Position numbers and translations under genes: made by a program | Assembly (NCBI RefSeq): GCF_035594765.1 | Contig: NC_085845.1 | Coordinates: forward strand, 155,698,897-155,762,896 | Origin: Anolis carolinensis | Lineage: Eukaryota | Length of the DNA: 64,000 nt | Direction: 5' to 3' | The notes under the pieces: model-generated | Database searches by the model: none | What the model was told of the DNA's origin: nothing | Seen by the model: the letters and a program-made list of their open reading frames with translations, nothing else | Part shown: positions 1 to 64,000 of the stretch, piece after piece | Layout of the letters: each line of letters opens with the position of its first letter | How positions within the stretch are numbered: position 1 is the first letter of the stretch

Positions 1-696
1 AAGCAGCTTGGGTGAGAAGTACACATTGACTCTTTATGAAGCCAAGTAAAACATTATGATGCCAAGTAAAACATTTTAGGTCTAAGTAGCAAACTGATTT
101 TTCATTTGTTGAATTTACTGTAATTATGAAATTATAGAAAAAGCAAACAAACTTTAAGCTCAGATAAAGCATTTATAATAATGCATGAGCACCTGCAGTT
201 TATATCAACATGAATTTCATCCTATATCTAATGTCTTAAGAATCAGTTCACACAGTCCTCTGTAGGTACCAAAGTCATTGTAAAATGGTACAGTACACTC
301 TTCCTCCATTCCAATAAAACACAGAAAAAACTATGAAGACAATAAAGTGAATGAATTCCTATCTCAATCCACAGATACAAAGAAACTGGTCAGAGACAGC
401 TCATAATCACAAAAAAGTCTGATTCTCACCTTGAAAAAAAGGAATCTTATATGTTGATTTCTGTGTAAATTAGAGTTGCTTATTTTAAAATGGATGTGAT
501 CAACTGTGGCTCTCCAGATGCTTTTGGATTGCAACTTGCATAATCTTTCACCACTGGCTAGACTGACTAGAGTTGATGGGAGTTGTGAGCCAAAACTAAA
601 TCACGGTCTACAATTGCTCATCAATTTGAAACCAAACACTTACGGTAATAACAAAAGGTATTGTAAAACAACCAACCAAAACAATCAAAATCCTAC

Positions 697-799
697 CTCC
701 GTATGTCTTCCTGCGTCTCCCTTATAGATTCAATGGCACTTTGCAATTCAATAAGATCAAGGGTCTTCTTTCGGACTCTTGTACTATGTGTGAGTTGTG
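697..799 (-). CDS. OSBPL8: Coding exon 20 ([35 protein letters not shown]), coiled coil before the TM exon
   Basis: gaag|CA...AG|gtagga; resembles ORP8 IQSSIESIKQTQEEIKR. Confidence 0.88.
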
Positions 800-3700
800 C
801 TTCAAAAGTAATTCAAAGAATGTATAAGGATATAAATCATGTACATTACACCAAAGAGCTTTTAAAAATTCCCAAAATAAAACAAGTTCTCTCCCTCTCT
901 TTTTTATAAGTCAGAGCACAAAAACTCAGTCCTCAAATCATGCTACAGCACAAAATGAAAACAAAGTAATAGCATGTGTTTAATGCACTCACAATAAATG
1001 TAGCAAAAAACTGAAAAAGGGTAGGACAATGAACAGATACACTGCTCACCTTCACTGCCAGATGAGTCCTGATTATCAGGTTCCGGTGAGGAGAAGCCAC
1101 ACTCCCCTTTCTTTGACTTTGCAGACCGCTTTATTTTTGCAACACTAACCTGAAATTAATCAATGTACAATGCTCATCTGCTCAGAACAAAATATACTCA
1201 ATGGAATTATAAAAGCACTGAAGAAAGAAGTCAGGGTGGATATTTTATCTGATTTCCCCTTTTTCTGAAACTTCTGGTTCCAACTCTCATGGTGTCCTAG
1301 AAGACTGGGAAATTGTGAAGGACATGGGGAAGGGGACACAGTGCCCTTCCATTTATACAGTGGGCAGCCTGGATCCACCATAACTAGATAAAAGAATGGC
1401 TGTAGTACAATGGCAGATTGAAAATTTGCTTTGAAACGACAGGCAAGAAAAGTGATAATTGAGGACAGGAAGGTGTTAAGTTATTAACACTGCTTACCAA
1501 CTAAACTGATCATGTTTTAAAATAAAACTACAATATTTCAACTACTTTTATTCAGTTACTCAATACACAATTTTGACTAGTCACCTATGAGATATGGCTA
1601 CTGTAAAGATTTCACTATGACCTTGTCATCAGAACAGAAAGTAACACAAATGTTCCAAATCTGAATCCTAACGTAAATATTTCATTCTTTCCACCCCATT
1701 TAATACAGCAGTTGACCAAAAACAACCATTGCTACCACAAGAGCATACCATTGGTGTCCGGTGTTTGACCTTTGTTTGAATGGCACCACCTTTTTCAAAC
1801 TGTATCATATCATTCAGTGGATCCCATGGTCTTGTGCTGTGGATGACAAACAGCACAACTTAAGACAGAACAATAAAGATGCTGTTTCAATCTTTTACAG
1901 ACATTTCAAGAGTATATCGTTTGTTGGTATTGCGTGCCTCCAAGTCATTTCCGACTTATAGGGACCCTAAGGCAACCCTATCTTGAGGTTTTCTTGGCAA
2001 GATTTGTTCAGAGACCTTCCTCTGAGTATGAATGAGTGTGACTTGGTGTGCCATTGCCTTCCTCTGAAGCTCAGTATGCCTTGCCCAATATCATCCAGGG
2101 GCTTTTCATGGCCAAGTAGGGATTCAAATCCTAGTCTTCCAGAGACCAGAATAGCTCTCAGAAAGGGTATTAACAAGTGGCAAGGGGGAACATGGATGGT
2201 TGCAATCTGACAATTCCACTTTTTCTGGGTAGGTTGTTTGCAAGGGTCAGAGTAAAAGATCTTCCTGTCTCACCAGGCAATAATCCTTTGGATCAGAAAT
2301 GTACAACAAACATTAGAAACATTTCTACCTCTGAAAGATTCTGGATCCAAGAGATTATGCAGATTAGGCCTGAACAGCTTGTAGCTCTCCAGGTATTTTA
2401 CACTTGATCTCTCAGAATTCCTGACCATTGAAGCAGCTGGGCAGGGTTTCAGGGAGTTGGAGGCACAAACACCAGGAAGGCCACAGGTTGTGTAGGCCTG
2501 ATGTACAGCAACTCAAGAGTAAAACCTATGCAACTATGAGCAAAAGGGAAAAAAATCACAAAAGTGAGTGAAATTTAAACAATCAGAGAATCAGATCTCT
2601 TCTTTTCCCTCTTCCTCAAATTTAAAACAAAAATCTTAAACAAGCAGCATATAAAACCCAGATGAAACCTACATGTCAGTATGTATAGCCCCCCCTCTTT
2701 TTAAAAAAGTAGCAGTGATATGAACAGAAAAGTACCAGTTCCATTACAGTAAGGTGTTGTATCACTGGGAAATTCAATGAATAAAAGGGAACACAAATTT
2801 AAGTCATTTCAATCTCTAACACAAGACAAAAGTTTCAGCTGTTCAACCTCTATCTTCCATCATTAGTACTTACAACAAATGAAACCAGTCTTGTAGTGTC
2901 AAATATCTGTGTAAGAAGCACCCATTTTGTGTAAACAATATAGTTAAAGAGAAGCAAATTGGATACTGTAATGATGAGATCAATTCTGATCACAAGAACA
3001 TAAAAAGAGATCAGACCAATCTAGTCCATTATTCTTACAGTAGCCAAGCAGGTTCTGCCCCAAAACAGAACATGAATGCAACACTACCAAACTAGTTGTA
3101 TCCAACTTGTAATTACATGTATCACACCTTCAGGAAATTAAAAGGTAAAAGCATCTTCATAAAGGCCTTTTCGGTAAAAGAGAAAGTGGATATTTTCTTA
3201 AGAAGTCACATACTATATATTGTTTTGTAAACAAGATTTTCAATTACAATTCTTGACTAAGGCGAAATCAATTATCAGGTGTTTGTATATTGACACAAGT
3301 TAAGGTGATAGCTGCAGTACATTTGTGAGCCAAAAAAATATGTTGCATGCCATTTGAAAATTCTGAAAGTAGACCAATTGGTTTTTCTGCAGTAAAATAA
3401 ATAAATGGGCATAAATGATACTATGCACAATCCAAGGCAAATTTAAAATACTGAATTTTAAAATCTGCCTTGGATAACAGCCATGATGCAGTAAGTGATT
3501 TTTTTCATTTTGTTTGCTTGTATCTTAAGTAAAGACGTACCTACAATGCACGCGCATGCGCGCGCCCACACACACACACAGACCTCTGTGACTCACTCTG
3601 CATATCTGTAAATCCATTCTCCTGTGAGTGGATCTGGCTCAAATAGCCTGCATATCCACTCTTCATCATGGGCTTTCCTTTCTTTGGCAGATTTTCTCTG

Positions 3701-6700
3701 AGCTTCCTCCAAAACATATTTTTCCTGAGTTGCTTCTGCTTGGTCCTTGTTGTTTATTGCTCGAGTCACATGTTGCCAAAGTCTATCAGATAAGAGCAAC
3801 AAAGTTGCAAAAATTATTTTGACTGCATTGTCAGAACAGAGGTATTTGGTCATTTTTAAAAAGTGTGTTATTTCATTCTGTTTTGTTGTGGAATTCAGGG
3901 TGATTACATATATGTTCAAATGAAACTATTCTTGTTGGCACACAATTCCAATATAATAAAAACAGCTAATAACAATAATGGAAAAATCGGTTTTAACTGT
4001 TTATTTTTAATACTGTTAATATTTAATTCTTTTTAATATTTGTATTTTTTTAGGTTTTAAATCATATTGTTGGTTTCACTGTAAGTTGCTTTGAGTCCCC
4101 TTTTTAGAGAGAAAAAGCAGGGTACAAATAATAATACAAAAATCAATGTAATAGACTAAGAAAAAGACTAATGCATTAAAACATGTTAACTGTCAAGATT
4201 AAAAAATCTCTTTCTCTAGTTTGCTAGAGGTAAGTGATCAAATGTCTACATTCTTTTGATGGAACATTACTTCCATTCTGCTTCACCTTTCTGCTTCAGC
4301 CATTAACAAAATACTTCTTGCTGTGAGCTAATACAAGTTTAGAAGGAACTTACTTTGCCGACTCAAAGTCACTTTGCTCCTCAAACTTCACTGTGTGTCT
4401 TCTTAATCTGCACTGCCTGATTTCAGATGTTGGATTCCAGAATGTTGCTGAAATACCCGTCTTTTTGTCTCTAATAAAAACTTCACTGTCCTGCAATGTT
4501 TAACATATTGGATTACTTGAATAGCCAAAGAGTAAACAATTTTTACTGAGTCAATAAGAACAAATGTTTCCTTCAGAAAGACTCTTTTTGCAACTCAGAA
4601 GGCTGCTGTGCCAATTTGGCTAGAGCAGCAGAAAGTCACATCTGAAAATAGATCTTATTTCAAGAGCAAGGACTTGACTTAAGGGAATGGGTATATTCAG
4701 TTTCAGTTGTGCCCTGATGTTTGGTAAAATATAACCATTTTCAAAGTCTTTTGCCAACTGAGCATTAGTAGGATTTTACCTTTTCCCTGTAATCAGTTTC
4801 TACTGCTACAAGTGAAATTTTCCTGATGTCCTGTCTAGCCTCTTGTGCCTCTCCAGACTATTGTGACAACAATGGAACAATTTAATTTGTTTTACATTTG
4901 TAAGAATTTCAGGCAGGATATTACTACATAATACACTAGCCATGGTTGCACAGTATTTTGTAATAATTCCTAACAAAGCTCTGTTCAGATTTATCATGGA
5001 AAGGGCAAACTATTGATCAATGTTTTTTAATAATTTCATTGCCTTCAGACTGCAATGCTAATCAAGGAGCAGGCTGCCGGGGAAGTGTGGTTGGGATTCG
5101 GGGGGGGGGGGGGGGGGAAGATAAAGTAAATAATAAAATAATCTTCTGCTGTATTAGCATGGGACTAGGAAACTGCCACAAGCTGTTCCTGCTTGTGTAC
5201 CTCATTAGTCAGCCATGATTTAATGAATCATTAGTGAACCTTTCACTTCAAAGTGAGTGGAGCAAAATCTATTATTTGTTCTTTTCACTTCATACTGGTT
5301 TTACTAGCTGCCTCTCTCTGGGTCCTTATGACTCAACTCTTACCCTATTTGCCCTCTCTTACATATATCTAAAGTTCATTTCCACACTTTCTTTTCCTTT
5401 AGAGTGAAAGTTCTGTATGCTAGAATCCAGAAGAATGAAACTGTTTATAAATGTATATAATTTTTGTGCTTTGATGTCCCAATAGAGGTCAATAAATTTC
5501 GGAAATGAAGGTGTCACAAGGAAACATGACTATCATACAAAGTGATATATCAAGTTAAGCTTTCTTCTCTCCGTTGACTCTTATTACATGTCCTGACATA
5601 AGCTTACTTTGGGGTTAGATTTTATGCCCTTCTCCATACATTGTTACAAAATATGTGCCACAATTTTGGGTAACAGGCAGAGTATAAATAAAGTATAAAA
5701 TAATATTCAGCCCCACTCTGTAGCTCTGTGAGAACATGAAGAAATTGGTAGAAGCATTCCTGTTCAACATGTCCAGCTAGACTTACATAAGTATGCAGTT
5801 GCCACTTAAGAGGTGATATTCTGTATTTTAGGTTTCTGAAAACACATAGAATATTTAAATTTCAACATGATTGCAAATGATCATTATGGAGATCAGAGGA
5901 TGTGCAATGGATACTAGCACTAAACGTTGTAATGCATCTAAATGTAAAAATACATTTTAAAGATCTGGCCAATATTTAACAAAAAAAAACAATGTAAGTG
6001 TACAACTTACCCAATGGCCTTCCAGGGTAGCTAGAACTTCTTTTCCCAGTTTAATTTTCCCCATTATTTGATTAACGTTGTCATTGTTGCCTAAAAAGGG
6101 CTATTGAAGATAAAAAGATTTATGTTTAAGATGCATAGCACTTCAGTTCTTTAGAAAACATTACAAACTGCTAGATTTCTGAAATCTCAGCTAAAATTAT
6201 TTCAATGTTTTCTGTTGAAACTACTTAAAGTCATCCACAGAAAAATATTTGAAGAAAATTAAGTGTATGGCAAAAATTAAGCTGGGCATGACACCTTTCA
6301 TGAAAAGGGTAGAGTAAGGTCCTACATCTACACATCTAGAGTAACCTCCTGTGGAAGTGCTTCCAAGTTATAGCCTGGATTCAGAGTTGTCCTCAGTAGA
6401 GTTTTTAGGCACTAGAGAAATGCTGGGAGAGGCAATTTTATATGAAGTGTCTTGCTTTTCAAATCTTTCAAAAATTATTCTAGAAGAAAAACCATCCAGA
6501 AAAACATGGAAGATACTATGGAGGAAGGAAGAATCAAAATCACCACAGCATCTTTTTCTTCTGAAGAAGAGCTTTAGTAGGACCATGAATCCCTTAGAGA
6601 ATGGGAAGTACACTTCCATTTGTAGAAGGCCAAGTCCAGATATTAGAGAAGGACCCGAATTCTCTTTCATCTGTTTCTTTCATGGTTTTGTACCATTCCA

Positions 6701-9700
6701 TCCATTTGGCACCCCACAAGAACAAAAGAAACAGTGAAATGAATTTTTAAAAAACGGCAGCCATTTGGTTGACTGATTTTCAGCGCTTGGCTGTAGGCCT
6801 TGGCTGGCAGGTGCTCAATGGCTCGTAGGCCCGGCTCATAGGGCCTGGCGCTCTGCTGCCCAAGGCCCAAAAAACCTTTTGTTTTCAGACCTTGGATGGA
6901 AAGACCCATTTGTATAGGCACCCGTTTCCATAAGTGGCGGATGGAAATGGAAATGGGGCCATACAAATGGCACAAATAGAAACAGTAAGTACCCTATATA
7001 CTCGGGTATAAGCTGACCGAATATAAGCCAAGGCACCTAATTTTACCACAAAAACTGGGAAAGCTTATTGACTCGAGTATAAGATGAGGGTGGGAAATGA
7101 AGCAGCTACAGGTCAATTTCAAAAATAAAAATAGATATTAATAAAATTGCATTATTTGAGGCATCAGTAGGTTAAATGTTTTTGAATATTTATATAAAAC
7201 TGTAATTTAAGATAATAAGACTTTAATAAAATAAGACTGTCCAACTCTGAATACCTATATACTTAAGTATAAGCCGACCTGAATAGAAGCCGGCCAGGAC
7301 CCTCACTCAAGTGTAAGCTGAGAGGAGCTTTCTCAGCCCTAAAAAGGGGCTGAAAAACTAGGCTTATAATTTTATACAAATGCACAAGTCTACCAAATAT
7401 GTCTTCTTGCATTTTCATTATGAGCAGAAACATAGTTTACTATTCAGCACAAATGTAACATTAGAAAATGTTCATGCCCATAATAATAAATGTATTGTTT
7501 AAAAGCATAGCAATCTGAATGTTAGTGTTTTCAAAAAATGTGACTACTCATTTTCCACCAATATATCCACCAACTAACCTTTAGTTTGAATTCAAGTGCT
7601 GCACTGTATCCAGTTTTCTCACATGCGATGTTAACAGTTCCTCCTAGCTCTAAAGTCAGTGTACCATAGAGAATTCCTGTAAGAAGCAGCAGCAATTTTA
7701 TTTCTAGTTTTGTTACAATTTCATAGGGTACAAAACTTTCAATTTCTACTTATAACCAAAAAAGTACACAGAAAAACTCAAGCCATTCTGTTATAATTAA
7801 TGACATCGTATTTAATTGATTATAAAAGCACAAGGGCAGGGAAAATATAACAGAAAGTGTACATTGATTAAAAAATGGAAGTACACAACCAGTGGGCAAA
7901 CGCCGAACATAACTGGCCAGCAGAGGGACACATCTCTAAGTGATAAAATCCGTTATTCTAAGCTGCTATCAAGTCAGCGTCCTACAAAGATGCAAATCCT
8001 GAAAGGCTGGAGCCTTAATTCAGATCGGGCCATAAGGATCTGGCTTTCAAAGTCCACAGAAACTTGCAGATCATTTGTTTTAAAAAAAGTAAATACTAAG
8101 GTCTCAGAAGAGGATGGTCATGAAAAGGCTATATTCCAAAATATGATTTATATGGTTGCCTTATCTTCTCTGCCACTGCCTTTTACATTTTCAGATGTGC
8201 ATTACTAGTCCACTTTCCTGTAAGTCCTCTTCCATTGCAACTTCTCTAATACCAACAGAATGTCTTCTAAATGACTCATCAGTAACTATAGTTCAAAATG
8301 TCCCACAGCTATCTCTTCGAGACTTGAAGCCTAAGCTTTTTTAGAAAACATATTGACTATTCAGTTTGGATTTTGTAACTAGGATTCAAGGAATCTACTT
8401 GATATATTCTCCATTAGTCAGTACAACAAGAAATGTAGGTCACACTATTAAGGACAAGTTGACTTTCTGCAATACAGCTCTGTATTTATTGGAAAACCTT
8501 TGTATTTTGGAATCAGGATCCAACATTGACACTTCTGCAGATTGAAAATGAATATATTTGCCATGTTAGCAAAGGACTAACTTACCATAAAAAGGACCAT
8601 TGTTATTGTTGTTATCATAATCACTATTACTATTATTACTAAATCTTGATTCTCCGCTAAAGTAGGCTTTTCTCTTTTACTGATCACATGAACTGTAGCC
8701 AGCCTTTTAGGAATAAAATTGATTTTTATTGAAGTTGAGAACTACCTCCCTCCAATTATTTAAATTAGTAAACAATATTCTGAAATGTGGTTCCTTCAAT
8801 AACAGGAGTATATGAAAAGGAATATTTGTTAAATAAAATCTGAGGGCCTTAAAATAATTTGGATCAGGCACCAGGTTCTAAAATGCATCGACTAATTCCT
8901 CAGTTTGTATACGCAGCTGACAAAAGAAAAAAAGAAAAAAGAACAATGCTTCTCACAAAAGACAGAAAAACCTAACTGCTATTTTTGTCCCCAGACCTTG
9001 GGGGACAGTGGAGATTTCTCTCAATTGAAATGCAGTCTGAATAAGAGCAGGAATTTCACTTCCCAATTCCTATCTTATCAACACCTTTCAATAGGTCAGA
9101 ACACATTCTAACTCTTTCCTAGGCCCCCTGAGATTGTCAGAGGAATGGGGGAATTGCTAGCAACGATGGACAGAGGTTTGGCTAGTAAAGTCAAGTTCTT
9201 CTTTACAAATTCCTGGAAAATTTATTTATTTATTTACTTCATTTATATCCCGCCCTTCTCAACCCTGAGCAGTTTTACAAATTTTGTAAAGTTTTGTAAA
9301 ATAGGCAGGAATTTGATGCCATAAATAAACATACAATACAATAAACAATTACATTAAAACCAAAGACATTAAAACAACATAATTTAAAACCAATTACTAA
9401 AATCATGCCAGCTAAAATCATAATCCAAGGCCATTCCACTTGTCATTTCACTAAACAAACATATACCTTTACAATGTGCATATGGCATATTCATTATATA
9501 TTCCTCTCCTCTGTTTAGGAAAAGAAGTCGCCCTTCCCCTTCCAGAATGGCAGATAATGAGTTTCCTGAAAAAACAATAACATGGTAGATTCAAAGAAAC
9601 ATGTCCAAAAATGAACCAGATTTCTGTAAAGTGATGTTTCAAATCTTAACAAATTTCCAGCAATACATTCATCACTATTTTTATTCTACTTCCTATACAG

Positions 9701-12700
9701 ATGTATCCTGCAAAAGCAACAATTAAATACAGAATACTCTCACAGACAATACAAAAATGGAGACCTTTGAAGAACTCACCATAAAATCTGGATTTGGCCA
9801 AAATATTTCCACTAAGGCAAAATCCATCCTTTCGGTTGCTTACATAAAAGGCAGATATGGGGGGATGATGAGATACCTGTCAAAATGTAATAAAGTTACA
9901 AACAAGCAAAAGAGTTAAGAATCTGATTTTTTCAACATTTATAGAAATGTGTGGCTATTCCACCACATCTAGGAATCTTTGACTACAGAATGTATGAACG
10001 TAAAGTCTGATATGTAAGAAAGTTATATCCAAACACTTCTCAAACTACCGTACAGTTCTCAATACACTCAATACTACATATAAAGTTACATGGCTCCTGC
10101 CTTCAGATGATCAAATCTTATTACATTTGCTCATGACCGATGTCAAAAGCCTCTTCATACCAAACTGAAAACCACCAGGCACATTTCTTTTCTTTTCTTT
10201 TCTTTTTTAAAATAATTTTTATTGAATTTAAAATTTTTCACACCAGGCACATTTCAACAAGTTTGCTGAGAGGTTTGTATTTACACTAGAAGAAATATCC
10301 AAAATCCCACACGTAATACTTTGAAACCAGTGGTTAACTAGGTAGATTTGTTACTAGTACAGAATGTGAAATGTGACACTGATGTTTCATTTGCAGCCCA
10401 GTCTATTAATTTCTCCTCTCTCAATCCATCAATTATAATAAAATCTTGAGTATTTTAATATGCTCAATACATTCTTTGTACGCAAATATATACATGATGC
10501 TTAATTCACCAGTCAGTTTTAAGCAGTTTTCTCCACCTCAGCTCACTTTGTTTTGCAGCTTGGCTTAGGAAAAGTAACAAATTTATTCAAAAATGTTGTG
10601 AAGGACAGGGAATCCCAAAGAAGAAATGGCAAGGGGAAGATTTAACCAATCCCAGAATGGAGCAGGAAAGGAAATAAATATAACACATGGATTGTACTGA
10701 ATTATTATGAGACTAACATGCCAAATTCTACTTTAGATTTTTACTAATTGGGCAACATTGTGAGCAAATATAACATATGGAAGAAATGAAGAAAGCTAAT
10801 TAAAAAAACAGACTTGTGTCATATTATTAGTAATACCTGTTCAGCAATATAAAAAGTCTTGCTATTGGTCTTTGGATGAACCCACAAGCAACGGAAGGTC
10901 TCACCAAGTATAGGATTGTAAGGTTTTTTAAGACCCTGAAAAGACAAATACATGTTTATATATACCATTTATAATTTCAAAAATCTCATCCAAATGTCCA
11001 AAGCATTTTTTTTTCAAATATTCTACAATTGGAGTCCAATGATGTCATACTTCACGGGGTACGAATGGACGGTACGAAATGGAAACACAAATGAAACAAA
11101 AGGAACAAATACTGCGCACATCTCTGTAAGGTTGTAAAGAGGTCATATGAGACAATACATATTGTAAATAAGAGTATGGCTGTATTAAAGATCAACCCAG
11201 AATGTACATAATAGTTAGAACAAGGATCTGAATCATTTGGCTATTTAGATATTGTTGGATGGCAGTTTTTGCCATTCCTTACTACTGGCTATGCTACTTA
11301 AGACCACTGCAACTTGTTTTCCAACATTCCCCATCCCTTACTTACAAAACAATGCATGGTTCTACTTGACCAGACTTTTCTACGTGAAGTGATTCATGAA
11401 AGCAACATAAAATATAAATAAATCAGTCATGGTTAAATAACTCCTGGTTAGAAACAAATCATTTTTGTATGGTACCAAAAAGTGGTGGGCCAGAAAGAAG
11501 GCACTACAATGTCCAAAGCTAAGGTGTTTTTTAAAAGAAAAAACCCTCTGAGATATACTGACCCATTTGTAACAATAGCTGGGGAAATGAATAATTTGTT
11601 ATGAAAATAAATAAAGTATTCATTTTTAACTATAAGTATTCATTTATAATCTTTTCATACATGACATGGTAAAAATAGTTCTGGTGAAAATCATAGAAGA
11701 ATAGAATTGGATGAGACCACATGGACCATCTAGTCCAAATCATACAGCAGTTTGCAAAGTCAGCTTGACTCCTAACACATTGCATTCTTAGCCATTCCAA
11801 CACGATAGATCTGATGCTGAAATTTAAAATAACCACAAGCAAATAAAGGAAAAATTAGACAAAGAGAAACACTTTTAAAACAGATTTTTCACTAGATTTA
11901 GGATGATTGGGCAAAGAGAGACATTTCATATAGCCCACCATGGCAGCCTAGATCTTTTAAATACCGACATAAATATCCGATTATTTTTTCCATCACCACA
12001 GGATTATATTTGACTCAAAAAGTATTCAATGTGTTACCTTTGGCTTTTTGTAGAATCCCGACAAATACCATTTCACAACTTGTTTCATACGATTGTAAGC
12101 ATTCTCTTCAAGGGCAGCTCTAGAATGAGATTCAACAAATTTGTGATCTACATTTAAGTAAAGCATAGATCAATCTTTGTCATGTCATATAAAGCTTGAA
12201 CCTCTTTTTCAATTATTACCTAGGAAACAAATGCTAATATATTAGAAAATGCAGGGAAATCATAAATCTTCCCTAAGCTCAAGAACAGCAGCACTCAGCA
12301 ACAGTTTTCTTGTGTATTGGTGTTCTTCAAACATTCATCTTGTCCAGTCACACATATGGGATCTGTGGCTTCATGGAACATATGGAATTTTTTAAAAGGG
12401 ACTTCAGCATTCTACACATTCCCTCACAGAGAAAGGTTCTTTTCCCCTTTAGTACACCTAAATAATTAAAGAAATGCTCACTTCTTTCATGCAAAACTAT
12501 TAAACATTTGCAGGGAAGGAGAAGAGTAGCCATGGTAGCCCACACTTTAGTTACATCTTGTATGGACTATTGCAACACTCGCTACATGAGGCTGCCTTTG
12601 AAGGTAGTTCAGAAGCTTCGACTAGTTCAGAGATTGGCAATCAGGTTACTAACTGGAGCGCTGTATAGGGAGAGAACCGCTCCCCTGTTACGGCAGCTCC

Positions 12701-15700
12701 ACTGGCTGCTGGTCTACTTTCAGGCTAAATACAAAGTGCTGGTTATCACCTATAAAGCCCTAAATGATTCGGGCCCAGGCTATTTAATCAATCGTGTCTC
12801 TACATGCAAACCAAAATGGGCACTGCAGTCAGTGCAGGAGGCCCTCCTCGCAGTCCCACTTGTTGCTACTAGAGGTTTACAATAGGCTTTTTCTAAGTAA
12901 CAGGGAGGATCAGAACCTTTTCTGTTATAGCTGCCACAAGTTAATTGGGTGTGTTATCAACTTCTGCATAAAACAAGGCACTAAGTTTGTAAGTTTTGAG
13001 CTTTGCATTTTAGCTTAGCTTGATGGCTCATTGAGAGCTGAAGAAGCTGTTGAAGTCGTTTGAAGTGCTGCTTATTTATGGAAGATAAGAACATTCTACT
13101 AATAACAAAGTAGAGAGACTATTGTTTGCAATGTGTTTGCGTGTCGTCATTTAAAGAAGACTCACCGGAGATATTGTTTATTATATTGTTTGGTGAGAAC
13201 AACTCTTCTGTTTTGCTTTGTGTTTTTGTGCTACAGTGAATAGAACTAAAAAAAAATTTCTACTTTAAAGCAACAGACTCATGTGTATGTTTTATTTTTT
13301 ATCACACTAAGAATAAAAGGGGCTGGGATATTCTGCGGGCTGCTATCATTATCCTGACACCATCCTGTTTCAAGTACGGCTGGTGGAGACGAGAGAGGTC
13401 GGTGATTCAAATCTGAGGAGAGGGGTGAGCTCCCCATTAGCCCCAGCTTCTGTCAACCTAGCAATTTGAAAACATGCAAATGTGAGTAGATCAACAGGAA
13501 CCGTTTTGGTAGAAAGGTAACAGCGCTCCATGCTGTCATGTCGGCCACATGACCTTGGAGGTATCTACGGACAACGCCAGCTCTTCGTCTTAGAAATGGA
13601 GATGAGCACCAACCTCCAGAGTCAGACACGACTGGACTTAATGTCAGGGAAAACCTTTACACCTTTACTATTATTGTTGTTGTTGTATTTTCAAAGAAGT
13701 CAACTACTGGTAAGTGATATATTTTTCTAAACATACACAAAAAGGACCACTGAGCTTGGCCTACCCAGAAGGTGGTGCTGGAATTAAGACAACATCTATG
13801 CATCACCCTGAGATCTTGTGATATACAGCAGGATACAAATATATGAAATAAGAATCTGATGGATTATAGATAATGTTTTCCATTTTATTTTTAAAATACT
13901 ATTTTATGAATACTGAATACTAAAAAAGAAAATAAAAAGATGGTTAACCTTCACTATCTGTAGTTTCTCAAGTTGCTCCTGACACGAAAAAACCCAAACT
14001 ATCTTCCCAATAGCTTCAAGTTCTCCTTTGTGTAGCACACAGTACCCACTTCACATCAAAAATGAATTCAAATTTATAATTGATAGTTTTTGTTTAAAAT
14101 AAGAAAAACTATGAGCTAACACATAGCCATTCTTTTTATTGCAAAATAATAAAATGAACTCACTCAGATAGGAAGTCCGCATGATAGTAGTAATCAGAGA
14201 GTTTGTCCAAGAATGAACGTGTTTCCAAAATAAATGTAGGAAGCACCACTTTAGAGAGATCCATTCCCGGCCGTACTTGTTTCAACAGTGTCCAGATCAA
14301 ACTCTTATTCTCTTCTGATACTGTTTCTGTTTGAGAAGCTTCTCCTGCCTTCATCAAATACAAATCAGAATGTAGGAAGACTTGAACATTGACATAGCTA
14401 ATACATTACTGAAAGATATCTGGCTTGATACACAATAATCCAAAATTCTTTCTATGTGTCCTCTTGTTTGTTTAAACATTAAATTTAGGCAAATTTTGGA
14501 TGGCTCTCTAGAGACATTTTTTTCAACATACTTGTCTAACACAGACTTCTTTAAAATAAATAGCCTTGAGTATTCAACTTGACTGAGCAAAGGATAACAT
14601 ATAAGATGTGAAACACTTTACTCATGAATAAATCAGGGAATACTTGAGGAAAGGAATCATTAGACGATAGATGAACATTCATGGCCTGCAATAACCTTAC
14701 AACTCCCAGATGAACAACTAGTTCCAGGTTTCTGTTTAGCCTTTTTTACTGCACTTGGTGATGTTTTTGCTTCTGATCAGAGCTATAGTTCTAGATCAGG
14801 TTTGTTCACCTTTGTGTTGCTCAACTAAAATTACATGGTACACAAACTGACTCTTTACATTTGTAATTGTCATGCCTTTCTAGCACTTTATCAGCACAAC
14901 TTCTAATAGTTCTATTTGCTTTTTAAGGAGCTGGTTTACATTTAGATATACACTGACAACTTATTGATGATTCTAAAATTGTCGACCTTAAGAATATACA
15001 AAGACAATAAAAATAGCCACCTACACAAAACTATTTTGCAGTTCAATTACATTCAAACTGACACTGTCTTTCTCTTTCCAGTATGCTTCCAATTTAATTG
15101 AAATATACTCATTACAATTGTATAAAAACTATTTTTTACCTCACCAAGTTCTTCATGTGCTTCTTCTATGTAAGTCGTTTCCTTGACATGATCAGGTTCA
15201 GGGTCAATGTAAGAGTCGTCCTGCCGCTCTGATGTGTCAGAGTCGCTTTCTCCTAGGGCATCATTATCGGATTCATCACGATCATGATCATTTTCCCTAT
15301 CCGATTTATCGGAATAGAGATCTGGATCTTTAAAGTGATGCCTTTCAATTTCACTATCGTTTAAACTAGATGGGGGTGGGAGAGGGAAGGAGATAGAAAA
15401 GTTTCAATTTTGGTGTTTCTCTGCTTCCGTTATATAATTTACTAAATAAGAAAATGTAAGATAACCTCTGTACTCAACTAATAGCTTTCTGATATTCTCC
15501 ATTCAATAAACAAAACTCAATGAAGCTAAATTTATGGACTTTCCATCTTTTAATGGCTTTTAAGGAGAAATGTTGTCAACAAAGAATTAACAGGACAGAA
15601 AAATTGTTAAATTTGATTGTGTTAACTACTGAAAATTGATGCAAATTAATTTCTAAACCTTAATACATATTTATCAGTATCTTGTTTCTGGCATCTTTAT

Positions 15701-16392
15701 TTTAAAATATCTATTTATATTCCTTAGCTCTATAGCATACCTTATCTCAGGGAGTATATCTTCTCCAACTGATTGAGGAGAAGAGTCCATACTTTCAAAG
15801 CTCACAGTATTCTAATATACATTTGGTTTATATATGTACACTCACACATATCTATATGTACATGGGTAGTGATCTTATTAATAATATACTAGTTTGTCAG
15901 TTAAACCTGAGATAGATTTTAGTATAAAAATACAGTATTTCTTCCAAAATACATCAACATAAGTTAAAATGGAAGTATTCATATAACCATAATACTGCCT
16001 GTAAAGAAATCACTTTGACAATTGTAATTGAGAGCTACAATCGTAATGTGGGCCCTTTATTACTTCAAGCCATTGGTAAATATTGGCATTATGACACATG
16101 GTTAACTCAACCAATCACCACTCTCTAAATTTGCTGCAGCTGTACTGACTGAAACAGAACAATGCATTAAGTGGGGCTGTTTTGTGTATCAGCAATTTTT
16201 TTATAGCCTTCATGACTTAGTGGTAAAATAAAGTAATAAAACATGTAAATATCAAAAACTACAAAGCACAAAAAATTAAAGGCAGCATGAACAGTAAGCT
16301 ATATTAAAATAATTTCTAAAGGTCCAGGAGAACCAAATGAAAACTGCCTGCTGCATAGGAATGTCTGGTAGCCCCAACATAAATTACTCTGG

Positions 16393-16448
<56 letters not shown>

Positions 16449-19400
16449 GTTTATTTGTTTTACCAGTCATATGACCATTTCAAAGTGCAAAATAATTTTA
16501 AAAAGGCAAAAAGGATGGGAGGACAGGCAGCTGACCTTCTGTTTCCCGTCAAAATCTTATTTTCTGGGAAGAACATATGTAAGTGGTACACCAGCACCAA
16601 AAGATTTCTCACTTTGTTAGTGATCAGCATCACATTAGATGGTAAGGATCTCCAGAGTGAGTCCTCCAGTGAAGATCTTATTATATAGGCAGATACATAT
16701 GGATCCTGCTGGTCCTTCAAGTGTTTTGGGCTTAAGCTATATGGGGCTTTTAAAGGCCAAACCTGCACCTTCCAAATTTTTTTCAAACAATGATGGAACT
16801 ATGGAAAAAGAACTACCACACTTGTGCATTCTTTGGTCTAGAAAATAGGGAATATAATGTGAGGAGTGCTTTTTTATAACAGCAGAATGTGAGGTCATTT
16901 AGCAAAGCAAAATCATGAGAGATTCAAAACAAGCAGAAAGAATTACTTCTTCACAGACAGGTGTGCATTAGATGAGTAAATATGGTACATTGCAGCAGTT
17001 AACCTGGAGCTTAAACAGAACATGGATAACTGAGGCCAGATTTTATCTGGCCATGCAGAAGCACAATGGGCCTAGGTATAAAAGGAAGATGGCAACTTGT
17101 CTTAGCACCAGATGAACACCACTCCCTTGGTTAAATGAACACTTATTAATTGTATGGCTATCATATTTGTACTGAGCTTCATTTAATTTGTCTTAATCCA
17201 GTACAGGCACTCCCCAAGTTACAAACAGTGGAGACACCTTTTCCTCATTGTAACTCTTTCAGGAGTGAATTTCCTTTCCAAGGGGTAGATTTCTCTCACT
17301 TCCTGCTGTTTCACCCGTTTGCAACTATGAGTCATTTATAATTCAGATGTTTTTTGTAAGTCGGAGACTGCCTGTACATTACTACAGGCCAACACTGCCT
17401 TGATAAAAAGGGGAAAACGAACAGGGTATTTTATCTGAATATCAGCAGCACCTCTCTCAAACTATGAGATGATATCAGTTCAGCACTTTTATGTTAATGT
17501 TCACCGTGTTATGATTAATTTCACCCATAATATACTAGCTGTTTATAATGTTACTTTAATGTTCAGGTTATTTGAAGGACCATGTTTCTCTTTATCAGCC
17601 AGCTAGAGCTCTGGAGAGGCCCTTATCTCTGGCCTATCACCCTCTCAAGCTTGTTGGGTAGGAACATGGAAGAGGATGTTCTCATGGCTGCTCTCAGTCT
17701 TTGTAACTCCCTGCCTAGACAGGCCAGGATGGTCCCATGCTGGCTTGCTTTTCACCTGCAGGTAAAAAACATTTTTCTCCCCTTAGGTGTTTACAAATTC
17801 ATGGGGGCTGGGCTTTTGAATTGTAATTTGGATTTTAAGGTGTGCATAAAGTTTTAAATATTTTTAATGTTTCATGGATCTAACAGTATACAATTAGCAA
17901 CCTCCAGGTATCTGAAATGGTAGGTAGTTGAGCAGTAATCCCACAGAACCCCATTCAGCAAGAAAGTGCCTCCAATTTCCATTCCAGGCAGCCTATCCAG
18001 AGTGATACTATATTTGATGGTCTCAAAAGCAACAGGAAGAATGGACTGGATTGCATTCCCCATGTAAGTCATTCATCAAGATGGCCAAAGCAATCTCAGT
18101 GCTAAAACTGAATGAGATATAGCTAGACACACAAATTCTGTAGTGATATTTGGAACTGTATAAGTACCTATCACAGCAACATGCCTAAGAATTATTAGCA
18201 CTCCCTATTCCCATTTATAGACCGTAGAAAATACAGCAGAAAATTGTAAAGAAACATAATGTAAGAACAAACATAGCTTGAGTAATTAGTTGCATTGACT
18301 ACATGTCCCTTTTTCAGTTGTTCTTTTGTTTCCTTTGAAAAAGCTGCAACAGACACACATGAAGCTTAAAACAACAGGACACAGTGGCTATATGGGTGAA
18401 AACTCTGAAGCAGCCCACTACAATACAGCAGCAGCAACAAAGCCAAGGCTTTTTAACCACTTCTCCACCTTTCTCTTCCTGATTGTTCTGTTTCTTCCCC
18501 TCAGATCCAAAAACGATCAGGCATGCTGTAAACCATCAGTAAAGAACCCTGTCTTGCCTTCTACCTTAGAAAACCTCTTGATTGATTTCTGAGCCAGAAA
18601 CTTTCTAGGGAAAGGAAGAAGATGGCTGGTTGGAGTAGTGGCTACTGTTGGTGCTTTACATCACACATTCCTTCTTTAAAATAATTCTAAACAGACATCA
18701 ATGTCAAGTAATGAAACAAACATTTAGCTGACTTACGGAAAGCTTTCACTACTATGCACGTTGTTTGCACGCAGCAGGCCATAGAAAGACACATGTGCAC
18801 CATCTGTTAAGTTGGGTTCATGCTCTTTACCTTCTCTAATCATTGTACGCTTGAGCAAGCTTGAGCATTTCAAAGCCAGTTCCAAGGCATCCATCCAACA
18901 TCTACCTAGAAATAAATGAGAATATTTGTACACCTCTCATATTAGCGGAATTACAAATGGAATATGTTAGGACTTCAACTTAATAGCTTTATAGCACAGA
19001 ACTAGAATTTTAGATATCTCATTGCTTGTGGGAAATCATTTAAATGGGTCTCTTTAAGCCCCAATTCTCATCTTTTATTTCAATAAGATGCATTTTCATG
19101 CAACTATACATGGGGATGCATCTCTTGCATCTGATTTTCCAAAACACAAGGCACTGGATTCAATTACTTTATTTATACATACACGCACAGTAGACTCTCA
19201 GTTAACCAGAATTCAAGCAGCCCGAATTTTCAAGTAACTGCAAACATGTTTAAAATTGCATACTGCATTTGCAAAGCTATTTCTATAACACAGTAAAACT
19301 ATATTCCATTATGTATATCTTTATTTGTTTTAATTTGCTGTTAATTACTGTATTTCAATTGTAATATCAAGTTAATACAGAGTTTATGGCAGAATACAGA

Positions 19401-22400
19401 ATAGAATACAGTATTAGTTGGGCCTATTTTTAATAATAACTCAAAAACAATGAGAAAGTTGATTTCTTCAATATCTTCCAATCCCTATGGATGCTGGTTA
19501 ACTGAGAGTCTACTATATTTGGATTAAACGGGAGAAGGGGAGACTTCTTGTTATGATTGAGCCTCATGGCTCTGTTACTGACAGACGTGGGCGTAAGACT
19601 CCTCGAGAGTCAGATACTCTCGAGGAGCGAGAAAGAAAAAGACTGCGAGACATTTTTGCAGCACCATCTGACGAAGAGTCTTTTGAGGGGTTTACGGAGA
19701 GAATGGAGGAGGGGCTGGTTAGCTCGGAGGAGGATGAGATGGATTGGACTCGGGTAAGGGAGGAATTGGGTGCCACTGGTCATGATGGGATAGAAGATGA
19801 ATGGGGACCTTCAGGATTAGACCCATGGCTTAGCTGGAGGGATGGGACGGGATCCACAGCTGGAGATGCTGTGGGGCGTAGTCAGAGGTGTTCCAGCTCT
19901 GATGAGGAAAGTGATGAGGAAACGCCCGGGTTAAGGAGGACAGCTGACAGTGATGAGGATTTGTAACTGGCATAAAATGGGGCTTGGGAGCAATTGCAAA
20001 TTGCGTTGGGCAAGGTAATCTGGACGAACGCTTGGGATCTGTGTGGGACGCTTTCCTGAAGACTGGTGTGTTTTCCTGTGCTGAGACGTAAGTTGTTTTG
20101 GAATTCAGGGTCAGACGGCGGGAGGAATTGTGTGGGCATTTGTTTGTGCAAACCTGTGCTTACTCTTATTAGCTTGACCTTCCGTCGTCTTCTTGACGAA
20201 CGCCATCTCCTGTTTTGAAAACTCGGACTGAACTGACCACGGCTTGTCTTCCCCCCTTCTTGGACTTGGAATCTACAAACGTCTGCTTCTGGCTTTGAAC
20301 TACGGAAAGGAACTGGGTCTACTCTACTGCTACAATCCTTGGCTGATCTGTTCGTGTTGGAAATCCTGTCTGCTGTGTGTGTGGGAGCGACGCAAGTTAC
20401 TCTAAGCACAGTGTTGGCAGCAGAGAGGAATCTGCTGCCAATTAGTTGCATTCTTTTGTATCTTTTGTTCCTCGGCTTTTGTTTTGTTTATCCCCAGGCT
20501 GAAGCAAGCAGTTTGTTTTTACCCGGATTAAACTCCGGTTTAATCCGGTTTATCTTTTGAACGTTTTTCCTTGCCCCTTTTTGCTCCTAAAGGCTAATAC
20601 TGCCTGGCCCTTGTATTTTACGGGCATTTTTGAGTTCTGTAATCCAATAAACTCTGTTATCTTGAACCTTGTGGCGTTCTGTCCTTGACACTTCTTAAGG
20701 AAAGATACTGGACTACTCTGTCTAATATTTGGAAACTATCCTCAAAATTTTGTTGTTTATTTGTTCAGTCGCTTCTGGCTCTTTGTAACCTCATGGATCA
20801 GCCCACACCAGAGCTCCCTGTCGGCCATTGCCACCCCCAGCTCCTTTAAGGACAAGCCAGTCACTTCAAGGATACCATCCATCCATCTTGTCCTTGGTTG
20901 GCCCCTCTTCCTTTTTCCTTCCATTTTCCCCAGCATCATTATCTTCTCCAAGATTTCCTGTCTTCTCATTATGTGGCCAAAGTATTTCATCTTTGCCTCT
21001 AATATCCTTCCCTCCAGTGAGCAGTCGGGCATTATTTCCTGGAGTATGGACTGGTTTGATGTTCTTCCTCCAATAGTTCATTATTTTTAATAGTTACTAA
21101 ATTCAACCAAAACCTATATATATACCATTGCTCAGGAATTAAACTTTACACTTACAATGACACTACTGGGAAAAGTTTGTTCCATCAATTTCAATAAGCC
21201 TATTAATGACAAAACCTGGAACTAATGCAATGTCTAATAGATAAGATTTGAAAGAATGATCTGGTTAGGTCATGCTGGAAAATAAAATTGCAATTTTAGA
21301 GCAATAATCTGAAAGATTGTCTTAAGTATCTGTATATGCACCTGATCCTCCCCTCATCCCAGTTCTCTGCACAGAAGGGCAGCCCCTTATATCTCTTATT
21401 CTTGGAAATTTTTAACATCAGAAAACCAAATGCAAAAATATTAGGTAAAAACCAGTATTTCTGAATCAAGAAGCTCTGTTTGTATTAATGCAAGAAAAAA
21501 CAAGGAACATTTCCCAAGATAATGGATGCTATCTACATTCTTTCAGGGATTCTATATATATGTATACACAATAAATTAATTACTCCAACACACTCTTTTA
21601 ATAAATAGGCAGAGCAATCCTAGTTGCTATGCCCAACCTTCCCAACACCCAGACAGGTTCTGGGGCAGGGCAGCATTGGGCAACCTTCTTGTTTTTTCTT
21701 TATTGCATTGCTTGCAATAGGGGGCATTTAGATCAAACATAGGACAAGTTTAAACAATTTCCTATATTTAGAAATAATTTAAATCAGCTCTAGGGAAAGT
21801 GCAATGTTTTCTTACATTGCGATAAGGTCAGTGAACTCAATGACTTTGGATCCTCTTTCTTCTTCCCTGAAGAAGTGAAGGGCATGGATTTTCCCATGTT
21901 GACATGGAAACTGAAATGCAATCTCTTTATAGAGTTAAATGCAAAGCTCTGATAATCCGGACTGCGTCTCAAGCATCAAATTTCTGTGTGTTTTCCAACT
22001 TAGGGGTTACAGGGTTGTACAGTGGGCCTTTGATATCTTCTACGGATTGATTCTAGGAACCCCTGTCGATACCAAAATCCATAACTGCTCAAGTCCGATT
22101 GTATACAATGGCATAGTAAACTGGTGTCTCTTATATAAAATAACGAAATCAATATTAAGTTTTTGGAATTTTGGGAGGGGGGATGGGATATCTTCAAGCC
22201 ATGGATGGTTGAGTCTGTAGACATAGAATCTGTGGGTATGGAGGGTCAACTATACTGTAAAAGCAAAACAAAACATCAAAACACTGTTCCTTTTAATATA
22301 TTTCATTGATTAATTTAATTTTGCAGCCCTCTTAGCTCTAACATTTATAACCTTTTCACTATTTTCTAAATGGTTTTGATGAATTTTGATTGTTTAAAAT

Positions 22401-25400
22401 CCTGAGCTAACTTAAAAACCAATTTAGCAATTTCTTAAAACCACTATTTGAAGAAGGCAAATGAAAATATAGCTGTTTTCCTTCACCAGAATCTCAGGCA
22501 AAGCTTTCCATGGTTGAACTAAGCATAGTGAAAAACCTCACAATATTTTATTGTCTTTGTTTTTTATTCTGAAAAAGTAAACTGAAAGCATAAAATCTGT
22601 AAACCATAAGCAAAGAATGCAATAGTGTCACCATTACAAACCATTTTCTGAAATTCTTTGATCACAGTGGTATTTGCAGTGCTACCCCGACCTCTAAAGG
22701 AATTCAAGCAATATATCCTACAAAAATTATTTCCGGCTTCCTTATCTAATTAGAAGAGATATGGGGCACTTCAGTTTTTGCTCTTATGAAGGGATGCACT
22801 GCCTTAAAAAACAAACAAACCTGGAAATCACAGTTTGAGTTCACTTCCAACCGCAATATCTGCCATTTGGTGGCATTGCAGGCATTTGTGTATGTGTTGA
22901 GGAGCAGGGAATGCACAGCTTTGGCATGCCAAAGAATAGGCATTGTGTGAACTGCATATGGCCTATAGAGCAAATTTCTCCCACCTGCCATTCATAATAT
23001 ACTATAGTATTTGGTCAAATCTAATATCCAGTTACATACTCAGTTATTCTACTTCTTATTATCATTTGCTTCAAATACTTTCACATTAAGAATGGTAATA
23101 AACTGATCTCAAAAGGAAAAAAAAATACCATCTGATTCTGAAGCTGCTCGGATGATCAAATAACTGCTAGGCAATGGTTGTGTTATAGAGCCAACAGCTT
23201 CCCCTTTAGGACCCTGAAAGTAAAAACAAGAGTTTTACGTTGATTTTAATGCACTGATCTTCAAAGGTTTTATTTTTAATTAATTTAAAGCAACCAGTGA
23301 TCCTGGTGACATTGAGAACTCTGATTGCTCATTTATGTCGATGAAGAAAGTAAAAAGGGATGTTATCAAGAAAAAATGGATGATAACAAGAAGCCACCTG
23401 GGAAGAAGCCACTAATGTTGCCTGTACTTTAGATCCATGTAGTAACTCAAGAAACTGGGAAACAGTTAAGCTGTAGCAGAATCAGAATAAACTAGTTTGG
23501 AGAGTTGGCTCAAGCCCCCTTTCCCAAGAATTTCTTGTACAGTACATATTTCCAGGTAAGTATGGGCATGCAGAGCGTGAGCCATAACAAAGTGCACAGT
23601 AGAAAAACCACAACGTATCTGTGTAGGGTTCAGTTATGCCTGATTCATAATATGTAACAGCAATCCTAAAACTAGAGTATGATACACAATTCACTACAGT
23701 GTCTACATTGAACAGTCCAATATGATGCAAAAAGTGATATTATCTTTTACATCAAATAAAATCAATATGACATAATATTACTGTTCTGACAAAGAGCAAG
23801 TATCTGCAATGACAGTTATAAAGATCAGCAGTACAAGTCCTGCATGCTGAACTTATGCTGAATTTTAAGACTGATCCTAATTCTTATAGACCAATATCCC
23901 TAAGCAATGTGGACTACAAAATATTTACTAAAATATTAGCAAAAAGACTGAGAGATATAATACCGGATATAATTAATGAAGATCAATACGGTTTTGTAAA
24001 AAACAGGAAATTAGCAGACCCTATAAGGAATATTTTGAACATTTTGAACCATGCCACAGAAAAAAAATCTAAAGTACTTATATTAAAATTGGACTTTTGC
24101 AAGGCATTCGACTCAATAGATCACAAATATTTGAACAGACTCTGCGAGGAATGTAATATGGGGGGGAAAGTGTGCAAGGTAATAAAAGAACTATATAGTG
24201 AAAACAAAGCAACTATCTTGGTAAATGGGACACAAACCAGACAAATAAATATTAATAGAGGAACTAAACAAGGATGCCCCCTTTCCCCGGCCCTATTTTC
24301 ATTAGCCATTGAACCTTTAGCAAACTTAGTAAGGAATAACCCGGTCATTAAAGGCTATAAGATGGGCAAGGAAGACATTAAGATTAATTTATATGCTGAT
24401 GATGTTATGATAATTTTAGGGGAGGTGGAGGAATCACTACAATCACTACAAGAAGATGAAATACCTAGGAGTGGATATACCAAAAAAACATCAACAATAT
24501 AATACAAATGAATTATAATCACCTATGGAAAAATATAAGCAAACAAATTATTACATGGGGAAAGAAATTCCGAGACATATCTACAAGGCTAAAAATCTAT
24601 AAGATGAAGATCTTGCCCAAATTTTTATTCTTGTTCCAAACCCTCCCGGTGAATATTCCTACCAATTTGTTGAAGAAGTGGGATAACTCTATGAAACAAT
24701 GGGTAGTGGGAGGAAACAAAAATAGAATTGCCAACTTTTTATACTATAGTAAACAAGAAATGGGTGGTTGGGGAGCTCCCTCGTTGGGAATATACTACGA
24801 GGCAAGCCAGTTAGCGAGGCTATTAGAATTCGAATTGGAAGGGTCAAAAAAATGGGTGCAAACAGAAAAGGAAGCAAATAATTGGCAAAGGGGAACATTA
24901 TTGGGAGAGAGAATTGATAGAAAAGACTTAAAGAATTTAAAAGCGGGCCCTTGTTTTTCAATGTTGTTAATCTGGAAAAAATGGCAAAATAAATTACAAA
25001 TAAATAAAATTGACCCTTTCCCACTAGAAACATTGGAAAATAAGGACAAGACATTCACAAATCTAATTAGGGCACTGAAGGAAAACGGTTTCAAAAGGAT
25101 TGGGGACATCATGAATCCCAAAGGAGAAATACTAAAGTGGGATAAAATAAAAGATAAATGTGGTCAAGGGAACTGGATAGCATGGTTAGGTCTGTCCAGT
25201 AAAGCCCAGGCCATGAAAAGAAGAGAAGTTGTCGAAACTCCACTGGATAGAATAATTAAAAGGAAAATAGAAATAGATAAAGGAATAACTGGGCTATTGT
25301 ATGATGTACTAATCACATTAACTTACAATACAAAAATAACCATTATAGATAATTGGAAACAGGAAAAAAACTTCACTGAGAAATTAATTGGGACTTGGAT

Positions 25401-28400
25401 TGACAATATTCCTAAAATTAAGCATATAAGGATTAAAGAAACACAAAGGAAAATAATATCTAAATGGTATAGAACCCCACTCCAAGTAGCACATATAACG
25501 GGAAATACTTCAAATAAGTGTTGGCATAACTGTGGGGAAATAGGTACATTTTCCCACATGTGGTGGGACTGTAGAAAAATTCAGAACTTCTATAGAAAAA
25601 TAAGAAAAATAATGGAAGAAATAATAGGGAAAGAATTAATATGGGACAAAGCTAGATACATGTCTCTCACAGTAAAGGTAAGGGAAGATAATAATAACTG
25701 GACAGAGATTCTAAAATATATGACAGCCGCAATACAAGCCACGATAGCCCGAGGATGGAGGGATGATACAAAATGGAATGTAGAAACCTGGTGGACTTAT
25801 ATATCAGAATATATAATTAACGATTTCATCATTCAAAAGAAAAAAATTTATACAAATAGCCTAAAAGATCAAGACTGGTTAAGGAAATGGACTGTTCTAA
25901 TCGACAAAATAGACGGAGACGAAAGATACCGTACCTTGAACCAGGCGTTCCACATGATTAAACTGATGTATTGACAATTTTGAATGGCTGTTCCAGGGGG
26001 GTGGGGGGTATGGGGGGAGGGTGGGGGTGGAGGGTGATACATTTCTAAGAACTGTTTGAAATGTCATTTAAGAAATAGTTACCTTTGGAACAATGTATAC
26101 TGAAATAAGTTATGTATGGCAAAAAGAGTTAATTGTTAGGATGTATCAAAAAGCAATAAAATAATTTTAAAAAAAAGAATTTTAAGACTGTAGACACAGT
26201 CTTCTCCAATCTGATGCTCTCAAGATAGGTTGTACAGTGAACCCTATCATCACCAGAAAAACATGGTGGAAATTAAGTCTGGCTAGGGACAACAGGATTG
26301 TAGCTGAAAACAAATATAGGACAACAGATTGGGAACAGATGGGTTAATGGAAATCAAAGCAAAAAAAAGGGGAGGTGGAGAAGAAGGAAGAATTCATAAC
26401 AGAGGCACGGATAAAAAACAACAACTGTAGAGTTTTTGAGTTTACTAACAGCATGAATTAAAAAAGTCAAATTTTTGGCTTTTGTGGGCCTCAGATTATT
26501 ATTGTTTTGGCACACTGTCGATATTATTTTATTTTGGTCATGTGCTTAGGCTGGCTTCATTTTTTTCCATGTATGGTAATTTTCCACTTCAGTTTTTTGC
26601 TTACTTATGAGGTATGCTTATTTTAAATCTGATTACTCTCACAGCCACTTTGTAGATGAAGACATATTAAATTAAAATAAAAGGGCTAAAAATAATGGCT
26701 GGGACCCTTCAACTTCACACAGAAATTATAATAATGACCTGATGATGCCATCTTTGTTCAGGCCATGCCCCAACAGAAAGAGTTCCAAGGTGTTGGAAAT
26801 AGCAACCTTCTACAAGCCTCCTATACAAGTTATTTGTTATGTATATAACTAAGATTGCTTACTATATTGTATGTATATATTGGTATACAATTTTCCCTTA
26901 ACACTATGTTGTTTGAAGTTGTGGGAGGGATTACAGACCATGTGACCAGACCTGAGACTGTTCAGAGTGAGACTCCATTATAGAATCCGTTTGAATCAGA
27001 AGTCAGTTAGAAGTCAGTTAAGTCAGTTGATGTCAGTTAGAAAATGAGTCAGTATGCATTAGCAGTAATCTGTGGCCTAGTAGATTAAAGCCTTGTGACT
27101 TGAAGGTTGGGTTGCTGACCTGAAGGCTGCCAGGTTCGAATCCCACCCGGGGAGAGCGTGGATGAGCTCCCTCTATCAGCTCCAGTTCCATGCGGGGACA
27201 TAAGAGAAGCCTCCCACAAGGATGGTAAAAACATCCAAACATCCGGGTGTCCCCTGGGCAACGTCCTTGCAGACGGCCAATTCTTTCACACCAGAAGCAA
27301 CTCAGGTTGCTCCTGACACGAAAAAAAGCAGTACAGTTGAGTATAGCATAGTAGTCTGTTTGCATCAGTTGATGTATGAAGTCAGTTGAGTATAGTTGAG
27401 TATAGTACAGTATGCTGCAGTGAGTAGTCAGTTTATATTAAGTTAATGTTCAGTAATGTATTAGACCAGGGGTCCCCAAACTTTTAAAGCAGAGGGCCTG
27501 TCCACAATCCTTCAGACTGTGGAGGGGCTGAATTATCATTTGAAAAAAAAAAAACCCAAACAAATTCCTATGCACACTGCACATGTCTTATTTATAGTGC
27601 AAAACAACAACAACAACAATGAAAGAACAATACAATATTTAAAAAGGAAAACAATTGTAACCAACATAAACCTATCAGGATTTCAATGGGAAGTGTGGGC
27701 CTGCTTTTGGCCAATTAATTAGGATTGTTGCCGTTGTGTGCCTTCAAGTCATTTCAGACTTCGGGAGACCCTAAGTCTAAAATTATTTATTTATTCATTT
27801 ACTACATTTATTTATTACATTTATATCCCGCCCTTTTCACCCCAAAGGGGACTCAGAGCAGCTGTATGTACATACAATATATTATACTATTAGCATAGCA
27901 CAATATTAGCATTATATATTACTATATTGAACTATACCACTATACTGTAATATCATATGTAATATATAACATATAATTAATATTATTATATGGTATTATT
28001 ATTAGCATTATATTGTATAACATTATAATATTATCAATATTATATGTATATACAATTATTATATTATTAAAAATGATATAAAATATATTATAAAACTGAG
28101 GGCGGGGGCCAGGTAAATGATCTTGGAGGGCCGCATCCGGCCCCTGGGCCTTAGTTTGGGGACCCCTGTATTAGACTGAAAGGAGTATCAGTTAATATGA
28201 AACCAATAAGCAATGTACCTATATGCTAAATATATTAAGTTTGTAAGTAAATCAACCTTGTTAACTTTTTGGTCTCTCGAGAGCACGATATGAAAGCAAT
28301 ATATTTTATGGGAGAGTAGATATTTTTTGGACATCTGAAATAACGCTTTTGAAGATCTGCTATATATTTTATGCATTAGTATATTTTTGTCGTAACCATT

Positions 28401-31400
28401 CAAAGAGAGAACCTGGGATATCAGTGTTATGATTGAGCCTCATGGCTCTGTTACTGACAGACGTGGGCGTAAGACTCCTCGAGAGTCAGATACTCTCGAG
28501 GAGCGAGAGAGAAAAAGACTGCGAGACATATTTGCAGCACCATCTGACGAGGAGTCTTTCGAAGGGTTTACGGAGAGAATGGAGGAGGGGCTGGTTAGCT
28601 CAGAGGAGGATGAGATGGATTGGACTCGGGTAAGGGAGGAAGTGGGTGCCACTGGCCATGATGGGACAGAAGATGAATGGGGACCTTCAGGATTAGACCC
28701 ATGGTTTAGCTGGAGGGATGGGACGGGATCCACAGCTGGAGATGCTGTTGGGCGTAGTCAGAGGTGTTCCAGCTCTGACGAGGAAAGTGATGAGGAAACG
28801 CCCGGGTTAAGGAGGACAGCTGACAGTGATGAAGATTTGTAACTGGCATAAAATGGGGCTTGAGAGCAATTGCAAATTGCGTTGGGCAAGGTAATCTGGG
28901 CAAACGCTTGGGATCCGTGTGTGTGTGGGACGCTTCCCTGAAGACTTGTGTGCTTTCCTGTGCTGTGACGTAAGTTGATTGGAATCCAGGGTCAGACGGC
29001 GGGAGGGATTGTGTGGGCATTTGTTTGTGCAAACCTGTGCTTACTCTTATTAGCTTGACCTTCCGTCGTCTTCTTGACGGACGCCATCTCCTGCTTTGAG
29101 AACTCGGACTGAACTGACCACGGCTTGTCTTCCCCCCTTCTTGGACTTGGAAAAACTACAAACGTCTGCTTCTGGCTTTGATCTACGGAACGGAACTGGT
29201 CTACTCAACTGCTACAATCCTTGGCTGATTTACTCGTGTTGGAGATCCTGTCTGCTGTGTGTGTGGGGGAGCGACGCAAGTTACTCTAAGCACAGTGTTG
29301 GCAGCAGAGAGGAATCTGCTGCCAATTAGTTGCATTCTTTGTATCTTTTGTTCCTTGGCTTTCGTTTCGTTTATACCCAGGCTGAAGCAAGCAGTTTGTT
29401 TTTACCCGGATTAAACTCCGGTTTAATCCGGTTTATCTTTTGAACATTTACTTTTGCCCCTTTTTGCTCCTAAAGGCAAAAACTGCCTGGCCCTTGTGTT
29501 TTACGGGCATTTTTGAGTTCTGTAATCTAATAAACTCTGTTACTTTGAATCTTGTGGCGTTCTGTCCTTGACAGATTGCCCAACGCCCATAAAAAGTTTA
29601 TTGCAGCAATAAACCCGTCAGGAAGACGATGGATGAGTTAAGGGCCAAAGTAGACCAATTGCAAACGGCTTTTACCGTTATCCAAACAGCTCAGGCTGTG
29701 AAAGGACATGTTTTGACTCCTGAACGCTTTGACGGAACCAGGTGCAAGTTGCCAACCTTTTTGGCACAAGTGGAGCTTTATTTTTCTCAGCTCAGTGCTC
29801 ATGCTTTTCCTACAGACACTAGCAAGGTGGCCTTTATTTTGAGTTTGTTGACCGGTCCCGCAGGACAATGGGCCACTAATTTAATTTTGGGAAATGACCC
29901 AGTCAAGGACAATTTGAATAATTTCAAAAAGTTGTTAACTGATACTTTTGGGGATCCTCTCCGCACGGAGAACGCTGGGTGGGCTCTGTATCGGTTGAAA
30001 CAGGGAAAGGGGACTGTTTTGGATTACTTAAATAAGTTTAACCTGTATCGCCACCAGCTGGATTGGGGGGAAAATGCATTCATGCTTTTATTTACTGCCG
30101 GGTTAAGTGATATGCTCCAGGATGAATTAGCACGCTTGGAGCCGGCTGAAAGCTGGGACGCCTTAGTAGCTAAGGTGCTGCGTTTAGACGCAAGGTTCGA
30201 GGCTCGTAAACACTCAAAAGCAATGTGTGCGCCACCCATGCATGTAACCAGGGCACCTGTGGTGATGGGGGAAGAGCCCATGGAGCTTGGGGTCTTTAAA
30301 AAGCTGTCTACAGAGGAAAAGAGCCGTAGGAGGCAGCTGGGCTTGTGTTTGTACTGTGGGAATGCTGGGCATTTTGCCAAAAATTGTAATGTGAAACCTT
30401 CCCAGCTTTCGGGAAAAGGCCAGCCCTAGTGCGACGTGAGTCCAACGCACTAGGGCTCCTCAAGCAGTCAACTGAGGGGAGGAAGCATGTTTTCGTACCC
30501 ATTACATTATCTGTTGGGGGAAGGGAACTTGTTTCTACTTTGGCACTGCTGGACTCAGGGGCTACGGTCTCCTATGTAGATATTGAGTTTGCTAAGAAGC
30601 ATGGCATTCCTAGAGTACGCAAGGCATGCGACGTGTGGGTGGAAGGAGCAGATGGGAGACTGCTGGAGACTGGGGTGGTTAACCATGAAACCTCAGCAGT
30701 AACGTGGGAGGTGCAGGGAGTAACGGGAACGTTTGTGTGGGATATTACGAGCTTGCCTAGATATGATGTGATCCTGGGGATGGATTGGCTAGCTGTAGTA
30801 AACCCACATGTAGATTGGGCAACACGTAAAGTGATCTTAAAGAGGCAGGATTGTTGCACTCTAAATGTTACTCATTCTGATATGGAGGGAGTGCCTGCTG
30901 AGTATGGGGAGTTCTCTGATGTATTTTGTAAAAGAGAAGCGGACAAATTACCACCGCACAGGCCATATGATTGCGCCATCAAGTTGGCAGAAGGTGCGAA
31001 ACTGCCAGCAGGGAGGCTGTATGCCTTGACTGTACCGGAAAGGCAAGCTTTGCGGGAGTTTCTAGATGAAAATTTAGCCAAGGGGTTTATTCGCCCATCT
31101 AGTTCTCCAACTGCGGCACCGGTATTCTTTGTAGCCAAAAAGACTGGGGAACTTAGGTTGGTCTGCGATTATCGGATCCTAAACAAATACACCATTCGGA
31201 ATAGGTACCCGCTGCCTTTAATCTCGGAACTGTTATCAAGGGTGCAAGGGGCTAAGGTCTTTACCAAGCTTGACCTGCGGGGGGCCTATAACTTAATCCG
31301 TATACGGGAAGGGGATGAATGGAAGACGGCATTTAACACGTGTTTCGGATGCCACGAGTTCCGAGTCATGCCTTTTGGGCTTTGTAATGCTCCTGCGGTA

Positions 31401-34400
31401 TTCCAGAGGTTCATGAACGATGTGTTCAGGGACCTAATTGACCAATTTTTAGTGATTTATTTGGATGATATCTTGATTTTTTCTAAGGACGAGAAAGAAC
31501 ATCGTCAACATGTCAAGCAGGTTCTGCACCGACTGCGGGCTAATGGGCTTTTCGCCAAGGCTTCCAAGTGCGTCTTTCATGTGCCTGAAGTGGAGTTCCT
31601 AGGTCATGTAGTGTCAGGTAGGGAACTTAAAATGGACCCACATAAGGTTGACGCCGTCAACTCATGGCAGGAGCTAAAGACTAAGAAGGATGTACAAAGG
31701 TTCTTGGGTTTCGCTAATTACTACCGGGAGTTTATTCCGAATTTTGCAAAGCTCACGGTACCTTTGACGCAGCTTCTGCGCAAGAAACAGCCATTTGTGT
31801 GGGGGCGGGAAGCTCACGAGGCGTTTCTACAACTAAAGTCTAGTTTTCAATCGGACAACATACTAACCCATCCTGATGTTGACAGACCGTTCGTGGTAGA
31901 AGCGGACGCTTCTAGCTACGCGTTGGGGGCTGTATTGTCTCAGAAGGATTCCTCAGGGACCTTGCGTCCCTGTGGATTTTACTCGCGGCAACTAACACCC
32001 TTCGAGCAGAACTATACCATATGGGAGAAGGAGTTGTTGGCGATTAAGGTGGCGTTTGAGGTGTGGCGGCACTGGCTTGAAGGGGCACGGCACCAGATCG
32101 TGGTCAGATCTGATCACAAGAACTTAGAGCACTTGCAAACAGCAAAGAAGTTAAACCAGCGTCAAATCCGCTGGGCTTTGTTTTTCTCCAGGTTTAACTT
32201 CAAGGTGCAGTTCGTGGAGGGGAAGGCAAACTTGCGGGCCGATGCTTTATCCCGCAAGCCGGAATTTAAGACCAATGAGCAGGTAGTATGTCAGACCATC
32301 TTGCCTACTGCCTCTCTGTGTGTTGTAGATAATGAGCTTGGGTTACATGACCAGATCCTTGAGGCTCAGAAGGATGATGTGTGGACTCAGGAGCAACTGA
32401 TGCTGCTCTCTGCAGGTAACCGTACCATACTGCCGCATCTCCAGGATCAAGACGGGGTATTGGTGCGTAGGGGGCAGGTTTACGTACCAGTAGGGACCCT
32501 CAGGTTGGAGGTGATTAGAGCCCACCATGACGAACCCATGGCTGGGCACTTTGGCAGGTTCAAGACCGTACAGCTTATCACCAGGAGCTACTGGTGGCCA
32601 AAGATGCGGCAAGACATTCTGCGCTTTTGTGACAGCTGCGCCGTTTGTCAGCAGAGTAAGACGCCTGTTGGGCGCCCTAGAGGGTTGTTATCGTCTTTAC
32701 CTGTTCCGGAGAGGCCATGGCAAATCATTTCCATGGATTTTATTTCAGATTTGCCTAAGTCTGGGGGTTATACTTGTATTTGGGTGGTGGTGGATTTATT
32801 TAGTAAACTGGCTCATTTTATTCCTTGTTCAACCATTCCGGCGGCCCCTACGTTGGCCTTACTATTTACAAAGCACATCTATCGTTTGCACGGAGCACCC
32901 GAGGTGATTATTTCAGATAGGGCTCCGCAATTTGTGTCACGCTTTTGGAAACACTTCCATGAGTGTTTGGGGACTAAGTTAAACGTGTCTTCAGCTTTCC
33001 ATCCGCAAACGGATGGACAGTCGGAACGGGTTAATGGGCTCTTAGAGCAGTATCTGCGTTGTTTTTGTTTAGATCAACCCACGGCTTGGGTAAAGTGGTT
33101 ACCGGTGGCGGAATTTGCTTACAACAATGCGGTGCACACGTCTAGTCAGCATACGCCATTTGAGCTAACTTATGGTTTTCACCCACGGGGAGGTGTGGCG
33201 CCGTCGACCAATGTGGTCTCTTCGGACCCTGTGTACCGCTCTTCGGAAATGGCTGCATTGCATGATGTTGCCCGTCGCTTACTGTTGGAAGCTAAGGCAA
33301 CGCAGAAGACTCAGGCTGACCGCCACAGGCAGGCAGGGGAGGAGTTGGAAGAAGGGGATTTGGTGTGGTTATCTTCCAAACATATTAAACAGGCTGGGGG
33401 AAAGTTTGCGCCTCGGTATTTGGGTCCCTTTCCTATCGTTAAAAAGATTTCTTCTGTTGCGTTTCGTTTGCGTTTACCGTCTAGTTTAAAGGTCCATCCA
33501 GTCTTTCATCGTTCGCTGTTGAAACTTGATACCTCTAGTCGTCGTGGTGCTATAGCGGAGGGTATCACTGCCACTTCTCCGCCATCGGGGGAGGAGGCCT
33601 TTGTGAGAGGGGATAGTGTTATGATTGAGCCTCATGGCTCTGTTACTGACAGACGTGGGCGTAAGACTCCTCGAGAGTCAGATACTCTCGAGGAGCGAGA
33701 GAGAAAAAGACTGCGAGACATATTTGCAGCACCATCTGACGAGGAGTCTTTCGAAGGGTTTACGGAGAGAATGGAGGAGGGGCTGGTTAGCTCAGAGGAG
33801 GATGAGATGGATTGGACTCGGGTAAGGGAGGAAGTGGGTGCCACTGGCCATGATGGGACAGAAGATGAATGGGGACCTTCAGGATTAGACCCATGGTTTA
33901 GCTGGAGGGATGGGACGGGATCCACAGCTGGAGATGCTGTTGGGCGTAGTCAGAGGTGTTCCAGCTCTGACGAGGAAAGTGATGAGGAAACGCCCGGGTT
34001 AAGGAGGACAGCTGACAGTGATGAAGATTTGTAACTGGCATAAAATGGGGCTTGAGAGCAATTGCAAATTGCGTTGGGCAAGGTAATCTGGGCAAACGCT
34101 TGGGATCCGTGTGTGTGTGGGACGCTTCCCTGAAGACTTGTGTGCTTTCCTGTGCTGTGACGTAAGTTGATTGGAATCCAGGGTCAGACGGCGGGAGGGA
34201 TTGTGTGGGCATTTGTTTGTGCAAACCTGTGCTTACTCTTATTAGCTTGACCTTCCGTCGTCTTCTTGACGGACGCCATCTCCTGCTTTGAGAACTCGGA
34301 CTGAACTGACCACGGCTTGTCTTCCCCCCTTCTTGGACTTGGAAAAACTACAAACGTCTGCTTCTGGCTTTGATCTACGGAACGGAACTGGTCTACTCAA

Positions 34401-37400
34401 CTGCTACAATCCTTGGCTGATTTACTCGTGTTGGAGATCCTGTCTGCTGTGTGTGTGGGGGAGCGACGCAAGTTACTCTAAGCACAGTGTTGGCAGCAGA
34501 GAGGAATCTGCTGCCAATTAGTTGCATTCTTTGTATCTTTTGTTCCTTGGCTTTCGTTTCGTTTATACCCAGGCTGAAGCAAGCAGTTTGTTTTTACCCG
34601 GATTAAACTCCGGTTTAATCCGGTTTATCTTTTGAACATTTACTTTTGCCCCTTTTTGCTCCTAAAGGCAAAAACTGCCTGGCCCTTGTGTTTTACGGGC
34701 ATTTTTGAGTTCTGTAATCTAATAAACTCTGTTACTTTGAATCTTGTGGCGTTCTGTCCTTGACAATCAGTCTGAGAAGCCTACACTGCCTTGCATGAAT
34801 ATTAGTGGATATTTACTACTAAGGAGAAGATTTACTCAAGTGAGTTTTTAACTCTTCTCAGGAAGATCATACTTAACAAATAGGTTGTGATTATTCTAAA
34901 TAGTGTGGATGCCAATTAATCTCCAAAAAGGGTCACACTTCCAAATGGCTTTGAAGTTGCTAGTTTTCCAAAGGGTTACGATCTCTAACAAGGTCATGCC
35001 TTTCCAAAACAAGATGCTGTAGATCATGTTATTTAAATTATTGTTTTTATGTGTATTGTGCAGTCTAGAGTTATTTTGTATCGCACCTCTTTACACCAAA
35101 GGTTTAAAATTTAGTACAAATTATCATTCAACATTCATCCTTGATAGACCATGCAAATTGGACATTTCATACATAAAGTGAAAAAATGTCCCATTCTGAT
35201 GCTAAAACATTGACAGTGGAAGTATTTTCACACTTGCTGAAACAAAGAGGTTGTGTTAACCAGTGCTTTAAATTCATGTCCAACAGCTTTCTCCTGCAAG
35301 TTTCATTTGTTTCAACAGACTTCCAGACCTCTGGATAAGAGGAAGATACAATGCACCCACACAAGATGAGATTTTCCTCTTTCAATGTCCCCAGCTATCC
35401 AAAGCAGTATTGTTCAGGATACTAGGATTTGAGAAAATAAAGTAAGCTTAACAGAGGTGTAGCTCTGCTGGACTAATCTATGCCAAATGAAAACATTCTG
35501 AGATCATTAATATTTAAATGTGCAGAAAGGTTTAGCATGTCATCAGGGCAATGTTCTATTCAGCATTAAGGGTACATATTCACTTACCTTAACAGCCCAG
35601 ATAGATTGCTCCAAAGGATGGAAAAGTTTGAAACAAAATCCATCCTTTTTTGAAGGCCGCTCAATGAGTTCACATGCGTTCAAAAGTACTGTTCCTACCC
35701 ACTGGCCATTTTTAGGAGTTTTGTAAATAAGCAGTACTCCTGGTTTCAGCACGCACCAAAGTTTTGTCCAGCTTTTCAATGTACCACGAATCTTAACAGG
35801 AAAAAAGAAGATTTTAGTTTGCACTGCAATTCCTCTCCTCCTGAGCAGAGACCTGCCCTGAAAGTATACATAACCAGTTCAGTATTATAAAATTAAATTA
35901 AGATAGTTCCAGGTTTCTTTCAACTATCCAAATGTCATGGAGTTATCCATAACCAGAATATGTATATTGCACATTGTATATTGTTATTTGATAGACTAGT
36001 AAACTACTAAAAGATATCAAATGTAACATGCAGGGATTTTTTAATGAAATAAAATCATGCACAGTAACCCTATAAATATCTATCTACTCAGAAGTACAGA
36101 TACTTCTAGCCAAGTATAGGATTCCATTCCAAACTAGTACTGTGTGTTACATATGTAAATGGAGATATAATGCTCTTAAAGAGTCAATTGACAGTTTGGG
36201 TGTGGGATTGCAATGTGAACTGAATTCAGGTTAGGCTGATTTCCAATCAGCAATGAGGTTCACTTGCAAGCCACAAGCAAATCACTCTCCAGGGTTGTTG
36301 TGAGAAGGGTACAACTGTAACCCATTGATTAACAATGTTGTACATTAACAAACTCTCAGATTTTAATCCATTTCAGAAAATACAGATTTTGAGGTAACAA
36401 TATCTCAGGCATAATATTTTATTGATCAGCCTAAGGTATTTAATTTGCATTTGACCTGTGATAATCACTAACATTAAGCAGTGCTGAATTACAGTATAAT
36501 TCCCATAACTACAGTCGATACGTTCGTGAATTTTTGGTGGAAATGTAAAACTGCAGATAATAGCAAATCCAGAAGAAGCATACTATAGAATTTAACTGGA
36601 GGGCCTAAAAGATGTGTAGAAATGATAAGTGAAATCACAGGAACCGGTCCCATGGATACAAAGGTTATACTGCATTTAACACCCATGTTTGTTTTACCGT
36701 GTCTTCTTGATGGAACAATTTATATAATTCTAATTTTCATAAATGAAACATTCAAATCTTTATGCCCTCATATATAAAAAGAGTGTATGTGTGTTTGTTT
36801 TCAAGAAATAATCTGTTCAAAATACAGTAGAGTCTCACTTATCCAACACTCGCTTATCCAACGTTCTGGATTATCCAATACATTTTTGTAGTCAATGTTT
36901 TCAATATAACATGATATTTTTGTGCTAATTTTGTAAATACAGTAATTACAACATAACATTACTGCGTATTGAACTACTTTTTCTGTCAAATTTGTTGTAT
37001 AACATGATGTTTTGGTGCTTAATTTGTAAAATCATAACATATTTTGATGTTTAATAGGCTTTTTTCTTAATCTCTCCTTATTATCCAACATATTCGCTTA
37101 TCCAACGTTCTGCTGGCCTGTTTATGTTGGATAAGTGAGACTCTACTGTAGTTGTATATCCATAACCTCCAATTTTCTAATATTAGAGGAACATCTTGTA
37201 ATTCGCAACATATTACCGTATTTTTGCTTTATAAGACGCACCTGATGATAAGACGCACCTAGTTTTCAGAGGAGGAAAATGGGGAAAAATAATTTGAACT
37301 AAAAGATGACCTAGAACATTTTAATAAAATAACATCTGAGGGGGGAGAAGGGCACCCACCAGCGGTCCTGCTGCCCGCCCGTCCCGCGCGGAGAGGGCGC

Positions 37401-40400
37401 CTAGCGAGGCCAGGCTCCATCCTGGGCGGGCAGAGCCACAAGAAGGTAGCCATCTTGCCTCCTCCTGCAGAAGGAGCCTCCACAGGGGCGCCGCTTTCGG
37501 GGGTCTGCGGCCATGGTGTCGCTTGTTGTGTTACAAGGAGGCGCAAGGGCGAGCCGCTTCACCTGCTGCCAGCGCTGGGGACGTGCCGGGCATGCCTCCC
37601 CACTCCTTCCTTCCCTCCCTCTTTTCCTCCCTCTTTCCTTCCCCACAGGTGCCTCAGGCACGGAAAGGCCTCCAGGAAGGGCCCAGCCTCCTCCTCCAGC
37701 CTTCGAGGGGGCCAGTCTGTCTCCACATGCACACGCACACACGGAAGTGCCTTTTGACTCTATAAGGGAAGAGGCAGCGCGTTAGTAGGGTGCTTTCTCC
37801 TTCTCTCTCTGAGATGAGGGTTACGTGGGGACACTGTCTGCAGGGGGAGGGGGAAGAGCAGCAGCCCACGCCTCACGTCGCGCGCGTGACGGAGCCCATT
37901 CAGAGCGAGCGATAAGGGAAAGCAGGAGGGGGAGGGGGAGGAGGAAGAGGGAGGGGGCTCGAGACCGCTTGACGGCGAGATATGAGGGAGGAACTGGCTC
38001 TCCCCGCGTTGTTTGGAATGTTTCGGGGAGGGGGGGGACACACTCTACACTGCTCTCTAATGCAGTTTCAAACTGCATTGTATGGTGAATGTAGATATTG
38101 CGTTTATAAGACGCACTGACTTTCCCCTCTATTTTGGGGGGGGAAAAGTGCGTCTTATAAAGCGAAAAATACGGTAAATACGAAGGAATCATCAACCCAA
38201 TTAGTTACTGCAGACAGATGTAGCCATGGCAATAGCAAGAAAGCAGTAACGAGGTATTCCCCTTGGCTCCTTTTCCAGCAAAGACTGAGCCTTTGGGATA
38301 CAATTAATAAATTCCCTGCTATAGGTAAACATCAGAAGTTAAGCAAGATTCTACTATTTAATATTTTAGTAGATGAACAATTACAACTTTCACTAATATT
38401 ACATACGGTTTCTGACCTTTAGCCAGTCAGCCATAACAATGACTGATGGATCAGTGATTGTACTAAGTAATTCTTTTGTAGCTCTTTTCTTCTCTTCTCT
38501 GTAATTTTTCTTTTGAACCTATAACAAACACAAAATAAATAAAAGAGTAAGAATCATAATTAAGGGAAAGAAAGTTATAAATTGACTAGACTTGCAAAAA
38601 CCAAAGGTCAAAACATAAAAAGAACTGTAAAAGGACTAATTCATTTGAAAAAACAACAAATCCCACTGTTAGTGGCACTGTTTATCTAATAGAAGAATTA
38701 TCATTCTATAATACTTATTTCTAACTAGTTTCCTATAGAAGTCTTTATATGACGGTTCTTCAACTATGTAAGCTTACATCAGGAACCCCTTTTTGTAGTG
38801 GTATTTTGCCCCCTTAGAAACTCATTTAGTGCTGATGTTGGCCTCATCACAAAGTTCAAATCTAGATTTTCACCAAACCTTTTGAGAGATATAAATCATA
38901 GTCTAGAAAAATGAGATTTTACAGACGGTATAAACTGTTCTAAACTGCTGCTTTTTGGACCATATCCAAAACCTAAGATTTTAATATATATAAATATTTT
39001 CATAAACAAACTAACATCTGTTGCCAAGAACTGACTGAGCAGGTTTCCATGCCTGAGCAGGAATTCAAATCCTGGCCTCCCCAACCCTTGAAACTTTACA
39101 TCAAACTTGTTCTCATTACCTCATTACCTTATATTAATTATTTATATTTTCAATTTACAATTCATAGTTCCTAGTCACTTTTCAATCCCTTTTCAAATTG
39201 GCTTTCATAATCTTACAAAATAATTCAGCAGCTTGGCTTAGAAAATACTTCTAAGTAAAGAAAACAGCTTCTGTAATTCCAAGATGAAAGAATAGTAAAG
39301 GTAAAGGTTTTCCCCTGACATTAAGTCCAGTCGTGTCTGACTCTGGGGGTTGGTGCTCATCTCCATTTCTAAGCCAAAGAGCCGGCGTTGTCCGTAGACA
39401 CCTCCAAGGTCATGTGGCCGGCATGCCTGCATGGAGCGCCGTTACCTTTCCGCCTGAGCGGTACCTATTGATCTACTCACATTGGCATGTTTTCGAACTG
39501 CTAGGTTGGCAGGAGCAGGAGCTAACAGCAGGCGCTCAAGCCGCTCCTGGGATTTCAACCTGGGACTTTTCGGTCTGCAGGTTCAGCAGCTCAGCGCTTT
39601 AACACACTTTGCCACCGGGGCTCCAGAAAGAATACCAGACTTCAAGTGAATCTAGCATCAATTTCTATAGATGTGACCCATCTTTGCTAGCATAAAGTGG
39701 TAATGACTAGCAACATATTTATTATTTTCCCAAAAACATATGACGTGCAGCAGGTTGGCAATAACTGGTCCACTTTGTCTATACATAATTATCACTGAGG
39801 TGACAAAGTCATGTGCAGGCTATGTTATACCATTTGGATGGAAACTGGAGACTGCTGTGATTAAATGGGCTTGTTTAAAAGCTGGTAATATACTCGATGA
39901 ATTTTACCAGTAGAGGTTATGTTGGTGGGGCTGTTAGGAGTCCAACATCATTTTGAAGGCTACAGCTTATTTATTTAACTACGTCCTTAAGATGTATCTA
40001 GAGATACATCAAGTCTCATAGAATATTTTCTAAAGATGATGACATTGATTCAGCACTGCAACTCTTCCAATATCCTAGTGTTTTTCTAAAGCTCTTCAAT
40101 ATTTCCTGTTTAGCTTCTGCCAGTTGAGTGATGCTACCTAGCCAGAATAATGGGGACAGTAAGTATGCTGTTTTGAAAAGCAACTGACCTTAAGAGACTC
40201 CTTCTTGGTGAGTTTGGTAGTTGAGGAGGTGGTGGTGGAGGCAGCAGCAATATCCTTCTCTGACCCATTATAAAGCTTAGATTCCGACTGAAAATATACA
40301 GTACACAAGAAAACAATGAGTAAAATGCTGCACTAGTTAACTTTTGAGTCAGTTAAACTTCAATTAAGTAAAAAAAGAAAGCCAAAAAGCTTTCCAGTCT

Positions 40401-42207
40401 ACAGGTCTAATGTTTATATTCATATTGCTTCATTTCATTGAGGCAGACAAGGAGTTTTTAATTAATCCAAAAACAAGTGTTTTTATGGTACTTTGTATGT
40501 GCCTCTATTTGCATGTCTTTTGAAAATGAACTAATTTGCATAACAGAGTTCAAGATTATCAACTGAGCGCCACATGTACAAACAGAAACAAGACTTCCCT
40601 TGTTCACTATCTCCTTCAAGGAGAATGTCTCCACACTTAATATTTGAACAATTTCCTGTATATATTACAGATTTATAGATGCATTTTTCCATTTAAGGCA
40701 TTAATTGTATTCTATTTACCATGGAAGTGAATACAGTGTGATGCATGCGATGAAACTCCCCAGACACTCCTAAATTTAAAGGAAAATGTCTATTTTTTTT
40801 TTTTTTACTATTTCTTACTTGACTGACCAAACTGACCAAACGCCTGGCACAAATGCAACAGTTTCTTCCCCCTTAGAACCTCCATGCCCAAAACAACAAC
40901 AAGAGACCACAAACCAGTCAAAATGCCACAGAAAGTGACACATCACTACTTCTGGCATGCCAAAACATGGTGGTACAGCCTTATGTAAAGGATGCAGGGG
41001 GAATGGTTCCTGCCCACAGTTGTCCACCACAAACTTATAGCTGTGGCAGCATATGATTTTTAGTTGATTTGAGATAGGGTTTGATCTATTCTGCTTTCTG
41101 AGAGAGAATCCACACCATCCGCAAAGAACTCGCAAACAGAGACAAAGAACTGCTGCACCTCCATATCAACATCAGTCAAAAGATGAACACCCAGGACTGG
41201 GATAAAATAGACAGCCTCACCTACAAAAAAAATGGAGAAAGACATGGTTCTCCACACCAAGAGACAAAAACAAAAATTCAACAAATGCCGTAAGCAACAG
41301 CCAAAACCAGAACTGGCTAAGTCACGGACCATCATCAACCTGACTGACAGACAACTCACTGAAGAACAAGTATCCATTCTAGCAAAAGGAGGAAATTTTG
41401 CAGTCACCACCACCAGGATCCCAGTAGAAAACATCATTGCCAATGTTGAATCAGCAATTTACCGGCTACCTGAGGAAGAAGCGGAGGAGGTAAGAATGGA
41501 AACAGCAAGGATCCTGAGAAATGAAAAACTTCCCCCCAGCAACATAACGAGAAAAGAAAGACAGGCCATCAAAGATCTCAACTCAGATCCAGAAATCATC
41601 ATTCTCCCGGCTGACTAGGGGAATGCCACGGTAATCATGGAAATAGAACAATACAAAGAAAAAAATCAGACAACTTCTAGATCCCACAATTTACAAGAAA
41701 CTGAAACAAGACCCTACTAACAAAATCACCAGAAAAACGAACAATCTAATCAAGAACTCCATTAACTTTGACATACGCCAACAGCTGTGCAAATCAGAAG
41801 CCCTCCCACCCAGGCTTTACACACTCCCAAAAATCCACAAGGACTCCATCCCACTCAGACCCATTGTAAGTGCCATTGGATTGCCGACTTACAACCTGGC
41901 AAAATTTCTGGTTACACAGCTACAAACCCATATTGGGCTCACTGTGCACTATATCAAGGACTCAACACACTTCATAGAAAAGATCAGCAACCTCAAGCTA
42001 AGCACCAAGGACATCCTGATCAGCTTTGATGTGGTGTTCCTATTTACCAAGGACCCGGTAGCTGATACCCTCACACTAATCAAACAAAACTTCCCAGAAG
42101 ACATCACAGCCCTGTTTCACCATTGCCTCACCACTAGCTACTTTCAGTGGGACAATGGATTCTATGAACAGAAAGATGGAGTGGCCATGGGGAGCCCTCT
42201 CAACCCA

Positions 42208-42240
<33 letters not shown>

Positions 42241-45200
42241 TTATTCTTATATCCCACCCCATCTCCCCGAGGGGACTCGGGGCGGCTCACAACAATAATA
42301 AAAACAGTGACAAATTACACATTGTAAAATCAAACATGAAAAGCAGTCATACAATCAATACATACATCACATGTGAAAAACAAGGAGATAAAACAGTTCT
42401 AGGCCGAAATAGAGGGCTTCTGTAGCTTCGTGGCAGAAGTATTCAGCAAGGTATCAATAATCATGGCAGAACACTCTCTAATTAAATTAAATGGGCAGAC
42501 AAATCAACCCCCAAAAATTAGTCGTCGAAGGCCCTCTGGAAAAGCCAGGTTTTAAGGCTTTTTCTAAAGGCTAGGAGGGTGGGGACCTGTCTAATCTCCC
42601 TCGGGAGTGAGTTCCAGAGGCGGGGGGCCACAGCAGAGAAGGCCCTCTCTCTCGTCCCCACCAGCCGCAACTGCGAAGGTGGTGGGAGCGAGAGGAGGGC
42701 CTCCCCCGAAGAGCGAAGAGATCGTGCAGGTTCATAGGGGGAGATGCGGTCTCTAAGGTAGGTGGGTCCCAAACCGCAAATTTCTATATGGAACACTTTG
42801 AAAAACAAGCCCTAGAAACAGCACCAAAAAAGCCAACTGTTTGGTTCAGATACGTAGATGACACCTTCACAATTTGGAGCCATGGAGAGGAAGAACTCAG
42901 CAAGTTCCTGGACCACCTTAACAGCATCCACCCAAACATCCAATTCACCGTGGAAAAAGAAAAGGAAGGAAAAATGCCATTTCTAGATGTTCTGGTCATC
43001 CGCAAACCCAATCAACAATTGGGCCACACAGTTTACAGAAAACCTACACACACAGATAGATACCTTCATAAAAACTCCAATCTTCACCCAAGTCAAAAAA
43101 GAAGCAAAAAAGCCCTGACAGACCATGCACAAAGAATCTGCGAACCTCACCTCCTCCAAGGTGAACTAAACCACCTAAACTGGGCTCTACAGGCCAATGG
43201 ATACTCCACCACAGACATCAGAAGAGCTGAAAGGCCAAGAACAAGCCATGAGAGTCAAGACAAAGATCCACCCAGAGGAAAGGTGTTCTTACCATACATC
43301 AAGGGAACCACTGACCACATAGGCAAACTAATGAAGAAGCACAACCTACAAACTATCTACAGACCCACAAAGAAAATCCAACAAATGCTACGGTCAGCGA
43401 AAGACAAGAGGGATCCTCTCTCCTCTGTAGGAGTCTACCGGATACCATGCAGCTGTGGGCAAGTATACATAGGGACCACCAAACGCAGCGCACAAACACG
43501 AGTCAAAGTAGCAGACTAATTCAACCAGAGAAATCAGCACTTGATGAACCAACCTGGACACAGTATATTATCTGAGAACACAGAAATGCTTGACCACTCC
43601 AACAACTATCATGTCAGACTACACAGAGAAGCCATTGAAATTCACAAACATGTGGACAACTTCAACAGAAAGGAGGAAACCATGAAAATGAACAAAATCT
43701 GGCTACCAGTATTAAAAAAACTCAAAAAAATCAGAACAGTAAATAAGAAGCAACACTCTGAGACATGGGAACTAGGGGCAGTTAACAAAGAATGCCCCCA
43801 GGCAGAAAGTAGCTAGATGTAGCCATTCAATACAAATTAGGGTGATTAACTGGAACATTTAAGCTGGCTTCCAACTGACAAGAGTTCTTCCCTCACCCTG
43901 GACTTCCCACAGATATATATAAACTCTCCTTGCTCAGTTTTTCCATACCTCACAACCTCTGAGGATGCCTGCCATAAATGTGGGCGAAACGTCAGGAGAG
44001 AATACTTCTGGAATATGGCCACGCAGCCCGAAAGACATACAACAACCCTGCTTTCTGATTATTGAGAGTGCCTGTTTTTCCCATATCCCACTCCAACATA
44101 ACAAACCATCCCATTGAGAATGGTCCCTTGACTGTGGTTGGAGAGATAGGAAATTTCATTTTCATTAATTCAACTGCATGCACTGACTATAGTTCAAATC
44201 CTTGGTTTGAATAGTCTAAACATGTTTTTTTTACATGTACTTCCCACAGGCTGGAAAAAAACTGGATGATAATAATAGAACTAATAGAGCCTCATAACTC
44301 TTCTGGCAGCCAGTTATTCCTTACTAGCTGATACTGTAACCAAGTTACTAGGAATTTCTCAGTAAGCATTTGCTTACTAAAAATATACTTTGGATGAGTT
44401 ACAAGGCATTTGTTTTCCCGGATATCAAACCACCAACTTGACTGACAAGAGGAGCTTAATTAAGATAGTCAACTAAACCTTCCTGCTAAATAAAAGGTCA
44501 ATATTTTTTCTCAAAACCATTCTCATTGTAGTTTTCAAAAAAGACGCTACTTGCTCTTTGATACAAAACACCAGTTTAAGAAGTATTGGCTGAAAACTGT
44601 ACATGTGAAAGGGATCTAGGAGTCTTAGCAGACCACAAGCTAAACTGTGTAATGTGGTAGCTGAAAAGGGTCAGTATGATTCTAGGCTGCATCAGAAGGA
44701 GTATTCTAGATTGAGGAAAGTAGTAGTCACACTCTATTCTGCTTTGGTCAGACCTTACTCAGAATACTATGTCCAGTTTTGAGCACCACACTTTAAGCAG
44801 ATATTGACAAGCTAGAACGTGTCCAGAAAAGAACCACCAAAATGGTCAAAAGTCTGGCAGCTAAGCCCTATGAGGATCAGCTTAGGGAGCTGAATATGTT
44901 TAGCTTGGAGAAGAGAAGGCTGAGAGGGGACATGATTGCTATGTTTAAATATTTGAAAGGATGTCATATTGAGGACAAAGCCAGCTTTTTTCTGTTCACT
45001 TCAAAGACTAGGACATGGAGCAATGGACTCAAGTTGCAGGAAAAGAGATTTCACGTAAACATTTGGAAGAACTTCCTAATGATCAGAGCTGTTTGACATT
45101 AGACTATGCTGCCTTGGAGTGGGGTCTCCTTCTCTAAAGGCTGGAAGCCCTCCAATTCTATGATTCTATGAGGAATTTGAGACCAGAGGCTGTATTTCAT

Positions 45201-48200
45201 AAAGCTTATAAATTTGAAAGCTCTACAATCTAAATAACACTTGTGCAAGAGAAACTTCAGTAGCAACTTCTGAGGACTCCAAAATACCTTTCAAGGATGG
45301 GCATTGGAGGGAAGACAATCTTGTTAATAAATTAAGAATCCTCTTACATATAATTTTCTGTGTGACTTTCCAAGAAAATATTTAAACTTCATAATTCAGC
45401 AAAACAGATGTAACTGCTCCTTAAACTATCAGCTAGTACAGTAGATTCCACAAAAATAGATGCATTATAAGCCAATTAATGTCGGTACACAACAATTAAA
45501 ACTTCTAAATGCATGGTTTTGTTTGAATCATTCAATCCAATTTTTTCAGAGATAAACATCAGGTTTTTTCTACCAGATCATAAATTGACCGTTCCCTGGT
45601 TCCACAGATTCAGCAGGAAAGCTTGCACAAAAGTGACCTTGATTGTTCCTCTAATAGCAGGTACTGCCAGGTTTCTGTTTTCCCTTTGTGATATTGGCTG
45701 CTGAGAAAACACTTCCATACGGCTGGAGAGTCACATGTAAATCACCCATGTTTGTCATGTAAATAACACATTTTGCAGAAGCAATCATTCTGATGGATAT
45801 ACAGTACTGATGATGGAGGAAAAGGAACCAAACAATCCATACAATCCATACAACTATCAATAGCATGAATTATTGGTGGAATACTCAGCACAGGTGACAT
45901 TAAAGCATTTTCCTAGTAAAGTTGATTTTTCAAGGTTAACTATTGATGAAACTAGTTGTGTGACTACCTCCCAAAACTGGAAAGATCCTAAGTTTTTGGT
46001 TAGTCAAAGGAAAAATAGTATAAAGACTGTCTCAGCAAAACTATATTTTAATGCTGTTCACAGAATACAGAAAAATCTGCTAATTTTGGAAAGCTAGTTC
46101 AAAACAACTGAAAATCCTTTTTCAAATCTCCTATGTATCGTTACTGTATTAAACCATGAAGCATATGGAACAACAGTTAAAAGCCTGAATGGAATATTTT
46201 TAAAAATACAGTATTCATGGGAAAAGAAACAAACTGGAAAGAAACATTTGGACTTAAAATATTTAACACACCATATGGCTATAATAACCTGATGTCAATT
46301 TGCTGAAATGTATGTTTCGTATTCCTAATACAAAACTCTAAAAACAATGTTTTAAGCTGACTGAACCTAAATAAGACAAAAAAACACCCATTAGGCATAG
46401 TAAAATGGTGTCCCTTATATAAATGGTAAAATCACAGTTTGCTTTTTAAATTAAAACTACCGTATATACTCGAGTAGAAGCCAATCTGAATATAAGCTGA
46501 GGCACCTTATTTTACCACAAAAAAACGGGTAAACTTATTGACTCGAGTATAAGCCGAGGGTGGGAAATGCAGCAGCTACTGGTATACCAATAAAATTACG
46601 TTAACTGAGGCATCAGTGGGGTAAATGTTCTTGAATATTTACCGTATTTCAAAGAAAAACAGTAAACTAACTCTATAAGTGGAAAAGTAGGGTCAACAAA
46701 AACAATATGGTATCCACAATAACTTTATCATCATCATCATCAACAACAACAACAACTTCCTTTGTATCCTGCTCTATCTCCCCTTAGGGACTCAGGCCAG
46801 CTTCCAACATAACAACAAGCAAACATTCAATGCCTATATAAACAATGCAGAGCTAGATACAGATCGATAATTATATATACTAATTTCACATTTGCAATTT
46901 CCCCTGAAATGTTTGCAAATCCTCTCTCTATATATGTGCATTTCCCTCCTGCAATATTTGCAAGCTCCATTTATCTACGTTTACATCTATACTTACTTAC
47001 TTACTTACATCTATCTAGACATCTTTCTGTGTGTGTGTGTGTGTGCATATTTGCAAGTCCTATATATCTATATTAATATATATATATATATAGACATCTC
47101 TCTATATATAATTATATCTATATAGGACTTCCAGAGACTTGCAAAAATGTGAGGGGAAATTCATATATAAAATTAATGTATACATATAGATACATGGAAA
47201 TCTCTCGATATCTATATGTATATAGGATTTGCAAAAACCTGCAAACATATGAGGGGAAATTCATATATTAAATTAATGTCTCCCTAAAAGCAACTTTGGC
47301 CTCTTTTCTCCTGCCCTTTCCCACCTCTTTTATTTCTCCCTTTTTCAAACTCTAAAAGTAGCCTGAAAAGCCTTTTTAAAACTCACCCCTCTCAAAAAAA
47401 CCCACCCCATTTTGTTTCCTTAGGAATAAAAAGAAATACACACCTTCTGTTCCTCTCCCTTCCCACCTTTCCTCCTTTTTGACTCAAACGTTCTTGCAAT
47501 AATAGTAATAATAATAATAATAAATCCTGCAAATTTGCCAGACTCTTTTTCTTCCCCTTCCACCCATGCAATACTTTTCTTCTTCCTGGCTTGAAAGGCT
47601 TTCACTCACTCTCCTTTTGCTTTTGAAAACATTCCCTTCTTGTCTCTCTCTTAAAGAGAGAGATAACTCCAGCCTGAGAGGAGAAGCGGAGAAAGGAGGT
47701 TTTGGAAAAGAAAACATACTGTAGCCTCCAGGCTCCGCTGTCTGGTTTGACCTTGACCCCATTATAAGCCAAGGGAGGCTTTTTCAGCCCCCCAAAAGAA
47801 ATAAAAAACTCAGCTTATCTTCAAGTATATACGGTATATTTTGTAGATATAGATGGGTAAATTTGTGGATATAGCTCGTAATGTTATAACCAAAGTTATA
47901 TATAGATGTTATTTATCTTATGGTGTTAAATTTTATTTTAGGAAGGTACAAAATATGTTTTAAAATAATACTTCACTCATTCAAATTCACATTGTTAGTA
48001 GTACATTTCATGCCATCATGAAGACTGTCATGACTTAATAGGAAATGACTTCCCTCTACCACATAGTAAAATAAAGATCCAAAAACACTGAAAATACATT
48101 AAGGTAAAAGATGCAAACACAATTCTGATATTTGATTCCTATTAAATATATACCTAGTATTAAAATATTAGTAAAATTGTATATTATCAATTCATAACTG

Positions 48201-49173
48201 AACCAATGAGGCAATGTTCAAAAATTTATTAAAATGAAACATTCTAAAAATGTTGCAAACAGAACAATGTCTTCACTTGTACAAAATGAATTAATGTACT
48301 TACTTTGCTCTTTGACATGGACTGTGAGGAATCATCTTTACCTTGTGAAGCATCATCTTTCCCCCTGTCAAACCCTAAAAAAGAATTTGAGATGACATCA
48401 ATTTAGTGAATGCTATATTTTTAAAAAAAGATTTCTATTCTGGCTTTCAGATGAAGATTCTCCAAAACAAAGTAAGAACATTTAAATACTCATATATAAA
48501 ATACAATTAATTTAAACATAAAACATTTACATCCACATTTAAAAGTGATTCCAAATGTATTTATTTAAAATATTGTTATGAGATATAGCATATGGTGTAG
48601 CAGTTCCAGCACTGGACTATGACTCTAGAGACCAGGATTCAAATCCTCACTTGGCCACATCCTTTTAGCATCAGAGAAAGGCAAAGGCAAACCCCTTTGA
48701 ACAAATCTTGCAAAGAAAACACAGTGATAGCTTACTTCAGGGTTGCCACAAGTAAGAACTTACTTGAAAGCACATGCCAAAAAACCATATTTTGATTAAA
48801 CAGTCTATCATTAAAATAGAGTGGTATTTAGGACTAAGATATGCTCTAAGAAAAACAATCTAACTATACAAAATATCCTTACACAATATAAATTCTAACT
48901 ACATATATGTGGAATGCAAATCATTTGGGATATTATTTGTTTGCTATACAGTGCAACAATTACTTTAAAACTAAGAAAACTTTGTTTAAAGTTAAAATTA
49001 CATTGGAGACCAAAATACAAATCTTGTTCCCAATCTTTTTATATTGTATTTGCAGTAAGTTCTTTTAACAGTTTCAAAAATCAACAAAAAAAGTGTTACC
49101 AATTCATCTTACCAGTTATTCCTAAACTAAATTCAGATGTCAAAAGACTCTTTGTGAAAGAAATAAATCAAGG

Positions 49174-49212
<39 letters not shown>

Positions 49213-51544
49213 CTTTATTTATATCCCCCCACCATCTCCCCACGGGGACTCGGGGCGGCTTACATGGGGCAGTGGCCCAAACAACATAAGAACAAAATAT
49301 AAGCAACACAATACAATCACAATATAAAAAGATAAAACAATAATACAATATATCAATATAAACAACAATACAAGATAACAGACGTTAACCATACATTCTG
49401 GCTACTTCTGAACTGGAAAGTATGGTTAATATGGTTAATATGAACCAACCATAGCTTTCAAATATTGGCTTATGTGGAAGCCATCAAACATAGTTCCCAC
49501 CTGATATGTAACAGGTAGCTATGATGAATTAGGAGCTTCTTGACTTAAGACTGCTGTTCACACCAGAGGCTAATATAATCTAGTCATTAATTATCATTTT
49601 TGGATTTAGCTGTAATAGCAGACTATGGTTAATTGCTGCTTCCTGAATATGTGAAGCAGGGAAGCAGAGTGGATGAGTGCATGGAGGTCATTAAATATCC
49701 TGGTTTATAAAGTCAGAATCTGATCTTCCAAATGTGATCTTTTTATTTGCACTGGATCTAATCCATCCCATCTGTTATCATTTGATGATACAAGTGCTCT
49801 TCAGCAATATTTTAAAAATAAAAATGCATATTTATATTTGTATTTAGGAAACCAATAAAATGTGTTTACAATAATTTCCAAGAACATAAAGAAGTACAAT
49901 TAACAGATTTGATGTTATGAAACATACATCTTCGTGGTCATTCAAATTAGAGAAGACCTATTACATTAATGGGATTTGCTTAAGCATGCATTCACTATTC
50001 AAATTTAATTCATTGAGTTTACTCTAGTAGGACTACCAACAAGTTGTTGCCAGGACAAACTGCTTGAAAATCAAATGTTTAATATTACTACTATGAATAC
50101 TAACACTAAGTTTCTCATTTTTTGTGTAACAAAATTTCCAATACATTTACACTTAAGTTATGTTCTGGGAAACATAATAGCAATGAAAGAAAACAAAGAA
50201 ATATATTAAACATTATTCAGAAATTCTGAGCTCTGAAAATGATTGCGAATTTCATATACAGTATATATTCCTCATGTGTAAGTTTTGAAATTTTGGTCAA
50301 AACATTGATCCCTAAAACCTGAGGTGACCTATTCTAAGGGTCTATGTAAATACTGTACTTTAACTCTTATTCATAAATAAACCATCTCCTTCTGTGAATA
50401 GCGTGGCAAAACGCAAGAACTTAGTCTGCTCTGGGAAAAACTGGGTAAAAAAAATAACAGTGATCGTCAGGGATGGTGGACCCTCAGATAACACTGGCCC
50501 TTTCCCCTCTTCATGGAATGACCCTTTTGCTGATTCATGCGTCCCATCAAAAAAAGGTAATTTTGGCCCAGAAACTTGTCCTCGACAAATACATGAAGTC
50601 GACATATACATGTATGTATGGCAGGCATACCAGACAATTTATGAGCTTAAATGCAATCCTCTGACTTAATACAGTCCTCCAGAATATGTGTTCAGCCCTT
50701 TATAGATATCCGGCATGCTAAGTAAATCCAAAGAAAATGATGGGAATGAATAACAATCGAATTCCAGTGAGTGATTTACTAGAAATAGCCTGAAATATAA
50801 AATAATGCCATATCATCTCCCCATCTTTTACATAAAGGGATTTTATTAAGGCAAGTTAGAAATTCTGAGGGTAACAGTACTAAATTGTTGACAGTTTCTT
50901 CCTGTTGAAACCTAAACTACACATACATATGCAATAACCTATACCAGGGGTCCCCAAACTTTTTAAGCCGAGGGCCGGTCTACAATCCTTCAGACTGTTG
51001 AGGGGCCGGATTATCATTTGAAAAAAAAAAAAAACAAATTCCAATGCACACTGTACATGTCCTATTTGTAGTGCAAAAACAACAACAACAACAACAACAA
51101 CAACGAAAGAACAATACAATATTTAAAAGTAAAAACAATTTTAACCAACATACATTTATCAGGATTTCACTGGGAAGTGTGCTTCTGCTTCTGGCCAATG
51201 AGATAGTCAAGTTAATTAGGGTTGTTGTTGTTGTTGTTGTTGTTGTGTACCTTCAAGTCATTTCAGACTTTGGGCAAGCCTAAGTCTAAAATGTATTTAT
51301 TTATTATTTATTTATTTACTACATTTGTATCACACCCTTCTCACCCCAAAGGGGACTCAGAGTGGCTTACAAATTATATAACTTTTATAACTGTTTATTG
51401 ATGTTATGTTTTTATTGATGCGACATTGTTTTATTGCCGATCTTGTTTTATTGTTTTATTGTTGTTATTGTATTGTTGTCGGGCATGGCCCATTGTAAGC
51501 CGCTCCGAGTCCCTCGGGGGAGATGGGCGGGATATAAAAATAAA

Positions 51545-51596
<52 letters not shown>

Positions 51597-53454
51597 GTAC
51601 ATACAATATATTATATTATTAGCATAGCACAATATTAGCATTATATATCACTATATTGAACTATACTGTAATATTATTAGTAATATTATATGTAATATAG
51701 AATATATACTTAATATTATCATATGGTATTATTATTAGTGTTATATTGTATTACATAATTATAATATTATTATCAATATTATATGTGTATACAATATATT
51801 ATATTATAAAACTGAGGGCGGGGGCCAGGTAAATGACCTCGGAGGGCCGCATCCGGCCCCCGGGCCTTAGTTTGGGGACCCCTGACCTATACTAACAAAG
51901 GCGCCAAATCAAAATTGATTCTTATTTCCTCTCACTATAGTTATTCAGAATATTCAACATCACCCTAGACAAATGAGCTTTCCAAAAAAATACAAGAAAA
52001 CCTCTGATGATAACATATGGCTAAACCTATTAATGAAGGATCTATGTTCTGAAAATAGGAATTATGTGTATTAAGAGTCTTGACTGTCAAATCAAATATG
52101 AGAAAGGGGCAGCAAAGTGGAAGATTTCTGAGTTATACAATATCTTACTATAGCTAGAGAGATGGAAGCAAATGAACTCTATTTTTCTTGTTTGCTGTAG
52201 TTCTGACAATTTTAACTCCCTACATTAAAACAGAAAAACAAGAAAAGCCATGCTCAGTCCCATTTCAAGGAAAAGGGGAGGAATGTAAAGAAAGATTGTG
52301 ATAATAATTTCTAGGGGGTGATCATCATTTTTATGGTCAAATAAAGGATAAAACATTTACAATAAAAAGCAAACTCATAACAGACCCACTAAAATGAAAC
52401 CAGAAGATTGCAATTTTAAATAAACTAAATTTATGTTCACAGTAAATAGCAGTGGCAGTGGGTTAAACCGCTGGGCTGCTGAACTTGCAGGTTGAAAGGT
52501 TGGAGGTTCGAATCCAGGGAGCGGGGTGAGCTCCCACTGTTAGCCCCAGCTTCTGCCAACCTAGCAGTTTGAAAACATGCAAATGTGAGATCAATAGGTA
52601 CTGCTTTGGCGGGAAGGTAACAGCACTCCATGCAGTCATACCAGCCACACAACCTTGGAGGTGTCCACGGACAATGCCAGCTCTTCGGCTTAGAAATGGA
52701 CATGAGCATCAACCCCCCAGAGTCAGACACAACTAGATTTAATGTCAGGGGAAAACCTTTACCTTATGTTCACAGTATACTCCCATTATACCCAAAACTG
52801 ATCATTCAATAACAAGTACAGATCCAAACTACACATGCAACATCATGAGTAGGGTTTTTTTTTTATTGTTAGAGAATGTAAAACTGAGGACACAGCACTG
52901 ATTTAACACCACACCAAATCTGAATGCTTAGTTACAGGAATTTTAGATAACAAATATCTACTGTAAATTCGACAAGGAAATTCAGATTATTAGAAATTCT
53001 GTTCCCTTTCATTTAAAAATCAGAGTCGGTATCCCATCCCATCTACAGAAGCCAACTACATTAAGAACAGACTCTTTCGTCTGGGACAGCAGGATCGCTT
53101 ACGGGGCACAAAACTCTGTTTGCCAATACAATGGTCCTACTTTAATCACAACACATTATTTCCAAATCTCAGTTGATTTCATTCAATCAAACGTCTGCCA
53201 AAAAAACTCCCCAGAACATTTTAGGAAATAGCTTTTAAAAAAGAAAATAAGAGGTACTATCTGTACGTGTTTAAACACAGAGCTATTTCAGTGACAACAT
53301 TAAAAAGACAAAACAAACCTCGAAAGACAGGAGAAAGTTCGTTGTATCCTCCAAATGAAGCATTCCGGACAAGTTTTCGACCATCAGCTCGTGGAGGAAG
53401 CGAAACCCCAGCACATGAAGAAAACCTACGTCGTAATGGGCCCTCTTCCTTCAT
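697..53454 (-). CDS. OSBPL8: Multi-exon oxysterol-binding protein-related protein 8 (ORP8) or ORP8-like paralogue; 20 coding exons in window, C-terminal TM exon outside the window
   Basis: Spliced exons give a continuous frame with a PH domain ([18 protein letters not shown]...), an ORD with EQVSHHPP and [12 protein letters not shown], and ORP8-type linkers. All junctions are GT-AG with compatible phases. Orthologue versus paralogue is unresolved. Confidence 0.85.
1050..1149 (-). CDS. OSBPL8: Coding exon 19 ([33 protein letters not shown])
   Basis: ttcag|GTT...GAAG|gtgagc, 100 nt; resembles ORP8 SSPEPDIQDSSGSE. Confidence 0.92.
1749..1836 (-). CDS. OSBPL8: Coding exon 18 ([29 protein letters not shown])
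   Basis: ORF 1668..1856; acag|C...ATG|gtatgc, 88 nt. Confidence 0.95.
1920..2150 (-). mobile_element. Older tRNA-derived squamate SINE
   Basis: Reverse-strand match to 48590-48782. Confidence 0.7.
3597..3782 (-). CDS. OSBPL8: Coding exon 17 ([29 protein letters not shown]...YRYA-D)
   Basis: ORF 3593..3919; atag|A...GA|gtgagt, 186 nt. Confidence 0.96.
4354..4490 (-). CDS. OSBPL8: Coding exon 16 ([12 protein letters not shown]...[11 protein letters not shown])
   Basis: gcag|GAC...AA|gtaagt, 137 nt. Confidence 0.95.
6011..6100 (-). CDS. OSBPL8: Coding exon 15 ([30 protein letters not shown])
   Basis: atag|CCC...TGG|gtaagt, 90 nt. Confidence 0.95.
6992..7368. mobile_element. Shorter member of the 46460 family
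   Basis: Colinear with both ends of 46460-47834; right TIR eroded. Confidence 0.8.
7579..7676 (-). CDS. OSBPL8: Coding exon 14 ([33 protein letters not shown])
   Basis: acag|GA...AAG|gttagt, 98 nt. Confidence 0.95.
9467..9565 (-). CDS. OSBPL8: Coding exon 13 ([34 protein letters not shown])
   Basis: ttcag|GA...AAAG|gtatat, 99 nt. Confidence 0.95.
9780..9876 (-). CDS. OSBPL8: Coding exon 12 ([33 protein letters not shown]), OSBP signature
   Basis: acag|GTA...TATG|gtgagt, 97 nt. Confidence 0.97.
10837..10935 (-). CDS. OSBPL8: Coding exon 11 ([16 protein letters not shown]...FYIAEQ)
   Basis: ttcag|GGT...CAG|gtatta, 99 nt. Confidence 0.96.
12038..12119 (-). CDS. OSBPL8: Coding exon 10 ([27 protein letters not shown])
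   Basis: ctag|A...AAG|gtaaca, 82 nt. Confidence 0.95.
12520..13398 (+). mobile_element. L2 LINE 3' fragment split by an insertion at about 12861-13359
   Basis: ORF 12508..12885 (DYCN...LHWL...YKAL); L2-type sequence resumes at 13360 (CAAGTACGGCTGGTGGAGACGAGAGAG). Confidence 0.8.
12861..13359. mobile_element. Probable solo LTR of an unrelated family inside the L2
   Basis: About 500-bp TGTTG...TGACA block that cleanly interrupts the L2, with AATAAA near its end; the flanks CCACT/CCATC are only an imperfect TSD. Confidence 0.45.
13399..13670 (+). mobile_element. Sauria SINE (5'-truncated)
   Basis: Similar to 39297, 52445 and 62408; ACCTTT-type tail. Confidence 0.85.
14164..14348 (-). CDS. OSBPL8: Coding exon 9, start of ORD ([19 protein letters not shown]...HADFLS-E)
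   Basis: ORF 14160..14363; gaag|GCA...GA|gtgagt. Confidence 0.96.
15140..15365 (-). CDS. OSBPL8: Coding exon 8, acidic linker ([22 protein letters not shown]...HEELGE)
   Basis: ctag|T TTA AAC...GAG|gtaaaa, 226 nt, open frame. Confidence 0.94.
16394..16448. repeat. (AAT)n microsatellite
   Basis: Pure AAT run. Others occur at 49173-49210 (L2 tail) and 57842-57879. Confidence 0.95.
17204..17374. mobile_element. Tigger-like MITE
   Basis: TA-CAGGCA(C/G)TC...TTACAAA inverted termini. Confidence 0.75.
17585..17800 (+). mobile_element. Old L2 3' fragment
   Basis: Degenerate version of the SGEALLS...WNSLP segment. Confidence 0.55.
18737..18905 (-). CDS. OSBPL8: Coding exon 7 ([29 protein letters not shown]...SESF-P)
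   Basis: ORF 18733..18933; ctag|GT...CC|gtaagt. Confidence 0.95.
19188..19515. mobile_element. Tigger-like MITE
   Basis: AGTAGACTCTCAGTTAACCAG inverted termini. Confidence 0.75.
19549..20690 (+). mobile_element. Solo LTR of a sister subfamily of the same Gypsy element
   Basis: TGTTATG...TGACA, 1142 bp, 5-bp TSD CTTCT on both sides; highly similar but not identical to 28425-29573. Confidence 0.97.
20757..21070 (-). mobile_element. RTE/Bov-B LINE 3' fragment
   Basis: KYFGHIMRR...[25 protein letters not shown]...[11 protein letters not shown] followed by a short tandem tail. Confidence 0.9.
22019..22255. mobile_element. Older Tigger-like MITE
   Basis: Degenerate CAGT.G.CCCT.C.TA termini flanked by TA. 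Confidence 0.55.
23129..23213 (-). CDS. OSBPL8: Coding exon 6 ([29 protein letters not shown])
   Basis: ttcag|GGT...GATG|gtattt, 85 nt. Confidence 0.95.
23874..26176 (+). mobile_element. 5'-truncated L1-clade LINE (ORF2 RT to C-terminus, 3' UTR, short poly-A)
   Basis: [25 protein letters not shown] and a C-terminal CWHNC...H...C motif; G-rich 3' UTR; AATAAA at 26155; 14-bp TSD GAATTTTAAGACTG (23860-23873, 26177-26190); internal deletion/frameshift near 24450. Confidence 0.95.
27068..27327 (+). mobile_element. tRNA-derived SINE with a Sauria-like head and a different 3' end (GTTGCTCCTGACACG-A7)
   Basis: B box GGTTCGAATCC; AGCAGTA repeated on both flanks; the same 3' terminus occurs alone at about 13960-13992. 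Confidence 0.75.
27467..28168. mobile_element. Non-autonomous hAT (Charlie-like) element
   Basis: 16-bp TIR CAGGGGTCCCCAAACT; perfect 8-bp TSD TATTAGAC. Confidence 0.95.
28425..29573 (+). repeat. 5' LTR
   Basis: TG...CA direct repeat of 33617-34765; TATA-like CATAAAA at 28847; AATAAA at 29529. Confidence 0.97.
29576..29586 (+). promoter_or_regulatory. Primer-binding site, self-priming type
   Basis: TTGCCCAACGC is the exact reverse complement of LTR 28879-28889 (GCGTTGGGCAA); no TGG-starting tRNA-type PBS. Confidence 0.8.
29629..30429 (+). CDS. gag: Gag (266 aa) with a CCHC zinc knuckle
   Basis: [17 protein letters not shown] (capsid/MHR-like), EPMEL and [14 protein letters not shown], typical of sushi/PEG10-like Gag. 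Confidence 0.95.
   Translation: MDELRAKVDQLQTAFTVIQTAQAVKGHVLTPERFDGTRCKLPTFLAQVELYFSQLSAHAFPTDTSKVAFILSLLTGPAGQWATNLILGNDPVKDNLNNFKKLLTDTFGDPLRTENAGWALYRLKQGKGTVLDYLNKFNLYRHQLDWGENAFMLLFTAGLSDMLQDELARLEPAESWDALVAKVLRLDARFEARKHSKAMCAPPMHVTRAPVVMGEEPMELGVFKKLSTEEKSRRRQLGLCLYCGNAGHFAKNCNVKPSQLSGKGQP
30411..30457 (+). promoter_or_regulatory. -1 ribosomal frameshift signal
   Basis: G GGA AAA heptamer in the gag frame, a 4-nt spacer, then a perfect 12-bp stem AGCCCTAGTGCG/CGCACTAGGGCT. Confidence 0.85.
30411..34034 (+). CDS. pol: Pol (protease, RT, RNase H, integrase, acidic tail), probably expressed by -1 frameshift from gag
   Basis: LLDSGA protease; YLDD RT; EADAS...RSDHKNL RNase H; HHCC, MDFI/SDRA/SER and GPF integrase motifs. 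The ORF track start at 30429 is GTG, and the frame is -1 relative to gag. Confidence 0.96.
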   Translation, partial: GKRPALVRRESNALGLLKQSTEGRKHVFVPITLSVGGRELVSTLALLDSGATVSYVDIEFAKKHGIPRVRKACDVWVEGADGRLLETGVVNHETSAVTWEVQGVTGTFVWDITSLPRYDVILGMDWLAVVNPHVDWATRKVILKRQDCCTLNVTHSDMEGVPAEYGEFSDVFCKREADKLPPHRPYDCAIKLAEGAKLPAGRLYALTVPERQALREFLDENLAKGFIRPSSSPTAAPVFFVAKKTGELRLVCDYRILNKYTIRNRYPLPLISELLSRVQGAKVFTKLDLRGAYNLIRIREGDEWKTAFNTCFGCHEFRVMPFGLCNAPAVFQRFMNDVFRDLIDQFLVIYLDDILIFSKDEKEHRQHVKQVLHRLRANGLFAKASKCVFHVPEVEFLGHVVSGRELKMDPHKVDAVNSWQELKTKKDVQRFLGFANYYREFIPNFAKLTVPLTQLLRKKQPFVWGREAHEAFLQLKSSFQSDNILTHPDVDRPFVVEADASSYALGAVLSQKDSSGTLRPCGFYSRQLTPFEQNYTIWEKELLAIKVAFEVWRHWLEGARHQIVVRSDHKNLEHLQTAKKLNQRQIRWALFFSRFNFKVQFVEGKANLRADALSRKPEFKTNEQVVCQTILPTASLCVVDNELGLHDQILEAQKDDVWTQEQLMLLSAGNRTILPHLQDQDGVLVRRGQVYVPVGTLRLEVIRAHHDEPMAGHFGRFKTVQLITRSYWWPKMRQDILRFCDSCAVCQQSKTPVGRPRGLLSSLPVPERPWQIISMDFISDLPKSGGYTCIWVVVDLFSKLAHFIPCSTIPAAPTLALLFTKHIYRLHGAPEVIISDRAPQFVSRFWKHFHECLGTKLNVSSAFHPQTDGQSERVNGLLEQYLRCFCLDQPTAWVKWLPVAEFAYNNAVHTSSQHTPFELTYGFHPRGGVAPSTNVVSSDPVYRSSEMAALHDVARRLLLEAKATQKTQADRHRQAGEELEEGDLVWLSSKHIKQAGGKFAPRYLGPFPIVKKISSVAFRLRLPSSLKVHPVFHRSLLKLDTSSRRGAIAEGITATSPPSGEEAFVRGDSVMIEPHGSVTDRRGRKTPRESDTLEERERKRLRDIFAAPSDEESFEGFTERMEEGLVSSEEDEMDWTRVREEVGATGHDGTEDEWGPSGLDPWFSWRDGTGSTAGDAVGRSQRCSSSDEESDEETPGLRRTADSDEDL
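33617..34765 (+). repeat. 3' LTR (U3 encodes the end of pol)
   Basis: Copy of the 5' LTR at offset 5192; preceded by the purine tract GAGAGGGGATAG. Confidence 0.97.
35588..35791 (-). CDS. OSBPL8: Coding exon 5, PH domain (IRGTLKSW...QSIWAVK)
   Basis: ORF 35543..35824; taag|ATT...AAG|gtaagt, 204 nt. Confidence 0.97.
36825..37148. mobile_element. Tc1/mariner (Tigger/pogo-like) MITE
   Basis: Perfect TIR CAGTAGAGTCTCACTTATCCAAC; TA TSD. Confidence 0.93.
37216..38174. mobile_element. Tc1/mariner-type non-autonomous element with a GC/CpG-rich interior
   Basis: TIR CCGTATTTTT(C)GCTTTATAAGACGCAC with subterminal ATAAGACGCAC repeats; TA TSD. Confidence 0.9.
38417..38518 (-). CDS. OSBPL8: Coding exon 4 ([34 protein letters not shown]), polybasic/coiled-coil segment
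   Basis: atag|GTT...AAG|gtcaga, 102 nt. Confidence 0.95.
39297..39625 (-). mobile_element. Sauria SINE
   Basis: AAAGGTAAAGG tail, Bov-B-related body, tRNA-like head with A/B boxes on the minus strand. Confidence 0.88.
40189..40287 (-). CDS. OSBPL8: Coding exon 3 ([33 protein letters not shown])
   Basis: ttcag|TCG...AAG|gtcagt, 99 nt. Confidence 0.93.
42211..42775 (-). mobile_element. L2 LINE 3' fragment nested in the Penelope RT
   Basis: ORF 42518..42808 (RSLRSS...[15 protein letters not shown]...LKTWLF) and an (ATT)n tail; splits GSPLNPV|ANFYME. Confidence 0.9.
43956..43996 (+). ncRNA. Minimal hammerhead ribozyme in the Penelope 3' repeat
   Basis: CCT-CTGAGGA-T-GCCTGC...GTGGGC-GAAAC-GTC-AGG: core boxes, stem II, palindromic ACGT stem III, GUC cleavage triplet. 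Confidence 0.8.
44595..45170 (+). mobile_element. CR1 LINE 3' fragment
   Basis: ERDLGV..., [21 protein letters not shown] and a terminal (ATTCTATG)2 tail. Confidence 0.9.
46460..47834. mobile_element. Tc1/mariner-type non-autonomous element
   Basis: TIR CCGTATATACT(C/T)GA; TA flanks; CTCGAGTATAAGC subterminal repeats. Confidence 0.85.
48304..48374 (-). CDS. OSBPL8: Coding exon 2 ([24 protein letters not shown])
   Basis: ttttag|GG...AAA|gtaagt; resembles ORP8 GFERGKEDISQNKDESSLSMSKSK. Confidence 0.92.
48590..48782 (+). mobile_element. Older tRNA-derived squamate SINE (related copies at about 1920-2150 on - and 57025-57205 on +)
   Basis: A/B-box-like head (GGATTCAAATCC), shared core GAACAAATCTTGC.AAGAAAAC and a CTTGAAGGCAC-type tail. 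Confidence 0.7.
50945..51884. mobile_element. Second copy of the same hAT element, with an extra L2 3' end at about 51380-51593
   Basis: Same TIRs; 8-bp TSD ACCTATAC; interior colinear with 27467-28168. Confidence 0.95.
52447..52765 (+). mobile_element. Sauria SINE
   Basis: GTGGCAGTGGGTTAAA head, GGTTCGAATCC B box, AACCTTTACC tail. Confidence 0.88.
53319..53454 (-). CDS. OSBPL8: Coding exon 1 ([14 protein letters not shown]...[10 protein letters not shown]), ORP5-like N-terminus
   Basis: ATG at 53454-53452 with an in-frame stop just upstream; donor G|gtttgt in phase 1 matches the next exon; candidate acceptor ctttctctgcag near 53514. Confidence 0.8.
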
Positions 53455-53768
53455 GAGTTAGTTGTTCTGTGTAATAATTGTTGTCATTCAGAAGGCTGAT
53501 TGTAATAAGAATGCTGCAGAGAAAGCCTTTGCCCTCACAGTCAGATCAGCAACATGCAAACCACACATATAGAGTAGGTGCCATATGCTCACTTGGACTG
53601 ACAACTAACTAAAGCTGATAAAATTGGGAAAACAGTCTTGAGATGTTTAAAAATTCAATTATAGTTGCAGTAAATCTTTCATCAAAATATTGCATATTAT
53701 TACTCCTCTTTGTTGTGTAGACACCCGACAACTATCATGATAAAATACATTAAACAGAGGAGTTATTA

Positions 53769-54078
53769 CAGGATGAGTATCCCTTATCCAGAATTCCAAA
53801 ATCCAAAATACTTCAACATTCAAAATAGCCCACATGGGTGGCTGAGATAGTGATATCTTTGCTTTTTCTAATGATTTAATACACCTAAACTTTTCTTAAT
53901 GCATAACATTTTAAAATGTTGTGCATAAAATTATCCTCAGGTTCTCTATATAAGAAACATAAATGAATTTTATGTTTAGACATGGATCCCATCATCAAGA
54001 TATCTCATTATGAATATGCAAACATTCCAAAATCCAAAATACAGTTCAAAGCATTTCAGATAAGTGATACCCAACCTG
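53769..54078. mobile_element. Tigger-like MITE
   Basis: TA-CAGG(A/T)TG.GTATC.CTTATC inverted termini. Confidence 0.8.
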
Positions 54079-55848
54079 TATAGATTCTTCCACTGCCAAA
54101 TTGTGAAACACACAAAGCAGCTTATCATAAATTGGGTATCTGCCTTCTGCTGCAAAAATTATACCTGCTCACAGAAGATGGTTTAACATGAACATCAGAG
54201 ATCCCTCCCATCCCCAACTCAACTATATAGATTTCTCAATAGACTGTTGAATGGTAAGCCAACACTTATGTACATCCTATTGATTCATGTGTTTACTCCA
54301 ATAGGGGCTGGCAATTGCACTAAGGCCAGTCTATAGAATTTTCATAACTAGAAAACAACTGTTCTGTTTAAAAAAAACCATAAACCATTTATACAACCCC
54401 TCCCTGACCTCAAGGGAACTCCTCCTCCTATCCAGATAGAATTCAGCTTTTATTCCGCTCTTGATTGAAAAGCACAGTAGAAGCAGGGTGGCATCAACAT
54501 CCCATGTAGGATCTTCTATTCCTCTTTGTGTACCTTTTTCTGTTTCTCATTTTATATGTACCCACATCTAGATAGAGCTAAGACAGAGCACACTTCTGAG
54601 GCACACAGCCTGTTGTTATAACCCTTGTACCAGAAATGCTCTAACAGTATTCTGCTTTTTATGACATAGAAATGTGCTATTCATAAAATAAGTTTCAGCT
54701 GTGCCGTTTATTATGACCCACATTGTAACTCTAATAATAAACACATACAAAGGCAGAACCTGTACCCGTGTGTAGAGATTAAAGGGCAGAACTACACTTG
54801 ACAAACAATGGTTTCCTTAGTAACTACACTATGTGGGTGGGCAACTACAGGGCAGAATCAATGGGTAGGACAGTAGTAATTATCCCATTTTGAACACAAC
54901 AATTCTCCTATACAAGTTCTTCTGTCATTATTAATATATATTTACCAAGCCAGGCTGTGAAAGAGGACATGTGCCTAACCAAGAATGGGACTAATTGACC
55001 TGGTGAAACATGTGTGCAGAATATTCGTAAGCATGGGAAAATTGTCACTGTTCATATTCTTGTTATCCTAGCAAACAGATGTTTATTGAAGAAGAAAAAG
55101 GAAGAAAATTATTTAAGAAGGGTTATGGTTGAAACTATTGTCATATGTTTAAAATTCAATATACTGGACATATGGATAAAACTAAGCCACTGTCTGCCTC
55201 CAACATTTTAATGGATATATTTTAGTTCAACTGTCTACAGGTAATATTTGGTTTAAAAGATAGCATTACATCAAGAAATGTAATATTAAAATTGCTATTG
55301 TTAAGTACAAGATTTTAAAAATATACCTATGTTATAGTATCAATATTTTCTGTGGTTTTCCTCCCATAAGGTGTTCTACTGGAGATTACAAAATAATCAC
55401 CATTATTTCTGCTTAAAGAAGCTGTAATCACCTGACAATTTGGCACACTTGAGAAGGCACAGTAGTCTTAGTTCAGACCTAGTTCTTATTGAGTTGTACA
55501 TTTGTGTTTGGGTTGTACCACTTTAAAAAACAAACCCAGTTGTCTCTAACAAAGGTAGAATGTTTACCCATAAAAACTACTGAACAAAGTCTGCACTAGA
55601 AGACTTTCTCTGCAACAATCAGACTGTCTGTGCTTCTCTTTTTGTACTATGCAGCATTGAATTATATGAGCCTCCACCTGCATCCCAAAATGGTATAATC
55701 TTGACAGAAATGAAAGGCTATATGAAACAAGAGGCTCTGAGTCAAAACTAAAGAACAGGTAAATATGTGGTCCTCTATGTTTGACTACATCCCCCATTGT
55801 CTCTAAACACTGCATTGATGTGAGTTGGTTCTGAAGAACATCCTAAAG

Positions 55849-55983
55849 CAGTGATTCTCAACCTGTGGGTCCCCAGGTGTTTTGGCCTACAACTCCCAGA
55901 AATCCTAGTCCCTTTAACAGCTGTTAGGATTTCTGGGAGTTGAAAGCCAAAACATCTGGGGACCCATAGGTTGAGAACCACTG
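55849..55983. mobile_element. Short palindromic hAT MITE
   Basis: TIR CAGTG(A/G)TTCTCAACCT; 8-bp TSD TCCTAAAG/TCCTAAAA; almost fully self-complementary. Confidence 0.9.
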
Positions 55984-57841
55984 TCCTAAAATAAAGGGAC
56001 ACCATTTCTTAGTTTTAACAAATTTCAATAAAGGAGTGAAATATTTCAAATATATTGTGAAGAATAATTACAGGTATCCTTCTTGAAGCAATTTCTGTCA
56101 CCAGCAAGTAGTCTATTTTATGTCACGCCTTAACTTTAATGTCAAATCTTAATTTTCTCTCACCATAGTCTGTATCAATACAAAACTCTTTTCTTTCTGT
56201 TCTTAGTTTATGCCCTTGCTCCCAAATTCCAGTCTTGACTTCAAATCCATCTTTGGCTTTCTTAGTCTATTTTTTATTAGCTCCAACATTTCATTCTGTA
56301 TTTATTATCCTATTTCCCATTCATCACTACATCAGGAAAGCAGAAGACATCAGGTATAATATGATTTACAGCAATGATATATTCCTAGTCCATGCTATAT
56401 TTTCCATTCTAATCTGAGGTTCTTTTTGGATTAAATTATATTGAGTTCTAATCATTATTTTATAGCACAAACACTTTAAAACATTGCTGCTTCTCTAGCT
56501 AATGGTCAAATAGAAAGAAAAACAAAGATCTTGAGAGACAGCTTTCCAACAAGGAAATTGTGCTTAATATGTAAGTTCCCATAGGATAATTCAATTAAGT
56601 TGAATATGTTGGGTCTCACTAATCATATCTTTTTATTGGTTCATGCCAATACAAAGGCAGCCAACATTAAAAGATTTTAGTAACAGAATATGATGACTAG
56701 GACAACAAAACATTTGATTCTTCTAAAACAGGAGTTGAATCATTTTTAAAAGGGCTACGGATCCAGAGACACATGAAACTAAAAGTGTAATTGAGTCATA
56801 GAGAAATGCCTAGAAATCACAATGGAAACAATGTGCATAACCAAAATGTGTGTTTATAGTGTATGGAAGTACACTGTAATGATCTCTAAAAACAATTATG
56901 GAACTTTTAACTAATCCCTTTATTCAGATGACTAGTATATTTCAAATTATGGAGAAAATAACTAAATACCCTAAAGTTACCAGATCCTGTATGTTCTTGG
57001 AAGAAAAGCAGAGTTAGCCCTGGCTAGTACTCGGATAGGTGTCTGCCAATGGATACCAGGTGCTGTAGGCTATATTTCAGAACAAAGAAATGGCAAAATA
57101 ATTTCTGAATGTTCCTTGCATAAGAAAACCCTATGAAATTTATGTGGCAGCCGTAAGTCGACAGGCAACTTGAAGGTATGTGTGTGCATATATATACACA
57201 CACACACAATGATAAGCTAGTAAACACATGAGAATAGGAGATTTTCTAATGCTGACTAATGATGCTCAAACAGAAAAGTAGTTTATCAAATCTGTAGAGA
57301 CTGGAAAAAGAAAAGAAAAATAATATCAGACTTTTATCAAAGCAAGCTAATAATCTATGCAGCTCACCACTGGAGCAAAAGCCTTAAATTGGGATAAGAG
57401 TCTTAGTTACTGGAAGGAGAAAAATTGACCAAACTGCTACCAAATACAATTGTCTAGAAAATACTGCTAATAAACATCATGTTAAACATTCAACATGGAT
57501 TTTACCTATGGATATTCTTAGAAGAACTATATCACTAGGTAAGAAAATCAGGAGAAACTAAATACATGTTTAACTACTGGCAATTATTCAGCTAGCTCAG
57601 TATTAACTTCCTAATCTTTGGTTAAGTCCAAGACCTAATGTTATTTTTACTGTCTTTAATGGAAGCACTGCTTTTATTTTGGAAATGCACTGAGCAGTCT
57701 ATTACTGAAAGCTATTCAGGTGGATGTGTCTCCCTTCAGTAGTTGAGGTATTTTTTACTACAGCCAATTACAGCAAAGCATATGCACACACATCATGTAC
57801 AATATATATATATAAAACAATGTATGTAAAACATATATACC

Positions 57842-57879
<38 letters not shown>

Positions 57880-58455
57880 TCTCCTGTAATTACCATATTG
57901 GAGGTTGGATTTTTTTAAGCTGGATTGAAAAGTACTAACATTTAATGTAACATTACAAATGCATTTTAATATTCTTATTCTCTGCAACAGCTGAATAATC
58001 AATTGAGAAAATTGAGCTAAAAACAAAGGTTGTATTCAAGTAGCACAGCCTATATAACAAGAATAGGCTTTGTTGCTTCACTACACATTAACACAATTCA
58101 GATATTTAGGGCAGCTAACCTGGCTCACAAATGTAGTTACCTCTATAGATGAGTGTAAGAAGGGGCATGAATGAATGAGAGAGATCAGTAAGGGGTGAAG
58201 GGGATCTGTTTATTAAGAATGCTATGCCATCTTGTTACATCTACAAAGCTATCTAAAAGGAAGCATAAATAAGTACACATTACCTACCTATATCAGTGAC
58301 ATATGCTCTTTCCTAACAAAATATATCTGTAAAATATAGTGAGCCGCTTGCAGCTTGTCTAGCAACAGCTGTAGAATATGCAATTTAGAAGGCACCAGTT
58401 GCTTGTCTGACTATTCCCTGTGAAAAAAATCCGGAATCTTTAAAGGTATACTTAC

Positions 58456-58740
58456 CTTCACGGGTGTATCCACAGGGTGAAATTTCAAAACACAAACCAG
58501 TTTATATTATCACAGCTCCAAAGGGTTTTACAAAGAAAAAAACTAACGCTTTCAGACTTGATTTTCTTTAAAGGAAGCTCAACTGAATCACAATGTCTTT
58601 TGGCACATCAGGCTGCAGCTGAGGCACTTCTTTTAAAAGGAGCCTGCAGCTTATTGCGTCTGGCTTGGCTCTCTGACTGCTCTGCAGCTCCTCCCACACA
58701 CTTGTTGACTGCTCAGGTTTCGGTTATTTTAGCGCAAGTA
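58456..58740 (-). promoter_or_regulatory. Candidate non-coding 5' exon / promoter of the ORP8-like transcript
   Basis: Perfect donor GAAG|gtaagtat at 58456/58455 in repeat-free, locally GC-richer sequence upstream of the ATG exon. The 5' boundary is a guess. Confidence 0.45.
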
Positions 58741-61154
58741 AGACCTCTAAATTGCCAAGGACAACAGATTAGACTCAAATGGGTCAATCTGGCTAAAACC
58801 CATTCTGAATGAAAGCTTTGTTGAAAGTATTTTATTTGCATTCACACACACTGAGCCAAAATCCTATTTCTCATATACTCAGGATAAGCGATCACATACA
58901 AAGGAAGGAACAGGATCACAACACTAGCTGCACTTTATAGGTATTCTGATGTCTCTCTGCATTAAGTCTTCTAATATCAACAGTGTTGCTTAATGCAAAC
59001 TGGCAGATACTCCCCAAAGTATGTATCAAGAGGTCGAATAGCCAGATGCCTTAGAAGCAACTCAAACTGTGGCTTAGGCACCTTGTGTCCATCTGCTCCC
59101 CAGGCTTCTGTCCATGGAACAAGAAGGCAATTTGCACCAATTCCTACTACCCCATATTCCTCTGAAAGCCTCTCCCCACCCAAAAAAATTAAGTTGGAGA
59201 AGAGAAGGTGGCCCTTCAGAAGTACATGATGTAGAAGGCTACAAGGGAGGGGGAGAGGTGAAAATAATCTAATTTTGCATTCAGATGACAGATGCCACTG
59301 CAGGATCAAGGGACCTTCTGCCAGCAGAAGATACTGACGCATCCTTTACTTAACAAATCTCTCACAACCTCCTTATAATACTGGTTTGAGCCTCTTTAAG
59401 TAGTAAGAGGTCAAAACATGTCCCTCTCTATTTATAGGCATTAGCCAGACATCTTGGTTATATTCAAGAATAGCTCAAATTACAGTGTGTAATTTCAAGT
59501 TGTACACTTTCAAGTGGAAAAAGCCAACTGCAGTATTATTTCTCCCTGTTTGTCAACAGAGGATGGCTTTCACCATTCAAAGGCAGTGTAATGTTTACTA
59601 TTATTAGAGACGACATATAGGTATGCTAATATTTTAAATGCGGCTCTAGTCTATCACATATAGATCTTGGTGGAGATTATGGGTCTAATTTTCAGGACAA
59701 ATCATCATTTGATCACAAAGCTGTGACATCTCTTAAACCTGCAACTTCTTTTTAAAAAATGATTTATTTCTCTAAAGATGGCCCATCCTGCTCACTAGCA
59801 AAGAATGTAACCTCAACTAGGAAGATACTGGGAAGGTATGGCTTTGGCAAGTAATAATCTAGCACAGGAAGAATTTATTTTCATTGATATGATCCCTTTT
59901 TTCTGAAAATCAGCAGCACCTCTTCATATAAGATTTACATTCCAATCTTGGGCCAGGTATTTTCGGAGCTCTGAGTCCAATGAGGTTCAGAGGGGCTTAC
60001 TCCAATGTAAATGTGAATATGATTATAACTGAAATCTGCAAAGTCATAATATTAACACTAATAACCTTATAAATACCCATCTTCCATCTTGCATTACAGG
60101 AAGGGCGTAGAATTTAATCTGGCCGGCTAGAGATCTCAATACAACCAAGAAAGGATGTACAGAATGTCCACTACACACTTCAACTCTTACCCTGATCACA
60201 AAAGTTAATGGAGAAAGGCGGGTGGACTGAGACGGAAGCCCACTTCTCAGAGATTGGAGATAATGTGATGAGGTGAGGGGAGAGGATGTCACAAAACTAA
60301 GTACCAAGACTATTGGTACCCGATCTGATTGAAATGAGCCATACAAATGAGAGAAAAAAATAAATGTTGTCTATGTTCCTGGCTAACGAAGAGATTTTAA
60401 AAAAAAATAATGAGAGTTAAATAGTCAATTTATGCTTAGCTTCAAAGCCTTAACTGCTTTATTTCCACATGCCTTTTGTACCTTCAACCATTCTACAATT
60501 CTCTTTAATACAATACCAGAACTACACTCAATCTTCTAAATACGTAATGGAATTCTGATCCATTTCCCCTCCATAAAGGTAATAATGTTGCTTACTTTTC
60601 AATTAGGGAACAGAATTAAACTACATTTCAGTGGTCATTCTCCTATGAATCCATATTGGCATATATAGTACGCCAACCCCCATCCCACCCCATATCTGTG
60701 GGGCCAGTACTTAACATGTCACTGTTCCAATTCTTTAAAAAAATGACCTCTTTAGTAATTTACTAGGTCCTCCAGCATTACTCTATGGTATTTTTAGGTC
60801 AGAGTTCATTTCAGTAGGGTTTTCTATTATCCGTAATTTTGCATATCCATGCAAAGGCTAGGAATGTATCATCCATGAATATGAAGGTCATGTCATATCT
60901 TTTCTAAGCAGTTACAGGCCCTTTTAGAATCCATATGCACGTATATTTTGTTCTAATATAATCCTTTAAAACTTGCATTGCATTTCCCCAGACGTTTCGT
61001 AGCTTAATGCTTCAAGTGGACAAAGTAAATGACCTTGATTTGTTTATTTAGATAATTTATTTAGATAACCACTTAAGGGGAAATTTCATTTCAATTTGAA
61101 AGTAGGAGAAAATGGTACAAAAGATCCAACTTTCAGACTTTTAGGAGCAACTGA

Positions 61155-61393
61155 GGCTCCATCTGATCAGTTAATACAACTGATCAGTTAATACAATTCA
61201 AAGCTAGCTTCAAACTGTGGTGGCTCTCACAAAGGTCCTTAGTGCACACCAGTGCTCTGTGGTTTGTGTGTAATCACCATCTGGGGTTCAAACTGGTTCC
61301 AAGATCTCCTATGTATGTAATCATCTGCACAGTGAAGCCCCTTTCTTCAATATCAGTTTGAAACTGCATTAAACTGTCAGTGTAGATGGGGCC
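61155..61393. mobile_element. Possible PIF/Harbinger-type MITE
   Basis: GGC(T/C)CCATCT inverted termini; TGA/TAA 3-bp flanks. Confidence 0.45.
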
Positions 61394-62407
61394 TAAGAGA
61401 GTGCTGACATGTATTGATTTTCAGCTTTTAGGCTAACAGTTCACTGGTCACTAGTGGCAACCAGAAGTTGCTCCCGAGCTGACCAGTAGCTCAGAAAATG
61501 AGCTTTGTAACAGTTTCTCCAGGATGATGCATCTATTCCTTTTGAATTAATTTCAAAAATCACTTCAATAGGCAATGGTGTTATCCTGCAAGCCAGTATC
61601 AGAAGCCACGGATTTCTGCAATGGCATTATATATGAAGCCCTGTATACCAAGTATGATTCACCATTATTTAAACTTTTTTTTTGCCTTGAAGTTCAGTCA
61701 TACAAAAAGTTGTGCTCTACATTAAGCCAATGCAAAAACTACTACACAACACCGGTTTACACAAACCTTTAAAAAAGGTTTTAAAATGGATGTAATTTGT
61801 AGGTCATGCAATATTACCTATGGCACAGTAGGTGAAAATGACACCTCAGTAATTCTAAAGCTCCAGATTACTTCACATTTTTCTGGGTCAATATAAGGTA
61901 GTAAAAAAAATTATAAGCAATAGGAGGGAGATATGTATATTTGCCTTCATAGTTCCGGTGCATTGCTGCTTGTTAACTTGTGCTTTGTTTTTGTCAGTTA
62001 CACATTATGAAAGGGATCCAATAATGAGAAGCTGCTATACAAGTGGCCCTTTGTGCTCCTCTCAGCTTGCAAATATTCAATTGAAATTGAAATTGAAATT
62101 CTAGGACTGCTGAGAATTTAAAAACACATGGTTGCTAAGATTTTACTTTCACAGTTAAAAGGTATATTTTGTGTGTTTACTTACAAAAATAGAAGCACAT
62201 CTTATTGCTCATATTAAAAAATGGGTGTACAAATGTCTCTCCAAAACAGTGTTCTAACCATCAAGATTTTTATTTTCATACTTAAATGCATACTGAGCTT
62301 CAGGTTTTCATTTAGGTTGAACATACCCAAGCCATTTTGACATTCTAGAAAGATGACATTCCTAACCATCTCTACAGTATGAAAATGGCAGTGTTTATCT
62401 AGCCGTT

Positions 62408-62737
62408 AAAAGGTAAAGGTAAAGTTTTTATTCTGACATTAAGTCTAGTCATGTTCGACTCTGAGAGTTGATGCTCATCTCAATTTCTAAGCCAAAGAGC
62501 CAGCGTTGTCTATAGACACCTCCAAGGTCATGTGGCTGGCATGACTGCATGGAGCACTGTTACCTTCCCGCCAGTACCTATTGATCTACTCACATTTGCA
62601 TGTTTTCGAACTGCTAGTTTGGCAGAAGATGGGGCTAACAGCAGGAGCTTACCCCGCTCCCTGATTCGAACCACCGACCTTTCAGTCAGCAAGTTCAGCA
62701 GCTCAGCGGTTTAACCCACTGCGCCACCGCGGGCTCC
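62408..62737 (-). mobile_element. Sauria SINE
   Basis: Same family as 39297-39625. Confidence 0.88.
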
Positions 62738-63354
62738 TTTTATCTAGCCATTACGCTGCAAATACAAGTAACACATATTTCCTTCCCCTTCACAAGCATA
62801 CTTTTTGTCAGTAGGATTTATTAAGTAAAATAATTTGTTACAACTATCACAATATAAGATCGTTGAAAAAATAACAAAATCCTCCTAAATCATATTTTTT
62901 CATATTGTTTTAGATAAATTGAACATGATGTTGATGTAAAAGTTCCTTCATTCTTTTCTTTTATTTCTTTACATATTACTTGGCCTTAACAATTCTTCCT
63001 GAATTAGTATCACAAGCATTTTTTCACTTGCAAAGTTGAACGCATTATCATAATCGTTGCAGGGTCATATGGCAGACCAACCAAATATGCATAGACTTTT
63101 TTTTTATGCAGCACGCATCATCATATTCAGCTATAAAGCCATTCTGGATTATTGGCTAACATGTCGTGTGCAACAAAATCAGGCTTTTTGCTAGTTTGAT
63201 TTAGAATCAGCAACATTTTTTAAAAAATTATGCAACCGAAAAGCAGTGAAACGAAAGTGTATGCCAATCTAACATGCTTGAGGACATTACAATACCATTG
63301 TTAATTGTACAGTTATAACCTAATGTTAAAGATTAAAGCATTGGCAATTTCAGT

Positions 63355-64000
63355 TGACCAATTTCAAACCTCCCATTTTTAGGCAAGGTTTTGGAGCGAA
63401 TAGTGGCCTCTCAACTCCAGGGATCCTTGGATGACACCGATTATCTTGACCCATTCCAGTCTGGCTTCAGGCCTGGTCATGGGACTGAGACGGTTTTGGT
63501 CGCCTTGGTGGATGACCTCCGTAGAGAGCTTAACAGGGGGAGTGTGTCCCTGTTCGTTCTCTTAGACATCTCAGCGGCTTTCGATACCATCGACCATGGT
63601 ATCCTTCTGGGACAGCTCTCCGGGATGGGCCTTGGGGGTACTGCTCTGCAGTGGCTCCAGTCCTTCCTGGAGGGCCGATCCCAGATGGTGAAGCTGGGGG
63701 GACACTTGCTCAGACCCCTGGCCTTTGACCTATGGGGTCCCGCAAGGTTCTATTCTTTCCCCCATGCTTTTCAATATCTACATGAAACCACTGGGCGAGG
63801 TCATCCGGAGTTTTGGAGTTTGGTGCCATCTCTACGCAGATGACACTCAACTCCACTACTCCTTTCCACCTACTTCCAAGGAAGCCCCTCGGACCCTAGA
63901 CCAGCGTCTGGCCACTGTAATGGGCTGGATGAGGGCCAACAAGTTGAAGCTTAATCCTGATAAGACAGAGGTCCTCCAGGTCAGTCGTTCGACTGATCGG
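63355..64000 (+). mobile_element. L2 LINE RT fragment, running off the window
   Basis: DPFQSGFRPGHGTET, LLDISAAFDTIDH, then after a frameshift GVPQGS and YADDTQL. Confidence 0.92.

Follow-up and report, generated by a model that had tools for sequence, protein, structure and literature searches.

What is an intact open reading frame (ORF) doing in a solitary long terminal repeat (LTR)? The window analyzed here, a 64,000-nt stretch of the Anolis carolinensis genome, holds a solo LTR at 19549..20690 (1142 bp, TG...CA ends, 5-bp target duplication CTTCT) and, at 28425-34765, a full element with two identical LTRs and the target duplication ATCAG. Both lie on the + strand, as do all their features given below. 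In the solo LTR, positions 19553..19966 encode 137 amino acids followed by a stop. The first-pass annotation took this ORF to be a U3-encoded, functional protein segment under purifying selection. Our preferred reading, to which we give a probability of about 0.58, is that the ORF is a selected C-terminal tail of integrase encoded in the 3' U3. Its host-like motif likely binds the integrase-binding domain (IBD) of LEDGF/p75 or HRP2, which would tether integration to H3K36-methylated, transcribed chromatin.

The full element, a Gypsy (Ty3/gypsy) retrotransposon, supplies the context. A gag frame (29593..30429, first ATG at 29629) encodes a Retrotrans_gag/Ty3 capsid and a zinc knuckle and overlaps by 40 nt with a pol frame of 1214 aa from stop to stop (30390..34034). 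Pol is ordered PR, RT, RNase H, integrase zinc finger, integrase core and Tf2-type SH3. It then passes in frame through the polypurine tract (PPT, 33605..33616) and stops 418 nt into the 3' LTR (33617..34765, with AATAAA at 34721-34726). The coding copy of the tail is thus pol residues 1078-1214 (33621..34034). It is predicted to be disordered, 39 of its 137 residues are D or E, and no Pfam family (0) matches it. Pfam also finds no chromodomain in pol of this family (no PF00385 in P0001, P0005 or P0010), and the 4.0-kb internal region of the full element has no env-sized frame. In retroelements, both LTRs derive their U3 from the 3' end of the RNA, which is why a solo LTR carries the ORF; the 5' LTR (28425..29573, 1149 bp, same sequence as the 3' LTR) has it at 28429-28842.

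Other repeats share the window. In the R region of the LTRs, an almost perfect inverted repeat (29402-29435, 20522-20555) folds into a 12-bp hairpin. An AT-rich repeat bounded by short inverted repeats occurs twice (27462-28177 and 50940-51893; 83-97% alike in blocks), and we take it to resemble a non-autonomous DNA transposon. Broken fragments of non-LTR reverse transcriptases occur at 23822-25974, 41647-43519 and 63358-63843 (RVT_1 in three of six frames scanned).

Whether the ORF lies within U3 depends on where the transcript starts. No complement of a tRNA 3' end was seen at the primer binding site (29576..29586). The site is instead the exact complement of LTR 455-465 (28879..28889), the self-priming arrangement of the Tf1/sushi type. 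The two sites pair in both the MFE and the centroid fold. Among the 13 elements for which an LTR end was located, 11 had an exact 11-nt self-priming complement at LTR 453-456, and the complement was present in all six subfamily elements of a second comparison. Self-priming is known for the Tf1/Sushi group, as PMC6317226 describes. We infer a transcript 5' end at LTR 455, about 30 nt downstream of a TATA-like CATAAAA (28847..28853) that directly follows the ORF stop and may serve as its promoter element. This would place the U3/R boundary at LTR 455 and give a U3 of LTR 1-454, so the label "U3-encoded" is supported to the same degree. The family resembles Tf1/sushi chromoviruses in its separate, overlapping gag and pol frames, PR-RT-RH-IN order, Ty3-type capsid, Tf2-type SH3, self-priming site and 5-bp target duplication. 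It differs in lacking a chromodomain and in carrying a 137-aa acidic tail in U3. In a quick tree of 189 integrase columns, built without named references, it sits on a long branch.

An ORF in U3 could also be a separate accessory gene in the style of retroviral U3 genes, read from the ATG at LTR position 5 and expressible from solo LTRs. That ATG is kept in 6/6 subfamily copies, and in some database models the tail is preceded by unrelated sequence in the same protein (P0006, P0008, P0011, P0012). However, the ATG overlaps the terminal TGTTATG, the integrase attachment end; codons 1-16 are unconstrained (omega 0.47, no difference from 1); and transcription would begin only after the ORF. Moreover, the tail was joined in frame to pol in all eight full-length pol frames compared, and inserted copies mutate neutrally (see below). 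Compared with accessory genes of the nef/sag type, the ORF is in frame with pol and has no unit of its own. We regard an independent gene as very improbable.

The substitutions between the two window copies of the ORF were exactly as first counted. Positions 19553-19966 and 28429-28842 differ by 13 substitutions in 414 nt, ten of them synonymous and three non-synonymous (L72V, I80T, L93F), with no indel. With synonymous sites making up 22-30%, the probability of at least ten synonymous changes in 13 is 4.6e-5 (kappa 1) to 6.2e-4 (kappa 8). Four synonymous changes (codons 34, 41, 44 and 45) fall in a 15-residue block and leave its protein sequence unchanged. The LTRs differ in length (1142 vs 1149 bp), and all 13 gap columns (six runs) lie beyond LTR position 418. 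For the window pair alone this contrast is weak (0/6 gap runs in 36% of the LTR, P ~0.07). It became clear across six 5' LTRs, where the 420 columns of the ORF hold two gap starts and the 854 non-coding columns hold 34 (P ~1e-4). One of the two ORF gaps is an in-frame 6 nt; the other is a 2-nt deletion private to one 5' LTR whose 3' LTR is intact. Both window variants are young subfamilies. For each of them, 40/40 scored genome matches were 100% identical, from 1076 and 1432 candidates; for the solo LTR, the identity holds over the first 442 nt. With no fewer than 40 identical matches in the genome for either variant, the solo/full pair compares two active lineages.

Protein relatives of the tail, at 61-88% identity, pointed to further subfamilies. 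Among 74 ORF haplotypes, seven were seen in at least two independent insertions, and six of these were used to estimate omega; the 67 haplotypes seen once and H4, which is one base from H3, were left out. Across the six subfamily copies, down to 62% protein identity, ML omega was 0.221 (MGK, kappa 3.1, 2dlnL 75 vs omega 1), and 2dlnL was 92 under MG and 77 under GY. NG86 gave 0.08-0.35 (kappa 1) and 0.11-0.52 (kappa 4). On these six copies, the codon-alignment check proposed with the original claim returned an omega of 0.22, well below 1. Frame +1 is the sole frame without stops in all six copies. The four out-of-register frames gave ratios of 1.5-3.4; the in-register antisense frame gave 0.37 but contains stops. 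Variable columns at codon positions 1, 2 and 3 numbered 35, 20 and 74. With ML omega at 0.19-0.22 and +1 as the only open frame, the tail is a functional protein segment and not accidental read-through, as had been argued from the window pair.

We then asked on which copies selection acts. Protein searches favor intact frames, so we used a non-coding query to retrieve 30 copies of an older subfamily; two of the 30 loci were excluded as second LTRs of one element. The ORF was intact in 25 of the 28 independent copies. Private changes (14 synonymous, 42 non-synonymous, 2 stops) gave omega 0.86-1.20 and shared changes (7 synonymous, 12 non-synonymous) 0.49-0.69, a difference between classes that is not significant (P 0.37). 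Because private changes are neutral, selection is placed on the replicating lineages and not on inserted copies. The claim of purifying selection on the ORF thus stands for the replicating lineages, through the 3' U3 as part of pol. It does not stand for the solo LTR itself, which is only a passive copy, given that post-insertion changes are neutral.

How strong is this constraint relative to the rest of pol? After exclusion of 13 of 20 fetched elements with a frame outside 1200-1230 aa, eight full pol frames gave omega values of 0.035-0.045 for RT, RNase H and integrase core, 0.076 for SH3 and 0.36 for the tail. Constraint on the tail is moderate, roughly ten times weaker than on RT or the integrase core. 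Between distant subfamilies, dS in the tail (0.33) reached only some half of the value for RT and integrase core (0.63-0.77; full elements L111-L122 plus the window element), which suggests overlapping promoter constraint or LTR exchange. This could be pressed further: the whole pattern might reflect mutation bias or constraint on the U3 promoter as DNA, and the halved dS does suggest some nucleotide constraint or LTR exchange. But the 35/20/74 distribution with only frame +1 open speaks for protein selection, omega is low even with kappa fitted, and mutation bias alone is not the source of the signal because private changes give omega near 1. Such a reading is already contradicted by the frame, omega and private-change data, and we consider it scarcely credible. 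The purifying selection on the tail is real, though in itself nothing unusual for an extension of pol.

The distinctive feature of the tail is the motif, not the U3 read-through. Codons 17-47 have an omega of 0.077 (2dlnL 47), against 0.257 for codons 48-139, a remainder that is also constrained and includes W-containing blocks the tether model leaves unexplained. In the constrained block, FEGF follows a predicted helix and an acidic linker of CK2 type. Together, these make up a predicted JPO2/CDCA7L-like LEDGF IBD-binding (TND-interacting) motif at 33687..33761, with its copy in the solo LTR at 19619..19693 (tail residues 23-47, four silent changes relative to the full element). The first-pass annotation cited this motif, in its 15-residue block, without identifying it. 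A single-chain model predicts the tail to be disordered (mean pLDDT 57.5), with a single helix at 23-35 (pLDDT ~80 at residues 21-30) and anchors L31, I/L34 and F35. Then follow the eight-residue linker AAPSDEES, with CK2-type S39-D-E-E (T instead in two of five subfamily copies), and F44-E-G-F47. The helix and F35, P38, D40, E41, S43, F44, E45, G46 and F47 are invariant in 5/5 aligned subfamily copies, and FEGF is unchanged in 6/6. The motif is embedded in predicted disorder and is better conserved than the sequence around it.

Prior work has defined the TND-interacting motif (TIM) as an obligate helix, an acidic linker of 8-16 aa that is phosphorylated by CK2, and an optional FxGF (PMC9987994). 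According to that review, no known partner of LEDGF or HRP2 can do without FxGF, and this part is specific to pockets of these two proteins. The anole motif is like the IBD-binding motifs of JPO2/CDCA7L, KMT2A, IWS1 and POGZ (6EMO, 5YI9, 6EMQ, 6EMR, 6EMP) in a helix that ends in a hydrophobic-F pair, an eight-residue acidic CK2-type linker, FxGF and disordered surroundings. The sole PDB match of the tail was JPO2 motif 1 on the LEDGF IBD (6EMO; residues 29-48, 12/20 identical) at E 1.6, a value not significant alone; the resemblance had been noticed before the PDB search. The lizard genes identified through their zinc finger as probably CDCA7L-like and CDCA7-like hold three such motifs. The tail scored 61, 44 and 52 against them, values reached by 0, 13 and 1 of 20,000 shuffles in a test run after the motif had already been noticed. 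The score of 61 was against the CDCA7L-like M1 (L200); the best score among 101 post-SH3 tails of related integrases was 39. The host genome also has PSIP1 with a conserved IBD that matches solved structures. A PSIP1/LEDGF copy that lacks introns and has its IBD interrupted by a stop (L161:1501-1803; G000:C2:143718346) is a processed pseudogene.

The motif could have been captured from a host gene or have arisen by convergence. The linker serine is encoded by TCT in the tail, whereas the CDCA7L-like gene of the lizard uses AGT, and the likeness to JPO2 is lower in older subfamilies; for these reasons convergence is favored over capture. No similarity of the tail to CDCA7L extends beyond 18 residues, which together with the serine codons disfavors capture from that gene. 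Unlike host IBD-binding motifs, the anole motif, a predicted binder, sits on the integrase of an autonomous retrotransposon, inside an LTR. Among transposon-derived proteins, POGZ, which is a domesticated pogo transposase, comes closest as a precedent.

Another young Gypsy family of this genome (L165-L194, L238, L239; G000) shows that U3 read-through is not unique to this one. It has a chromodomain, self-priming and the same GDSV-M junction, and it reads 92-97 aa into the 3' U3 at a ratio of 0.52, a moderate constraint; eight of 30 loci, with tails frameshifted or missing, were excluded. Its tail holds only DEEENLGF, without the full motif, and a basic C-terminal SRRSARI block. A selected U3 tail thus does not need a LEDGF-type motif. 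This lends something to the view that the anole tail, too, is kept for generic properties such as nuclear localization (via the basic patches RRGRK and RKRLR), acidity or solubility, the likeness to JPO2 being coincidence; the basic helix is within the constrained block, and most of the tail is constrained. Coincidence fits poorly with three of the four tail phenylalanines falling exactly on motif positions, with 0/20,000 shuffles reaching the CDCA7L M1 score and with only 65 of 100,000 shuffled tails containing [ED]x[ED]xFxGF. Nor would acidity alone fix F, P, G and F. We consider purely generic retention quite unlikely.

Related integrases place the motif in context. The named protein relatives of the tail are all from Anolis carolinensis, and among 150 representatives listed only P0003 and P0008 cover the tail, which is weak evidence for its restriction. 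The ESM Atlas gave no usable match for the tail, and for P0032 only chromodomain clusters under 0.9. In 148 related integrase C-termini, the SH3 end motif was found in 133, and FxGF follows SH3 in four of these 133, two of them convincing. A chromodomain-like signature occurs in 54 of the 101 with at least 60 aa behind SH3, and the anole motif occupies its position. Two of the four with FxGF, P0032 and P0116, have a chromodomain (PF00385) and then F-acidic-FxGF, twice in P0032; they form their own clade, apart from the anole family, in a quick, poorly resolved tree. Both show apparent further read-through past a purine-rich stretch. In plant CRM elements, pol runs into the 3' LTR with a targeting module behind the PPT (PMC3605345 and PMC6317226). 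The anole element has this arrangement in architecture only: as in CRM with the CR motif, a presumed targeting module lies past the PPT and replaces the classic chromodomain. It differs in clade and host, and the CR motif is tied to centromeres. Membership of the CRM clade is not claimed, the host being a lizard.

On the best reading of these data, the motif mimics host partners, and a LEDGF/HRP2 tether stands in for the missing chromodomain. The tail would stay on mature integrase, CK2 would phosphorylate the linker serine or threonine, and the helix-acidic-FxGF motif would bind the IBD of LEDGF/p75 or HRP2. The PWWP domains of these proteins would then bring the intasome to H3K36me2/3 chromatin and so target integration. 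LEDGF and HRP2 are described as readers of such chromatin in PMC9987994. Cleavage at a protease site could, however, separate the tail from integrase, which would count against the model. The predicted host factor is the same as in lentiviral integrase-LEDGF tethering, and so is the predicted destination, active genes. HIV-1 integrase uses a structurally prearranged LEDGF-binding site, whereas host partners use an unstructured motif (PMC10854676), and the anole element would differ from HIV-1 in using a host-type linear motif. Like Ty5-Sir4, Ty1-AC40 and MLV-BET, it would rely on a short C-terminal motif, with a different partner and chromatin target. Tethers of this kind are often phospho-regulated and host-mimicking, and they direct integration.

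The motif might instead be a true TIM that does not serve site choice. It could act in chromatin retention, integrase protection, elongation-factor co-option or competition with host partners, or it could bind another TND protein; TIMs bind several TND proteins, according to PMC9987994. Anole population data that pool all Gypsy families fit simulations without preferential insertion by recombination rate (PMC7561263), which speaks against the tether model and is consistent with such a role. Against it, the FxGF part, reported in PMC9987994 to be specific to LEDGF and HRP2, is invariant across subfamilies, and the motif sits on integrase at the chromodomain position. We judge a non-targeting role unlikely, though deserving of some weight. 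No strong target sequence was found in 37 young insertion flanks (mean GC 0.39). The share of hits outside contigs C1-C6, counted by eye (~37/428 vs 4/150 in the chromodomain family), was rejected as insertion evidence because LTRs of older copies were compared with internal parts of full elements. Contigs presumed to be RNA (four sets) cover 30/30 bins; start, end, strand and level are not readable from them, and no evidence was drawn.

LEDGF is the textbook integration cofactor of lentiviruses, gripped there by a folded surface. If the tether model is right, LEDGF/HRP2 tethering extends beyond lentiviruses, and a non-infectious retrotransposon that imitates a linear motif of its host would have reached gene bodies by another, independent route. 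It would also be a clear example of a chromodomain being replaced by motif mimicry. A broader proposal, which we hold tentatively and at somewhat short of even odds, is that reptile Gypsy elements gained host-type IBD-binding motifs at least twice, in P0032/P0116 after a chromodomain and before the PPT, and in the anole U3 with no chromodomain. They would have converged on the CDCA7L motif and would use these motifs to enter transcribed chromatin, with KMT2A, JPO2 and IWS1 as rivals for the pocket. In the open-access literature searched, no retrotransposon integrase is described as having an IBD-binding motif for LEDGF or a TIM; subscription papers, Repbase notes and supplements may bear on this. 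The string "transpos" has 0 occurrences in the review PMC9987994. Within integrase tethering, the likely mimicry of a LEDGF motif would be new. The family is very active, with well over a thousand LTR copies in one genome, often identical. As these many young copies sit beside a similarly built chromodomain family, the targeting prediction can be checked from existing annotation.

The tail also turns up in unusual settings. In the database gene models P0012, P0006, P0008 and P0011, it is fused to LINE fragments or to a model of glucosidase II alpha; these may be annotation artefacts or exonised solo LTRs. In a rearranged copy, probably L127, the U3 frame is joined in frame to the RT thumb, giving an open frame of 804 aa.

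What the first reader, a model, noticed from the sequence alone, without database searches (positions are those of the whole stretch)
33530..34034. Gypsy integrase with an LTR-encoded acidic tail that mimics a LEDGF/p75 IBD-binding (TND-interacting) motif in place of a chromodomain
Seen: after the integrase [14 protein letters not shown] module, where sushi-type chromoviruses carry a chromodomain, pol has none. It reads through the PPT and about 139 codons into U3 of the 3' LTR. The tail is acidic and Ser-rich and contains [17 protein letters not shown] (33711-33761). Established: LEDGF/PSIP1 and HRP-2 IBDs, and related TFIIS N-terminal domains, bind acidic (D/E)xExFxGF motifs in CDCA7L/JPO2, POGZ, MLL1, IWS1 and ASK, and CK2-type phosphorylation strengthens this. 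From memory, JPO2 reads VADIFNAPSDDEEFVGF, which matches this peptide including the upstream DIF helix. LEDGF reads H3K36me2/3 and tethers lentiviral integrase to gene bodies through a different IN surface. Inference: this retrotransposon may have swapped its own chromatin reader for a captured or convergent host motif that tethers the intasome to transcribed gene bodies. Both independent insertions here lie in introns of a gene, which fits but is only n=2. I am not aware of this being described for a vertebrate Gypsy element.
Basis: partly seen in the sequence, partly recalled or inferred. Interest (0 to 1): 0.92.

Follow-up and report, generated by a model that had tools for sequence, protein, structure and literature searches.

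The report
Lizard Gypsy integrase tail mimics LEDGF-binding motif
A young, intact Gypsy retrotransposon of the green anole has an integrase whose last 138 codons lie inside its own LTR, and this tail carries a conserved peptide that matches the motif host proteins use to dock onto the chromatin readers LEDGF and HRP2, so it may steer insertions the way HIV does but by mimicry; binding is untested.

Summary
The window (Anolis carolinensis) holds an intact Ty3/Gypsy element at 28425-34765, with LTRs 100% identical and a 5-bp target duplication. Its 1201-codon pol crosses the polypurine tract and runs 138 codons into the 3' LTR.

- **No chromodomain:** Pfam finds none after the integrase SH3 module.
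- **Motif match:** the tail peptide at 33711-33761 meets every sequence feature of a LEDGF/HRP2 IBD-binding motif. These are a predicted helix ending in LRDIF, an 8-residue acidic Ser linker with a CK2-type site, and ExFxGF. It aligns 12/20 with the JPO2 motif 1 chain of PDB 6EMO.
- **Selection:** five full-length copies and a solo LTR keep the tail frame without indels. Tail dN/dS is 0.09-0.29. The 34-codon motif window shows 7 synonymous and 0 nonsynonymous changes in one pair and 11 and 4 in another. All 23 distinct tails read keep F-x-G-F.
- **New here:** other squamate Gypsy lineages (Podarcis muralis and one unassigned contig) carry the same helix-linker-FxGF layout downstream of a retained chromodomain. 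No other chromovirus tail examined carries it.

The motif is therefore an add-on, and this family lost the chromodomain rather than simply swapping it. Binding, targeting and capture from CDCA7L are untested. The scan noted the same family elsewhere in this genome.

The parts
28420..28424 (.). Target-site duplication ATCAG, 5' copy
   Evidence: The same pentamer follows the 3' LTR at 34766-34770.
28425..29573 (+). 5' LTR (1149 bp, TG...CA). It holds the same 137-codon ORF from the ATG at 28429.
   Evidence: It is 100% identical to the 3' LTR.
29629..30429 (+). gag (266 aa)
   Evidence: Retrotrans_gag, Ty3_capsid and a zf-CCHC knuckle.
30429..34034 (+). pol ORF (1201 aa, PR-RT-RNaseH-IN-tail), in the -1 frame relative to gag
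33354..33524 (+). Integrase C-terminal SH3 (GPF ... [10 protein letters not shown]) module. It is the last recognisable domain.
   Evidence: PF24626 SH3_Tf2-1, pol residues 976-1032.
33531..33617 (+). Pre-LTR part of the tail (29 codons), possibly a decayed chromodomain remnant
   Evidence: MAFFT places it against the chromodomain strands of relatives, with the aromatic-cage positions replaced; no Chromo hit; dN/dS 0.40.
33587..33616 (+). Polypurine stretches (GGGGGAGGAGG and GAGAGGGGATAG) abutting the 3' LTR, read through by pol as ...[10 protein letters not shown]
   Evidence: The position next to the LTR start is shown; the PPT function is inferred.
33617..34765 (+). 3' LTR
33618..34034 (+). 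LTR-encoded part of the integrase tail (138 codons plus stop), acidic and Ser-rich
   Evidence: There are no indels in 5 full copies plus the solo LTR, and dN/dS is 0.09-0.29.
33687..33725 (+). Predicted short helix [14 protein letters not shown] (motif part 1, hydrophobic anchor L..IF)
   Evidence: this is the only confident stretch of the AF2 model (helix 112-124, block pLDDT 78). ERKRL and the final F are invariant in 23 tails.
33726..33749 (+). 8-residue acidic Ser linker AAPSDEES (motif part 2). S-D-E-E fits the CK2 S-x-x-E pattern.
   Evidence: The length equals that of the JPO2 M1 linker in 6emo_A.
33750..33761 (+). FEGF (motif part 3). Together with the preceding E-S it reads ExFxGF.
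   Evidence: Both F and the G are invariant. One copy has FKGF.
34766..34770 (.). Target-site duplication ATCAG, 3' copy
19549..20690 (+). Solo LTR of the same family (target duplication CTTCT at 19544-19548 and 20691-20695), with the tail ORF intact at 19553-19966
   Evidence: Against the 3' LTR it shows 10 synonymous and 3 nonsynonymous differences.

Best explanation
The stretch is the C-terminal tail of the integrase of a young Ty3/Gypsy (chromovirus-derived) retrotransposon of Anolis carolinensis. Its last 138 codons are encoded by the first 418 bases of the LTR. The tail is a disordered, acidic, Ser-rich extension kept by purifying selection.

Its best-conserved block is a short linear motif of the TND-interacting / IBD-binding type. 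That motif has an amphipathic helix ending in LRDIF, an 8-residue acidic Ser linker with a CK2-type site, and ExFxGF.

The most likely mechanism is as follows.
- After reverse transcription, the integrase in the intasome uses this host-like motif to dock onto the TFIIS-N-terminal-type domain (IBD) of the H3K36me2/3 readers LEDGF/PSIP1 or HRP2/HDGFL2.
- This would tether integration to transcribed chromatin, and CK2 phosphorylation may strengthen it.
- The same layout in Podarcis Gypsy lineages that keep a chromodomain indicates the motif was added to chromodomain-bearing integrases. The Anolis family later dispensed with a working chromodomain.

Shown: the anatomy, the selection, the fit to the motif definition, and the recurrence in relatives. 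Inferred: binding to LEDGF/HRP2, a role in target choice, and phosphoregulation.
For: **Anatomy**
- establish the ORF, the LTR bounds, the target duplication, and the lack of a Chromo hit.

**Motif definition and fit**
- The definition comes from PMC9987994: an obligate helix with F/V/L/I anchors, an acidic linker of 8-16 residues rich in D/E/G/S/T that is often CK2-phosphorylated, and FxGF, which is essential for LEDGF/HRP2.
- PMC7337902 gives the consensus S/E-x-F-x-G-F and shows that F-to-A changes abolish HRP2 binding.
- All of these features are present at 33687-33761.
- The alignment to JPO2 M1 in 6emo_A is 12/20, with the same spacing.
- AF2 places its only confident helix exactly on [14 protein letters not shown].

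**Selection**
- Solo LTR against 3' LTR: 10 synonymous, 3 nonsynonymous, dN/dS 0.085, p = 4e-5.
- Against a copy with pol dS of about 0.65, tail dN/dS is 0.18 and the 34-codon motif window is 0.06. Coding LTR has 0 gap positions, while non-coding LTR has 17 gap positions and 20% divergence.
- All pairs among 5 full copies give 0.12-0.29.
- 23 distinct tails, down to 60% identity, keep the motif.
- Common variants among genomic copies in the tail are 6 synonymous and 3 nonsynonymous, with no indel.

**Recurrence**
- The helix-linker-FxGF layout occurs in Podarcis P0227 and P0244 and in contig protein P0038 (WRGVF / WREMF / WKTVF, then 9 acidic Ser/Thr residues, then F-x-G-F).
- A DPF3a-like form occurs in the P0035 group.
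- It is absent from all other chromovirus tails among 309 proteins and 333,697 residues.
Against: - No binding test of any kind was possible. No lizard PSIP1/HDGFL2 sequence could be obtained without typing it from memory.
- The PDB match is weak on its own (E = 0.11). The Podarcis and P0038 peptides, and a profile of all of them, found no IBM chain.
- The search pattern was defined after seeing the hits.
- Other blocks of the tail are conserved as well or better (SSEEDxMxWTRVRE; [24 protein letters not shown]). Selection on the tail therefore need not be selection on this motif alone.
- The focal family and the Podarcis FxGF clade are not sisters in the tree. The AU test of a single clade is borderline (p = 0.047), so whether the motifs are homologous is unresolved.
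- The insertion contexts (3 of 6 in genes) give no support.
Confidence: 0.5

Rival explanations
1. The motif is a genuine TND-interacting motif, but its partner is another TND protein of the elongation machinery (TFIIS, IWS1, Elongin A, PPP1R10/PNUTS or MED26) rather than LEDGF/HRP2. It would couple the intasome to elongating RNA polymerase II.
For: The review read says the helix plus acidic linker is the general TND-binding unit and that TNDs differ in selectivity. The helix block ERERKRLRD[IL]F is as conserved as FEGF.
Against: The same review states that FxGF is optional for other TNDs but present in, and essential for, all known LEDGF/HRP2 partners. Here FxGF is invariant, and it recurs in the related lineages.
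Confidence: 0.12
2. The tail is selected for another job, and the FxGF resemblance is incidental. Candidate jobs are a CK2-phosphorylated acidic region that controls integrase stability, nuclear import (basic stretch RRGRKTPRE / ERERKRLR), particle assembly or direct histone binding.
For: The whole tail is under constraint, not only the motif, and two other blocks are equally conserved. Acidic Ser-rich LTR-side tails without FxGF occur in sister lineages such as P0207, P0211 and P0217. The PDB E-value is only 0.11.
Against: The full three-part layout has a chance rate of 1.5e-5 in shuffles of the tail. It recurs in at least three further diverged lineages with different sequences but the same spacing. 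The 34-codon motif window has one of the lowest dN/dS values in the tail (0.06).
Confidence: 0.2
3. The U3 ORF is, in addition or instead, a separate LTR-encoded accessory protein. This would be 137 aa from the ATG at LTR position 5, made from 5' LTRs, solo LTRs or read-through or spliced RNAs, as with U3-encoded genes of some retroviruses.
For: An ATG opens the frame in every LTR. The solo LTR keeps the ORF intact. Annotated gene models start at this ATG or include pieces of the ORF (P0010, P0305, P0306, P0308, P0309).
Against: U3 of a 5' or solo LTR lies upstream of the LTR's own transcription start. The ATG is part of the conserved LTR end (TGTTATGA), which is needed for integration anyway. 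The frame is continuous with pol in all five full-length copies. The gene models look like prediction artefacts, and no RNA evidence could be obtained.
Confidence: 0.05
4. On origin rather than function: the motif was captured from a host gene, namely the first coding exon of CDCA7L/JPO2 or, for the Podarcis form, DPF3, rather than evolving de novo.
For: The match to human JPO2 M1 is 12/20 with an identical linker length. The Podarcis form resembles the DPF3a peptide printed in PMC7337902. From memory only, the residues after the JPO2 motif (ME..L.SSEE) also resemble the tail; I did not test this.
Against: No host protein matched the tail in three database searches covering lengths 244-2100 aa or in the 1.84-billion representative search. 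Those searches would miss a 20-residue match. The focal peptide is about as similar to the Podarcis element motif (10/19 by eye) as to JPO2, which is what a shared binding constraint would produce.
Confidence: 0.13

Closest known systems
Cellular IBD-binding motifs (IBMs) / TND-interacting motifs of JPO2 (CDCA7L), DPF3a, MLL1, IWS1, POGZ, ASK and MED1
   Same: The three-part layout is the same: a short helix with a hydrophobic anchor, an 8-16 residue acidic Ser/Thr linker with CK2-type sites, and S/E-x-F-x-G-F in a disordered region. The match to JPO2 M1 is 12/20, with the same 8-residue linker.
   Different: The motif sits on a retrotransposon integrase and is encoded in an LTR. No binding data exist. 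Homology to any host motif is not shown.
Lentiviral integrase with LEDGF/p75
   Same: The proposed partner domain (the IBD) and the proposed outcome (tethering to H3K36me-marked transcribed chromatin) are the same.
   Different: By established knowledge, lentiviral integrase binds the IBD through the folded catalytic-core dimer interface, not through a linear FxGF motif. Here the contact would copy the cellular partners.
Gammaretroviral (MLV) integrase C-terminal tail peptide with the BET ET domain; Ty1 integrase targeting domain with AC40; Ty5 integrase targeting domain with Sir4
   Same: A short peptide in the disordered C-terminal tail of an integrase acts as the tether to a host chromatin or transcription factor (PMC4027182 and PMC7459421, listed).
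   Different: The host partner and the motif differ. In this element the tail is encoded by the LTR.
Chromoviruses (Ty3/Gypsy with a C-terminal chromodomain, such as sushi-type, Tf1 and MAGGY)
   Same: The integrase is 40-57% identical to chromodomain-bearing elements and nests inside a squamate chromovirus clade with 100% SH-aLRT support. The SH3/GPF module is shared.
   Different: There is no detectable chromodomain. At most a decayed remnant remains, lacking the aromatic-cage residues. The tail carries an FxGF motif instead.

Membership tests
LEDGF/HRP2 IBD-binding motif (TND-interacting motif with FxGF) | FxGF, with both phenylalanines essential | tested here: met
   FEGF lies at 33750-33761. 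F, G and F are invariant in 23 distinct tails.
LEDGF/HRP2 IBD-binding motif (TND-interacting motif with FxGF) | Acidic or phosphorylatable residue two positions before the first F (S/E-x-F-x-G-F) | tested here: met
   The sequence reads E-S-F-E-G-F in this copy and D-S-F-E-G-F in other subfamilies. The consensus is from PMC7337902.
LEDGF/HRP2 IBD-binding motif (TND-interacting motif with FxGF) | Flexible acidic linker of 8-16 residues rich in D/E/G/S/T | tested here: met
   The linker AAPSDEES is 8 residues, the same length as in JPO2 M1 of 6emo_A.
LEDGF/HRP2 IBD-binding motif (TND-interacting motif with FxGF) | Short upstream alpha-helix with F/V/L/I anchor residues | tested here: met
   AF2 without an alignment predicts a helix over [14 protein letters not shown]. 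It is the only block with pLDDT near 78. This is a prediction only.
LEDGF/HRP2 IBD-binding motif (TND-interacting motif with FxGF) | Lies in an intrinsically disordered region | tested here: met
   The 167-aa tail has no Pfam domain. pLDDT is under 50 for most of the model. The Atlas search gave no hit.
LEDGF/HRP2 IBD-binding motif (TND-interacting motif with FxGF) | CK2 phosphorylation of the linker that raises affinity | not testable with these tools
   S-D-E-E fits the S-x-x-E pattern at sequence level only.
LEDGF/HRP2 IBD-binding motif (TND-interacting motif with FxGF) | Direct binding to the IBD/TND | not tested
Ty3/Gypsy LTR retrotransposon | Identical LTRs with TG...CA ends, a target duplication, gag, and pol in the order PR-RT-RNaseH-IN | tested here: met
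Chromovirus | Chromodomain at the integrase C-terminus | tested here: not met
   No PF00385 hit was found at E up to 0.1. Of 148 nearest representatives, 97 have a chromodomain pattern.
Chromovirus | Phylogenetic placement among chromodomain-bearing elements | tested here: met
   In the RT-IN quick tree the family falls inside a squamate clade (100% SH-aLRT) with chromodomain-bearing Podarcis, Gekko and Anolis lineages.
Host-gene capture (CDCA7L/JPO2 exon) | Similarity to the host gene that extends beyond the short motif | tested here: inconclusive
   No host protein matched.

The most novel reading that the evidence does not exclude
A squamate-specific clade of chromoviruses evolved LTR-encoded integrase tails that copy the cellular IBD-binding motif, possibly more than once. 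This gives a retrotransposon access to the LEDGF/HRP2 hub that lentiviruses reach through a different surface. In the green anole one highly successful and still intact family then gave up its chromodomain and relies on the mimic motif alone.
Probability: 0.42. Interest if true: 0.85.

Novelty: new variant of a known kind. Interest (0 to 1): 0.74.

Why it matters
- **Tethering by mimicry:** integrase tethering decides where retroelements land. Known tethers are few (LEDGF for lentiviruses, BET for gammaretroviruses, Pol III factors and Sir4 for yeast Ty elements, chromodomains for chromoviruses). A vertebrate Gypsy element that uses a host-like FxGF motif would be the first retrotransposon example of motif mimicry aimed at the TND/IBD hub.
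- **Convergence on LEDGF/HRP2:** the retrotransposon and lentiviruses would reach the same hub by unrelated interfaces.
- **A natural comparison:** within one genome, the FxGF-only family could be compared with the chromodomain family to ask how the tether shapes insertion landscapes.
- **Coding capacity of U3:** about 92% of an inferred U3 would be under protein-coding constraint.
- **Testability:** the claim can be tested directly with peptides and existing genome data.

Tried and rejected
**Searches that found nothing useful**
- PDB search with the whole 167-aa tail found only a de novo protein. The JPO2 hit appeared only with the 38-aa piece.
- PDB searches with the P0038 and Podarcis peptides, and with a 5-sequence profile (A2), found no IBM chain.
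- The ESM Atlas feature search gave no usable hit.
- The primary papers on the motif (Tesina 2015, Sharma 2018, Cermakova 2021) are not held. I used a review and the DPF3a paper instead.

**Reads and expression**
- Only Logan contigs of runs of uncertain type were available. They show a very high copy number and the common variants, but cannot show expression, transcript ends or strand.

**Context and origin**
- An exact look-up of the window's gag protein, to get the host-gene annotation, found no record.
- The search for a host source of the tail in the 244-777 aa class returned only A. carolinensis element fragments and chimeric gene models.
- L001 (the contig of P0038) has several polypurine runs but only one LTR side. 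Whether its FxGF is LTR-encoded could not be decided.

**Phylogeny**
- A single origin of FxGF was tested by an AU test, which gave p = 0.047. That is borderline, so I claim neither one nor two origins.

**Not run**

**Rejected**
- Chance or a non-functional read-through is rejected by dN/dS and by the absence of indels.
Full report
**What is there**

The window comes from Anolis carolinensis. All close protein relatives carry that species name, and four further copies were fetched from assembly GCA_035594765.1.

At 28425-34765 lies a complete Ty3/Gypsy element.
- It has two 1149-bp LTRs (TGTTATGA...CCTTGACA) with no difference between them.
- It is flanked by a 5-bp duplication, ATCAG.
- gag is at 29629-30429, and a 1201-codon pol at 30429-34034 is in the -1 frame.
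- Pfam finds protease, RT, RNase H, the integrase zinc finger, the core and the Tf2-type SH3 module (pol residues 976-1032). It then finds nothing in the last 167 residues and no chromodomain.

The 3' LTR starts at 33617. pol therefore reads through the polypurine stretches at 33587-33616 and runs 138 codons into the LTR, stopping at 34032-34034.

A TATA-like GCATAAAATGG follows 7 nt after the stop. The only AATAAA is 45 nt before the LTR end. This makes about 92% of an inferred U3 coding. The U3/R boundary is an inference.

A solo LTR of the same family, with its own duplication CTTCT, lies at 19549-20690.

**The motif**

Two papers define a LEDGF/HRP2-type TND-interacting motif.
- The review PMC9987994 requires a short helix with F/V/L/I anchors, an acidic linker of 8-16 residues rich in D/E/G/S/T that CK2 often phosphorylates, and an FxGF. 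The FxGF is present in, and essential for, all known LEDGF and HRP2 partners.
- PMC7337902 gives the consensus S/E-x-F-x-G-F, prints the DPF3a peptide that binds the HRP2 IBD, and shows that F-to-A changes abolish binding.

The tail has all of these parts. [11 protein letters not shown] is followed by AAPSDEES (8 residues, with S-D-E-E fitting CK2) and then FEGF preceded by E-S.

A structure prediction without an alignment is poor overall (mean pLDDT 46). Its only confident stretch is a helix over [14 protein letters not shown] that ends at the phenylalanine eight residues before FEGF.

A PDB sequence search with the 38-residue piece returns chain 6emo_A, the LEDGF IBD fused to JPO2 motif 1. 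Twelve of 20 residues are identical and the spacing is the same.

In 200,000 shuffles of the tail, an FxGF arises in 1.3% and the full layout in 0.0015%.

**Is it selected?**

Yes.
- The solo LTR differs from the 3' LTR in the tail frame by 10 synonymous and 3 nonsynonymous changes (dN/dS 0.085, binomial p = 4e-5). Four of the synonymous changes lie inside the motif.
- A full-length copy of a diverged subfamily (L002, 85% nucleotide identity, pol dS about 0.65) gives these dN/dS values:

| Region | dN/dS |
|---|---|
| RT and IN | 0.026 |
| gag | 0.12 |
| LTR-encoded tail | 0.18 |
| 34 codons around the motif | 0.06 (11 synonymous, 4 nonsynonymous) |

- In the same comparison the coding 414 bases of the LTR have no gap and 12.6% divergence. 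The 731 non-coding bases have 17 gap positions and 20% divergence.
- All ten pairs among five full-length copies give 0.12-0.29, and every copy keeps exactly 167 tail codons.
- Contigs of three public runs show the common variants among the many genomic copies. There are 6 synonymous and 3 nonsynonymous in the tail and no indel, against 4 indels in the non-coding LTR.
- At the protein level, 23 distinct tails keep ERKRL..D[IL]F, D-E in the linker, and F-x-G-F. This includes one tail only 60% identical to this copy, and one copy has FKGF.
- Two other blocks of the tail are equally conserved, so the tail probably does more than one thing.

**Relatives**

The tail itself has no detectable homologue outside A. 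carolinensis.
- Searches covered proteins of 244-2100 residues and 1.84 billion representatives.
- The integrase has no relatives between 97% and about 52% identity.

The nearest integrases are chromoviruses. Of 148 representative tails, 97 show a chromodomain pattern right after the SH3 module.

Several squamate lineages that share the HPVFHR signature carry a motif of the same build downstream of a chromodomain.
- Podarcis muralis P0227 and P0244 have WRGVF or WREMF, then nine acidic Ser/Thr residues, then FRGF.
- An unassigned contig protein, P0038, has WKTVF, then nine residues, then FLGF.
- A Podarcis group (P0035, P0185, P0256, P0265, P0273, P0284, P0286) has DWLF, then TPTLSAST, then F-[QHR]-GF, then acidic Ser residues. 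This closely resembles the DPF3a peptide.

No other tail among 309 Gypsy proteins (333,697 residues) has the layout. The pattern was written after seeing the hits, which weakens that count.

In an RT-IN tree of 884 columns, all squamate lineages form one clade (100% SH-aLRT). The focal family groups there with chromodomain-bearing lineages that lack FxGF (Rhineura, Podarcis P0207, Gekko), and the Podarcis FxGF lineages form their own clade. Forcing all FxGF carriers together costs 14 log-likelihood units (AU p = 0.047). That is borderline, and long branches are involved. Either one old gain with losses or two gains is possible, and both speak for function.

An alignment with relatives suggests that the 29 pre-LTR tail codons are a decayed chromodomain remnant lacking the aromatic-cage residues. 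This is weak evidence. Sister lineages also show the junction peptide GD[SG]VM followed by acidic Ser-rich sequence. This suggests that reading into the LTR is a clade-wide habit. I did not verify that on DNA.

**Mechanism and rivals**

The best-supported reading is a host-like docking motif on the integrase tail that binds the IBD of LEDGF or HRP2 and so tethers the intasome to H3K36-methylated, transcribed chromatin.
- In kind this parallels the MLV tail with BET, and the Ty1 and Ty5 targeting peptides.
- In partner it parallels lentiviruses, but through the surface that cellular partners use.

Nothing here tests binding. I could not bring a lizard IBD sequence into the session without typing it from memory, so no complex was modelled.

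The rivals are as follows.
- The partner is another TND.
- The acidic tail has a different function and the resemblance to FxGF is incidental.
- The ATG at LTR position 5 opens a separate LTR-encoded protein.
- As a question of origin, the motif was captured from CDCA7L or DPF3.

Chance read-through is excluded by the selection data.

**The gene-body argument**

An exon that begins with ATG lies on the minus strand at 53454-53319 (an earlier scan note calls the gene ORP8/ORP5-like). Both insertions in the window are therefore probably intronic and antisense. Of the four other copies, one lies inside an EBF-type gene, also antisense, and three lie outside annotated genes. Three of six is uninformative.

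**Verdict**

The 'swap' should be restated: the motif was added in a squamate chromovirus clade, and the chromodomain was later lost in this family.

I found no paper describing such a motif in a retrotransposon integrase in the library searched. The scan itself noted the same family elsewhere in this genome.

I rate it a new variant of a known kind (integrase tethering by a tail peptide), with high but not top interest, because the key step, binding, is untested.

Noticed in passing
P0309, P0308, P0305, P0306, P0003 (A. carolinensis gene models): Pieces of the LTR ORF or of pol are built into annotated host gene models. Examples are Glucosidase II alpha H9GE36_ANOCA, which holds about 50 tail residues, and OGFRL1 isoform X4, which is the RT part. 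These are either exonised solo LTRs or annotation artefacts.
   Followed up: partly
P0010 (Ensembl model); window 28429-28842: The 137-codon ORF opens with an ATG at LTR position 5 in every LTR. One gene model starts there and joins the 5' LTR ORF to pol. This is probably a prediction artefact, but a separate U3 protein is not excluded.
   Followed up: partly
window 34035-34765: A TATA-like GCATAAAATGG lies 7 nt after the tail stop, and the single AATAAA is at 34721, 45 nt from the LTR end. This implies a U3 of about 455 nt that is nearly all coding, a very long R and a tiny U5. An earlier scan note makes the same point.
   Followed up: no
window 23855-25974 (+) and 63391-63843 (+): There is an RVT_1 ORF (215 aa) followed by a 488-aa ORF with no Pfam hit, and a second RT fragment. 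These are other retroelements, probably non-LTR.
   Followed up: partly
window 53319-53454 (-): A coding exon on the minus strand begins with ATG ([10 protein letters not shown]...) and ends at a GT donor. An earlier scan note calls it the first coding exon of an ORP8/ORP5-type gene.
   Followed up: partly
P0227 and P0244 (Podarcis muralis): These proteins have a second, upstream acidic motif of similar build but with M or L in place of the first F (YFGTTDEEQEMEGF and YFATTDEEEELEGF). The tails may therefore carry two docking motifs, as JPO2 does.
   Followed up: no
P0217/P0218 (Anolis family 2), P0207, P0211: The tails of sister lineages show the same PPT/LTR junction peptide GD[SG]V[MV], followed by acidic Ser-rich sequence without FxGF. 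P0217 has HDIVMPDEEENLGF, a possible degenerate relative of the motif.
   Followed up: no
L005:11247-17668: This otherwise 98%-identical copy is split by a nested insertion of about 6.4 kb at element position about 3520. The insert holds a distantly related RT.
   Followed up: no
window 33762-34031: Two further tail blocks are as conserved as the motif: SSEED.M.WTRVRE and [20 protein letters not shown], followed by an acidic Ser run. Their function is unknown. They could be further linear motifs, or they could overlap U3 regulatory DNA.
   Followed up: partly
window 39295-39454 and 62413-62572: A 160-nt direct repeat pair at 88% identity, unrelated to the element.
   Followed up: no
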